A stretch of DNA of 58,335 bases, counting the filler, from Sphacelaria rigidula (Eukaryota): NCBI GenBank assembly GCA_964200075.2. It is 8 parts of 8 records of this genome, joined end to end, with 100 filler letters (N's around TTAATTAATTAA, not from the genome) between each part and the next. Parts side by side here need not be neighbours in the genome. Positions count along the whole stretch, not along the records: positions 36,526 to 43,729 come from CAXNAA020015980.1; 7 more parts are not named here. The stretch is one strand, 5' to 3'. The notes under the pieces are model-generated. The model was not told where the DNA came from and made no database searches. It saw nothing but the letters and a program-made list of their open reading frames with translations. The position numbers were made by a program, and so were the translations under genes. Position 1 is the first letter of the stretch. The number at the start of each line of letters is the position of its first letter. Shown here piece after piece: positions 1 to 58,335 of this stretch.

Positions 1-19
1 CACTGCGATACAGACTCAC

Positions 20-158
20 GAGCACCCCCCCCCCCCCCCCCCCGATATCGATCAAAGGCACTTGCGGACGGTACTTCCCTCGGGTTTTTGTCGCATACTG
101 GCTAGCCTCCTCACACCTCATTTCATCGATCAACCTCATTTTATAAAATCCCCTGTTA
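20..158. repeat. End of a dispersed non-autonomous DNA-element family (inverted copy at ~3077-3200)
   Basis: 47-158 (tcgatc...ttgcggacggtacttccctcgggtttttg...aaaatcccctgtta) is the near reverse complement of 3077-3187. Confidence 0.8.
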
Positions 159-1989
159 ACGGTTGGCTACATGCACAAGGCGGAAGTAGAACGCAGTTCC
201 GGCCAGATCCACGCGTAGTCAGTAAACCAACGAAGTGCGTCACCACGGCATTTACGTGGATTTAAACAAGCGGGAACAGAACCGAAGGGCAGCTACAGCA
301 AATCGCTCAGCAGCTATAAGCAGTGTACCAAGGGAGGGGCAGATACGTATCATTAATACGCGAAGCGGAGGCAACGTACCGCAGTCTCTACTACTGTTGT
401 ACGATGCAACCGAACTCAGAGTAAGCTGACGCCCACGACAATCAGAGTAGCAACAAGGCGCCTCACTAAATACAAGTAAAAAACGCAGAAAGATAAAAGC
501 GAGTCACTGACTACAGCTTGAGCAGAAAAACACAACGCCAAGTAACACAACGACCTCCCAACCAAGCAGAACAAAGCCCGTTAATTGACGCCAATTGTTA
601 TAATAATGGAATAGCTAATGCATTGGCTAGGGTCTCCCAGTACGAGTACCAGGAGATACCATTGATTCCAGCTATAACCCAAGCTCTCACGTGGGCACAT
701 CGTACGACCTATAGCTACCATCATGAACAATCACACATAGTCTCATCTATATGTAGACTGCTGATTAGGAACTGACGTGTTTGATAGCATCATGATATAT
801 CTACAAGCAGCTCTCTTACTCAGTGCAGCCGCGGCGGAGCCATAGGAGCAGAGCGTAGTGATGGCCCAGAGTAGACCAAGGCAAAGCCAGTAACTGATCG
901 AAGTGGGTCGGGGCAACCTCTGGCCGCTCCCGAACAATCCTAACCAATGACAGTACCAAACGCGGTACCAACGCGTCACGGAACTCAGGGTTTACGAGCA
1001 GATCCGCACATTGTCATATCTTGCAACGCCTTCGAGCTTCATCACAGTGTTGAACACGTACAAAGCAACTGGAAATTTTGCAGTCAAACTGGATTCAATG
1101 AACCGAGGAAACAAAGAGAAAACTGGACAGTCGGTTGGCCACACAAAATATGAGACGGCAGTCAGTAGTCAAAACCACCAGTAATACAGCAACTAGAACA
1201 CGCAAAACAAAGAGAAGCTTAAGCTGACAGCCCCAAAAATCAACTGAATGAGATTGTCACCCTAGCTGCTACTGGCAGAAAGGTGATATCCTGTCCAGGA
1301 TCAAGTAAACTCTCTTCATCTGCTTGCTAGTTGTTGTGGTTGTAGGGGTGGTGTTATCTAAGAACATGCACGAAGGTAGATAGCAGCCTCAGCAGCCACG
1401 CGTAGTCAACGGAGAATGCAATATTGTACAACCCGGAAACTCACTTAGTAGTCTCGTTCCTGGGGGTGTCCTTGCTCGCATATGTGTGTGTGAGAGAATA
1501 GTACCGGTGCCGGGAACATCACCCTGCTTTATGACGACGTCTTCTACTGCGCCCAGAGGCACTTCCTTTTCAAGCAGAGAGGTGGAGAGGAATCGATCGT
1601 TGCACTGGTCAGCACTATAGACAGGAGAGGACAACCGGGGCATCCCGCGACCTTGTTTCCGCGGCTCTGCTACCCGCCTGCCCACACATGGCAAGCTGGG
1701 TATATGCTGGTACTGTACATGATGCCAATCTCTGCAGCGATTGGGAATCGCCAAACGAGGACATACAAAGGATACCGGCGAGGGGGTTCCTCTCCGCCGT
1801 TGCTCCTCTGGTGATATCGTCATTGACACGCATGTGCACGGCATTCTTTTGGTGCACCTAAACACACCGGCGTAACTGCAACGGAAACTCTGGATGCTTT
1901 CCCGACGTGATACTGCTTGGCGTGAATTCTCGATTCGCGGAATTGGGGTTAAACCCCCATTATAGTGTTCAACCCCAAAAGTTAGAATC

Positions 1990-2200
1990 GGATGTTTGTA
2001 CTCCTCTCGCGATAAAACAAATATAAGGCGAGCGACGCAGAAGGAAGGTGGGGTACTGAAATAAACAGAAATGAAAGCTTCCGTGTTGGCCTCCCACCTG
2101 TGTGACCCCGGCTGGTGCGCCTACATACACCGAGAGGTGTAGACTGGCGTTCAGACTAGATGGGACGACAACGCACACACACAATACATTATATCCCATT
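1990..2200 (+). mobile_element. 5'-truncated copy of the SINE family at 11935-12312
   Basis: gcagaaggaaggtgg...gtgttggcct...cctgtgtgaccccggctg...gatgggacgacaac matches the reverse complement of ~11940-12130. Confidence 0.75.
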
Positions 2201-3076
2201 CTGGAACTAAGTGAACGGGAGAACCTCTGCAAAACGTCCATCGAGTGCATGTAGGAAAAAATTAAAGATGTTCACGGGGGAGCGTTGCAAGGGAGGGTTT
2301 CAGGTTGCCTCTGATAGAAGACTGCAGCAATCACCTCTGTCCTCGTCAGACCCTCGTGGTCTCCGACACCCCAAGTCTGGCGTTGCATGCAACGAGACGT
2401 TGCTCCCTTCCTTCCCGAACATCTTTACAGTGGCTCTTGGCATAAGACACGCTTCTCCTCGGCTTGGCTGTACGGCTGCGTCTCGCGCTAGACGGCATAA
2501 AAAGCTGAAGACACCTGCACCCAACATCTAACCAAGCCTGACTGACGTCTGTTTCCGGTGTCACTTTCACCATCGACCGAGGCAAATGACAACGCTGGCG
2601 CAATCTGCCGCTTTCTCTGTGCGGACTTGATATCGTTCTCTTCCAGAATTTTCATTAGAAAGTCAGAAACATTTTGGAACAGTTTAACCTTTGTGAATAA
2701 TGATGCTTTCAGGTCACGCAGCGCACAAAAAGCGTTGAGTCGCCGAAAATTCTGCGCAGAACCCACATGCGGCTTCATGCGGCATATGCATGAAGTTTCG
2801 GTATCATCATCCTCCAGCCCTGACTCTTGTCATGCTCCCAGCTCTGGCCTGCGATAGCGCCGCGCCTTTTCCGTCACTCCATCTCCTTATCGCATGCCCG
2901 GCTCTCGCAAGGCCTGCCACCTACGTCCACGTCGGGTACCTAGTATGCCTCACACCGAATGCTACGCTAATCCTCGCCCACTCAAAGTCCGTGGTAAGAC
3001 AGGCCCTACCCTCCGTCTGCGAGTGCCGTTTACATTGGCGTTGACGGTAGGACACGAACCCACTCGTGAGCCCCCA

Positions 3077-3320
3077 ATAACAGGGGATTCTGTAAAATGA
3101 GGTTGATCAATGAAATTAGGTTTGAGAAGGCTAGCCAGCATGCAACAAAAACCCGAGGGAAGTACCGTCCGCAAATGCGTTCGATCGTTTTCGGGGGGGT
3201 GGGGCGTACTCATTTGTTGCTTGCCTTAGTCGTTTGACCATCGACCACGCCCCGTCTCGAAAGGTCAATAGTCAAACGACTACGGCAAGCAACAAATGAG
3301 TACGCCCCCCCCCTGATCGA
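3077..3320. mobile_element. MITE-like element piece including a ~120-bp hairpin (3193-3313)
   Basis: Arms ggggcgtactcatttgttgcttgccttagtcgtttgacca and gtcaaacgactacggcaagcaacaaatgagtacgcccc are near-perfect inverted repeats. Single arms recur at ~6855-6900 and ~20950-21000. Confidence 0.75.
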
Positions 3321-3791
3321 ATATACTCACACTCAATGATGGATACATGTAAACAGGCCTGGATGCGAGGGAAATGGATATTGTGATTGGATCATGACAT
3401 ATGGGTGAAGGGCAAATAAGAGATACAGTTCTGCTATTAAAGGCATACCCGATGTGTTGGTTGCAGCAAAAATCTGCTGAGAGGCACACGCCCAATCGCG
3501 TGGCCAAGGAATCAGGCTCTGACGTGTTATTTTTGCATGAGTGGTTTTTCATTATTGACCCCGCCACCTTTTTGGCAGTGCACTTTTGGGGTTTTTACGT
3601 TTTGGGTGGAGAGTATAATATACTTTTATCAACAAGGGAATCAATTCAACAACAGAGGTCCCACGACCTTTTTCAAACATAGACCCTTGCGTCGAGTAGG
3701 AAGTTCAGCCTTTACGCTAGCGATAAGGCTACGCTTTGCGCAGGCGACCTCAGGGTTTATTGAGCCATGAAAAATAAACTCTGAAAATCAA

Positions 3792-5464
3792 GTGGACGAT
3801 ATCATCGTGAAGATACAAGACGCCGACCCAGACGCGGCGAGGGAGATACTATCAGGATACATCCAGGAGCAAGCGAAACAGATACAAGACCTGCGACAAC
3901 AAAGTCAAGCACAGGAAGAGGATCCAAGCCTGGGAGCGCGCGCGTCAGCAACAAGAGCTACGGCCCCCCAGCAGCGCATCCAACCTACGACTACGACAGC
4001 AGCCTTGCGAGACGCACGCCTGCACACGCAGGATCAAGCCCAGATGGTACAGTCTGGCATATTAAGGGTACGTTCACATAACAGTATTGCAGCGTGGGAT
4101 GGTACGGCAAAGAGTGGTGAGAAAGTAAGAGAGAAGTTCATGATTTTCAAGCTTCAAATGACAGCGGATATTACACAGGAGCTCTGCGAAGAGGCTCTTT
4201 ACACAACTTTCCCCATTGGGGTACATTTTGATTCTGAGCGTGATTTGATCGAGAGGTTCGGGAACGAGTTGGTAGGGAAGGCCAGCAAAGCATGGAGCGT
4301 ACTAGTCGAGAAAATTACTTTCGCTCCGCTTGTACAACAGCTTGTAAGACTGGGAAACCCCAGCGAGGGATGGAGGTACATTGTAGACTACTACATCGTT
4401 TCTCCAACCACCGAGAAGGCACAGTTGGATCATCAATGGCAGACCCTCGAAATGAACTTGGGAGAGGACCCCCGCATGTTTCTCGATAAAGCGAAATTGA
4501 TAAGGTACAACCGTGCTAGGCTTGGAGTCGTGATATCTGATGCAGACGCCAATCGTCAATACATACGCCGCTTGTCAAGTGACTTCGAAATCGCCCGTGG
4601 TGTATTGCTTGCAGTGGATCAGTAACCTCAGATACCCTTGAGCGCATGGTGATGACGGCGCATGGAAAGATGGAACTGGCCAGGAGCAGGGCAGGCAGGA
4701 ATCAGGATGGGGTTCAGGGCCACGCGCTTGTCGCTGCCACTGGGGGTGGTAGAGGTGGAGGCGTACTGCAAAACGAACGACAACAGGGCGGTGAGAGACG
4801 TCGTCAGCAGAGTGATGATTTTTGTCATTTTCAAAATATGACCCAGCACGACAACTCCAAATGCAACGCACAACAATACATGCATGCACAAGAAAACCGC
4901 GGTGATCAGGGTGCGTGGAATGGTGTTCGCCAGCAGCAATACCATAGTGCAGACAGTTTTGAAGGTCGTAGGGGTAGCGGACGCGGTAGAATGTACACCC
5001 AATCACCGCAGCTCACTCAGCAACAACAACAGCAGCAACAACGCCAGCAACCCCAGCAGCAGCAGCAGCAAGCGAAACGTGGAGGACGGGGCGCAGGGCG
5101 TGTATTTGGTCACAGGTACGGTGCTTCGGGGCGCGGCGGCGGGAATGCCCACCCAGGCAGTCAGCTGCCGCATTATGACCCACCGCAAGGTGGGTATGAC
5201 TACTCAGGTTATCCTGATGGTTTATACCGCCCCGTAGGCAACGAACCCCCAATTCACCACGCCGACCCCCGTGAACGATGCATCACATGCGACGAACTGG
5301 GCTACATGCATACTTTTTGCCCATGGCGTAGAGTAGTGGGGCCGCAAGTCGATTCGAGGGTGTGTCATGTGAATCCTACCCAGGATCAACCTCGTCACGA
5401 AGGACACCAACCCCCCCTGGACCCATTCCTACGGATCGGTCAACACCGTGCAACTTTACGGTGA
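3792..5464 (+). pseudogene. Copia gag (frameshifted), with Gln/Gly-rich linker and CCHC zinc knuckle
   Basis: ORFs 3792-4625 and 4646-5464 are in different frames. Gag-like helical region (WQTLEMNLGEDPRMFLDKAK) and Cx2Cx4(Y)x4C-like knuckle at ~5278-5320. Confidence 0.8.
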
Positions 5465-5773
5465 CCAAGGGGAGTACGAAGAGAGCAGTCACGTCGAACA
5501 ACAGTGGAATGGAGCGGAAGACGGGTGGGTGTTGGAAGATAGCAGTGACTTCAGCGGTGCAGGTTACGCGCACTGTATCCATTTTCCCCGCAACCCTTCG
5601 CATCCTCCGCAGCTGCCAACAACAGCCAGATCCAGTCATCACCGCAGCAAGGTGAACTTCAACTGCAACACACTCACCAACTGCAGCAGCAGCAACAACC
5701 TCATCATGCCCGACCTGATTCTAATCTACCTTCCTCCGGTTCAGCTTCATCCTCTGCGCCGCTTCATCTGTGC

Positions 5774-6252
5774 ATGGCACACACTGTGTCCCAAGGCCAG
5801 TCACGTTTTGACTTGGGTGATTTTACTTTGGGGGTTGCTTTGCTTAACCAGAGTGGGTCGGGGTTTGATGTGGATGATGGTACAGAGGAGTGGATAAGTG
5901 ATAATGGTGCTTCACACCATACCACTGGTTCAATGATTGGTATGTTTGATTTACCCCCCCCCCCCCGAAAGGAAATGAACACGTGATGGTGGGGAACGGT
6001 ACAATTCTCCCTGTCAGAGCAGTAGGGAGTTTGAAGCTCAAATTTCACATGGGAAATTCCACCACCCCGAAATCCGTCGGTGCGTCCTCAGAATTTTGCG
6101 TGCAGTTGACTGATGTTTACGTTCTTGAAGGTATACATTTCAACCTTTTTTCTCTGCACCAAGTGCAGAAGACGCAGGATTTACTTTTGACTGAAACAGG
6201 AGTGCACATGTTTGACGGTCAGCTTCGCTTCGATCGCAATGAGCGGTCTTAA
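5774..6252 (+). pseudogene. Copia aspartic protease (frameshifted at a poly-C tract)
   Basis: EEWISDNGASHHTTG, then MVGNGTILPVRAVGSLKL...LTDVYVLEGIHFNLFSL in the next frame. Confidence 0.88.
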
Positions 6253-6318
6253 TCACAAAGGGCCACTCGATTGACGTCAACATACGAAAACCACCCACTT
6301 GCCGTGCCAGCTGTAATT

Positions 6319-6590
6319 GTTACTGCCCCTCCCTCAAGCGTTCGATTACACTCCGTTCCTCCGGCGAACGTTGTAACTTCAAGTGTTGGTGTCCAGTCCG
6401 CTTCATCCGCAAGCGTTGTTACTGCCCCTCCCCCAAGCGTTCGATTCCAGTCCGTTCCTCCGGCGAACATTGTAACTTTAAGTGTTGGTGTCCAGTCCGC
6501 TTCACCCGCAAGCGTTGTTACTGCCCCTTCTCCAAGCGTTCGATTCCAGTCCGTTCCTCCGGCGAACGTAGTGGCTTCAGTGTTGGTGTA
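6319..6590 (+). repeat. 99-bp in-frame tandem repeat (~2.7 copies) between copia protease and integrase
   Basis: gttactgcccct recurs at 6319, 6418 and 6517. The unit is 33 aa: VTAPPxSVRxxSVPPANxVTxSVGVQSASxASV. Confidence 0.9.
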
Positions 6591-6914
6591 CAGTCCACTT
6601 CCCCTGGAAGCGTTGTACCTGCTCCCACGAATGGTGTTGGTTCCCTCCGTGCAGTCCAAGGGCTTCACGGCCCAGACTTGAGTGTGTTCAAGGATGAAGC
6701 CCTGATGGCTGGATTTGACATGACCCCTCCCCAAGATTTTTTCCCGCGTTTTCTGAGTGAAGGAATGGGAGTTGTGGCTAAAAACGGGACGGCTCTTGCT
6801 GTTCTTGCCCCCAGCCCTCACCCACTTTTCACTCCGTCTCGAAAGGGATGCGTGGTCAATGGTCAAATGACTAAGGCAAGCAACAAATGAGTACACCCAC
6901 TTTCAGTTGGAAAA

Positions 6915-7205
6915 CCGAAACAAGAAGTCAACATTATTTTTTTCCACGTTTCCCTTCCCCACATTCATGAGACGTTGCTGCGGGAAACTGTAAAACAACA
7001 GGGCATTACATTGACGGGGATACTGGCGCCATGTGCGGGATGTATGGAAGCGAAGGGACAGAGGGCAGGTTTTCCGCGAAGCCTGGGCACGAGAGCAACG
7101 ACTGTACTTGGCAGGGTGCATCTCGACCTCACCGGCCCACACCCTCGTACTCTGGGTGCATCAACCCATATGCTGGGCTGCGTCGACAGCAAGTCGCGCT
7201 TCATG
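6915..7205 (+). pseudogene. Copia GAG-pre-integrase and integrase N-terminus
   Basis: HETLLRETVKQQGITLTGILAPCAGCMEAKG...RVHLDLTGP...GCVDSKSRFM. Confidence 0.88.
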
Positions 7206-7686
7206 NNNNNNNNNNNNNNNNNNNNNNNNNNNNNNNNNNNNNNNNNNNNTTAATTAATTAANNNNNNNNNNNNNNNNNNNNNNNNNNNNNNNNNNNNNNN
7301 NNNNNGCTCCGTCCCGGCTTCGTAGGGATGCGAGGTCAATGGTGTTATGACTATGGCATGCATGATCATGAGAACATCCCTTCCTCGGGACGAGTCCATG
7401 GTGTCAAGGAATCAAGCCATCTACACCCGGTATACACCTTGCATTTTGGTGTTGCGGATTGGGTCAGCACTCCCAGACCGCGTCAACTGTCGTCAAACGA
7501 ACTCGATCAATGACTTCTTATCTACACACGAACTCGCGCTTTCGAAGGTGGAAATCAGATACAGCACCCCAAGTTTTTAGCAGGAAATTTCGTGAATTTT
7601 TTGTGACTGGCGATTTTCTGAGGTTCTTTTGCTTGCCGCCGCTCATCGCATTTGGGACCTGAAAATACCAGTATCGGCTCCGTATT

Positions 7687-8070
7687 CCAAGAAAATAAAA
7701 TCCATCTGTAGTCAATATTGAGTGACTTACGGGCTGACCGGTCATCGGGGGTCTCGCCACGTTTCAGCCCAAATTCTGACTCATCGGTATTTTCGGTCCA
7801 TCGAGCCTGTCCCGATCGTGATTGTGAAGAAATGAAGAGGCTTTTTTTCTTGTAATTCTACCTACCTATTGTACCAGAGCCGAATACCTGTCTTTCACGG
7901 TCAATAACACCCTCCTGGTGAACGGGGTATCCACTGGTATCGCCCGTTAACATCGATCAGCACTAACTTGGGCACTGCGGGGGGACGACGATACGGTTCT
8001 TTACCGTAATCCATTGACGCTAGAAAATTCAAGTTTGATCGAAGAGTATATGCGAGAGAAATTCCAACTT
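7687..8070 (+). repeat. Dispersed ~380-bp repeat (second copy ~14797-15180)
   Basis: Shared collinear blocks tgagtgacttacgggctgaccgg, gccacgtttcagccca, tttcacggtcaataacaccctcct, cttgggcactg and gacgctag occur in both contigs. Confidence 0.85.
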
Positions 8071-8479
8071 GAGCCGTGCCTATATCGAACTTGGGGTACT
8101 ACACTTCGAAGAAAAAGTCCAATTCCATGGAACTCGAACCCAGGTTCTCTCCATATCATACCGTATATTTCAATGCAGCCGTTTACGAGCGAATAGGACT
8201 GTGGACACGCAAACAGTACAGAAGTACAGTGCCGTATGCATGCACCACACAACAGCTCAGCTCAGTACAGCACAGTCGAAATAATACACTGTTCGGACGA
8301 ATCAGAGTTCATACGGGTTGATTCCCCATGACTGTTGAATGCGAATCACGTACCAAAGGGTCATCTGGTATGAACCACGGATGGTGAAGTTGTACATTCA
8401 AGGTCATACAGCACGAATCGCGGACTGGGAATGTGTACACTCCGCGTAGTATTAGACGAATCAAGAGTGCAAAATATAT

Positions 8480-9720
8480 ACGAATCACACTTCCTGTATG
8501 AATCTTGGGTGGGAAACATGTCCACTTTATTCATCTCGTATGAATCAATGGCAGGGAACATGTACGTACGGTTTATGCTGCATGGACGGAGATTCGGAAA
8601 CATGTACGCTTGATTCACCTCGTATGGATGGAAGGCGGAGAACATGTACGTATGATTCATTCGGTATGAACAGAAATTGGGAGACATGTACGCTTGATTC
8701 ACCTCGTATGGAAGGAAGGTTCAGAACGCGTGCCTATTATTTATGCCGCATGGATAAAAGGGGAAATACATGTACGCTTGATCCACCTCGTATGAATGTA
8801 AGGTAGAAAACCTGTACATGAATCACATGATTCATGCTGTATGAATAATAAGAAAATAAACAGCTGGAAGAATCATGCTAGACGCACAGATGCGTGCTGT
8901 GCCATGCTGTATCGTACTGCCCGCGGACTGCAGAGTACACCGCCGGAGTTTACAACCGCGAGCATGCGAGGACAACTTGTGCGTGGTAGTGTGCACAGTA
9001 TGCTGAGGTCGACTGTACCACAGAACACAACATGAAACCACAAAGGCTGTCAATAGCATAGCTCGGGCGATAAAACTGGCTAGAAAAATCGCTCTGGGCA
9101 CGCGTCTGCGTTTGTACTACCACAGTTGATGCGTTACGTGTGGGTACCAAATTTGGGATTGGTTTCTTTGTTGAGGATTTGGTGCTTGAGGGGTTCGCGA
9201 CCTGTACGCTCAAATTTGCCTACCTCGCCTGCAAAATGGGCCGCGCCACCGAAGGTCGCACCCCATGAAATGACCGGTGGGAAAAAACATGTTCACATGA
9301 TTAATGTTATACGAATATAAGGTGGAGAACATGTACGCAAGATTCGCGCTGCAAAAAGGAATTTTGGGCTACATATATACTTGATCCATCTTGTATGAAT
9401 GGAAGGTAGGAAACATGTACGTATGATTCATGCCGCGTGAATGGCAAGTGGCAAACGTGTACGCTTGATTCACCTCATATAAATGGAAGGTGGGGAACAT
9501 GTACGTATGATTCATGCTGCACGAACAGAAATTGGGAGAAATGTACGCTTGATTCACCTCGTACGAGTAGGGCGTGAAGAACGTGTGCCCATGATTCATG
9601 CTGAAAAAATGGAAATTGGGAAACATGTACCTATCATTCACGCCATACGAATGGAGGGTAGGAAAGCATGGAGGGTAGGAAACGTGTACCTTTGACGGTG
9701 TACCGCACGAATCACGAAGT
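8480..9720. repeat. Two diverged ~41-42-bp minisatellite blocks (8480-8840, 9280-9720) with alternating subunits
   Basis: aacatgtacg(c/t)(t/a)tgattca is followed alternately by cctcgtatg(a/g)atggaagg and tgctgca...gaaattggg, giving a ~83-bp dimer. Confidence 0.85.
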
Positions 9721-11934
9721 GAGAACAAGTATACCTCATGCAGTGTAGTACGAATCATGAACCCACAACGTGTACAAATCACACCTTGTGTACGAATCGT
9801 ATGATGAATTCGTTCCAATGCTGATTATGATTCGAATCACGATTTTATTTATCGGAGCCGTGAAATAATGAAAACTATATGAAGCATTCCCACCCTGCCC
9901 CGAAAGTAGCAAGACGAGAGGAGAAGACCTCCCATAGATTGCCAGAAAGGATGCATGGATTGAGTGTACGTGGTGGCAAAATTCATTCTGCTATTTGCGT
10001 ATTTTAGCACTGCGTAGCTGTAGCGAGAGGGCAGCACCAATTGTCGTAGGTAGACCTGATTTGGTCGTACTGCTGTACTATACTTGTTAACACACACAAA
10101 CCGAGGTTCACTTCTGGATCTTTGGACGGGCAACACCGGCTAAGGTTTTCGGGGACCGATTCTGTACAATTGTTCACCATATACCTATTCATGCGGATTT
10201 CATGCAGGTCGGCCGGTCACGTTACAACTATTTCATCCCAATTCCTGCCCAAGCACTATTCGGCACTCTGGCAATGGGTCCCTCTCATAGCACCGTGACG
10301 ATACGGTATCGGTTTTGACTGGCGCTAATCCAACCATACCAGCAGAGGGCGAGGGACCAAGCAGCTAGCACAACCCAACGTCGGCAGCTTTTTGGCTTTC
10401 ATTTCTTCGAGAAGGTGTAGAGTAACCTATGCCACTGAGCGTTGCACCGTTCAGACACGGTGTTGGAAGGCAGCTCAGGTGTTCCACGGTGAAAGTACAT
10501 CGATTGGAGTACGAAATCTACATGCATGCGTGTTCGTCGTGACTTGCTTTCAACGTAGCAATGTACCGTGCTTTGGGTTGCGCCGCCACCACAACCAGTT
10601 AGCGTACCAACGAGGCTACACAACAGGTTTCCGCGACTCACTGATGTAAGACAAATGCAGTGGTTACCATGCGATGAAGGCTTACCCGTTCTTGGTGTTG
10701 CTCCCCTGTTTCCCTGCTGCGCTTGCATTTTTAAGTTGGATCCTTGCAGTGGTCCTCTTTCGCCGGTTCGGTTGATGCTGGAACAGCTAACAGCTACAAG
10801 GGCGATGGAACCTGCTGTTCGCGCTGCGCTCGGGCGACTGAGAACTCTCGGGGCAAGGGAGGCCGTGTTCGCTGACTTGCTAGGGGACATGAGCACGGTA
10901 TGTCCGCGAATCTATCGTTCCCGAACCAAGTACCGTTCGTACCTTAGCACGTCAGAATTTCTCCAACAGCGGAGGCAGTAGCAGCGTTGGTGTCATAAGT
11001 ATGGAAGTAGACTGCTGCACCTATCCTGGACAACGTGGGCAACGTGGACAACGCCGGTGCTCAGTTGGATCCAGTTTTACGTATTTGGTTTTATCGTGTA
11101 GTCTTCACGTAGAAGTGAGGCTTCGTCGAAACTCTCAGAAGAAACAACGAGCGATGAAACCCTGGGCATCCAACTCTTCCACCACACCACATTCTGCGCA
11201 GTGTTTGAGATATATTGCAGCCTTGCACTTGGCATGGTCTTTGTTCACATCTTTCACTGCATAAGAGATATTTATTGTTCCCGAGGATATAATATATACT
11301 GCGGTAGTATCTCGTCGACGATGTTCCTTGTCCTAGTCCGCGGTCAAACGGTACTGCAACACGGTACGCGCTAGTGATTGAGCGATCAGTGGCCAAGAAG
11401 CTCGCGAAAGGGCGAAAATGTAGCATGACTGGTCCTCCGTTAATGACGCTGCCCCTCGCCTTTTCTTTTCTGCGAAGTACCTGTCGAAGGCACAATAGGG
11501 CAGTCATTTCTCGCCTACCGGACCACCTCGGGACCATTGATGGCGAAGCGTGGCTGACGTGACGTGAGCTGTCCCAACTGATGTCACATGCGCACTGCAC
11601 GGCTACTCTGAATCCCTATTTGAACATTAATACTGCACGCGTTGCACCTTCACACCCTTTACCTCGTTTTAATGGAGGACCACCCGGCAGAAGAAACGCT
11701 GTGGTCATACTCCATTGCATATATGTAGGGATTCAATCATCACCGTGGGTGTCATACTCAGTTTTGGCTTCTCTTGATTGTTGCGTGTTGATAAGCATCA
11801 CCATTATCCTACCCAACTGCGTGCATGGGGACTTGCGTACTGCAGGGATTCGTCGCGGCGAACGGTTCCGAGAATTTTCCTGTGGTGGGAAGGGGCACCG
11901 CCGGATATGGTCTATTCTGTGGAGGATCGCGGCC

Positions 11935-12312
11935 AGCAAGGTACATTACAGTGTGCATGTGTTGTCATCCCATCTTTTCTGGACGCGAGTTTACACCTTT
12001 CGGTTTATGTGGGGGCATCAGCCGGGGTCACACAGGAGGAAGGCCAACACAGGAGTTTTTCTTTGTTTTTTTGTTTTCAGTAATCCACCGTCCTTCTGCG
12101 GTGCTTGCCTCAATTTCGTTTCTGCGAGAGGGGTCCAGCAACCGCGTACTCTCGTCGACCGTTGAGTCGAATTTTGTGTACCCACGACATTGTCGCTCTC
12201 CACTGTCGGGCGTTGTGTGAGGAAAAAACCCAGATCGTATGACCCGAGACTCGAACTCACGGCGAATCCGTCAGGTGTGTTCGAGGTTACCAACTGAGCC
12301 AACCGAGCGACC
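11935..12312 (-). mobile_element. tRNA-derived SINE
   Basis: The minus strand starts ggtcgctcggtTGGCTCAGTTGG (A box, 12290-12301) and has GAGTTCGAGTC (B box, 12248-12258). The body is shared with the 1990-2200 copy. Confidence 0.75.
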
Positions 12313-12934
12313 GTATGATTTAAGAGTCAGGCATTGGACTGTAGAAGGTATATACCCTGAATCGTCCACACCGACAAGGTGCATCTGCTCTTGTCCACTT
12401 TCGTGGATAATATATATAGAATACGCAATATCGTTTGTTAAGTGAGCAAGGTACGGTGATGTCACATCTTCAGAGTACCGTTTCAGTGTCATCATCGGCA
12501 GGGAAGAAGCGCTGCATAGACGGTCCACCTACTGAGCACTGCAGAGCACGAGTGAGAGTAGTAGCAGCGTCACATATGGCACCCACTAGGTGCTTCGTAT
12601 TTAAATGACACTCGAGTCATGAATCCACTCACCGAAAGATTATCTTGTTTCCCAGCTATCTAAACAAGAAATTTTCACAATGTGCTTACTGAGAAAGTAT
12701 CCTCGCGAGCAGCACTAGATGGGGACGGGATGTGCCCACGATCGTTCCCTTAATGGCTTCCTTCACAGTATCAAAGTGTACCCCTGACATACGAATGAGC
12801 GGTGAATTCAACATGCAGTGCTCTGTAGCCTGTTACACCAGGAAATGGTTTTGTTGCTGTTATTACCAAAGCTCTTTCTGCGTATAATAATAGTTTCTTA
12901 GAATGTTTCACACATCGGACGAGTCTTTACTCGT

Positions 12935-13470
12935 CGAAACGAGAGCACTCGTGGATTTTTTTTGACAACACAATGAGCATGACTCGAGTGCTCGCCCTAC
13001 TAATTGCTTTCCACAACGAGCAATGACGCGAGTGCCCGCCCTATTAGTTTTTTTCCACAACTAGGAATGACTAAAGTGCTTGCTCTGGAAATGTTTCCCT
13101 ACAACGAGCAATGACTCGAATGCTCGCGCTACTATTTTTTTTCACAACGAGAAATGATTGGAGTGCTCGCCCTATAATGTTTTTCCACAACGAGCAATGA
13201 CTCGAGTGCTCGCCCTATAATGTTTTTCCACAACGAGCAATGACTCGAGTGCTCGCCCTGTTATTTTTTTCCACCACGAGCAATGACTCGAGTGATCGCG
13301 CTACTAATTTTTATCCTCAACGAGCAATGACTCGAGTGCTCGCCCCACTATTTTTTTCCCACAACGAGCGCAATGACTCGAGTGCTCGCCCTGTTATTTT
13401 TTCCACCACGAGCTACCAAGTCGTTTGCTCGAGTCATCTGTTTTTCATCACGAGCAATGACTCGCTTGCT
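12935..13470. repeat. ~41-bp minisatellite with palindromic core (caacgagcaatgactcgagtgctcgc), ~12 copies; isolated copies at ~14005-14080
   Basis: Direct repeats visible by eye. The core has cgagca...tgctcg arms around ctcgag, and the linkers are related T-rich sequences. Confidence 0.92.
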
Positions 13471-14269
13471 TGCGTGTCTCCTGGACAGCCCAAGGACCAA
13501 CCATCAATCACTGAAGTGATGGACGAGTGAGGCGCGAGACATGGTGGAAGCCAGGTGAAACAACGGTAGAATATGGCAATTTGGTGACCATTACAAATCG
13601 TACTAACTAACCCCTTTGGGACCGGACTCCCCACAATGGTATATTAGTGGCACCTTTCCCCATCATCGTGCGTTGCTAGTTCGCCAGCATCTTTACTCGT
13701 AAGAGGGGGGTTGCTCATCGGTCGGCACCAAACGGCACTGCTATCAAATATGCATGTAAATGAACTACTCGAGAGATTTCCTCCGCCGCTTTATTATAAC
13801 TCTGATCTGTGTGTATGTGGAGGAGGGCGGGGCCGGCGGGGAGGGGGGGGGGGGTCTTGGATAAAATGAAAACGAAGTTTGGAGCTTTGCGCTTGTACAT
13901 GTGCAAATATGCGTATGAACCTGAAGGTTCTAGGTTCAAGATCGTCGAAGAGCTCATTATGACTGTTTGCTTGTCGGATCGCTGACTCTTCCACTCAAGT
14001 CGTTCATCACGAGTATGACTCGAGCGCTCGCCCGATAAATTTTCTCCAAAACGAGCAATGACTCGAGTGCTCGCCCTATGAGTTGTTACGGCTGACGAGC
14101 AGCCCAAGGAGTGCGAGTACCACCAGTCACACCCGTTCTCGTTCGACGTGTGGGGTATTTCCTGGGGTTGAGAAGACTGGCCTCAGGATATTCCCAGTGT
14201 TTGGCATCAGCGTCTGGCGTTATTACAGCTATTGAAAGAACTCGCAGCACCCCCACTCACTTACCGCTG

Positions 14270-14340
14270 CACAGTCAGTTCAAGTGCGACAATCACAGTC
14301 AGTTAAAGTGCGACAATCAATCAATCAATCAATCGATCAG
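14270..14340 (+). mobile_element. 3' tail of a non-LTR retroelement (gtcagtt...gtgcgac(aatc)n); other copies at ~25770-25813 and ~49350-49400
   Basis: accacggctgga(t/a)ccctgggg(g)gtcag...gtg(c/a)gaca is shared at 25771 and 49351. The gtgcgac(aatc)n tail occurs at 14308-14333 and 49381-49400. Confidence 0.6.
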
Positions 14341-14462
14341 GTCAACCCAAAAGTGAGTGCGGGGGCCATCCGTAAGTATGGTAACTCAGATGTGCTGCAC
14401 GCACATCACCAACATTTGAGTTATATCCTCGAATATTTTTTTCTATGCTTCCCTTCCCCCCC

Positions 14463-14508
<46 letters not shown>

Positions 14509-14796
14509 CANNNNNNNNNNNNNNNNNNNNNNNNNNNNNNNNNNNNNNNNNNNNTTAATTAATTAANNNNNNNNNNNNNNNNNNNNNNNNNNNNNNNNNN
14601 NNNNNNNNNNGGATATCAAGGGCCTCAGTGGCCAGCTATTACAGAAAGCATGTTGGGCCTTGTGGAAGTGCATCTCGGAACTGAAACGATTCACTCTCTG
14701 ATTGACCGCTTTTCACTCTCAATTGCATCATCTACTCTCAATCTCACGAAAACACTTCTGTCGGGGATCTGAAGATATTTGTATCCGCTCCACATT

Positions 14797-15180
14797 CCAA
14801 GAAGAAAAATAAATATGTACTTAATAACTGAGTGACTTACGGGCTGACCGGGCATCGGGGGTCCTGCCACGTTTCAGCCCAGTTTCATACTCTTCTGTAT
14901 TTTCGGTCGATCGAGCCCATCCTAGTCATATTTGTTAAGAAATGTACAGTTTCATTTTTTTTAAATTCTGCCTACTCATTGCACCAGGGCCGAAAAACTG
15001 TGTTTCACGGTCAATAACACCCTCCTGATGAACAGGGTAACTACTCGTTTCGCCCGATAACACCGACCAACACTGACTTGGGCACTGTGTTTCGAGGATG
15101 ATCTCTTGTGTTGTACAAAAAGCTACCGACGCTAGCAATTTCGACTTCTGTCAAGGAGTAGTACGCGAGGAAAACCCCAA
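14797..15180 (+). repeat. Second copy of the 7687-8070 dispersed repeat
   Basis: Collinear identity blocks with 7687-8070. Confidence 0.85.
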
Positions 15181-17351
15181 AATACCCCTGAATAGTTCGA
15201 CCGCCCACTACGGTAGTGATGCCGGATCGAAGAACATCCCGACAGGCTACCCCGCTCAGGCTTCGTGCGGATAAGGCGGCCACATGAAATGAGCCCGTGG
15301 AAATAGGTTGAGCTCTGAGCTACCTGAGAACCACACTATTGAACAGGACATGTCATCTCCTAGCTCTGCGCAAGAAGGAAAACACAATACTATATACAGC
15401 TGAGACAAAAAAAAGGGGGGTGAAAAGAGCTAGCTGGCTAGCTCACCGCGTTCGTGGTGGTGGCTCTGTTAACCACGAATGTTGGAGTGGGGAGAGGAGA
15501 GAACCGAGAAGAGAGAAGAGAGAAGAAGTATATACGAAGTACACCATGTATATGTTGACAGTTGACATCATATTTAGCACCGCACACGACACTTTTTGCG
15601 ACATGAAGCTCACCACTCAACTCAAATGCTGAAGGCACGCTGTTTTTTTTCCCCGGCGTGACCGGAAGCTTTCGTAAACAATACTCACAAAAAGAGCAGT
15701 CGTTAATATTTCAGAGCTTGAGCTATTGCAAAGAGCCTACAGTAAATCTGCTATTGCCGCCCGGAAAACACACAACACTCCACTCCACAAAACCAGATTC
15801 TCCGACGCATACATATCCAACATCTTATGAAAATAAAAACGTCCTGCCCATCCTGCACGAGAAAACGGCGCCCACACTTTTTTTGTACTACACATACATT
15901 ATATATAATTGAACATGACGTTCCCGCCTCCTCATCTCATGACACGCGCGACAGATCCAATACGTGGAACATGACCAAAAAGGTTCAACGCGCCAGGTGT
16001 GTTATCTTGCACCTTTGGCACGCTTTGCGCGCGATGTGCAGATAACCACCACACAGTAGTAAGGTCGATATAACCTTTGTATCTGATTTCTGCCCACCTT
16101 CGTACATCAAAAACGAATCAACAAATCAACAAGTGAACGGACGAACGAATGGATGAACGAATGAAATGATTCATCAACGCATACCGCCGTTTTTTTTCCA
16201 CGGTGCTTTTAGCTGTGCAGCACATGACCCCCAAAAATCAAACGTGTGCATGTGTACATACAATCTTGTTTCTTCTCCCACCACGGAGCGTCACAAATGG
16301 GTTGGTGAGTGCACGCTTCATCGCCCGACCAGCACTGCTACTACTACTACTTCATTTTATTACGCGTCAGTAAGCCCTCATTGAACCACACCCTCAGATG
16401 ATCGGACATTTCGGGGGAATGGCCAGGGGCCGGGGGACGGGGCAGGGGGGGGGGTGGAAGAGACAACACGGGTACAGCGGTGGTTGACCGGACTGAGCTC
16501 AACACACAAAAAAATGCATACAAAAGCCAATGGTTGATTCAAATCTTCGTGGGGAGCACGAAACCCACGACGGCTGTCGGCCGTACCATCTCAACGACTA
16601 CAAGTGTTCTGCAAATTCGCGTTTAGACCCGCAAAACCACCCCAATAGCACAGCTTTTGCTAACCTGCATTCCGCACGGGCGGCCTCACCGTTCAAACTG
16701 CTGTACGTTCTCGTTCATACTGCGCGCCGCGCTCACTCGTCGATTCAACCTCAAGAAGGAAAAAAAAAAAACGCAGCCATCTTGTCTATATATAGCTTGC
16801 GCCTGTATACAATCGGCCTGTGAACGGGACTCTCGTCAGGGGGGAGAAATAGAAGGCACCTCTATAGCAGATTACACTTGACATCCCGAAATCAGAGGCC
16901 CAAGCACCCTGTGACCTGTGCAGTACCTCGCTTTATTTTCACGACTCGTTTTCGCCCCGGCACACTCCGTCCAAGTGCCAAACGGAACGGAGAAAAATTA
17001 TGATGAACAACAAAAGAAGAGAACGCCCAAAATATACACCACAAGACGGACAACTCGTTGCTGACGACGCCTTTTGTTTTAACACTTCCCCAACCCGCCC
17101 CACTCGCCCTTCCTTGCCATCCTTTTTTGACCGCTTCCTCGAAAACCAGTAACAACAAAACTATATGACAAGTAAAAATCAACCAATAAAGCGGGCGACT
17201 GTAGGCGGCGGCGGGTGGGGTGGGGGGTGGGGAGGGGGGAAGAAATTTGGACTTGGACCTAACGGAGAAGGAGATAATGGTTCCACGGTTGCTTGCTTGC
17301 CCGAAACGCCCTCCATTCATTCCACTTCAATTCACTCTTTCAATCCGATTC

Positions 17352-20300
17352 TCATCCCCGCCGTAGCACGACCTTCATTCCACTGTCGGCTGCTGATCGC
17401 ACTGCATTAACAAATCCCGCGGTCCCGCCGCCACCGCCACCGCTGCCACCACCCTCCCTCGCATGAGACGACTCACCGTCTTGCGCAGTCACCAACGCGC
17501 CGGCACTACTGTTCGCAACGGCGCCCAGCGAACCAGGCCCAACGGCAGCCAAGTCACCCACCGTCCGGTTGTCCACCCCACCGTAACATGCACCTCCAAT
17601 GTTTCCAGCCGCATCGACATGCATCAACCTGGGGCTCGTTCTTTGACCGACAGCTGCGGCGGCATCGACCACCACGTCCATTGTGTCACGCAGACCAGGA
17701 CTATCCGCGACCGACGACTGGAAAAAGTTACCCGCTGCCGCCACCGCTCCAGTCACCGCGCCGCGACCTCCGCTCATCGTCATCATCATCGTCGTCGCCG
17801 CCGCCGTCCCTCCAACTCCAGAAACGACCGTTGCCGCTGCCGATGCCCCACCCGCCGTTGCAGCAAAGCTACCGGGACAAGCTGCTGCTGACGCACTGGC
17901 GGTAGACTCACTGGATGGGGACGACGCCGAAGCGGGACCATTTTTCGACACAACGACCGATGCCGGCGCCTCGTAGGTGGCGGTAGAACTCCGCGGGCGT
18001 CCGGGACCCGGCCTCGGGTGCTGCCCCGAAGACCCGTCTCGCGACGTCACCAGTTTTGTCGTGCCGTGTCCACCGCGATTGCGGCCACCGTTGGCGGAGG
18101 AGCTCACGGTCGAGGAGGCCGAAAGAGCGTTGGCAGCAGGCGGGGGCTTGAACGCAGCCAAGGCCGGTGGTGGCGCCACCGGCACCTGCTGCCCTCTCGA
18201 CTTGCAGCCTGCAGTTCTGCTGTTGACATTACTGCAACTACCGCTACCACCACTCCTCCAGGAAACGAACCCAACATCTGCGTACGGGCCCTTTGCTTTC
18301 CTCTTCTTAGAGTTTACATCGCTGCCAGAGCCGTCACACCCGTCGCTGCTGCTACCGCCGCCGCCGGCAAGTATACTGCGCCCACTCATGTCCAATCCGT
18401 ACCCCACCACTGCTCCTCCTGAACCAGCTCCTCCTCGACCTTCCACTCCAGAGGGGGCCGCGCGCTCCAGGCTTCTTCCGTCTGTGCCCCTACCAGGGCC
18501 TCCCCGACTATCACCTCCGGGACCAGCGCCGACGCGGCCTCTCGTGGAAATGTACGAACCGCCGAGTCTGAAATCGGCAGAGTATAGTGTCGCGTCGGGG
18601 CTCGATACGTGTGGATGGTGGGTAGCGGTGTACAGCGCAGCGGCGGCTTCAGCGGTGGTGACGGCGGCCCCGCGCCTGTAAGGACGGGGTGAGTGTGGTC
18701 CTCTGGAGAGGTACGTCACGCGCGGAGCAGCGGTGACGGCGGCTTGCCCTGGTTGACAGCCGTTGTTGGCGGTTGTAGGAGCAACGTGGTCGGCGACGGG
18801 CGGCGATTCTCTCCCCAACGGGAGTTCCCGGGTGCGCGAAGACTGCTCGTTCGTATCACCGAGTTTTCGCGTGCGCGAAGACTGCTCGTTCGTATCATCA
18901 AGTCTCCGCGTGCGCGTGGAATGAAGATTGTCTGCACCGTGAAAAACCCTGCCATTTCCGGCAACCTTCACGACGCGCAACGATCCCGCTCCGATCTCGG
19001 CAGTTGCGTCGACTCCGACTCCGGCACCGCTGCCGCCGCCGCCGTCGTTGCCGCCGCTGTCGACGACACCAGGTTCTGGCGGCGCCAGTGCCACGTCATT
19101 CGTCCCGTAAACGACACCAGAACTCGATGCACTACCGATCGCATACGGGCCTAGATGACCGTTACTGCTCAACCCCCCACCGCCCGCGCTACACGGCGCG
19201 CTCGAGGGTGGTGCATGGGGTAGTCCCCCTCCCCCGTCTGCAATCCCCATCCTCTCTAAGCTTGCGCCACCGCAGCCACCACCAACCAGAACTACCCGGA
19301 GATGTGCATCGTCATCGCCACTCCGCCTCGCGCTACTGCTGACAGCGGCAGCGGCATTTCCTCCCGACACCGCAGCAGCACTGCCCCCGCTCTCTCTTCG
19401 CACTCCACCGCCGCCGCACCCGTCCGATCGTTGATGGCCCATCAAACGCGGCGATCCCGAGCACAAGTGGTTGTCCCTGCTGGACGGCGGTAGCCAGCCC
19501 GCGACTCGGCCATTGTTGGTCGTCGGTAGCACCATGCTTACCGGAACGGGAGGAGTCGGAATCGTCATCCTCACTGCACCATCACCCGCACCTCCAATAG
19601 CATAACAAGCATGATAGTCGCCATCAGCCGTGAGTGCCTCCCTCGATCGTTCGTCCGCTTCGAGCGCAGCCTCTGCCGCCGCTTCGACATCGGCCACCGT
19701 CGCACGAAGAACCGGCCCCGCACCCACGTATTCCGGGTGCCGCCGAACAGCCGCCACGGTTCCTCCGGTCGCCATCTGCTGCTCACCACCTTCACGCGCC
19801 CCCCCCACTGCCCCGGGGTCCGGAGGCTGAGGTCCCTCAAGCGAGGCCTCTCGCCACCCAGTCGCACAGCGCGGGGACACCGAACCGCCGCCTGATTCGC
19901 CATCATTATCGTCGTCACCGCCACCAACACGATCATCGCCCCGACGACGATGGACAAGAGTAGATCCGACGCTGCCACCACTTGCATCCTCCACCGTCCG
20001 GAGCTCCAACTCACACACTTCATCGATGCCCGTACTGCTGCTACTGCCGCCGCCGCCGCCGACGTTACGATTGCCATCGCTCCCGCCATGGCCACCGGGG
20101 CCACCGATCATCTCGGAGGTCCGCGCGAGGTCGGGAGCACTACCAACACCCACGCCGCCGTAGAAGAGCGGGGGCGGTACGGAGACGAGACGGGATGTTA
20201 TGACCAACGCCGCCGCGGGGGTGGCCGCCGGCATGTCCCCCGGTCGCGACACGGTCTGCGGCGGCAACGTATGAGAAAAAACTCGCGGCGCAAAGCCGTT

Positions 20301-20531
20301 CATGCCATTCGCGGCCGAGGAGGCACCTGCTGGGGCGACGGGAGCCGGAGTGAGAGCGTGAACGGGGACGGCGATGGAGTCGACGACCAGGGCGGCCGGT
20401 CTGTCTTGATTGATCGTTGATGATGCCGTGGCCCCTGAGAGGCACGTCGCCGGCGGTGCAACCGTCTCTTTTGCCGGGATTTCCGACGGCGGTTTCGCCG
20501 GGGCGCGATTTCGCGGCTTAATTTTCAGGTT
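17352..20531 (-). CDS. Large terminal coding exon (~1059 aa) of a Gly/Ala/Ser-rich, probably disordered protein; upstream exons not identified
   Basis: The 983-aa ORF extends 76 codons upstream in frame to a pyrimidine-rich acceptor (...ttttgtccgcctag|AACCTG at 20531). It is GC-rich and uninterrupted to TGA at 17352, with a KKRKAK NLS-like patch and no recognisable domain. Confidence 0.8.
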   Translation of the reverse strand, partial: NLKIKPRNRAPAKPPSEIPAKETVAPPATCLSGATASSTINQDRPAALVVDSIAVPVHALTPAPVAPAGASSAANGMNGFAPRVFSHTLPPQTVSRPGDMPAATPAAALVITSRLVSVPPPLFYGGVGVGSAPDLARTSEMIGGPGGHGGSDGNRNVGGGGGSSSSTGIDEVCELELRTVEDASGGSVGSTLVHRRRGDDRVGGGDDDNDGESGGGSVSPRCATGWREASLEGPQPPDPGAVGGAREGGEQQMATGGTVAAVRRHPEYVGAGPVLRATVADVEAAAEAALEADERSREALTADGDYHACYAIGGAGDGAVRMTIPTPPVPVSMVLPTTNNGRVAGWLPPSSRDNHLCSGSPRLMGHQRSDGCGGGGVRRESGGSAAAVSGGNAAAAVSSSARRSGDDDAHLRVVLVGGGCGGASLERMGIADGGGGLPHAPPSSAPCSAGGGGLSSNGHLGPYAIGSASSSGVVYGTNDVALAPPEPGVVDSGGNDGGGGSGAGVGVDATAEIGAGSLRVVKVAGNGRVFHGADNLHSTRTRRLDDTNEQSSRTRKLGDTNEQSSRTRELPLGRESPPVADHVAPTTANNGCQPGQAAVTAAPRVTYLSRGPHSPRPYRRGAAVTTAEAAAALYTATHHPHVSSPDATLYSADFRLGGSYISTRGRVGAGPGGDSRGGPGRGTDGRSLERAAPSGVEGRGGAGSGGAVVGYGLDMSGRSILAGGGGSSSDGCDGSGSDVNSKKRKAKGPYADVGFVSWRSGGSGSCSNVNSRTAGCKSRGQQVPVAPPPALAAFKPPPAANALSASSTVSSSANGGRNRGGHGTTKLVTSRDGSSGQHPRPGPGRPRSSTATYEAPASVVVSKNGPASASSPSSESTASASAAACPGSFAATAGGASAAATVVSGVGGTAAATTMMMTMSGGRGAVTGAVAAAGNFFQSSVADSPGLRDTMDVVVDAAAAVGQRTSPRLMHVDAAGNIGGACYGGVDNRTVGDLAAVGPGSLGAVANSSAGALVTAQDGESSHAREGGGSGGGGGGTAGFVNAVRSAADSGMKVVLRRG
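18820..18916 (-). repeat. 39-bp in-frame tandem duplication (RTRxLxDTNEQSS x2) within the large exon
   Basis: gtgcgcgaagactgctcgttcgtatca occurs at 18832 and 18871. Confidence 0.9.
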
Positions 20532-23500
20532 CTAGGCGGACAAAATTGCAGGGGGGAACGACGTATAGTGTAGATATACGGGTGAGAGGTGAGGTCAAGA
20601 GGGGTAACTGATAGATGGATAACGTCCCAGTAAAGGTATCATTTATTACTTACTGACGAGGGGCGTAAGCGGTACAGCACCGGGGGGGGGCGACTCGCAG
20701 GAAGACATTATACTGTGAAAGGAGTGACATACCATTGGTCGACATTTCAAGCGGAGAAACCGGCTCGCAGCGTGAGACGTTACGCAGTACTTACTGACGA
20801 GGAGTGACAAAAATCACTCCCTTTGATTGTTGAGCCCAAGTCTGACTACGGGGAATCTTTAATGTTCTATCCGATTAATACGAAAAAATAAAAAAATGAA
20901 CAAGAAAAAATGGCGATTTATTTTTTTCTTTGGCGGAGGGGGGGGGGGAGGGGGGGGTACTTATTTGTTGCTTGCCATAGTCGTTTGACCATTGACCACG
21001 GCTCCCCTTCAGGACGGAGCACCCTTCCTACTCCTAATAGAGATACCTCCAACATTCTTGTGCTCATTATTACTTTTGTGGTGGAGAGTATCGAGACTCA
21101 TTTCACGATTGAAGCTCATTCTGCACTCTCGGCTGCTCTCAAGTGTGTAGAATTTAGTTGAAGCGGGTGTGGAAAAAATGATGAACAGACATCGAGAGCG
21201 CACCGACTGGCCGGTCGGCTACGTGACCCAAACAACACTGGAGATCGACTTCCGTGCCAGGACTCATCTTTCGCTTTTTATCAAATGTATTGAATAGCAA
21301 TCGTGTATTTTTGCTGCTCTTGATTTTTTTCATGTTCGACCATCATCTCCTTTTCCTCTGGGGCCGGCGGCGGTGGGTTTTCGGACCGCTGGATTATGAC
21401 TTCCTGGCCGGGCTGCAATTGCCTGGTCCATCATCTCCTGCTTTACAAACATATTTCCCTACTTGGTCACACAAAAAATGAAAAATTGCCTGACGACACG
21501 ATAAACAGTCCTCAATGTGCTCCATCTATGCAACTAGTATACTATGCTGTACTCTCTCCCTGTACAGTCAGTACAGCACAGTGTCCCATGATCGGGGTTG
21601 CCAACCGCACTATAGTGGGACCCCGCACTGTAGGGGGTCCCCCACTGTATTGTTGTTACTGTGGAGCACCAACTATCGTCATTGTCCATACCATGAGGGG
21701 GGTCCTCCACGGAACGAGGGGGGGGGGGGGGGGGGGTTACCGATGGTGGGGCTCGCACTGTTTTGACGTGCGTAGGGGGGGCCCCCGCCTTGTGGTGGTC
21801 CCCTCCTTTTTTTGTNNNNNNNNNNNNNNNNNNNNNNNNNNNNNNNNNNNNNNNNNNNNTTAATTAATTAANNNNNNNNNNNNNNNNNNNNNNNNNNNNN
21901 NNNNNNNNNNNNNNNTGAGCCGATAATCGAAACTGTCGCATTGAACAGAGACCAATCCCAAAATAGATTTTTTGTCTGAAGTGCCGTTCAAAGAGATACT
22001 CTACAGCGCCAGCGCACCGGAGACTGAAAAATGCTAGATAGGATGATCCAGAAAAGACGAGAACAAAAAAGGACAACCAGACGGTAACGAGGAGGGAAAA
22101 CAAGGAAGTATGACCTCCCTCGGGTTTCGGTCAAGTAGCATCGTCATGGAAGCACAACAGACACGGCATGTCTAGCCTACACACGGCATACCGCTACCAG
22201 CAAAAACAGAATCTGTTCATGTGTTCTTCCGGGGGGATTTCGAGGCTAGGGTGCCCCCGAAGGATGTGCAGGACAACTTCGGAGCGAAAACGGTCAAAAT
22301 GGAGTGTTAAGCTGTTTTCGCGTTTCCCACCATTTTTTGCCCCTTTAATAGGCAAAAAACAAGGTAATACCTTTTCTAGGCCATTGCCCTATTTCAATGG
22401 TTGCAATAGGCTTGTACTACACGCAGTACATTCTTGTTCACTGCAACTCTTGGCAATATGTATGGAGATTAGGGTGTGCACAATTTCGAAGGACAAACAC
22501 CGTTGTTCCCAGATGAGGGTGGTGTTTCCACAATAATATTATGGGATCGCGGATTGCGGAAAGAGAAACGTTTTTTCCACCTCATTTCTTCACTTGTTTA
22601 CCGCACAAACTTCGGGAGATGCGCACGCACAAACATGCATGAGACTGCACGCCCTCTCTCTCGTTTCCAGCACGCCTTCTTCCACAGTATCGAGACTAAA
22701 ATGCGCCGCATCTTCTGCTACTACTTTCAAATTAGATTCAGCAGCGTGCAAAAGTACACACTTTGTAAATTTCGGGGTCGCTAAATCCTATACGGGTGAG
22801 GTTCACGAACTTGGATACCCCTTGTGCTTTGCGCATCATGTCTCTGGAGGAAACGATGACACCCAGGTGCCCACACGTCAAGAGCCAGTCAACTTTTCAA
22901 TCTGGAACTTTTCCGTCGTTACATCGATACAAGAAGCGAAGATTTCAAGATCGATGCGATCTTTGGTAACGTGCTACACCCTGACGTCTCACTTGAAAGT
23001 TGTCACGAGTACAAGTCGACCAACCACAATCACCGGTCATGAATGATCGACCCTTGATGGCAGCGTCCAATTGCTTGATGCAAGCAGTAGTGCTGACTTA
23101 CGAGCAGGAATGCACATTTCTCAAGTTAGAATCGGTCGGGGACGTACTCCAGTTACTCTATGAAAGCATCAAATAGCAGGGGAGACGACGGCAAAACGTG
23201 CATGAAAAAAACTACGAGAATGACCAATGTTTTTTCGACATCCAGAACGAACTGTTTTCGCGCCGACCCAGATAAAGCATGTTCTCTATACGACCAACCG
23301 AATCAAAGTAGCTAGTAGACGGACCATTCCGCCTTTGGGAATGCAAAGAAACACAGTATTGTGCACCTGGATGACAGCATCAACTGGTAATCATGTTTCG
23401 GAACACATCAGGTGTACGCCCATCACCAACAATCCTGCAATATAAGCGCGATGTATGGATGATAAAGCACCAACCTAATTTTCTGCCGCACAGCAAAAGT

Positions 23501-24386
23501 ACCTAGGTCATCGATGAGAACCGCCCAGTTCTGTTCTACCCGTTTCTGTTTCGATTTTCTCAGGCGTTTCCCGACCTTGATCTCACCCCTCACTTCTCAG
23601 TTCAACACCGTTGGAGCTCTACTCAGTTTCCCGGCAAAGTACCATTTTTTCAAGCAACACGGAGGGGAAGCTCACACCCGCGACGTGAACCTGACAACAC
23701 CGCCTCCACAACACCAGCAAACAACAAAAAAATTGCCTGAAAAACAATGACAGCAACAACCAATGCGCCCCACAACGTGCCAGCTTGGAACACACGAACG
23801 AAAAAGCACGGGATACTTCGAGTACACAAATGGACGTATTTCGAGCTCTCGGGTACGCACCGTAAGATCACTTCAACAAAACAAGTCTATATTTCAAATA
23901 TTGTGTCAGATCATACACACCTCGACGCTCGCACGTGCTTTCCTTCAACAATTGGAATAAATTGGGGGGGGGGGGACATCCGTCAACATACGTATCAGAG
24001 GCCATCACACCCCAGGCTCAAGAATGACCAGGCACAAATCGCACTCAAGACAATCGGCAGACCCAGCAGTCTCATCTCGAAAAACAACACAAAGGTAGAG
24101 AATAAGCAGCTTCCCACCCTCCGTTTTCCATTGAAAACATCATGTCCCAATGCCGCGCAGATCAAAACCTGCCTCCACGTGGTCCCAACACCAACAACGT
24201 GAAAAAATGATTTCAATTGGAACCCAACACACGGTCGTACCACAAGCCCCTTGGTCAATTTCCAACACACTTGTAACAGTTACACATATGTCAGTAGGCT
24301 TCCGGGGCCTGCCTCAACTCCAATGATACTGCAGCACTGCGCTCCCCTATTCCTCGGCCACCCACCCGCAAATACGAGGACATATT

Positions 24387-27300
24387 TCATAAGTCAGAGT
24401 CGGCAGCGCCATCTCCGTTTTCCGCTACAGCAGTCGCTTCCTCATCATCTACCACCATGGCATGCTTGGACTTCTTCCTAGAGCCCCCCCCATGGTCCCC
24501 GCTTCCCACCCCATCTTCTCCACTGTGTACCTTGGCGCGTTTGGGCGCGGGCTCTTCCGTACCGTCACCCGCATCATTGCCATTGGCGTCAGTTTCCTCA
24601 TCCTTCCCCGCGGAACCGTTCTCCGGACCCTTTCCCGGAACAATTTCGCCTTCTTCATCGGCCGACTCTATGGACCCCTTCCTCCCAGCAGACGCTGTTG
24701 CCTTTTCTGACTGCTGGTGCTTGGAACCCTCGGGTGAGTGGTCCCTGTCCCTGTCCCTATCGTTATAATCTTTGAAGTTGGTTGCGTGTGAGCCGCTGGT
24801 ACTGGATCTGCCGTGTTTGCTGTCGGTATCGTGTTTTCCGTGGCTACTGCTCTCCTTCTCCTTGTGGTGTTTGTCCTTGTGCTTGTCCTTCTTGGATTTC
24901 TTTTCTTTCTTCGACTTCTTCTCCTGTTGCATGAAAAATGTTAACGTTTGGTATATCTTCAGTTTAGAGACCAAACACTTAGATGCAATCAGCTAAACCA
25001 ACACCGCTTCTACATTTTTTGCAACGCCAGAGACGTCCACCACAGCACAGTACCGAGACGCCCATTGTCGGGCGAGATTACCGCATTCCGGTCACGGCAT
25101 GCACTCAACCGCCCCAGGCGGTGAGTTTTAGTCCACCCAACAGACATACACAATAGAAACTTGGCTATGTCTTATCCATTCATCTTTATTCAACGCACGA
25201 GCACAGGGAATCCACAGTTTTCGCGGTTCACCCATCCCAGGCGTGCGGTACACATGACACATAGGCTACAATTGTCTTCTTGCCACAGATGTTTCATTCC
25301 CCAGTGTGCAGGTCGGTGTTGTAGATACGTTATGTACAAAAAAACTGTTGAGACCACTTGTCAAGGGCATGTTGAGAATGACGTGATGACGCGTCCCTCA
25401 TTATTCCATCTTTCTTCCGTGAGCCTCATTTTTTGTGTGTTCCACTATCGGTCACTCCTTACTCAAGTCACAAATATAAATTCCTTCGAGCTCAAGGTTC
25501 GCGATTGATTTTGTTCCGCAAGGAGGTTTGACGGCCGGCCCACGAGTTGAACCGCCCGCCACGACAAACAAGACCCTCGTTTCTCACGCGATAAAAAATT
25601 GTGTCGCCGTAAATCCCTCCCAGGAAAAATCTCAACAACCCAGAAGGCACCACTTCGTCCTTGCGATGAGAGCACAATTCCCCAGAGGGCTAATACAAGC
25701 AGGGCAAGTAGACGAAGAAAAATTGAGTTGCTGTTGAGCATATGTATCCCCACTGCACTGCTGTCATGTGACCACGGCTGGATCCCTGGGGGTCAGCTGA
25801 AGTGAGACAGTCAAAAAAATAAAAATAAAAAAAATCACTGCAATGCACTACCCACTGCACGAACCTTCTTGTGCTTCTCCACAGGAGGAGGAGGGGAGTC
25901 GGGAGAGCGACTGCGGTGCCGCTTTTTGGTCTTCTTGTGACTATGGTGCTTGCGGTCCCTCGAGTCATACGACCTGTCTCTGGAATATGATCTAGAGCGC
26001 GAGCGGTCGCTTCTGCTGCTGCCGCGGGAGCGCGACCGGGATCTTGAGTCTGAGTAGGACCGAGAGGAGGAGCGACCCCGCTTTGAGTAGCGCTTCTCCC
26101 TCTCACGCTCTTCTCTTTCTTCGCGCTATGGTTCGTTTTGAAGTCGTTCAATGTTCGAGAGTAAAATGACGCCACGCGAAAATATGACAACAGCGATACA
26201 CGTGAGATAGACGAACAAGACGCAAGTCGTGAGATACTTCCGCGGGAAGACACAACCTAAATGAAAAACGCTGAAAAAAAAGAGAAAAAAAATGGGGGAC
26301 GGGAGGGGGGGGGGGGGGCATGAAGTATTGGGCACAAGAAAAACAAGAGAAGAGCGAGGAAAACTAACATGAGAGGATCAAACGAATGTGTGAAATACCT
26401 CTCAAAACACATTGCACGGTTCGGACGAATCATCGTCTATTCGAACCACCAAATCCACGATATTTCGGGCCCGATTGCTTAAAAAAGAGAAAAAAAATAA
26501 TGACCGCTGGTCAACAAGGTCTCCACGCAATTTTTGCGCCATTCCACGTGCCTGGGTTGCGCGTACCTGCGTTGCGACGCTGAAAACGAAGCCTCAGTAT
26601 TGATTCGTACCGTACGAATCGATAACACTAAAATCAAGTAATTTCCAGACGAATCATCAACCCGTCCGACCCTTCAAACATTGCCGTTCCCGCACATCAG
26701 GAGAGAGGGACAGCGATCGTCGGAAACTTGGCCATTTTGAGGCTACGATATATCCAACGGTAAACACAAAGACAACCGTGAAGGGTTGGAGCTAAGGTGT
26801 GTTCTCCTCTTTTCAAGGAGCAATACGCTTGAAAAAATCAAGGCATGTTTTCGAACTGAACAGACGCTGTGGTCGCCGAATTCGTTCTCTTCGAGCGCAA
26901 TCATCCAAATGCTCCCGATATCCAACAGGTCAAGTCACCTTTCGCTTCGCATCTCTCTCGGCGCGCATTTGCTCCAGGCGGGCAGCCTTTTTTGCCATCT
27001 TTTCGCTCAGCATTGTCATGTGCTCGTCGAACATGCGCTTGCTGCACCACACCAGGCCACCAGAGTCACAACACATGCACAGGGAGAGGGAGGGGGACAG
27101 GGGAAAATGAACGAAAAACGGAACGAAGCCACAAGTATTTTCCTCAGGTAACTTCAAGAACAGTAGGTGCTCGTGTAAACGGATTGAGCGACAATGGTTG
27201 CACAGCGATGCTGCGAACCTCGCGTCCTGATGTGGTGGTACCACAGCATCACAACCCCATTCTGTATCTTCGATAAGCTGACACTGACAATTGTCGACAC

Positions 27301-28159
27301 TATGGTCACAGATGCGCACACGCTCACAAGGATCACACTGGTGGGGCCAGGTAAATGGGCAAATCTTCGGGGGGGTTCGATTTTTGGCAGGCAATAATAC
27401 TGAGCGATGCCGCGATAATCGCTCCCCCCCCACCCCCTGACACCGGCTCCAAAACTGTAGCGAAGAAAACAGCCGTACAGCGCATGATAGCTAGTTTCGA
27501 ACTGCATGAGGCGCCTCAAATGGAATACATTGACGAAAACGATCCCGAGCATAGGAGCTCCCAGCTCGGTGTGCTTGGCTTTGTTCACTTCAATTTACAT
27601 GTAAGTAGATTTCGCTTACCCAAATCAGTCTATTTTGTACAGACAAGCACGCCGTGTAGAGAACGCCGGTAACGCTCTCCACAGGATACTACCATTCGTA
27701 TTTCGTACAGACCACGCTGGCTCACGGCATTGGGGCACAGAGGTGGCATCCCAGTCACTGCACGCAATAACCATTATACCGGCAAATCTCGTGGAGAACT
27801 ACGCTCGTCATTCCAAACCATGTCGAGCACTTTCTTAGACGGCAATGAGCAAGGCACGAGCACTCCCGCACCGAACATCAACGGCTGAAGGCTTCCACCT
27901 CTTCATAGCAAGGGCATTTGGGGTACTGGGACATATCATCTACAGCTATCACCGCGGGTCTGAACGTCTAGACTAAACGTGACGATGAAAAACAGCGGAC
28001 ATTTGCTCACCAGGCTTCCTCGCCCATCTCCTTAACGAGTGAGTGCTTTCCGATTTTGTCTTTGCCCTGCTCCCACTTGATATCAACGTGATCGCTGCGA
28101 TAGAAGTAGTCCTCCAGCAGACCACGCAGCTTCTTCTCGCGACGCTCGCGCTGCCGGTC
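24387..28159 (-). CDS. PRP40: 3' part of a PRP40-like pre-mRNA processing factor (last FF repeat, RS domain, Lys-rich tail); exons 28159-28011, 27041-26939, 26125-25865, 24923-24387
   Basis: Four exons with canonical AG/GT sites and compatible phases splice into DRQRERREKKLRGLLEDYFYRSDHVDIKWEQGKDKIGKHSLVKEMGEEAC-KRMFDEHM... (FF-domain pattern). This is followed by RSRSRS repeats and KKSKKEKKSKKDKHK, as in the PRPF40 C-terminus. Confidence 0.75.
26415..26480 (+). repeat. Intronic dispersed repeat (copy at 29055-29120; same start motif at ~8288)
   Basis: cacggtt(c/a)ggacgaatc...caccaaatccacgat...gattgc is shared. Confidence 0.75.
27430..27635 (+). repeat. Intronic dispersed repeat homologous to ~46030-46230
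   Basis: Collinear blocks cgaagaaaa, tacagcgc, catga(g/a)gc, cgatccc, gctcgg and agtagattt, both preceded by poly-C. Confidence 0.7.
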
Positions 28160-31100
28160 CTGGAGCATGATCAGTTGGCGTAGTCAACAAGTGGGGGTGG
28201 AAATAACGGTTCAAGAGGAAAATAATACAGCGAGACATGGCCACCATGGAACGTGAAACGGCTGCAACGCAGAAAGCGAAACACAACCTCTACGACGCTT
28301 ACAGCATTCCGACCGTGCATCCATTTGTTCGACTGCTGAAATTGTCATAAAATCAAAATTGAAGGCTAAACTAATCCGAAGATTAGCTCCAAAAAGTAAT
28401 GATCGAGACAAGAGGGGAACGGGGAAATAGTGATGGACACCCTGCCGTCAAACTAGTACACGTGCGACGCACATGGACCCAAATTTTAGAACAGATTCAC
28501 ATCGAAACCTAGTCATCAAACATTGGGCTAGAGCCCAGCACCTCTCCTGGCTGCATTGAGAGCAGGTAGGTGATGAGCGTAGAGCTAAAACAAGAAAAAT
28601 GGGCAAGATCAGGACAAAATACCACGTACACAGGCACACAATCACAGCACACGATAGTCTACCGAGAGCCGTACTGCCTCTGGATATACGTAAACGCCCT
28701 AGTTGCTGTGAAAAATTCACAGCGCTGGCTTTTTTGCTCGCCGCGTCAGAGACATGAATAGGCTTCGCTAATAACCTTCCATCAATGACGTCACTTGGTT
28801 GTGCCCCGACTTGAAGCACATTTTTCTCAAGTTTACCATGCTCCACTGAGCTACAGCCTCAAAATTTCATCGATAAGAGCTGATGCACCAACACGCACTT
28901 CGGAAAGGTGTCATTCTTCAATGATTGATCAACAGTCGCACGTGAAAGGCCTTTTTTATACAGGTTATCAGTGGAATGTACATGGGTACATTTATGAAAG
29001 GGCATAAGGAGTATTAGTTTTATCCTCCATGGGAGCCCTAACTCCGAACGATTCACGGTTAGGACGAATCGTCACGACTACGAGTCACCAAATCCACGAT
29101 TTCTTCGGCCTGATTGCCCANNNNNNNNNNNNNNNNNNNNNNNNNNNNNNNNNNNNNNNNNNNNTTAATTAATTAANNNNNNNNNNNNNNNNNNNNNNNN
29201 NNNNNNNNNNNNNNNNNNNNCCCTCAGTGAACATACCACTAAACACCAAGCAGCCACCCAAAACGCTGACGCTGTTCCCACTCTTCATTCTCAGATGGCA
29301 TCTCTTCACGTGAGCCCTGATGCTATGAAAATCTTTCCTGGCGATAACCTCAGCACCCAAACCGGTGCTGAATCCTCTGATCGCCCCACTCTGGCTTTTG
29401 ATCCGTCGCCCACATTGGAACAATACCTGCCCACGAATGAAATACACGACCGGCTTCGGCAAAAGCGTCGACCTTCATTCCACCGCGCCATTGGTACAAC
29501 TTCTCAGAGGCTGAACAAACAGCTTGCTGGGATCAGATCCGCAGTAACGATCTAGTACACCACATGGGACTCGAGCACAGAGGGTTGGAATTTGCCCGCC
29601 TACAGGTATATACAAGGGTCCAGGATCCCGCTCAGGCCTCCCATAATGTAGATGTCCACCCCGAAAAAAAGCCAACAGAACAGAACGAACTAGAACGCGC
29701 GATACGCACATCCACAAAGGCTCTGGAAATTTCGGAACAAGAATATAAGCTGTTGACAAGAAGACACTTGGAAGCTTCGCATCATTTCGGACTATGTTGG
29801 CAAGTCTGGCAATCACAACTGCGTTCGTACGGTCGCCTGCTCCGCCCCCAAGGCGGCAACTGATTCACCGCCTGACCCACCTGACCTGGCACACTTTCAA
29901 CCACATGCACCGGCCCACTCACAAAACGGAAGACGTTTACACATGAGTGGACCTAGTGTCGCGGCTGAACCCCGCCAGGGCGGTACCCACACAGCACTGA
30001 TGCTCACGTCACAACTTGACAACCTTTCGAGAACGTTCTACAAGTTGCGGAGATTCCAAATAGCATACAGTGGGGTAACCCAGGACGTGTTGCTGAGCCC
30101 AAAAGCTGAGCCCCTCCACCTGCCTATGTATTTTTCTACTTCTGTAAGTCATTTCTCATTTAGTTGGTACAATCCCACAATTAGAAATATACAATGACCG
30201 GTAATTCACTCGAGAAGTACCCAACACTTTTACGTCAACATGTTTTTTTCGCTCGACCAGGTCACGCACATCGCACGCACGAATCAACGGCGGCCACCAC
30301 GGGTTCAACCATGTGGTGTGGGTTCCCTGGATATTCTGACACTGTCTTGAAGGGTTCCAAGACAGTGGAAGCCCGTGCACCGTTGCATGGCTATCAATTG
30401 AGCAATGACCAAACCCAACGCTTTAACCCTGGATTTGATCACTCAGTTTTACATTCATCAGGTACTAATCATATTCAATCGAATCCCCTCCCTTCAAAGG
30501 AGAGGAAGTTATGTGGTGCAGTTTCTTACGCATCAGGAGCCGAAACATCCTCTGGTACGATAGACACTGCTGCTCCGACCGTTCATCGGAGAACACAAAA
30601 TTCGAAGCATCACACTCAAGCACCCCCCAACTGCTCAAGTGCCCGGATAACCACCCTACCGAGTTTCGCAAAGACTACGGTACCCGGTTCCCTTTTATTT
30701 GATGAGCGTAATTATTCCTTGAAAGGTCGCAACCGCAAAGAACTCATGCTTTCCGTCGCTCAGCAGGTTGGAATAGAACCCCAAGTGACAGCGACTCAGG
30801 TGGTGCGCCAAGAGCGTGACCTAGGTTCGACTGTCCAAGAACTCATTTCAATAGCTCCTGGAGCCGCCGACCCTTTTGTGCCCTACACGCGTCACGCTTC
30901 GAGGGCTCCTTCAGATGATCATGTACATAACCCTGATGTAGCAGGCGCACGTGAACTCCAAGGAGGAGATTGCGTGTGGGCTCAGACAGATGAAAACCTT
31001 AGAGTGGAACAGGCCGGTACTTCCCAGATTTCGAACAGATCGTTACTGCTCCCTGATCACCCCGCGTGCACTACGTTAGAACCCATTTCCGATGAAGCGT

Positions 31101-31455
31101 TGCCGTCTGTAGGGACAGAGACTTCGCTGACTCATGGACGTTCGCATCCTAGTCATGAAGGCACCTCAATCGTGTGTTCGTCACCAGGCAAGCAAAGTGT
31201 TACGCAAGACGACTCGTCTCCTAACTCGCCCACGTTGGCCCCCTTAATAGACGCCGGGTTGAACAGTACAGCTTTACCAACCCCGCGTCCTGACGAATCG
31301 TCCCCGAAACCTCCCATGTTGGCCCTAACTAGTGATGGTGTTGAGTTGATTGGCGTATCGAACTCAACACCGCGCCACGATGAATCGTCCCATGTTCCGA
31401 CCAAGCTGGATAATGTAATTGATCCCGCTTTTCACACTGACGATCCGCCCCTCGG

Positions 31456-32304
31456 TTGGCCAATAAGGGTGAAACACCAAGCACAGACCAGTTGTCGGGT
31501 CCAACCACGACAACTGCCCTTCCCCGGCATCACCCCTCCGTTGCAGGATATGAGATTCAATCTTCGACTGATGAGACAAATATTCCAGGCACAAACACTG
31601 ACACTCCATGTACGCATCATCCTTCCAACCAAAAGCTCGTCCCACAGGATCATAAACGGGTGTATTTTAGCACTTTTGTTCAAAACGCAAAGCAGGATGT
31701 GTCAGATGTCATACCCGAATTCGGGCCCGATCTCGTCAGTGGTATTGCAACTGTGGATGATGCTTCTTTTACGACCAAGATAGGTTTACATAGTGGAGCG
31801 CGTGCAAGCTGTCATTTGATAGCTCTTGCACTACCAGACTCTGGTTCACCTCAAACGTTCATCACCGCCAGCTGCTGGCAACAGATGATCAACGCGGGCG
31901 CGGCGGACGAGCATTGTCTGTCCACCGTGCACCCTCGTGTTTTTGGTGGGTTTAGTTCCTCCACATCTCTTACGGTCAATCAATCGGTGAGAATAAGTGT
32001 AAAATTTTACCAGGATACTACTCCCACTGCTCGGTTGTCCGTATGGGCACTAATAGTGCCCGGCGGTCCCATGTATTTTGATGTTTTGTTGGGTCGAGAT
32101 AGTTGGCTTCGTTTTTCCACACATACGTATACGACGGACATACCTCTCCCGAACCGTCCAGTAACAGGCAAACTGTCTCTGGGTCACTTCGACACTGATT
32201 CGGGAGCTCATGCTTATGAGGATGATCCCACGAAAGCAGGTAATGCTTTCCGTCTGTACTATGTTGGTGAACCGGTATCTCGCTTTCTTGTGAACCCCAA
32301 CTAA
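31456..32304 (+). pseudogene. Gypsy aspartic protease region
   Basis: ALPDSGS catalytic motif and DVLLGRD motif. Confidence 0.85.
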
Positions 32305-32879
32305 TACAAGCAAACCTCGTGAGATGCAAAGGATCGCCCGCCCTCACAGGACTTTATTTGGTCGAGTTGCTCAAACCTGACCAAGCACAGGCTGGTCCGT
32401 TCGAACAGACCGAAATCTTTGTCCACGAAGGTAGGCAGGCCATTTACCTCACGTACCCTGCATGTTTCGATATACTCAACGGTCAGTTGTTGGGTTATGC
32501 TCAAGCGCCTCTCATACGAACCGCCCTGGCAGATGTGTGCCCCCCGGCGAACAACACCTCGCCGACCGACCCCCCGAAATCCATGGGGCCCCCTCCGCTA
32601 CACATGTCTGATCCCATGGTGGTGACAAATCCACCGGATGCGCCTGACCCTCAACCCCCAACTGCATTACTGGATAGATTTTCTCCAGAACAACGCGCCA
32701 GTTTTCAAAAGTTGGGGGATGACATTCCTCCTCACTTACGGCATATTGTTTTTATCTATCTGGCGATGGTTGGACACCTACTGTAATCGATAGATTGAGA
32801 TCCATCTTGATTAGATACTCTGAACGATTTCCTACTGCACCCTTGGATTTAGGTTGATATACCACGACACCGTTTAAGA

Positions 32880-34170
32880 TCAAGATTCCTGATGGCACTC
32901 CTCCTATCGCTATGCGTCCGTACCGTACGAACCCCCTCTTAGCGGATAAGATCCAGGTAATTCTCGATGGTTACTTATCTGCCGGATTGATTCGGCACTC
33001 GACGTCTCCGTGGGCCTCGCCTTTAGTAGTCGTCCGTAAGAAGAATGGCAAAATCAGACCGACGGTCAATTATCAACGATTGAACGCTGTCACCAAAATC
33101 GCCCGGCTAACACTTCCACGCATTGACGAAATTATTAACTCTCTTGGCGGGGGTAAAGTATTTTCGAACTTTGACATTCAGTCCGGCTACCACCAGCTCG
33201 TGATGGGTCCGAATTCCATTGAACTGACAGCGTTTTGCACGCCGTCAGGTTTGTACGAGTGGTTGGTTACACCACAAGGTGCCGCCGGAGCTCCAGGTGC
33301 GTGTTCAACGTGTGATGTTCCGTGTAACTGATGGATTGCCCAAATGCCATATGTACCTTGATGATGCGGTGTGCCACGACTCCACACCGGCTGAACACGT
33401 CGAACAGTGGACATCATTCTTTAACCGGTTTGAACAACACAACTTGAAACTCGCACCTTTCAAATCCCGCATTGGCGCCACGAAGATTGAGTTCTTGGGT
33501 CATTGCATCACCCCTGAAGGTCGTAGCCCAAACCTCGACAAGGTCGCCGCACTCTCCGATATGCCCATGCCACGGGACATTTCTTAACTGCCTTCCTTGT
33601 TGGGAGGTCTGAGCTACTACAGACCGTACTTGCCAAACCTTGCCCGAAAGCTAAAACCCCTCACCACCCTCCTCAAAAAAGGGGTGAAATTTGTGTTCAC
33701 ATCGGAAATGGAAAAAACCGTCCGCCGCCTCCTTGACAGCCTTTCGCACCCGCCGATTCTCGTCTTCCCCGACTGGCCGGCCGCGGAGCAGGATTTCCAC
33801 CTTTTCCGGCTCCACACAGATTTTTCCAAAATTGGGTTTGGCTGCACATTAGAACAGGAGTAAATAGATGCTACTGTTCGTCCCATTGTCTATCTGAGTC
33901 GCACCACTTTTCCAAATGAACAGAATTGGTTTGTCATGGAACAAGAGGCGGGCGCAGTTGTTTGGGGCGTGCAACGTCTGCGTCAGTATTTGTATGACAT
34001 CCCGTTTTTGATTTATACCGATCACAATTCTTTGGAAAGCCTTGCCAAAATGGCGAAACACAGCGCTAGGATCCAACGCTGGTTCGAAATCCTGTCGTCT
34101 TACAACTTTTAACGGAAGTACCGCACAGGTCCCCAGAATGACGCCGACTTCCTGTCACGCTTGCCCACAC
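32880..34170 (+). pseudogene. Gypsy reverse transcriptase-RNase H (disrupted)
   Basis: ORFs 32912-33331, 33279-33587 (MYLDD) and 33597-33863, continuing through in-frame stops to IYTDH...NDADFLSR. Confidence 0.93.
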
Positions 34171-35033
34171 CAGCTCAACCTATCGATGAATCCGCCATGG
34201 GACGTATCACCGATCTCACCGAAGACATTGTATATTTCATAAGCAGGAATGGACATAGAGGTCTCTACACACCACTTTCACTGTGAGAAACGCCGGCTTT
34301 AGGCATGGGTGGGCTAACGACCACAACCCACGCATCAGTTCTAGGCAGCTTGCAACCTCAATCGTTGTACTCAGTTTGGAATGGACTGTCTACGAATACT
34401 GTCGACTATGATCTTTTTCGTGCAATTGGCCAGCGCATGGTTTTCGCAGCAGGTGTAGAACCGTCCTTTGCTGACTCCGTCTTACCAGTTCAAGTTCGAG
34501 ATTTAATTTTGAGTAGGACCCGTGGACAGCGGACCGCCGAAACGGCCACCAAATTAGCCGTATCCGGTCCTGACCTTCCCCCCCCTGCCCCCACCCCGGT
34601 CCTGGATAGTTTCCTTGCGCCCCCGCAGCCTCCGCGACGCAAGGCTCCCGAAACATCGACCCCGACCGTGCCGCCCCTGCCAACCAGAGCCGAAACGACG
34701 GCTGTGCCGTCCTCCAGTGGTGATGATATTGCAAACACCACCACAACACCCTCCACGCTAATCGACACAGGAGTAGATGATAACGTTCCGTCTGAGAGTG
34801 CACCAACTGGTAGGCTCACCCTTGATTCCGAAATCACCGCTTCGTGCCAACTCCGCCCCGAACCGGCCCAACACAAAGTCGACGCTTCAACAGATGGTGT
34901 ATTCAAGGGACGTTTGACTCTCTTCTCCCACGCCGATTGGGCCCGGGAACAGCAGGCAGAACCTGCTTGTAAATCAGCTATCCAGTAATTATCTGAAGGT
35001 TGCCCATGTCCATTCTCAGAAACTGAATTCCTT

Positions 35034-36330
35034 TTGCCAGTCGGGAATCTCAAAGCGTCCACCCAGGATGAAGTTACTGAACTTTCAAGGAAAGGTATGC
35101 TACATACGGATGATGATGGTATAGTTCTGTTAGTTCGCCGGCCCACAGCAGCCCTCCCCAGGGGGAAGCCTACAAGTCGACATGCCCGCTTGCTAGGTTA
35201 TGAACCCATCCGCATCTATGTCCCGATGCTACTGCGCGCATGGGTTCTACACGAATGCCATTCACAGACATCGACTCACTTAGGCGCCATCAGGACCTCC
35301 CAGATGTTGGAACGTTTTTATTGGTGGATTTGTATGGATCAGTGTTGTCGTTGGTTGGTGAGGCGTTGTCTTTTGTGTCATGCGCGAAAAACTTCTCGTC
35401 AAACAGTTCGTTGGCCGATTGTTTCCATGCCATTCCCAAACGGGCCTGGTGAGGTAGTGTCGTGGGACTATTTTGGTCCTCTGCCCCTGACGGATAGTGG
35501 AAATAAGTATATCTTGTTGTTTACGGATAGATTTAGTCGACATGCGGTGATGCACGCTGTCCCCCCCAGTAGTTATACCGCGGAAGGTACCGCCAATATT
35601 CTTGTCTACATGTACATCACACAGTGGGGTGCGCCCAAACGCTTACTGTCTGACAACGGCCCGCATTTTGCAGGCAAACTTTCAGCCGCCGTCAGTGACC
35701 TTTTGGGTGCCCATCGCATTTTTATTAGTTCATATCACCCTTCCACCAATGGTGGATCGGAACGAGTGAACCATACGATGGCACAGATGCTTGCTGCTGT
35801 AGCAAAAGAGAGGCAGATGGACTGGGACCTGCACCTGCTCCTCGTCCAAATGAACTACAACAATTCAGTCAATGCCGCTACGGGATTGTCGCCGAACGAA
35901 ACTCATATTGGACGCATGCCTAGGTTACCTTTAACGGTATTCGAACGCAAAAGTAGAGGTGGACATCAGAGTCTAGATCGTGATGTTGTAGAGTATCATT
36001 CGTCGGTTAGAAATTGCCTTCGTCTTGCACATGAAGTGGTACGATAACAGAACCAAATCAATTTGGGGAAGGTGGTCAGGGCGAACTAAATGTTGGATGA
36101 TGTGGTATATAACCGCCCGGTGTGGAAGGTAGGCTAATGGTCATGGGTGTATAACGATGTGAAGACCATCAATCAAGGGGCTAGCGCGAAATCGTCATCT
36201 TTGGACAAAGTGTTGAAGGCGAAACTATCCCTGAATTGGACTGGTCCTTGGGAAATTTTAGCTGTTGGTCCAAGCGCTACTGCACCCGACAAGAGTCCGG
36301 TGGGAGCGAAACTTCTGTATATACATTTTG
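35034..36330 (+). pseudogene. Gypsy integrase with GPW/GPY-like C-terminal motif
   Basis: 337-aa ORF with HHCC and DDE motifs, plus downstream KLSLNWTGPWEI. Confidence 0.93.
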
Positions 36331-36809
36331 AGCAATGGACTAGAAAAGGCATACCTTCTCGTTTTTCGCCCAAGAAAGGTACGAAAAATGACTAGAAACG
36401 CGAAAACAGCCAAACACGCCATTTTNNNNNNNNNNNNNNNNNNNNNNNNNNNNNNNNNNNNNNNNNNNNTTAATTAATTAANNNNNNNNNNNNNNNNNNN
36501 NNNNNNNNNNNNNNNNNNNNNNNNNAAAAAATTTTTGGGCTTTTGCCAACATGTACAGCATGAAAGATCATGAATACCCCCCCCCCCCCCCCTCCCCCAC
36601 GTCAAGAGTGCAAAATTGCAAGCCTTCAAAGGGCGAATGTGTACCACAAAAAAAAAAACAAGAAAAATAGTCCATCGGTCGCCCCGGTCGAGCAAGACAA
36701 AACAAGCGAAAAATTATTGAAACAAAATTGTAGGCCCACAGTAATCGGCACGGGCAGTCAGTTAGTTCCAAGCATTCTCGTGCACTAATTCGCCGCGTAT
36801 AGATTATAC

Positions 36810-39800
36810 CTGGAAAGCTCGACGTCGAGGCTGGCTTTATCGGCCTTGACTTGGTTGTTGGCTTCCAGCGAGCGGATCATGTAGTCCTGAAACTGTCGCC
36901 GAGAGGAAACAACCTGCGGAGAGGCATCATACAGACACGCCAAAATTTTGGGGTAGAACCTACAAGGTGCCTCTGAAGTCTTGCGAAGGCACATGTGGTC
37001 AGCTTCGAAGGGCTGCTTCATGTCCAACACCTTGTGGCCTTCGTGGGCCGGACTTGAGAATGGAATTGCACATCGCGGATGTGACCTGAGCTGTGTCGAT
37101 CAAAACAGACGCGCCGTAACTGCGGAGTGCGGTCAGGATATTCCCGTTCCCCTACACGCGTGCATTTTCGTTACAGTCCGCAAATATTGTCTCTCAGCGA
37201 CAAATAATGAGCTTTTGGGTCATACTCTAGACAACATGTCTTGCACCCAGCATCTTCTCTGGCCCAGAATCTCGAATCAAGGTCATCTTTACGTTGCACT
37301 TATCTACAACGGGACGGAATCTAAACGACCCTGAGCTCGAGCACAACTCTCAAAAAGTAACATCCTCACCAGCTCTTGTAACTCCACAACATCTCGTGGC
37401 AAAAATTCGTCAACCAGTGGGTCATCAGAGACTAGCTGGGCAGCAGACTCTGCTGCACCAACCAGAGACTCTGGGGGTGTTGCGGAAGCAGGAGCATCCT
37501 CGAGACCGCCAGCCGTGGAGAAGCCCGCCGCTGCTCCAGCCCCGGCGATCTCTCCCGCAACGGCTCCCGCCACCCGGTTAGGTTCTTCGCTCCCCCACCT
37601 TGCCTCCCACCCAGGTCTCTGATTGCGAGCTGTGTCGGACATAAGTAGACCAAACAATCAGATTTTCAGAGATACGACGCGGCGACGATCTTCGCGTTAC
37701 TCTTAGGGTCCTTGCGGCGTACAGGAAGAGATAAAACCGAGTAGAAATTGCGTTAAGAACCACGTCAACCGTAGTGGTCGCCGCAGCACCGTAGACACCA
37801 GTACGGCAGACACGAGTCAAAATCATGTGCAGGACAAGCCACACGGTACCAGAAACAGCTATATTAAAAATGCTGCAAATACGGCATACTGTATGTCGAG
37901 GGACATTGAGCAGGGGGGAAATAGTATCTCGCCAAATACACCGTAAAAGACAGACGCAACTTGAAACAAGAAAGGCGAACCAAAGGTAAGTCATCGGCAG
38001 TCACGTACCTACATAAGCAGGGTGCGCGTCGCTGGGCACAGGCGCGGCTGATCCTTCGACCGTGACAGTCGTTGCTGCGGCAATCGAAACGCCAGCAACT
38101 CGCGACACCTCTTCCGCCCCCCACCTTGAGTCCCACCCCGGTCGACCGTTGCGCGCTGCCAAAACAAAAGGATAATCGGTAAAGCGCGCAAACGATGAGC
38201 GAGGGCATATGTACAACGGTATTGGTTCCACAAGAGATGAGGCGCCCACGGTAGCTTGTCGACCAAGTCGTTGCGGGTCGAGTTAGTCCGACAAGTAGAC
38301 AGGACGACACGCTTCGTATCATCCGCATCATCCGCATCGTTCCCGCTAGCATGCCGAAATACAGGCTGGTTCACGGTTTTGACCCAAAATTAACTCACCA
38401 ACAAACACCATGCGCAATACCTGCTGCCAAAAAATAGTCGCAGACATGGTATCATTTTGACCGGCATGAACAACAGAAGAGGGCGACTTAGCCGGATTAA
38501 CAACATTACAGCGGTGGCGCGAGGGGCAAAGGGAGCCTCGACCAATCCGTACCCTTCAAATTTTTCTGAAATTAAGCACGCAAATTCCGAACACAACTTT
38601 AACCCAATCTCGACATGTTTCAAATCGGAGTAACCGTCATCAGCTCGGAAATCTAACGGGAAAACCCCCCCGGTCAACATGGATTTTGAATAATGGTCCA
38701 ACATACAACAAAAGGTACACCCTCACATTTTTCGAACAGAAGAGGGTGATGTATTTTTCGGTCTGGGGCGCGGCGCTGCACGCGGGCTGAACACCTCGAG
38801 AACACGTTCCAGCGCCTCAGCCCCAAAGGCCAAGGTGTCTGGGCAGCATGCCCGATCATTTTCTTTTTCGTACGTGGTACTAGGCTTAAAAACGACGCGG
38901 AATTGGAGAGAGTGTTAGATTACCCTTTTTTGTCAACAACCAGGAGGGTACGCCCTACTCTGCTACAATCTCATCCCTTGCCCTTTGTTCACGCGTGTAC
39001 CCTTCATGTCTTTCCGAACCCTCCTTTTCCGTCCTCGGGCCAGACGCCTCATTATTTCAGGCCTGACGAAGAAGAGGTGGAAACAGAAAATACTGACGGC
39101 AACCATTTTTACAGCGGAAGGGCACAAAAGACTTCACCATCATGAGTCATGCGGGCACCAAAAATGTCACCCTGGTGTGGTCGGATTAGTTTTTTCCAGT
39201 GCGAATGACTCCCCAGGACCCCGGGACCCCCGATAACAGGCGAAATGATATGAAATAGAAACCACACCACTGCTCTTCAAACGTTTTGCATTCATCCACC
39301 GTGTATACGTGCAAATTTTCAAAGTCGAGCTCCAAGAATCGGCGTGAGGATTTGCGAATGAATTTCAGGACATGAGTATGAACCAGCCTTTGCGCTGACT
39401 GGAAGTTCGTACGCAACCGGCGCAAAAAATCTGTTTTCAACAATCAAGTCTACACCTCCCTGCCCCACGGATATGAGGGCGAGCCGCAGCACTTTTTTCT
39501 TCGATCGAGAAAATGGGGCGGTGAAATCGACTTGAGCGGATTTTTCTCGTCCTGATGCAGTTGGGTCCTGACGGACTTTCAAGCTTGCGATCGAAAAAAG
39601 ACAGTGAAATTCGTGAAACGGTACAAGGCCACTCGTGTACAGTACAGACAGTCTGTGCTGTCTGCACTGCTTGCAAGCAGTGTCCTGAGTGCGTGCGTGC
39701 GTGCTTGTTTCGTACAGGAGGATATAAAAGAGAAGCGGGCGACGTGCACAGCCCAGGACTATCGGTTCTCTCTGCTTACAATGCGACGTGAAAAAGACTT

Positions 39801-42800
39801 CAGCAACGTGCAGCTTTGTACAGCCTGCACTGTCCATGAGCGTGCACGCAACTCGGTCGCCCACCGTACCACAAAATTCCGTCGCCGATGCCTACCATGA
39901 GAGGAGATGCGCAAAATTCCGCCAACAAGAAATAAACAAAGCACACCCGACTACTGCGGTGTATCTATCCCTCGGCTCAACTCATGCTCTATGCTGCAGG
40001 GTTGCAGTGGTAGCTGAGAATGAGTTGGATGGAGTTTGCATGGTCTTATGAACAGGGCTTATTTGGCGTGGTGCTCCGTAAGATAGGAGTCAAGTGCCGC
40101 TTCGTGCCTTTCGGCCGCATGTTTTCGATCGGAAACGACAATTTTTCACCTCGAGCAATTCTTCTCCGCACGCCGCTAATGATAATTTTGAATTGAAGCC
40201 TTCTAGGAACATAAATGCGGTGGACCTGTCAGATCGGCAAAGAAATATCGACCGCACTTTTTCGATCGAAGAGGTTCCGAGGGCGTGTCTTTGCACAGAG
40301 GTTTTCGATCGAAATTGTGCGGTGGAAAACAAAAATCCCGATATGATAGGTCGTGATTTCAACCATCGTCGTTACTTTTGAAGGTGGTTGAAATCACGAC
40401 CCATCAGATCGGGGTTTTTGTTTTTCACCGCACTTTTTCGATCGAAAAAAGATGTGCTAAGACACGACCCAAGACACGCCCTGAGCGACCATGCCGAAAT
40501 GTACATGAAAGTAAAAATGTTCATCGCATTGCCTGGACAGCAAAATGCCACTCTCTAACGTCCATTTCATCATCTACAACTGTACATATCTTTCCGTCAT
40601 GTACCGGTGTAAGCAGGATGTACGTCACCAGCCGTAGGCGTGCTTGACACTGCTGCTGCCGTCGTTGTCGGCAGTCCTGACACTCGGGCACTTTCCTCCG
40701 CTCCCCACCGCGCGTCCCACCCAGGACGGTTGTGACGTGCTGCGGAAAATGGCAAGGCGTTCAAAAATGCTGAAATCTTTAATAACTGAACGCATTACAA
40801 ATCGTGAAGACGCCCGGCCAGGTGATACTGCAGCGGCCATAGCTACATTCTCTGTTTGCCTACCGGCGTAAGCAGGATGTACGTCGTTTGCTGCACTCGC
40901 GCTCTCCACCCCTATTGCTGCCGTCGTTGTCGGCAGTCCTGACACTCGGGCACTTTCCTCCGCTCCCCACCGCGCGTCCCATCCAGGTCTGTCGTGACGA
41001 GCTGCGGGAAATGGCAAGGCGTTCAAAAATGCTCAAGCCTTAGATAAATGAGTGCATTGCAAGACGCTTTACAGACGCCGCGGCTAGAAGACACTGCAGC
41101 GGCCATAGCTACATTCTCTGTTTGCCTACCGGCGTAAGCAGGATGTACGTCGTTTGCTGCACTCGCGCTCTCCACCCCTGTTGCTGCCGTCATCGGCAGT
41201 CCTGACACTCTGGCGCTTTCCTCCGCTCCCCACCGCGCGTCCCATCCAGGTCTGTCGTGACGGGCTGCGGGAAATGGCAAGGCGTTCGAAAATGCTCAAG
41301 CCTTAGATAAATGAGTGCATCGCAAGACGCTTTACAGATGCCGCGGCTAGAAGACACTGCAGCGGCCATAGCTACGGTCACTGTTTGCCTACCGGCGTAA
41401 GCAGGATGTAGGTCGCGTGCTGCACTCGCGCTCTCCACCCCTGCTGCCGCCGTCGTCGGCAGTCCTGACACTCTGGCGCTTTCCTCCGCTCCCCACCGCG
41501 CGTCCCATCCAGGTCTGTCGTGGCGAGCTGCAGCAAAAGTAATGATAAAGATAAGGTCTCGACAAACAGATGTATCCCACGATACACTGTACACACCGGC
41601 ACTGGATAAAACTGCGGAGGATACCACCACATACTGAATCGTGTCGTCGAGGATGCTTTGATGCTTTACACGACAACCACACACTCGTCTCGATCATGCC
41701 CTCCACAAATATCATAACACTTCGCCAATCATGCGTTGGCTTGTTTCTCGAAGGCACACCTGCGTAGGCCGGGTTTACGTCTCCTGCAGTCCCCGATGTC
41801 GGCAGTCCGGATACTCTGGAGCTCTCCTCTGATCCCCACCTTGTGTCCCATCCAGGTCGGCCCTGACGAGCTACAGCAGAACACATGGCAGAGCGAAGAT
41901 CACCATTGAGCGAAACTCATCAAGCTAAAGTACAAACAACGACTTTCAAGAAGATATCGTGTCGAGAGAGTGATGGCACGATAGTGACACACCGTGACCG
42001 GAGCTTCGCGGTACGGCCAGATAAGGGCTTTTGTTATCGACAAAAAATAAAGGTCCGAACTTTCGGGAATCTCCTAGCGGTCCGCAGGGTCTGTCATTAT
42101 ATAGATCTGGCGCTGCCTTAAATACCTCGTTAGATGGTGCTGATCTCGTCGTTTGCTTGCCTTTGCCGACAAAATAACAGACAGGGTTATGCTACCTGCC
42201 CGTGTATGGCGTTCATAACTGTGGTAAACATCTTTCTCGCGATTTCTCTGTGACACGGGGGGACAGTTGGATAGGCTAGGGTGTGATCGACCGGGTCTCT
42301 CGGGATGCTGCAGCAGCACTCATGAGTAAAAATACCGACTGTAGAAAGCCCCGTGCAAAGATGGCAGCATGCTTGCTGTCTGTCAGTTGTATGCGCAGAT
42401 ACACGCAAATAAACCACCAGATGAAGACTTTTCAGATGGTGCGGTAGGGTACACTCGTAGCAGTACGGCAGGCTACTGGATTGTTTCTGCTCTTCACTTC
42501 GAAAGTGCGTATGTCTGCAATCTGCAAACGACGACCACCGTGCTTGACCCCGACAGCTTCACCACCGCTGCCCGGGCACACATCGTTCAACGAGATAGAT
42601 ACCGCCATCCCGCGGTGCTTTGTACTCTACGACATAGCCCAGGGTGCCACTAGCAAGTTTCTGATCATTCTCGCATGCTTGCGAGCGCCGCGGCGTGCGC
42701 CGAGGGCAGCTCTGCGGAGGATTGCGCTGCGGTCCGAAATGTTCGGAGTTCTCCCAACGTGAAGGTTGGGAGGAAAAATTTAGCCGCTTCGTTTTCGGAG

Positions 42801-43191
42801 AACGCCAAGCGCGATGGGCGAAAACGCCTAAAATCTTGGAGATTTCCGAAAAAACTGTGTCGATAATCAAGGCCCTAAGAAGCATACAGGATAAAAAATT
42901 CGCCTGGGCCGTCCCGATGATCATCGGTGAAAATATATCAAGCGACCAAGATACACTCCGTATCTACTTCTTTCACCAAGAAGATATTGTCTTGTTCTCC
43001 CCAAACATCATCACGTACAACACTCCTCACGAAACCTAACTCACCAGCGTATGCAGGGTGAATGGTAACATCCGCATCCGCGGATGCCGCAGATTTCGTG
43101 GTACTGACAGCCGGCGTGAGCCCACCTCCGGAAACACGTTCTACCTCCTCCGTCCCCCACCTTGCCTCCCACCCAGGCCGTTCGGCGCGTG
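36810..43191 (-). CDS. Partial multi-exon gene for a tandem-repeat protein of unknown function; repeat exons 43191-43045, 41870-41760, 41527-41393, 41264-41130, 41001-40864, 40739-40605, 38155-38009, 37629-37370, then a probable helical exon ~36892/36886-36810
   Basis: Each exon has a pyrimidine-rich (c/t)ag acceptor and a gt donor. The seven upstream exons are phase 1-1 with lengths 147, 111, 135, 135, 138, 135 and 147 nt. All eight encode ARxxRPGW[DE]xRWGxEExxRVxG, and seven end in [H/N]PAY[ATV]. Divergent copies keep the motif through synonymous changes. Confidence 0.85.
40302..40448. repeat. Intronic hairpin (~64-bp arms, ~20-nt loop)
   Basis: ttttcgatcgaaattgtgcggtggaaaacaaaaatcccgat...gtcgtgatttcaacca pairs with tggttgaaatcacgac...atcggggtttttgtttttcaccgcactttttcgatcgaaaa. 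Confidence 0.85.
40605..41527 (-). repeat. Recent tandem duplication of an intron+exon unit (~259-266 bp, 4 exons)
   Basis: Intron sequence (gaaatggcaaggcgttc..aaatgct; ctgcagcggccatagctac..ctgtttgcctacc) is repeated along with the exons. Exon ends are spaced 259, 266 and 263 bp apart. Confidence 0.92.
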
Positions 43192-43407
43192 CTGCATTTG
43201 GGACGGCAAATGACGACGGTGTCACAGCTCAGGGCACGATGCATGGTTTTATGAAACATCCGATGTGATTCGTTCGCGAGCAGTGATGGAACTGAAAGAG
43301 AGCATTCGGTCGCGTTCGCTCTATTCTTCAATACCATCATCGCGTTGAGTTTGTCGCTTGAATCTATGCTCGCACATTTTTCATGTGAGCGTGTTCAACA
43401 CCTTGAC

Positions 43408-43615
43408 TGCGAGGGTAGGCCAACTGCTGAATGGGCATCACTATTCACTTGAAAAAAGTATGCGTGATCCAGATGGACTACCAGCATCGCGGTCTGAGGG
43501 TTAACCCTTAGACCGCTATGCGGGTAGTCCATATCGATCACGGATACTTTTTCCAAGTGAAAATAATAATGCCGATTCAGCCGGTGACCTACCCTCGCGG
43601 CCAAAGGGTTAACTT
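43408..43615. repeat. Imperfect ~200-bp palindrome centred on agggttaaccct; the same ~100-bp unit recurs at 46240-46530, 46810-46895, 47020-47150, 47770-47830
   Basis: The unit gccgattcagc..gtgacct.ccctcgcgg.c.aagggttaa is found in both orientations in two contigs. Confidence 0.75.
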
Positions 43616-43654
43616 GAGTTTCAAACCGTGGGCCAGAAAAACGACGCATGGAAA

Positions 43655-43655
<1 letters not shown>

Positions 43656-43695
<40 letters not shown>

Positions 43696-43729
43696 GATTA
43701 TGATTATGATTATGATTATGATTATGATT
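43656..43729. repeat. Compound microsatellite (ATT)n(ATGATT)n at contig end
   Basis: Directly visible. Confidence 0.95.
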
Positions 43730-43904
43730 NNNNNNNNNNNNNNNNNNNNNNNNNNNNNNNNNNNNNNNNNNNNTTAATTAATTAANNNNNNNNNNNNNNN
43801 NNNNNNNNNNNNNNNNNNNNNNNNNNNNNATGTCTGACACAGTTAAAAGCCTCTTTTTTCGTGCAACCAAATACCCCCCCCCTATCGTAGGAAGACTCGG
43901 TTAA

Positions 43905-46790
43905 CAGCATGACTACTTGATTTTAGAATCGGTAAAGTTATGAGAAAATTGATGGTTTGGGGCAGGTGAGCAGTGGACTCAACTCGTCCAGAACGTATTC
44001 TTGTCGAAATCGGCGCCTGTGGCGTCGATTTCAGATCTGCCAACGCACACTTTGCCTAGAGGAATCTATGCACCCCCCTTGCCCGAGAGCTCCTACGCCT
44101 TGAGTCGGGGTCAGGGTTAGGGTTGGCTTTATTGTGACTTTGTTCCAAAAAATCAAGCATAAATGAGCGACCATAACTTCATGCCGCCTCCATTTCCCCG
44201 ATCGTTTTCGTCCAGAAGCCGTCCTCGAAACGTAGGAGCCGGGCGAATATGACGGGAAAAAAGTGGGCTAGACTCCTGTTGTTGGGGCGACGCAAAGTGT
44301 CCAGGACGTGTGAGGGCGATATTCCCTGTGTGGGGGGCAAACACCGTATCAAAGGTCTCGGAAGTCGAAATACGACCCCCCAAAATACCAACCGTAAGAA
44401 ACGGTAAAATTACAAAAAAATGCACGCACGGACTGGAATGGACTAGACTGTTCCACTGTAATGACGACGCACGCAGTCATCCAGATTTAACGTTCCTCCG
44501 GTTTGGCCAGTTCTCCAAAAATCAACACACGGACAACCCTTTCACGGTCGATCGCCATCATCGTGAGATTCTCCCTCTGATCTACTCAACGCCCTTCGTT
44601 TTCGACCGTCCCACCATCGTCGCCCGTGTCATCACCCTAGTTCCTCGTGCTTGCGGCCACTCCTTCTTCACTTTGGTTTCCCCTCACGAAGGCGTTTCAA
44701 TATAGAAGCTTAGGAGGGAAATAAACCCATTGCACGTAGTGTGCACGCCCTTCCGTGCTCCCCTCTTCTCACAAGATTCTCTGACCGGTGATACCATCAT
44801 CATCCACCATGGGAGAGTCGTCGACAGGGGTTAGCAATCCCGAGGCTGCTAAGACTGCAGGTCAAGCGCGGAGGGATGCCGGCAGCAGCATAAGCACCGT
44901 CAGCCTGACGAGTTCCACAGCGTCACTTCATTTCCCAAGGATCGGGTCTGGCAAAACGTCCACGCGCATGCCGCAACAACAAGGATCGGCACGACGAACA
45001 AGCGATGGGGATGCGCCACTGTGCAATCCTGACGCTGCCGAGACTGCAGGTAAAGCGAGGAGGGACGCCGGCAGCGGCACAAGCACCCCACCAGCCGGAC
45101 GAGTTCCACAGCTTCACTCCATTTCCCAAGGGTTGTGTCTGGCAGTCTGTCCATGCCCACGCCACAACAACGAGGATCGATACCAACAAGCGAAGGCGAT
45201 GCGCCACTATTCATCGAGGAACCGATAGGTGAACTTGAACTGAGCGAGCCACGAAGCGATACTAAGGGGTTGACAGAGACGCCTGGCTGCGCTTCCATCC
45301 CTCACTATTTATCCAGTGAACGACAACCCCCTGTGCAACAGCAACAGCAGCAGCAGCAGCAGCAGCAGCATGTGTATGGCTCGTGCCTTCCTCAGCAACA
45401 ACACATTTACGGTCCCCCGCCGCCTCAGCAGCATCACCCCATGTATAGCCAGGGGCCAACGTGGTACGGCTCGCAGCCGCCTCAGCAGCAAACACAGATA
45501 TACGGCCAGCATCCGATGCGGTACCCGACGCCGCCAATGCCGCAGCAGGAGGAGCAGCATCAACATCAACAACAGCAACAACAAGACGTATTCTCCCAGC
45601 GGCTCAAGCAGCAGCAGGCGAGGATCAGGCGCCCGAGCGTGGCATTCATGGGTTTGCGGTCCCAGCATGACGAAGACAAATCGTTGCCAGAAGTAGCAAA
45701 TGAGCGGACGGTCGAAAGAGGAGATACCAGCTACCTCCGCTCCTTCAGTGGCATCAATCCGATGAACGCACGTCGCAGGTGATTTTTTTCAATGTTGGCA
45801 AAGACGCACGCCGTAATATATGAACGTGGATGTTCCGCACCTTGACGCCAATCAATCCTCTCACAATCAAGATATGTATTTGAGCCGGGTTTACCCCAGG
45901 TGGGTGAAAATAAGTGATACTTGACATACTTTGTGTTTGTCCAACAATAGGGTCAACCCAAGGCAAATCGAGGACCCTTGAGCAAGCGGTGCGTTGCAGG
46001 CAGAGCACAAATGCCCCCCACCCCCCCCCCCCCGCAAACAAGCCCCCATACTGTCACGAAGAAAATGGCCATACAGCGCCTGATGGTTGGTTTCAGACTT
46101 CATGAAGCCCCTGATATGGGCGACAATGGCGGAATCGATCCCAAGGATGGCAGTTACCAGGCGCTCGGCGTGCCCGGCCGTTGTCATTTGATTTACGAGT
46201 AGATTTTGCTCTCTCCAACTGGCCACTTTTCCGGGGTGAGTTTACCGTTAGACCGCGATGTAGCTAGTCCGTCTGCATCGCACATACTTTTTTCAAGTAA
46301 AGCTGACGCCGATTCCGCAGATGGCCTATCCTCGCGGTCGAAAAGTTAACCCTCAGACCGCGAGGGTAGTCCATCTAGATCATGCATACCTTGTTCAAGA
46401 GAAATCGATATCGATTCAACAGATGACCTACTCTCGCGATGCGGGTAATCCATCTAGATCACGAAAAGTTTTTTCAAACAGACTCGATGCCGATTCAGCA
46501 GGTGACCTGCCCTGGCGGTCCAAGGATTAATCGGCGTTGGGCTATAACCTGTCTATGGTTGAAATATTTTACAGCTATCGCCAACCCTAAACCAGGGCAT
46601 ACCAGGAACCCTCGTTCGCATATGATTCTCTAGGCAAAGCGCGGCCGTGGTAGACCCCAAATCGACATCTATTGCGCCGATTTGAAGGAAAATGTTTTAT
46701 GCGCACACGAGGAGCGCGCGGGACTGTCAGTCCCTACCAACGATCCGATTCTCGTTTTTCATACTGAAATCAAGTAATACCAACCATGAA
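43905..46790. repeat. Diverged ~220-bp inverted repeats (43905-44127 and 46578-46790) flanking a Gln-rich ORF region
   Basis: Complementary blocks in mirrored order: ggttagggttggc/gccaaccctaa, ctttgcctagag/ctctaggcaaag, aaatcggcgc/gcgccgattt, tacttgattt/aaatcaagta. Confidence 0.65.
44788..45782 (+). pseudogene. Frameshifted coding-like segment with an internal ~190-bp duplication and poly-Gln tracts; unknown product
   Basis: Overlapping ORFs 44788-45228 and 45135-45782. Duplicated NPxAAxTAGxARRDAGS...MPxxQ...TSxGDAPL, (CAG)n tracts and a possible donor cag|gtgatt at ~45778. Confidence 0.35.
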
Positions 46791-49700
46791 TAGATTGTAG
46801 CCAGGCGAGAATAGGTCACCTGTTGAATCGGGATCGATTCCGCTTGAAAAAAGCATGCATGATCCAGATGGACTTTCCTCGCGGTCCAAGGGTTACTTCT
46901 ACTACTGGGAGAGCACCCGCGGCTGGCCCCTACGAAGATCCGAATATGATGGGTCTACACCAACAAGTCACAATGTTTTCGTGAGATTGAGAGTAGAGGA
47001 TGCGATTGAGAGTGAAAAGTGGTCGATTAACCCAATGACCGCTAGGGCGGGTAATGATGTGGGTCACGCAGTAATTTTCATGTGGGAAGTGATACCGATT
47101 CAGCAGACGACCTATCGTGGCCAACAAAGGGCTTTAAACCCCTGACCGCGACACTCCGCAAACCCCGCAAGTGGACAAAGATGCTCATAACAGATCTTTT
47201 CTCGCTGCACAAAATGAGAAATAAGGCTAGACAGCACGAGGTAGTCTACCTGCATGCAGTCCACCTGGAGGGGGACAAAGTGATCATTTGATAGCCGTGA
47301 TTGGTCAGAATGGTCACCGCGCTCCTCTTGGACATCGTTCTTGGCCTATGATTCTCCGTGAGGCCGTGTCTTATCGAGACCATACAAATAAAAAGGTGAG
47401 AGGGAGGAAGCGTCCAAAGCAACATGTTGATTGATCGGCGAACGGGTCTTTGGCTGCGGCGACTACTGCCATCAACATGCTGGTTTTGAACGCTCAGTGT
47501 TCCCTTTCACACTTCCTTTTCTTGGCCTCGATAAGACACGACCTGAAGAACTCATTCCAAATACACGTGGTTGACTTGCTGAGCTTTTGGGCTCTTCTGC
47601 GAACAGGCCCCCACCCTCATGACAACAAGCACCCCTCGCCACCCGGAAACCCCCGGATGTCCCTGGACTGTCAGCCTGTCAAACTCTTCCGAGGCGACGC
47701 TTGCTCTCTAGGGGCTGTGACCCTTTGACCGCCGGCGATGTTCACATGTGGAATCGGCGTTATTTCTACTTGGAAAAGCGATGAAATTTGATGCCGAGTC
47801 AGCACATGGACACCTCCAGCGGTCAAACGACTGGGGCGGCTTCTTCTCCTCACAGACTGAAAAAAGTCTCTGAGAAAAGTCGTTTTGGTCAGTCTCCAGG
47901 GACTTTTATCAGAGTGCAATCTTACACGCGCTGGGCCAGCCTGAAGACGGATTCAAGCTCTCAAAGCAGTAAGTATCTCACTGACAAAGACGAGTTTGGC
48001 CGTGATCCGCATCTTGCATGAATCGTCTATGATCAAGGGGAAGGTGCCCATCTGCTCGAAAGTCTGAGCCAATACTTTGTCGTTGATCAACCCCCTGTGT
48101 AGTGATTCTTATACCTAGCGGAGACAGCGTCTATACTAAAACCTATTTGAAACCCCGATCGATGCATTCAGCGGATAACGACGATTTTTGGTGCGGACAT
48201 GCCCTGGAGCACGGGGAGACTATGACCTTCACCAAATTTGTTACCCATCTCGAGATATAGGGCACATGAGGTCCAATACCAAAATCAATATACTACGAGC
48301 AGAGGAACTACATTAAATGAATCTGGGTATCGCGTCTCAGTTTTTGAGAGTCATGCTGTGAAAATTCGTATGGAAAACCGCGACGAGCTGGGCCAGCCAA
48401 GAGTAGGTGTGAATCTCGCTTAGGCGACGCACGGCGCGATATCAGGAGTTGGACGATGAAAAATTGGCAGCAGCTTTTTATGATCGAACTGCTTCAGATC
48501 ACATCAGCAGCAATTTCAATCCGCTTTAAAGCCGGCCCAGCTCGTAGTGTATAATAAAGCTGGGAAAGCACCTTTTTCATTTTTTTTCGTTTTTTTTCTA
48601 CAGTTTTTTCGGGTTTTTAGGACAGCTTTGAGGACAATAAATGAACACCGCTCTTGGGCCTTATCTCGATCATTCAGCTCAATTTTTTTAATTGTGATTT
48701 GAAACTCAGCATGAAGAATCACAGAGGTATGCCGAATAGTGAAAAAAAAGGGCCTTTTTTTTCGGGGGGGAGGAGGTTCAGCGTTCTCGGAAAAAAATGG
48801 TCGTGATCAAATTCAAACGCCCTAGACCAGTAAAGAACAAAACAAATTCCAACGTGACTCACCTTGTTAGCTTAATTATGCCCTAGCCACGGCCCACACA
48901 AAGTTTCAATCCACAAACACCAAACGTCGGCCGGTGAGCGGCTTGCAAATATACTGTTCCGAATTTTTACCTGCCCTGTTACTAAGAGGCACATTCGTCG
49001 GCCAATATTTAGAGTTGAACCCTAAAATTTGGCATGGACAATCAATAGGGCATACTGAAAAAAAAATACCGCTGCACCCTTTTTTTTTACATGAGTTTTC
49101 AGCTATCAGTAAATTGCCCCTCGATTCATAAAACAAGGAAAAAACCTCGAGCGCAGCGGTATTTCTTCCATCATGCCCTGTGAATTATTTTCTCTGTGCT
49201 TTGCTTTTGTTGACTTTTCTCTCATTATTTTTTTTTCTTCACGTCTGAGTCTACCATGTCATTTTGTTTGACATTGTTTCTTGTGCTTCTTTTTTTTTTT
49301 TCAGCGAGTGTTTCTGTTTTGTTTTCTTGGGTACGTACGAACATCATGAGACCACGGCTGGAACCCTGGGGGGTCAGTTCGTGCGACAATCAATCAATCA
49401 AAAGAAATAATTGTCAATACCAATATTTTTCCCTTTTCCGATCGTGTTCCTTTTTCCCCCCAAAAACGATAATGCAACCCCAGCAACTCCGAAACAAAGA
49501 GCACACACATATATATATATATATATATATTATTTTTTGAATCGCTACTAAATAATTTATAGCTCAATTTAAGCGTCCAACTAAAAATATTGGCTGACGA
49601 ATCGGCCTGTAAACTATATATTCGTTTCTAGGCTGGCTAAGCTCGTATACAGGGTCATTGTTGGAGGAAAATCTCTCTGAGAACTACGATCGGTTGTCCG

Positions 49701-50929
49701 TGACATCTAACTGTCTGAAAAGAGATGCTCCATCACACACTCGTTGCATACAAGTGTGGTATAGTCAGGGTAAAATTAGCTATGCATTTGATACATGTAC
49801 AGTACCGTAGCAGCGGCATACTGTAGTTGCTGTAGCACCCTGTGCATCCCAATGACCGTAGGAGCAGGGATAGGCACTACAGTACGAGCTGGGCCAGCAG
49901 TACATCCAGAAAGGGTCACCCGTGTCAGTTTACTACAATATCGGCTGCCCAGCCGCTTAAGATGTCGAAGTTAGTGAACGTGCGCGTGCATATATTCATC
50001 TCTAGTGCACGAAGTCTGGACTGCGGGATAGCCGTTTAAAGGGGCAGATCGACGGCATTCCCCGAAATTGCTTGTGGCCATCTCAGTCATTTGTGCGGGG
50101 CTCGATCGTGCGGGCGCTTGGCGCATATGTTGCCTGTGTTGTGTCCGACTCGTGCGCAAAGTTTCATGAGGAAACGCCGAGTCGCAGGCGAGAAATCCAC
50201 AACTGGAGTTGCTCTGAAAATTGGGAGTTCACCGCGGGTAAGTATCCAAGTAAACACGAGAATCGGTTACTCCCTGGTTACACCGTATATCAGATCCGGT
50301 TACGCAGTATTACGGTACTGTCGAATGCAGTTCAGACAGTTCAGACAGTACATTGCATCAAAACTATACTGCACTTTATTATGGTCGAGACAGAGTTTTC
50401 AAATTTGAAAGCCACCAGCTGCGCCGCCAGGCATGCATGCAAACGATCATGCCGTTCTCATTTGTGCTGAAAGCAATTGAGATGCTTCTTTTTCAGACGG
50501 ATTGCACAGTCCACATACTACACCCTAGGCGTGGTCACGGGTGGGAACGCGGACCATGGCTGCCGACTATCGGCGTATCATAGGACCTGCAATGCACCCG
50601 TACGGAGCAACACCATGCTCACCACCAAACGCGGGACAAAATCACGTTTTCAGCCTGCGGCTTGCGCTGACGATTCAGCCTCAAACATAGCTTTTCAGAT
50701 ATGCCGCGTGTCGGGCCGTAGGTCCTTCCCAAGGAGCTCCTGGCTCGTGTGAAATAGACCTACTTTGGGCATCTTCTAAGCTGATATTCTATATGATGAC
50801 TTTTGTACACGAAAATCGGCACACATTTGACCTTTTTTTTTCTTTTGGCGCAACACTGCTACTACTTTTTGCCCTCTGCTGTTGTTCCGATGTCCCCCGT
50901 ACACTAGACCCAGTGTCGTTGCCCAACAG

Positions 50930-51032
50930 CAGAAGATATCGGTGTTTCTGCAGCAGATTTCCGAGATGTCAGCAGACGAGCTCCGTGACGAATTTCCAGC
51001 GCTTGAGGACGAACTCTTCGACAACATCAGAC
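50930..51032 (+). CDS. Possible partial exon cut by contig end (KISVFLQQISEMSADELRDEFPALEDELFDNIR)
   Basis: Acceptor-like cccaacagcag followed by an open, helical-looking frame. No supporting partner exon. Confidence 0.35.
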
Positions 51033-51146
51033 NNNNNNNNNNNNNNNNNNNNNNNNNNNNNNNNNNNNNNNNNNNNTTAATTAATTAANNNNNNNNNNNN
51101 NNNNNNNNNNNNNNNNNNNNNNNNNNNNNNNNGGGGGGGGGGGGGT

Positions 51147-51194
<48 letters not shown>

Positions 51195-54100
51195 CATGGT
51201 CCTGTCGCGTTGTGCGTGGTTTTGTTCCGTGGGTACCCGTTGATGAGAGTAGACGGCGTCAACGCTTGTCGATCGCAACCCATGGTAGCACCGTGCGTGG
51301 AACACCTGCTCACGTTCTCGAATTCGATGAAAGACAGTGCATCATTCTTCTCGCCAAAGGGAAGGGTTCAAAGCGGAGTAAACGAGTCGTTCCCGTGACG
51401 GATCTTGTAGGCAATGGGCTATCCATGTTGCGTTGAAACCGACTTCTTGATTGAGGGAGGAAGCACAAACCCGCAGCTGATCGATACCAAGACACGAACG
51501 GTGCCCGTCTTAGTCATGCCTGACAAGCACCCCCACCCCCTCCACCCTGTCGGGCATGACCAGGACGCTGTTCCTTGCGCAAGACATGGGATCCATGCGC
51601 TGCCACCCTTTTCCTTGTGGTGTAGAGGAACAAGAATGCTCACCCGACTAACTTTTCTCGATTCTTCGACATACTGAACACGATGCGTTACTGGTTCACC
51701 TCCACAGGTTACTTCTTTCGAATGAGAGCTTGTGCTACGAACAGTTCGCAAGTGGGGTTGCCCACTTGAGCCTCAATTCAGAGTTGAACCTCAATTCGCA
51801 CAATTTGCTGTTTACTGTCTCAGTTGTCATGATTACCATGATCGCTGCTCAAGCACTGTGATGATCGATCTTCACAAGGCGGGGCATGAAGTGAAATTTT
51901 CTACTTCAACCGAACATGCAGCATATTCATCCATGTGCAGTACAGTATGCAGTGATTTGTACGTACTCGCTCACCATTTATCGCAGGGCAAAACGGTTTT
52001 CCAGCACAAGGGATGATCAGTTCAACGAAGAACAGCTCATCCTGAATGTCAGGGTGTCTTGTTCACAGCTTCAGGCGATGGTATTTCTCTTTCGAAATGG
52101 TAGTTTTGAGTCTCATTTCTGAGGTCACTTCGTTCCCTTCCATAGGAGTAAAAACCAGGGGGCCGGCTGTCATCGAGTCTGAAAGAACCGAGTTCAAGTC
52201 GGATGCAAAGATGCATGTTTATGTAACCGTTTTCGTACGGGCTCAAACATCCTCCCCCCTGACTGCGGCACATTGCCGGTTCCCGCAGTCAGCCCTCCGG
52301 GACTTTTCCAGCAGATTAGATGGGCCCATGGAGTTTCTAATGGCATACCAGTATACCATTAAGCACCGTCCAGGCAAAACCAACGGGAACGCTGATCTTC
52401 TTTCCCGCCTACCTCTGCCGCCTACGGCCGCAGATTCCAGCTCGGCTTGTCATTTAACGGAACCCGATGAGCCTGGAATTGACGCGATTCGACGTTTTTC
52501 AACGCCCATTTACGCCCTCGACCTTCAGTGCCCGGAAACCGGTATGCATATGGGAGGACCTCGCCCTTCACCATATGACGCCGTCTTGGGTGGGTTAAAG
52601 CCCACTACCTCCGATTTTGTCGATTTTCGCACTTTCGGTATCCGCGCGAAAACTCTTCGCGGAGACACCTCCAGTCACCCACCTTATCTCCGACACCACG
52701 CGCTCCCGGTCTGCCGCCCGCACCACACCGAGTGCCCCGCCGCCACCGACGACACCTGCAACCTCTATGAGCCACCCAGCACAAGCTCCACGGACCAACA
52801 CGCCAAGTTCCGCAAAAACTTCTGCACTGTGCGCCACGAGCCGCGGACAATCTTCGCCGCGCACTGATACAACCCCGCCGCCTAAAATGGCGGCGCGAAC
52901 ATCTCCTGCCCCCGAGAATGGAACTGACGATTCGTCTCCTGCTCCCGGGACAGATATTGACGTCGGCATTTCTGCCCCGTCGCCTATTCCCCCACCGCCT
53001 GCCCTACCATGTTTGGTCGGCTCGCCAGCGGAAGGTCAACTACGCGAGTTCCTCGCCAGCTACTCCCACCGCAATTGGGCTCGCAAACAAAACGCAGAAC
53101 CGCTGTGTCGCGCAGCCATCCGGTACTTACAACTTAACTGTCCAGTCTCTTTTCCGTCCACGCTTCTGGCCCTGGTTGGGACACTGTCACCACCACTTAT
53201 TTTTGACGTATACGAGCTCGTGCGTAAAGGCACCCTTTTTACTACGGATGAAGGTGTGCAACTACTTGTACGTCGGCCTACGCCTTTGACAGGCGCAATC
53301 GCCGCCTCAACTACGGGACGCACCGCACGACTACTCGATGACGAACCAACGCGCATATATGTGCCATTATTAATGCGCCCCTGGGTCATGAAAGGCTGCC
53401 ACACAGACTTGTCATGTCACCTTGGCGTCACCCGCACCCTCGCGCTCTTGGAACGCTTCTACTGGTAGGTTGGCATGGATATTTCAACCCGCTTCTGGAT
53501 TCGGCGATGCTTTAAATGCCACGCCTGAAAAACTTCACGACAGACAGTACGCTGGCCCGTGATCTCTGTGGGACTCCCCGACGAGCCCGGCCACCTTGTG
53601 TCCTTTGACTACTTCGGCCCTCTACCGACCACAGGTCGCGGCAACACGTATATCTTACTCTTCACTGACCGCTTTAGCCGCCACGCGTCCATGTACGCGG
53701 TAACCGCCGCAGATTTCACTGCCGCCGGAACGGCCGACATACTGGTCCACGATTTCATTAAGCACTATGGTTGTCCAATGCGACTCCTTTCAGACGATAG
53801 TCAGCAATTTTGCTCGGACCTCTCTGATGAGGTTTACAAGCTCCTGGGCATCCGCAAAATTGCCACGAGTGCCTACCACCCGAACGGTAACGGTGGTACC
53901 GAAAGCATTAATCACACCATGACCCAGATGCTCTCTATGGTTGTCAATGACCGCCAAAATGACTGGGACCTACATCTCTCGCACATCATGTTGTCCTACA
54001 ACAACTCGGTTAGTGCCGCCAAAGGTCTTTCTCCGGACGAACTCCATCTTGGACGTTCCCCTCGGCTACCTATCACCGTGTTTGAGCGACACACGTTTGA

Positions 54101-54521
54101 TAGCCACCAAGGATTGGATCAGGATTAGATATCCTACCACGAGCTATCGCACGCGCGACAACACAAAGCATTTGCCCTCGTGCGCGAACAACACGCTATC
54201 AACGCCTCGCGCCTAGAGATACCTAACACTGCACTCTACAACCTCATGCACAAACGACGTAAGTGGAAAGGTGGTGACTGGGTTTGGATCTACAACAGTT
54301 TGTCAACCATCCGCCAAGGCACCAGCAAGGCAGCCAACGAAACAATTTTGAAGACAAAATTGTCCCTCAATTGGTCAGGACCATTCAAGATCCTGACAGT
54401 CGGATCCTCGTCATCATCACCGGATGAAAACCCGTTGGTGACAAACTGCTCTATCTCGACTTGCCTCGCGACTTCCAGGGCAACGACACCACGCCCCGCG
54501 TCTCCGTGCGCAGATGCAAAC

Positions 54522-54966
54522 AACACGGGATCTTACAAATCGGGGATGGATTTTTTATTGGGGATGAGAAACCCGGAGAATAAAAACCTTCGTATCCACA
54601 CCAAATCTTCGAAATATGATTTCATTTCTTCACCTGCTGATAGCTATTGACAACTGCTACACGCCATACAAATTTGGAATGTGATAACCGAAATGTTGGG
54701 GTCCAAGGTGGGGAAAACAATTTCAGAGTCATTTTGGCGCCCGTTCGGACGCCCGGAATTCCCCCAAATTGGTTTTTCACCTAGGACCCCAACATTTTAG
54801 TTACCGGAATCCAAATTTGTATGGCGTGTAGCAATTGTCAACAGCTATCAGTAGGTGAAGAAATGGAACCATACTCCGAAGATTTGGTGTGGATACGAAG
54901 ATGTGAATTCTCCGAGTTTCTCATCCCCAATAAAAGATCCATCCCCAATTTGTAAGATTCCGTGTT
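54522..54966. mobile_element. 445-bp fold-back MITE with ~200-bp TIRs and 4-bp TSD (AAAC), nested in the gypsy integrase tail
   Basis: Termini aacacgggatcttacaaat.../...atttgtaagattccgtgtt, with AAAC at 54518-54521 and 54967-54970. Removing it restores RRCKPCTNP. Confidence 0.92.
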
Positions 54967-56411
54967 AAACCTTGCACGAACCCGCAGGATACAAGTCATA
55001 TGCCCAAGTACCTGCCTGCCGGACTCACACAGTATGTTCTCAACAACTCCTTGACCAAGTCCCCGCTCTCTACCACGTTACAACCGACGACGTGACGGAA
55101 CAACCCCTTCGATTGACTGTGTCCTCCATTTCCGGCCACCAAATAACCCGTGGTCGAGGAGGCAAGATCGCTGTCATGTATAAGACACACTGGTACGGTC
55201 TTCGGAGAGCATCTTGGAAACGCGAATCCGACCTGCAATTGCACCGTCGTGCAATCCTCCTTTGCAATACTCCTTTACTGGACGCAATCCCAACATCAGC
55301 ATCTTGCTCACAACAAGAAATATCGCAACATGCGCCGTGGCGCAGCAGCCCGCGAACTTCACCGCAATCAGGGACTACGCTTTGTCGCCGATGGTTACGA
55401 ACTTGTACCCTCCAAGATTTGTAAGACGAAGTTCTTCGCGAACCAGCGACTCCTGCCCAAGGGCAACAACCTTTGGTTCAAAGACAGCGACAATCTCTGG
55501 TAGTGGAGTCAGGCTCACTCCGCTACCCTGGTTTCGGCCGACACATACATCGTGCGCTTCATCGATGACCCTGGACCCATACAGCTCAAGCTTCGGCCAG
55601 CGCTATACACCACCAGCCCATCTGCACCGCGCGGATTCTGGTGTCTCCAGCGCCTCAAGTCCAAAGGACTTCGTCGCGGTCTCCAGCGCAACATCAACCA
55701 CACCCACGACGTCCACGCCCCGCTTTGAACCACGCTTTTTTGTCGCGACTGTTGCCCCACCCCTATTTTGTTTCCGTAAGCATTGTCTGCCCTCCTTTCT
55801 CCACCAGGGTCCCCTTCTACGATACCACAACAGCGCGACCTACATCGGACGACGATCAAGAACTACTGACACGACCGCTACCTAAGACTACTGGAGCCAT
55901 AGTATCCCCTTCATCTGGCGCTCGATCTCGTTGGATCACCGATTTTCAGATTTCCGACCTTGCAGTCTTTAGCACTTTTGGGTTCCCCCAGGTTGAAGCT
56001 TTGCTCCCTGTTGTACCTCTGGATTTCCCCAGGTTGAAGCTCCGCTCCCTGTTGTATCTTTGGCTTCCCCCAGGTCAGAGCTCTGCTCCCTGTTGTACCT
56101 CCCTGTTTTCCCCTGCTAACTTTTGCTAGGACGCCGAAGCAATTTGTGCTTCTTCGTTGATCGCTAGCACGCCGAAGCAGTGTGTGCTTCCGCGTTTCGG
56201 AGCAGTTTTTTTCTGCTCCTCGAAGCAGTCCATGCTTCCCTTCTTTTGAGATGTGGGAGTGGGTACAGGATTGTTGGTACGGGAATGTTAGGTACGGGAG
56301 TGTTCCTTTAGGTATGCCTTAGTCGCTCATGATTTTACGAGGGGAGAAAACCCTTAGCTTTCGCTGCTTTGATCCTCGCAGCTAGTATAGAGGTTCGTCT
56401 GGGTGGGTTAG

Positions 56412-56898
56412 TGTAATGAAGACGCATATTAGCCTGTTGATGCCGCTTCAGACCCGTTGTCGACTCTGGCTATGACTTGCTTTTGTTTCGGTAGACAAGG
56501 CTGCAGGTCGGTTCAGAGTTGGTCGGGTACGAATGTGAACCTGTATAACCACAGGGATGATACTGAATTTGGTCGCTGTCCCCACGACCAAAGCCCCCCC
56601 ATCCTTCGCACTACCAACTGCTCCCCTTCTGCTAGCCAGCAAAAGGAAGTCTAACCATCGGTGAGAGGTATTGGCTGGTATGGGTTGGATTGGTTGATTG
56701 GGTACTAGAGTTAGAATCAAGATAGCCATAAGGAGTGAAGAACCTATTGCGTAAGAACCCGTCTGATATTGTGCTGAGCTGTGTTCAACAGTGTGCAGAG
56801 CTGTGCCAGCCTGACTGTTGTCCGCTGGCCTTGTGAGCCTGTACCTTGGACCACAACCTGTGTCCTTGCATTAAACTACCGCGAGCTCTTCATTACCA
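56412..56898 (+). mobile_element. Putative 3' LTR of the gypsy element
   Basis: Starts TGTAATGAAGA right after G-rich gggtgggttag (PPT-like) and ends TCTTCATTACCA (10-bp inverted termini). No second LTR is available for confirmation. Confidence 0.65.
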
Positions 56899-57009
56899 TT
56901 TATCATTGTTCTACGTTTGTTATGATATTGGGAGGAGAACCTCGGTTGCTTTCCGCCCTGATATGGGACGGTAAATCCGTTTTTTTTGCGATTCCACGTT
57001 CATGCATGG

Positions 57010-57910
57010 GCTGTGTTTTGATAGGTTAAAAAAGGAGATTCCATATCTATGTCCGGGCTGTGTTATGGTACAGTAGGTTGAGGAAGAAAGAGGGTCAGCT
57101 TATCTATTTCATGTCTGTGTCTGGGCTGTGTCATGGTCAGTTGAAGAAAAACAAAAGGTTAGCTTCTCTATTCCATGTCCATGTCTGGTCTGTGTTATGA
57201 TAGGTTAAAGAAAAACAAAAGGTTAGCTTCTCTATTCCTTGTCTGTGTCCGGGCTGTGTTATGGTAGGTTAAAGAAAAACAAAAGGTTAGCTTCTCTATT
57301 CCATGTCTATGTCCGGGCTGTGTTATGGTAGGTTAAAGAAATAAAAAGGTTAGCTTCTCTATTCCATGCCTATGTCCGGGCTGTGTTATAGTAGGTTAAA
57401 GAAAAAAGAGGGTTTGCTTCTTCATTCCATGTCTATGTCCGGGCTGTGTTATGGCAGGTCGAATAAAAAGGAGGGTTAGCTTCTCTATTTCATGCCTATA
57501 TCCGGCCTGTGTTAAAGCAGGTTAAATACAAAGGAGGGTTAGCTCCTCCTTTTCATGTCTATACCCGGCCTGCGTTATGGTAGGTTAAATAAAAAGGAGG
57601 GTTAGCTTCTCCATGTCATGTCTATGTCTGGGCTGCATTATGGCAAGTTAAATAAAAAGGGGGGTTACGGTAGCTTCTCTATTCCATGTCCATGTCTGGG
57701 CTGCATTATGATAGGTTAAATAAAAAGGAGAGTGAGCTTCTCTATTCCATGTCTATGTTCGGGCTGTATTATGATATTGTAGGTCAAAGAAAAAGGAGGG
57801 TTAGCTTCTCCATTTAATGTCCATGTCCGGGCTCTAGTATGGTAGGTTGAAGAAAAAGGAGGGTTAGCTTCTCTATTTCATGTCTGTATCCGTGCTGTGT
57901 TATGGGGGGT
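57010..57910. repeat. ~59-bp tandem satellite, ~15 copies
   Basis: Unit ggttagcttctctattccatgtctatgtccgggctgtgttatggtaggttaaa(g/t)aaaa... is repeated head to tail. Confidence 0.95.
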
Positions 57911-58335
57911 TGAAGGGCGAAAAAAAAAGGTAAAGGGAGAAACGTAGAGAAAATGAAGAAGGAAAATAATAGGAAGGAAGGGAAAACAGAATGGCTAAGG
58001 AAAAGGGAGTTTTTCGAAGTAGTAAAATTAGAGGGAAAAGACCATCGTCGGTATATCATGTCTATATCTATTTTGTTTGTTGCTGGGGGAAACCATTGGG
58101 TTGTTTCATTTTTGAATGTTGTGTTCGTCGGTCCGGGACCTTTTTTTCCTAGTGGTGGGGCCGGGTGTATGTACGGTGACAGTCTGTACATTAGTCGAGG
58201 TTTTGGTGGCTTATTTTACAGCGCCGTTGCCACTATACGCCAATCCAATAGTCCAAAGGTGAGGGGGGCGTGGGCGGGGGGGGGGGGGGGGACTCCTGAT
58301 CATGCATGCCATAGTCATCCGCCCATTGACCTTGC

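Follow-up and report, generated by a model that had tools for sequence, protein, structure and literature searches.

The 7.2-kb piece at 36526-43729 of the window (the whole stretch of Sphacelaria rigidula DNA analysed, 58,335 bases) holds a genuine brown-algal gene, which is spliced and encodes a repeat protein not characterised before. We tentatively read the protein as a multivalent, dimeric tether of the stroma, with Rubisco as its most likely client. Eight homologous exons, each phase 1 at both ends, and a ninth exon lie on the minus strand (Table 1); joined by script they give 436 stop-free codons with 8 RWG cores, spaced at 49, 37, 45, 45, 46, 45 and 49 residues. The seven pure repeat exons (E1–E7) all have AG acceptors and GT donors. 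A preliminary description had proposed at least eight homologous exons spliced into repeats of 37–49 residues, and both the number and the length stand; its outer limits, 36810 and 43191, coincide exactly with exon ends.

Exon joints with CT..AC ends (GT..AG on the minus strand) occur in contigs of runs X6–X8, which belong to one study and whose label, ‘RNA?’, is a guess; we take them as transcript-bearing because their contigs join exons at GT..AG. A lack of spliced transcripts had been named as counting against the proposal, and the joints are present in these three runs and absent, all seven of them, from DNA run X1. A further joint in X7 (40739>41130) skips E5. Both ends of the transcript leave the piece. 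Upstream, the loose end at 43192 (X8) translates to a peptide ending ...HPAYV, pointing to a further (ninth) repeat; downstream, the donor at 36810 is used, with a loose end in X6, X7 and X8 that keeps the frame as ...SLKAKLAAKE and adds coiled coil off the piece, so that the ‘unique C-terminal segment’ earlier taken as the end of the protein does not end it. Over the 2449-nt intron, DNA run X1 has depths of ~260 to 83,000 (bins of 38210-40609), versus 10.8 over the unique exons, in line with its high-copy repeats. Rfam gave 0 matches on the piece.

Table 1. Features of the repeat gene, in positions of the window.
Feature	Position	Strand	Details
E1, repeat exon	43045-43191	minus	147 nt, phase 1-1; first repeat on the piece; joint 41870>43045 in X6-X8
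E2, repeat exon	41760-41870	minus	111 nt, shortest unit (37 aa); joints 41527>41760 and 41870>43045
E3, repeat exon	41393-41527	minus	135 nt; within the 263-bp tandem duplication; joints 41264>41393 and 41527>41760
E4, repeat exon	41130-41264	minus	135 nt; tandem-duplication member; joint 41264>41393 in X6-X8
E5, repeat exon	40864-41001	minus	138 nt; tandem-duplication member; 3' end from joint 40739>40864 in X8
E5 5' end	41001	minus	AG acceptor and frame only; E5/E4 joint absent among the matches listed
E6, repeat exon	40605-40739	minus	135 nt; joints 38155>40605 and 40739>40864
E7, repeat exon	38009-38155	minus	147 nt; joints 37629>38009 and 38155>40605
E8	37370-37629	minus	260 nt; eighth repeat core, conserved Gly/Ala-rich hydrophobic segment, start of the C-terminal domain (DPLVDEFLPRDVVELQEL); joints 36911>37368 and 37629>38009
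Gly/Ala-rich segment in E8	37498-37567 (approximate)	minus	conserved in all brown-algal orthologues aligned (alignment columns 620-645)
E9	36810-36913	minus	104 nt; C-terminal coiled coil starts here; joint 36911>37368
Intron	38156-40604	minus	2449 nt, packed with high-copy repeats; hairpin with 90-nt arms at 40281-40469
Tandem duplication, exon plus intron	40650-41531	minus	263 bp, 3.4 copies, 91% matches
Exon joints seen			36911>37368, 37629>38009, 38155>40605, 40739>40864, 41264>41393, 41527>41760, 41870>43045

The repeat core is under purifying selection. Scanned with a degenerate DNA motif for the core, the window gives 8 matches, all on one strand between 37593 and 43177; 100 shuffles give an expectation of 0.00. 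Thirteen residues are invariant in 8/8 copies (R1, R4, P5, G6, W7, R10, W11, G12, E14, E15, R18, V19 and G21), the pooled pS between old copies over the 21 core codons is 0.68 and the pN 0.19 (15 pairs of 6 copies), and the core is likewise retained in Ectocarpus, Scytosiphon, Cladosiphon and Hapterophycus. The 263-bp tandem array shows that repeat number grew recently through duplication of an exon together with its intron: exons E3–E6 are 81–94% identical and introns I3–I5 76–95%, with E6 (81–83% identical to E3–E5) the oldest in the block. This corrects the preliminary description: with E3–E6 a recent duplication, the gene represents about five old independent copies rather than eight.

Homologues from Ectocarpales supply the ends that the piece lacks. 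These are the Ectocarpus siliculosus ‘expressed unknown protein’ (CBN78743.1 / D8LQH9) and proteins of other Ectocarpus species, Scytosiphon promiscuus, Cladosiphon okamuranus and Hapterophycus canaliculatus, at 44–52% identity to the window part across 391–473 aligned residues; over the full length of E8, four Ectocarpus proteins reach 57–59%. Besides the repeat core, they have the C-terminal coiled coil and the Gly/Ala segment in common with the window protein, and their 6–7 repeats lie 35–59 residues apart (40–59 in four orthologues, 35–59 in Cladosiphon model P0007), whereas the window protein has at least nine at 37–49. Full-length relatives (655–708 aa) open with a putative signal peptide that ends at a G–F boundary, continue with a transit-like stretch free of acidic residues, an N-terminal helix of 50 residues and the repeat region, modelled as disordered, and finish with a C-terminal helix of 145 residues. 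The AlphaFold2 model of one of them, P0002, places the helices at 84–133 and 563–707 (pLDDT about 90, about 30% of the chain), and its repeat region is modelled as disordered, the pLDDT lying below 50 except at the cores, where short helices reach about 50–60. The sticker-and-spacer layout proposed for the repeats in the preliminary description is supported.

The same relatives bear on two alternatives raised in the preliminary description, a microtubule-binding, kinesin-14-like tail and a multi-core peptide precursor. Both drew on likeness, the first on the similarity between RPGWD and a motif of kinesin-14 tails, the second on the general layout of repeated cores, and we now give them a negligible chance. 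Full-length orthologues end ...LELQAGG after the coiled coil with no motor, Pfam gives no match for P0002 and P0006 at E up to 0.1, and the window transcript continues into that same coiled coil; coiled coils at both ends would be unexpected in a precursor, and the single dibasic site in the 436 residues means that no regular processing sites flank the cores. More broadly, Pfam returned nothing at E up to 1 for four window ORFs and, for ten relatives at E up to 0.1, nothing at or above a curated cut-off, only sub-threshold coiled-coil noise. Sequence comparison with the PDB found only antibody chains (E 0.065 or worse) and no solved relative; in the ESM Atlas, P0002 scored 0.86 at best, against unrelated clusters, and P0043 had no usable match. 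A Branchiostoma collagen-like protein (P0057) matched in a profile search was spurious. The Gly/Ala segment, of borderline hydropathy by hand estimate, was considered as a membrane anchor and discarded, since Glu lies inside it in several orthologues, making it unlikely to span a membrane.

The N-terminus of the window protein lies off the piece, where the preliminary description had placed any plastid presequence; the orthologues carry a putative one. By inspection and a hydropathy script, 5/5 brown-algal N-termini have a hydrophobic signal region, the G–F boundary (continuing F-T-x-P) and then 41–65 residues in which Ser, Thr and Arg abound and Asp and Glu are absent, and 6 other family members show a similar form. 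We take this pattern, with its Phe at +1, to be the bipartite plastid signal of heterokonts (‘ASAFAP-type’), and the protein is probably imported into the plastid. A signal peptide alone would lead to the secretory route, and all 16 Trp of the window part stand in GW (8) or WG (8), as might befit a secreted or ER protein or, on the second count, a GW/WG ‘Argonaute-hook’ platform. Such a non-plastid protein is very unlikely: Phe directly after the signal region and the long acid-free stretch that follows argue against it, an Argonaute partner in the cytosol or nucleus would be out of reach of a protein with a signal peptide, and many distant members lack the first Trp (GW) but keep RWG.EE..R.

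Modelling supports a parallel dimer of the C-terminal helix. Two copies of residues 556–708 score 0.53 (best control 0.00), on a scale whose mark is reached by 21/30 proteins solved as pairs and 0/23 solved as single chains, and among eukaryotes by 17/29 but only 1/7 of those without an older solved relative. Between runs, at least 94% of contacts agree, and the partner pLDDT is at least 86; the two chains meet in register, each residue i against its counterpart i.

We therefore set out the tether, our tentatively preferred reading, as follows. A nuclear-encoded protein would be imported into the stroma, where its long C-terminal coiled coil would pair in parallel; each chain would carry a disordered arm with at least nine Trp/Arg ‘stickers’ (HPAYAAR-x-x-RPGW-x-x-RWG-x-EE-x-x-R, with AY..R...RWG.EE..R as the family-wide core) parted by Ala/Ser/Thr spacers of ~10–25 residues. 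The stickers would bind a conserved oligomeric stromal protein, for which form ID Rubisco is the single most likely candidate, and Rubisco holoenzymes might so be tied together or to a structure, in the manner of pyrenoid linkers and green-algal coiled-coil Rubisco-binding proteins.

Comparison with known linkers gives likeness in layout. The stromal sticker-spacer repeat proteins described in section 6 of PMC13655443 are all Rubisco linkers. EPYC1 (Chlamydomonas), CsLinker (Chlorella) and SUPA1 (Ulva) are plastid proteins with 4–6 short helical stickers and disordered spacers (PMC13655443 and the available portion of bioRxiv 10.64898/2026.07.16.738900), the same layout as here, and against the at least three tandem repeats, with stickers regularly spaced by tens of residues, that are expected of a linker the gene has eight cores on the piece and at least one upstream. 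We found no sequence relation to these three. As the available portions of the sources describe them, they are basic and wholly disordered, with spacers of ~40–50 residues, whereas the window protein is acidic, carries a coiled coil at either end (~30% of the protein) and has shorter spacers, differences that weigh against a Rubisco client. The pI is 5.04 for the window part, 4.85–5.23 for mature orthologues and 5.41–7.26 for orthologue repeat regions; the window part and mature orthologues fall short of the pI above 8 that, in the excerpt available of bioRxiv 10.64898/2026.07.16.738900, the FLIPPer linker screen demands. The distant members of the family are mostly basic, in favour of the tether: eight of the 11 listed have a pI of 9.06–9.97 and carry 2–10 stickers.

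PYCO1 (Phaeodactylum) is the only linker described for red-type (form ID) Rubisco and belongs to a heterokont plastid, as the window protein probably does. Its sticker, KWSPRGGS, sets Trp beside Arg and Gly, as here, and it has a second oligomerising element and fails to condense form IC Rubisco (PMC13655443); its pI is 10.03, its repeats are ~80 residues long and its authors found no homologue outside P. tricornutum (PMC10288592). Compared by motifs only, KWSP and GTGYNP have 0 occurrences in the window part and 10 relatives. Long coiled coils combined with Rubisco-binding or self-associating elements also occur in SAGA1/SAGA2, in the protein of a ‘bifunctional coiled-coil protein’ preprint and in hornwort RbcS-STAR, which, in the portions of those sources available, are green-lineage proteins with other domains, the resemblance being one of layout. 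The 2026 reviews and preprints and the brown-alga pyrenoid literature searched describe no brown-algal linker, in line with the earlier statement to that effect. In the literature searched we found no description of this family, no occurrence of RPGWE or ARWGSEE, only unrelated matches to HPAYA among those listed, and, in its text, no mention of CBN78743.1 or D8LQH9.

Whether Rubisco is held in a pyrenoid is a question on which the distribution of the family bears. Relatives occur in Laminaria digitata, Discosporangium mesarthrocarpum and Choristocarpus tenellus and also in the xanthophyte Vaucheria litorea, and the last-exon segment is found in at least 6 further lineages, 49–67% identical to Ectocarpales forms and to each other. 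The orders of the three brown algae are described as ‘without pyrenoid(s)’ in the available part of PMC6492006, so occurrence does not follow pyrenoid-bearing lineages, and this breadth weighs against the Rubisco tether too. Equal presence in pyrenoid-less brown algae had been named in advance as counting against a pyrenoid linker; relatives are present in these orders, as fragments (142 aa on a 4.4-kb contig in Laminaria), which tells in part against such a linker. A dedicated pyrenoid-matrix linker, a functional counterpart of EPYC1 or PYCO1 that Rubisco condensation needs and that suffices for it, would require copies in pyrenoid-less algae to be relics, contaminants or repurposed. The short Laminaria contig and the fragmentary Discosporangium and Choristocarpus matches leave room for this, repeat number is still rising through exon duplication, stalked and brown-algal pyrenoids still await molecular characterisation (2026 reviews, including PMC13655443), and the full-length, many-repeat models found are all from Ectocarpales (Ectocarpus species, Scytosiphon, Cladosiphon and a partial Hapterophycus). 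That last point is weak evidence, since the word-based searches scored top candidates only (8000 in one). The closest relatives of the Laminaria protein in the search are only 50–61% identical, over 42–45% of the query, so that this protein is no contaminant from a sequenced ectocarpalean, and the reach of the family into Xanthophyceae, the acidic charge and the short spacers also tell against a dedicated linker, which we consider improbable.

The same breadth suits a plastid scaffold whose client is something other than Rubisco. Here the coiled-coil dimer would present stickers that bind complexes at the thylakoid or envelope surface, the ring nucleoid, the division machinery or one another, a role common to the plastids of Phaeophyceae and Xanthophyceae in general and without bearing on pyrenoids. 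The putative orthologue presequence, the acidity, the long coiled coils at both ends, the conserved hydrophobic Gly/Ala segment after the last repeat and the occurrence in pyrenoid-less orders and in Vaucheria are all in keeping with it. Against it, the Glu-Glu conserved in every sticker would be ill-suited to binding DNA or the anionic lipids of thylakoids, there is no evident membrane-spanning segment, no known family of such a kind was matched in Pfam or the PDB and no specific partner can be named; we hold it possible, on the unlikely side.

For a Rubisco tether, a family older and wider than the ectocarpalean pyrenoid would mean an ancestral Rubisco-organising role that the pyrenoid uses, and not a pyrenoid-specific invention. 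Extended to the whole family, this becomes a rather doubtful but explicit proposal: a Rubisco-organising scaffold of Phaeophyceae, Xanthophyceae and relatives with a new sticker, the family-wide core, in which the two arms of a dimer, each with 6–10 stickers, would cross-link form ID Rubisco. Exon duplication in Ectocarpales would have raised valency to give the visible stalked pyrenoid, and ‘pyrenoid-less’ orders would keep a lower-valency form that clusters Rubisco below the reach of microscopy.

To our knowledge, every known Rubisco linker is lineage-restricted. The window family is a concrete candidate, strongly constrained, conserved and, to judge from orthologue N-termini, probably plastid-targeted, with defined stickers; Ectocarpus, host of an orthologue, is cited as open to stable transformation and targeted mutagenesis in the available portion of bioRxiv 10.64898/2026.07.16.738900. 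The gene itself is a clean case of valency growth by duplication of phase-1/phase-1 exons. Should the client prove not to be Rubisco, the family would still be an unrecognised structural protein of heterokont plastids; if the reading as a Rubisco scaffold of Phaeophyceae and Xanthophyceae is true, it would be the first linker family to be conserved widely and the first to be acidic.

The repeat gene of Sphacelaria rigidula is modular, formed by seven pure repeat exons (147, 111, 135, 135, 138, 135 and 147 nt, phase 1 on either side), an eighth (E8) that joins the last core to unique sequence, and a ninth (E9). Each Trp/Arg core (HPAYAAR-x-x-RPGW-x-x-RWG-x-EE-x-x-R) opens its own exon, flanked by AG acceptor and GT donor sites, and the core DNA motif has all eight of its occurrences in the window on one strand within this gene (0.00 expected, 100 shuffles). 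Joining the nine exons by script gives 436 codons with 0 stops, encoding a product of pI 5.04 with 16 Trp and eight RWG cores spaced 37–49 residues apart. Thirteen core residues are invariant across all eight copies. When the older copies are compared, synonymous change approaches saturation and replacement change does not (pooled pS 0.68 versus pN 0.19, 15 pairs), so the core peptide is under purifying selection, as the preliminary description had held. Its eight homologous copies stand as cores and exons, but E3–E6 arose by recent tandem duplication of a 263-bp unit, an exon with its intron, and are therefore not independent witnesses of conservation. A Gly/Ala-rich hydrophobic segment after the last repeat is kept in all aligned brown-algal orthologues; judged by hydropathy it would be a marginal membrane span, but some orthologues carry a Glu inside it. 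The window consists of eight equal pieces of ~7.2 kb and is not a single locus; the genomic context of the gene is limited to its own piece, adjoining pieces not necessarily being genome neighbours, and the other seven pieces yielded no additional repeat exon of this gene.

Features of the window (nucleotide positions) and further members of the repeat family
Feature	Position	Strand	Detail
Piece carrying the gene	36526-43729		
Repeat gene, E1-E9	36810-43191	minus	
E8	37370-37629	minus	260 nt
E9	36810-36913	minus	104 nt
Core DNA motifs	37593-43177	minus	8 occurrences
E6 to E4 joint in run X7	40739-41130	minus	E5 skipped
Gly/Ala-rich segment	37498-37567 (approximate)	minus	
High-copy repeats	38210-40609, 42050-43009, 43250-43725		introns and upstream flank
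Hairpin	40281-40469		90-nt arms, 84% complementary
Hexanucleotide microsatellite	43656-43729		piece end; period 6, 12.3 copies
Spacers between pieces	7206-7305, 14511-14610, 21816-21915, 29121-29220, 36426-36525, 43730-43829, 51033-51132		N44-TTAATTAATTAA-N44
Laminaria digitata member			142 aa, three repeats; on 4.4-kb contig
Discosporangium mesarthrocarpum member			93 aa, partial
Choristocarpus tenellus member			137 aa; coiled coil, then terminal repeat
Vaucheria litorea member			xanthophyte

Contigs of three runs (X6–X8, all from a single study, whose 'RNA?' label is a guess) connect the exons through seven joints that coincide exactly with the GT..AG sites predicted. None of these joints appears in a DNA run of the same organism (X1), whose depth is even, at 10.8, over exons and unique introns. 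The splicing of repeat exons read earlier from the genomic sequence is thus confirmed, and extended to at least nine repeats, because the transcript continues upstream past 43191 into a loose end whose translation closes a further repeat with ...HPAYV. On the downstream side it passes 36810 into a loose end reading ...SLKAKLAAKE; what had been described as a C-terminal segment is thus only where a longer domain starts. The direct E6–E4 joint in X7 reflects either exon skipping that changes the number of stickers or assembly collapse among near-identical repeats. High-copy repeats in the introns and upstream flank reach X1 depths of ~260 to 83,000, versus 10.8 over the unique exons, and a hairpin within them looks like a MITE.

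Searching with E8 identified 13 proteins of 152–2000 residues (E ≤0.01, 3878 candidates), with named matches from seven Ectocarpus species or strains and Scytosiphon promiscuus; Cladosiphon okamuranus (P0007) was named via a separate look-up. An eight-exon profile run against 1.84 billion representatives matched 45 proteins at E ≤0.001, ten reaching 1e-10 and four 1e-30; a Branchiostoma collagen-like protein among the 45 was judged spurious. The part of the protein encoded in the window is 44–52% identical to Ectocarpales proteins over 391–473 aligned residues. Pfam gave no family at its thresholds for the window ORFs or the relatives, and no relative was found in the PDB. Two Cladosiphon models (P0007 and P0066) extend past the usual C terminus, and the additional part has a precomputed PF13621 match; this is probably a fused gene model and not a genuine family domain.

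Full-length orthologues (655–708 aa) begin with a hydrophobic signal region whose last residues are ...NG or ...SG. Immediately after it come F-T-x-P and then 41–65 residues that lack Asp and Glu and are abundant in Ser, Thr, Arg and Gln. In heterokont plastid import, a signal peptide, Phe at +1 and an acid-free transit-like stretch are the mark of stromal proteins. There follow a strongly conserved helix, 6–7 repeats (spaced by 40–59 residues in four orthologues and 35–59 in the Cladosiphon model), the conserved Gly/Ala-rich segment and a C-terminal helix ending ...LELQAGG. These orthologues contradict both the kinesin-like tail and the multi-core peptide precursor that had been offered as alternatives, and a role outside the plastid is highly improbable.

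An AlphaFold2 model of the orthologue P0002, built from nine aligned sequences, has a mean pLDDT of 52.9, with confident helices at 84–133 and 563–707 (pLDDT ~90). Confidence is low across the repeat region, where the cores form three short helices at ~50–60 and the spacers fall to 25–35. Two copies of residues 556–708, modelled without use of our alignment, form a parallel, in-register coiled coil (score 0.53 versus 0.00 for the best of three controls), with at least 94% of contacts agreeing between runs and partner pLDDT of at least 86. Among proteins with solved structures, 21 of 30 pairs and 0 of 23 single chains reach the mark applied to this score; among eukaryotes 17 of 29 reach it, but only one of seven without an older solved relative, and coiled coils may pass from likeness to solved structures. 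The model lends support, as a prediction, to dimerization through the C-terminal helix. In four relatives (P0002, P0006, P0022 and P0043), the N- and C-terminal helices have a common short pattern of acidic/Gln, Tyr/Phe and Met/Leu, then Ala/Ser with Glu-Lys/Arg a few residues on; the two coiled-coil segments may share an origin, or may pair with each other.

These features fit a stromal, coiled-coil-dimerized, multivalent tether. Its layout resembles those of EPYC1, CsLinker and SUPA1 from green algae and PYCO1 from Phaeodactylum, and the pairing of coiled coils with binding motifs recalls coiled-coil pyrenoid proteins and hornwort RbcS-STAR. No homology to any of these was detected, and the protein belongs to none of these known families; PYCO1 motifs are absent, and it is acidic where the charge criterion for linkers expects a basic protein. 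No brown-algal component is named in the 2026 reviews and linker preprints consulted, and a literature search with Ectocarpus accessions and motif strings found no relevant paper. Stickers mixing Arg, Glu and aromatics would suit protein–protein contacts over DNA or anionic membranes, and an array of several would be apt for a partner that is abundant, symmetric and oligomeric. The stromal sticker–spacer repeat proteins in one review are all Rubisco linkers (PMC13655443). Because of this precedent, the sticker chemistry and the tandem copies, we put Rubisco first as the possible client, by analogy and tentatively.

The breadth of the family bears on this choice: outside Ectocarpales, named members come from Laminaria digitata, Discosporangium mesarthrocarpum, Choristocarpus tenellus and the xanthophyte Vaucheria litorea. 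Where Adl et al. (2019, PMC6492006) characterize these orders, plastids are 'without pyrenoid(s)' in Laminariales and Discosporangiales and 'with pyrenoid' in Ectocarpales. The closest search relatives of the Laminaria protein are just 50–61% identical over 42–45% of the query, so it is not contamination from a sequenced ectocarpalean; it could still come from an unsequenced epiphyte. The single-copy last-exon segment has at least six further forms, 49–67% identical to Ectocarpales forms and mutually, against 64–69% among three named Ectocarpales families and 56–65% between these and the window; such divergence suggests that the family probably extends across several orders of brown algae. Every full-length model with many repeats that was found is ectocarpalean, which is weak evidence that such models are absent elsewhere, given that the searches scored word-sharing candidates only. 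Metagenomic members retain just AY..R...RWG.EE..R, in 2–10 sticker copies; eight of the 11 listed are basic (pI 9.06–9.97), and several have a similar signal-plus-aromatic N terminus and an extra sticker at the extreme C terminus. Two of them (P0043 and P0033) carry a second repeated motif between stickers, ...PPEV.AADHGLR.DGGV.G.TLAERV..., which is absent from the brown-algal proteins.

The pyrenoid Rubisco linker first proposed is upheld in part, as a spliced plastid-scaffold candidate; acidic charge, short spacers, coiled coils and members in pyrenoid-less orders count against the rest, and a linker dedicated to the brown-algal pyrenoid is unlikely. The same four features keep a plastid scaffold with a partner other than Rubisco, itself doubtful, close to the Rubisco reading in probability. 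Were Rubisco the client, we would favour an ancestral Rubisco-organizing role that the ectocarpalean pyrenoid made use of. The family probably represents an uncharacterized plastid scaffold and a credible, if unproven, candidate for a brown-algal Rubisco linker.

Follow-up and report, generated by a model that had tools for sequence, protein, structure and literature searches.

The window analysed here is a stretch of 58,335 nucleotides (filler included) of Sphacelaria rigidula DNA (assembly GCA_964200075.2), of which this report concerns the segment at positions 36526-43729. We consider it likely that this segment covers the central part of a nuclear gene, highly transcribed and encoded on the minus strand, both ends of which are cut by the segment limits: a brown-alga gene orthologous to that for the 'expressed unknown protein' of Ectocarpus siliculosus, with repeat exons that stem from tandem duplication of an exon-plus-intron unit. 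The tblastn matches of the orthologues P0001 and P0050 are confined to 36809-43228, and the limits given in the preliminary description, 37370 and 43191, coincide exactly with the end of exon E8 and the start of exon E1. Joined by script, the nine exons E1-E9 give 436 codons with 0 stops. Eight RWG blocks lie inside the segment at a spacing of 37-49 residues, and its repeat region has a pI of 5.36. Because the terminal parts of the gene fall outside the segment, N-terminal targeting and coiled coils are read from the orthologues, which are 50-60% identical.

Exons, introns and splice-site use

We examined four of the eight listed public runs: X1, X2 and X8, which are cDNA-like, and X5, which is DNA-like; interpretation is confined to well-covered stretches. 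X1, X2 and X8 are taken as cDNA because their contigs are spliced; the records themselves are only guessed as RNA. All features are on the minus strand, and joints found in contigs of X1, X2 and X8 are given as pairs of window positions.

The first repeat exon in the segment, E1 (43045..43191, 147 nt), reads (A)RAERPGWEARWG...IHPAYA; a loose end at 43192 in all three cDNA-like runs indicates a further upstream exon, outside the segment, spliced onto it. Joint 41870>43045 connects E1 to E2 (41760..41870, 111 nt), the shortest repeat, which ends in NPAYA. Three members of a recent tandem array follow: E3 (41393..41527, 135 nt), connected to E2 by 41527>41760; E4 (41130..41264, 135 nt), connected to E3 by 41264>41393; and E5 (40864..41001, 138 nt), the acceptor of which, 41001, is used in joint 41001>41130 (X8). 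E6 (40605..40739, 135 nt) is an older array member ending in HPAYT, and its acceptor at 40739 is found joined to an E4/E5-type donor in contigs. Joint 38155>40605 connects it to E7 (38009..38155, 147 nt), which ends in HPAYV and is in turn connected by 37629>38009 to E8 (37370..37629, 260 nt, phase 1 to 0). In E8 the final RPGWEARWG motif is accompanied by a stretch rich in Gly and Ala and by the block DDPLVDEFLPRDVVELQEL. The C-terminal coiled-coil part begins in E9 (36810..36913, 104 nt; VVSSRRQFQDYMIRSLEANNQ...), which is 55-57% identical to P0001 and P0050; the joint between E8 and E9 is read as 36911>37368, equal to 36913>37370 with the cut moved by +2. A loose end at 36810 in X1, X2 and X8 indicates an additional downstream exon, outside the segment, spliced to E9. 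The seven internal exons E1-E7 are all phase 1-1 with lengths that are multiples of three (7/7), as the preliminary description had it.

The stretches skipped at the joints have CT..AC ends on the plus strand, that is, GT..AG on the minus strand, and seven adjacent junctions fall precisely on the predicted sites in contigs of X1, X2 and X8. In the DNA-like run X5 the depth is 0 at all seven joints. The preliminary description had left it to be checked whether its predicted splice sites are used; the joints lie at exact GT..AG sites in three cDNA-like runs and at none in X5, and the sites are therefore real and used. The adjacent E5-E6 joint (40739>40864) is absent among the 15 of 27 joints listed and is inferred from the ambiguous joint 40739>41130. 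Word depth is about 390-1750 for the spliced contigs of X1, X2 and X8 versus about 3-13 for intronic contigs, contig word depth being a poor measure of expression.

Two of the introns skipped by joints carry repeat DNA. The E6-E7 intron (38156..40604, 2449 nt) is filled with high-copy repeat DNA and inverted repeats, and word depth in X5 rises within it to as much as 54,016 versus about 10.8 in the flanks. The E1-E2 intron (41871..43044, 1174 nt) also holds repeat DNA, with an X5 depth of 2964-4222 over 42028-42735.

Protein family, architecture and a possible Rubisco partner

A profile of the eight repeats finds 45 proteins at E<=1e-3 among 1.84 billion, 10 of them at <=1e-10 and 4 at <=1e-30, and the repeat-block profile retrieves the E. 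siliculosus orthologue group (P0048, P0001, P0047 and P0050) at E 7.7e-49 to 7.8e-32. The named relatives come from Ectocarpus spp., Scytosiphon promiscuus and Hapterophycus canaliculatus, all of them Ectocarpales; a word-limited search gave no named kelp or fucoid match. The segment carries the tandem HPAYxARxxRPGW[DE]xRWGxEExxR blocks of the orthologue group, in which they stand about 40-60 residues apart, and E8 contains the post-repeat block GAxAGxxAxAGAAAGFxTAGGL...DDPLxDxFLPxDVxELxxMVVSxRRxFQDYxxxSL. E8 aligns along 100% of its length with P0047, P0001 and P0055 at 58-59% identity, and in tblastn residues 437-519 of P0001 fall on E8 and residues 519-553 on E9. Five of six models from the genus Ectocarpus (one partial) have 6 RWG blocks; E. 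fasciculatus and Scytosiphon have 7 each, and the segment has 8. Repeat number does vary between species (6, 7, 7 and 8 or more).

A Pfam search with three exons of the segment returned 0 families at E<=1, and with nine relatives it returned sub-threshold coiled-coil noise, except for P0045, which passes the cut-off (DUF6554). P0045 is a doubtful family member. The PDB sequence search with P0001 produced a single match, to an antibody chain (E 0.12), which we rejected. Likewise rejected as a relative was L001, the sole metagenome locus in the P0052 scan: it is a bacterial ORF with a chance match of the stretch EDWSGRWGGEEF, which we take to be part of a GGDEF-type domain. In the literature searched we found no paper on the family or on a brown-alga linker; supplementary tables, such as table S2 of Zambounis et al. 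and the FLIPPer outputs, could list the Ectocarpus orthologue. This is an ochrophyte family without a Pfam or PDB match, and the literature searched offered no characterisation of it.

In the orthologues the layout is a signal peptide with G|F-T-x-P, an N-terminal coiled coil, the repeat core and two long C-terminal helices. The signal peptide with G|F-T-x-P resembles a heterokont plastid-targeting signal, and the protein probably goes to the plastid. The core comprises 6, 7, 8 or more repeats at a spacing of about 37-59 residues, and every repeat carries a conserved block, HPAYxARxxRPGW[DE]xRWGxEExxR, about 26 residues long. The AlphaFold model of P0001 has helices at 76-126, 509-578 and 583-654, where the mean pLDDT of 10-residue blocks is mostly 83-92 and lower at the helix ends, and a short helix at every motif; for the first motif the block means are 77 and 69. 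The pLDDT is below 50 at 371 of 655 residues, low pLDDT being an indirect sign of disorder, and the core is predicted to be disordered. The block is probably a short, partly helical candidate binding site repeated on a flexible chain, to which the terminal coiled coils would add oligomerisation.

What might such a chain bind? One reading makes it a pyrenoid protein, a brown-alga or ochrophyte Rubisco linker or tether, in which HPAY..RPGWxxRWG would be the Rubisco-binding stickers of a disordered chain that the coiled coils anchor or oligomerise; we consider this unlikely, and a pyrenoid or Rubisco 'sticker' role for the repeat is speculative. Ectocarpales, the order to which all the named relatives belong, have pyrenoids. 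The reading also agrees with the short helices predicted at the blocks in the P0001 model, with a block rich in Trp and Arg, with the plastid-type presequence of the orthologues and with exons at high word depth in the cDNA-like runs. The spacing of the blocks fits the sticker-spacer architecture by which linkers are sought, which the available part of PMC11570498 describes as structured elements recurring every 20-120 residues in a disordered chain. Ulva has coiled-coil proteins with several Rubisco-binding motifs (RSLD1; bioRxiv 10.64898/2026.07.16.738900, as far as its accessible text goes), and among the lineages with stalked pyrenoids, brown algae included, the accessible part of PMC13655443 describes only one chlorarachniophyte as molecularly characterised.

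Charge speaks against it. By FLIPPer-type criteria, the eight blocks satisfy the spacing rule of at least 3 repeats 20-120 residues apart, and a largely disordered chain with repeated structured elements is found on the model of the orthologue P0001 only, but a pI above 8 is not reached by the repeat region of the segment. Repeat regions of the brown-alga orthologues have a pI of 5.5-6.05 and the whole orthologues one of 5.1-5.9, versus the pI>8 required in the Ulva linker screen; more distant relatives range from 7.9 to 10. The acidic pI argues against a classical linker. Nor does the sequence resemble the PYCO1 stickers KWSPRGGS and GTGYNP, as these appear in the accessible text of PMC13655443, and the literature searched yielded no localisation, proteomic or Rubisco-binding data for the family. 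A more specific version is a multivalent Rubisco organiser of stalked brown-alga (ochrophyte) pyrenoids, an acidic, coiled-coil-anchored tether whose HPAY-RPGW-RWG blocks would bind form ID Rubisco with a valency set by the number of exon units, a number quickly changing between lineages by unequal recombination and maybe trimmed by skipping; we regard it as a long shot.

Split motifs and the origin of the exon array

The preliminary description held that the repeat motif is split by every intron. The split is genuine, since in relatives the block is contiguous (HPAYxARxxRxGWxxRWGxEExxR). As for the motif halves that it placed at the exon ends, the starts do read (A)RxxRPGW[DE]xRWGxEExxRV and the ends [HN]PAY[ATV], and the one departure from the HPAY form is E2, with NPAYA instead of HPAYA. 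The split codon is always G|CN, encoding Ala: exons begin with C-N after ..YAG and end with G before GT. Its third base in E1-E8 is A, T, T, C, T, A, G and T, respectively. Across the eight copies the invariant residues R, R, P, G, R, G, E, E, R, V and G are each written with 2-4 synonymous codons, and conservation therefore acts at the level of the protein. The relatives bear on the position of the intron: in 22 of 60 retrieved proteins HP[AGS]YxG is followed by unrelated residues, as in read-through ORFs from a phase-1 G|GT donor, which suggests that relatives share the intron position seen here. One idea, prompted only by gene calls that make each JGI relative a single ORF (520-574 aa), is that these relatives may be intronless.

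Skipping or duplicating any exon was claimed to preserve both the frame and the block, and all 28 of 28 ordered donor/acceptor joins indeed translate to PAY[ATV]-A-R-x-x-RPGW. Splicing-tuned valency is possible; that the cell adjusts valency to CO2, light or life stage through isoforms of different repeat number, made by regulated skipping of the phase 1-1 exons or by using them in a mutually exclusive way, we judge improbable. The in-frame joins that restore the block are in line with it, and several splice variants are reported for those ROCO genes of brown algae that have an LRR in each exon (PMC11378527, in the part available). Taken literally, joint 40739>41130 in X2 and X8 leaves out E5, running from E4 to E6. 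However, its shorter side is only 29 nt and the last 50 nt of E4 and E5 are identical; a constitutive E5-E6 junction would look the same, and because of these identical 3' ends the joint is ambiguous and equally E5-E6. The 15 of 27 joints listed contain only adjacent junctions and this ambiguous one, contigs dropping rare variants; among them there is no E3-donor joint to E5 or E6 and none omitting E2, E6 or E7. No isoform with an altered repeat number occurs among these 15 of 27 contig joints, contigs being blind to minor isoforms. Moreover, duplication alone accounts for frame-neutral exons, and intron retention, not exon skipping, is believed to prevail outside animals (PMC6142364, in the passages available). 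As far as seen, the mature mRNA is one constitutive chain E1-E9.

Duplication has left direct traces. A tandem array of the exon-plus-intron unit spans 40650..41531 on the minus strand (period 263 bp, 3.4 copies, 91% matches). Exons E3-E5 are 92-94% identical (E3 versus E4, 94%), the introns between E3 and E4 and between E4 and E5 are 95% identical, and E6 is 81-83% identical to E3-E5. Near-equal identity of exons and introns in E3-E5 is as expected from neutral recent duplication. The gene thus has the properties of a symmetric array with one repeat per exon: one phase, lengths in threes in 7 of 7 exons, and duplication traces that include the intron. The pattern exceeds chance. As the exons are paralogous copies of one exon-plus-intron unit, their shared phase does not represent seven independent events, and for the same reason the regeneration of the motif by any skip is not in itself a mark of design. 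Three recent tandem copies also make copy-number variation credible between lineages and probably between alleles. It is hardly credible that E3-E5 are an assembly duplication or the locus a decaying pseudogene: the X5 DNA contigs do break inside the array and word depth there is uneven (5.6-26.6), but the acceptor starts are distinct (CTCGCC in E3, CCCGTC in E4, CTCGTC in E5) and each is spliced in cDNA-like contigs (41527, 41264 and 41001), the spliced frame is open across all its codons and the motif is under protein-level constraint.

In the tandem-duplication scenario that we favour, the array grew through unequal recombination duplicating the exon-plus-intron unit, and each copy inherited the same phase-1 intron site, which interrupts the Ala codon that separates HPAYx from AR. 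Copies could be retained only if their length was divisible by three, and the frame-neutral, motif-restoring junctions are a by-product of this history. Over evolutionary time, gains and losses of exon units would tune the repeat number and hence the valency.

Comparison with known systems

The more useful product of this analysis is the gene itself: a strongly transcribed ochrophyte repeat family with a repeat number that differs between close species. Should its partner prove to be Rubisco or some other assembly of the plastid, the modular exons would offer a natural valency series (6, 7, 8 or more) in which the effect of valency on assembly properties could be studied. EPYC1, CsLinker, PYCO1, SUPA1 and RSLD1 resemble it in their multivalent sticker-spacer design, with short helical motifs, spacers that are disordered and tens of residues long, and targeting to the chloroplast; RSLD1 also has a coiled coil, as do the present orthologues. 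Unlike these five, the present protein is acidic rather than basic and has long coiled coils at both ends, and it has no sequence similarity to them.

Frame-neutral repeat exons generated by exon duplication are familiar from fibronectin type III, titin PEVK, tropoelastin and collagen, and in several animal repeat-exon genes regulated skipping is documented to alter the number of modules. The lineage of the present gene, in contrast, is thought to use exon skipping rarely (PMC6142364, in the part available).

The closest parallels are the ROCO-LRR and NB-ARC-TPR genes of Ectocarpus, which, in the portions available of Zambounis et al. 2012 (PMC3341825) and Teng et al. 2024 (PMC11378527), also have one repeat per exon, lengths in multiples of three and a single intron phase. 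They share with the present gene local tandem exon duplications and a variable repeat number. The ROCO LRR exons are a uniform 72 bp in phase 2 and these genes are reported to have splice variants that differ in their set of repeats (PMC11378527, same portion), whereas here the exons are 111-147 nt in phase 1. LRR and TPR repeats build a solenoid fold, while the present repeat pairs a short conserved block with a low-complexity spacer, and most of the protein is predicted to be disordered. Unlike in the ROCO-LRR and NB-ARC-TPR genes, we saw neither a shuffled order nor antisense exons nor splice variants here. The exon architecture is textbook exon duplication, already described for brown-alga LRR and TPR genes, to which the present gene adds a non-LRR, non-TPR case of one repeat per exon in a lineage where such cases are said to be nearly absent.

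Exon structure and splicing

Matches to the repeat motif, HPAYxARxxRPGW[DE]xRWGxEExxR, are all on the minus strand and all confined to the segment at 36526-43729. The window is made up of eight segments of ~7.2 kb each, separated every 7,305 bases by spacers of the form N44-TTAATTAATTAA-N44 (7206-7305, 14511-14610, 21816-21915, 29121-29220, 36426-36525, 43730-43829 and 51033-51132); segments that lie side by side need not be contiguous in the genome. With two full-length orthologues as queries, tblastn matches the window only at 36809-43228, and the gene thus runs off the segment on both sides. A TTA/TTATGA microsatellite (43656-43729) reaches the segment end. Elsewhere, plus-strand ORFs with integrase zinc-binding (H2C2) and rve core domains (34989-36047 and 52599-53468) mark retrotransposon remnants in other segments, and a minus-strand open frame of 1059 codons (17352-20531) lies where the GC content of the window peaks (0.647 at 18001-20000); Pfam gave no match to it at E<=0.001.

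Exons were placed from the sequence on either side of each RPGW and PAY site and then extracted. Nine lie on the minus strand: E1 (43191-43045, 147 nt), E2 (41870-41760, 111 nt), E3 (41527-41393, 135 nt), E4 (41264-41130, 135 nt), E5 (41001-40864, 138 nt), E6 (40739-40605, 135 nt), E7 (38155-38009, 147 nt), E8 (37629-37370, 260 nt) and E9 (36913-36810, 104 nt). Joined by script, they give 436 codons and no stops. Each of the seven internal repeat exons is a multiple of three in length, with a YAG acceptor before and a GT donor after; none of the seven introns is such a multiple. Since these exons start with C-N and end with G, every split codon is GCN (Ala), its third base being A, T, T, C, T, A, G and T from E1 to E8. 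We translated all 28 ordered donor-acceptor combinations, and every one rebuilds PAY[ATV]-A-R-x-x-RPGW. E2 has NPAY in place of HPAY. The preliminary description, in which each intron cuts the motif between HPAYx and AR and any junction keeps the frame and restores it, is right in every detail that exon extraction and junction translation can check. That the intron splits a single motif is also backed by the relatives, in which the conserved block runs contiguously across the intron point.

To follow transcription, we compared contigs of four public sequencing runs (X1, X2, X5 and X8), out of eight from one organism, with 36600-43650. None of the eight is recorded as RNA; the cDNA content of X1, X2 and X8 is inferred from their spliced contigs. 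These contigs contain joints with CT..AC ends on the plus strand, that is, GT..AG on the gene strand, which coincide exactly with predicted exon boundaries: 37629>38009, 38155>40605, 41527>41760 and 41870>43045, as well as 41001>41130 (X8 only) and 41264>41393 (X1 and X2). Joint 36911>37368, with its cut at +2 (36913>37370), coincides too. Word depth is ~390-1750 at splice joints versus ~3-13 for contigs within introns. Run X5 is DNA-like: its depth over unique sequence is an even ~10.8 and it lacks all of these joints, a difference from which the presence of cDNA in the other three follows. Transcription and splicing of the gene thus match the prediction. The transcript extends beyond E1-E9 in both directions: by hand translation of 30-letter consensuses at loose contig ends, an upstream exon finishes ...LHPAYV + G (43192) and a downstream one starts ...LKAKLAAKE (36810).

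Upstream of E1 lies a MITE-like nested palindrome (43397-43610), in which ungapped 59-nt arms (88% complementary) are enclosed by 49-nt arms (80%). Its word depth is 28,241 in the DNA run and ~700-1100 in the cDNA-like runs, and it shows an 'opposite strands' joint at 43452/43581. The E6-E7 intron contains high-copy repeat DNA (38724-40611; X5 word depth up to 54,016 versus ~10.8 in the flanks), including repeated TTTCGATCGAAA cores and, at 40281-40469, an inverted repeat whose arms are 90 nt long; nearly all contigs in all four runs carry A>G at 40006. In the E1-E2 intron, X1, X8 and the DNA run X5 share a joint at 42162-42474 that skips 311 nt; its ends, TT..GC, are not those of a splice site, and it is probably a repeat-element variant or indel, not splicing.

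Exon duplication, proposed skipping and repeat number

Tandem Repeats Finder reports a period of 263 bp at 40650-41531 (3.4 copies, 91% matches). Identity is 92-94% among E3, E4 and E5 and 95% between their introns (I3-4 versus I4-5); E6 with its intron reaches 79-84%, and E1, E2 and E7 reach 55-67%. Introns as alike as exons indicate that entire exon-plus-intron units have been duplicated, or converted, recently. A duplicated unit brings along the position and phase of its intron, and the frame survives only where the unit is a multiple of three; uniform phase 1-1 and a motif-restoring junction are thus expected consequences, neither independent coincidences nor a sign of design. The invariant block residues (R1, R4, P5, G6, R10, G12, E14, E15, R18, V19 and G21) each use two to four synonymous codons, which in the older copies shows protein-level constraint on the block.

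Exon skipping had been proposed as a source of tunable valency. The 15 joints listed, out of 27, include one that is formally non-adjacent, 40739>41130 (X2 and X8), which taken literally links E4 to E6 and skips E5. Because E4 and E5 match exactly over their final 50 nt and this joint has only 29 nt on its shorter side, the contig fits a normal E5-E6 junction equally well. Among the same 15 of 27, the E3 donor, which can be told apart, is never paired with a non-adjacent acceptor, and E2, E6 and E7 are never skipped. At contig level these joints show a constitutive exon chain at high depth and no other form; contigs lose rare variants, and minor isoforms could escape such a comparison.

Repeat number does vary between species. 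Five of six Ectocarpus-genus models (one partial) have an RWG count of 6, E. fasciculatus and Scytosiphon have 7 each, and the window has 8, with more possible upstream. Valency thus varies over evolutionary time, supporting the view that evolution has tuned repeat number. The intron position also appears to be shared widely across the family, on indirect evidence: in 22 of 60 proteins retrieved, HP[AGS]Yx is followed by Gly and then by unrelated sequence, as happens when an ORF caller runs past a G|GT donor in phase 1. Two orthologue models, P0001 (Ectocarpus sp. 6) and P0049 (sp. 12), each have two repeats reading HPAYAGK... with a short insert (KPEGGG, KPGGG or KL) where other Ectocarpus models have HPAYAARTQ; the inserts look like mis-called donors at the phase-1 intron, annotation errors in otherwise spliced models.

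Protein family and possible function

A Pfam search of three of the window's exons gave no match at E<=1. We built a profile from the eight repeats and searched 1.84 billion representative proteins, retrieving 45 at E<=1e-3, 10 at <=1e-10 and 4 at <=1e-30. Named relatives come from six Ectocarpus species or strains ('unnamed' or 'expressed unknown'), Ectocarpus fasciculatus, Scytosiphon promiscuus and Hapterophycus canaliculatus; the remainder are from JGI metagenomes or without name. E8 has a best identity of 58-59% with relatives, which marks its source species as a brown alga, or something closely related to brown algae, absent from the database searched. A bacterial metagenome ORF (locus L001, 3001-3048) carries EDWSGRWGGEEF, a chance match to the RWGxEE core in what we take to be a GGDEF-type domain; it is not a relative, and matches of this type are a trap for motif-based searches.

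Full-length orthologues have, from N- to C-terminus, a hydrophobic stretch, G-F-T-x-P (presumably akin to the heterokont plastid-targeting cleavage motif), a ~50-residue helix, the repeats, a Gly/Ala-rich stretch, the block DDPLxDxFLPxDVxEL and two long helices. In the AlphaFold model of P0001 (16-sequence alignment, mean pLDDT 52.9), 371 of 655 residues fall below pLDDT 50. The model predicts helices at 76-126, 509-578 and 583-654 (block mean pLDDT mostly 83-92, less at helix ends), and in each block short helices at PSYAAR, WEARW and EEPAR (the first motif has block means of 77 and 69, subsequent ones lower values). A PDB sequence search with P0001 found no relative. The family is uncharacterised and merits a targeted experiment.

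The repeat region is of low complexity (Ala 21.9%, Gly 11%, Ser 9.4%), and short conserved blocks, partly helical in the model, on such a chain are the predicted design of a multivalent binder. That this binder is a pyrenoid linker with the blocks as stickers, as the preliminary description implied, we consider improbable. The blocks are abundant in Trp and Arg and spaced 37-49 residues apart, inside the 20-120 residue criterion of PMC11570498; transcript contigs have high depth, and the orthologues carry a putative plastid-like presequence. Ulva, according to one preprint, has coiled-coil proteins with several Rubisco-binding motifs (bioRxiv 10.64898/2026.07.16.738900), and among stalked-pyrenoid lineages, brown algae included, a 2026 review describes only a chlorarachniophyte as molecularly characterised (PMC13655443). 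However, the repeats have an acidic pI (5.36 here, 5.5-6.05 in brown-alga orthologues), whereas the screen applied to Ulva required pI>8, and there is no likeness to the PYCO1 stickers given in that review (PMC13655443). Any sticker function of the blocks is putative.

Comparison with known one-repeat-per-exon genes

As described in PMC3341825, Ectocarpus ROCO-LRR and NB-ARC-TPR genes share with the present gene one repeat per exon, in-phase introns and local exon duplication. The phase is 1 here versus 2 there, and exon length is variable here versus uniform there; the screen in PMC3341825 required neighbouring exons of identical length, so most of the present exons would fail it. The present repeat is a predicted disordered block plus spacer, whereas the known ones form solenoids, and the probable compartment differs. 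Neither shuffling nor variants were seen here at contig level, in contrast to ROCO genes of four brown algae, for which PMC11378527 describes splice variants with differing LRR sets. With these differences, the exon architecture is of a kind already described in brown algae.
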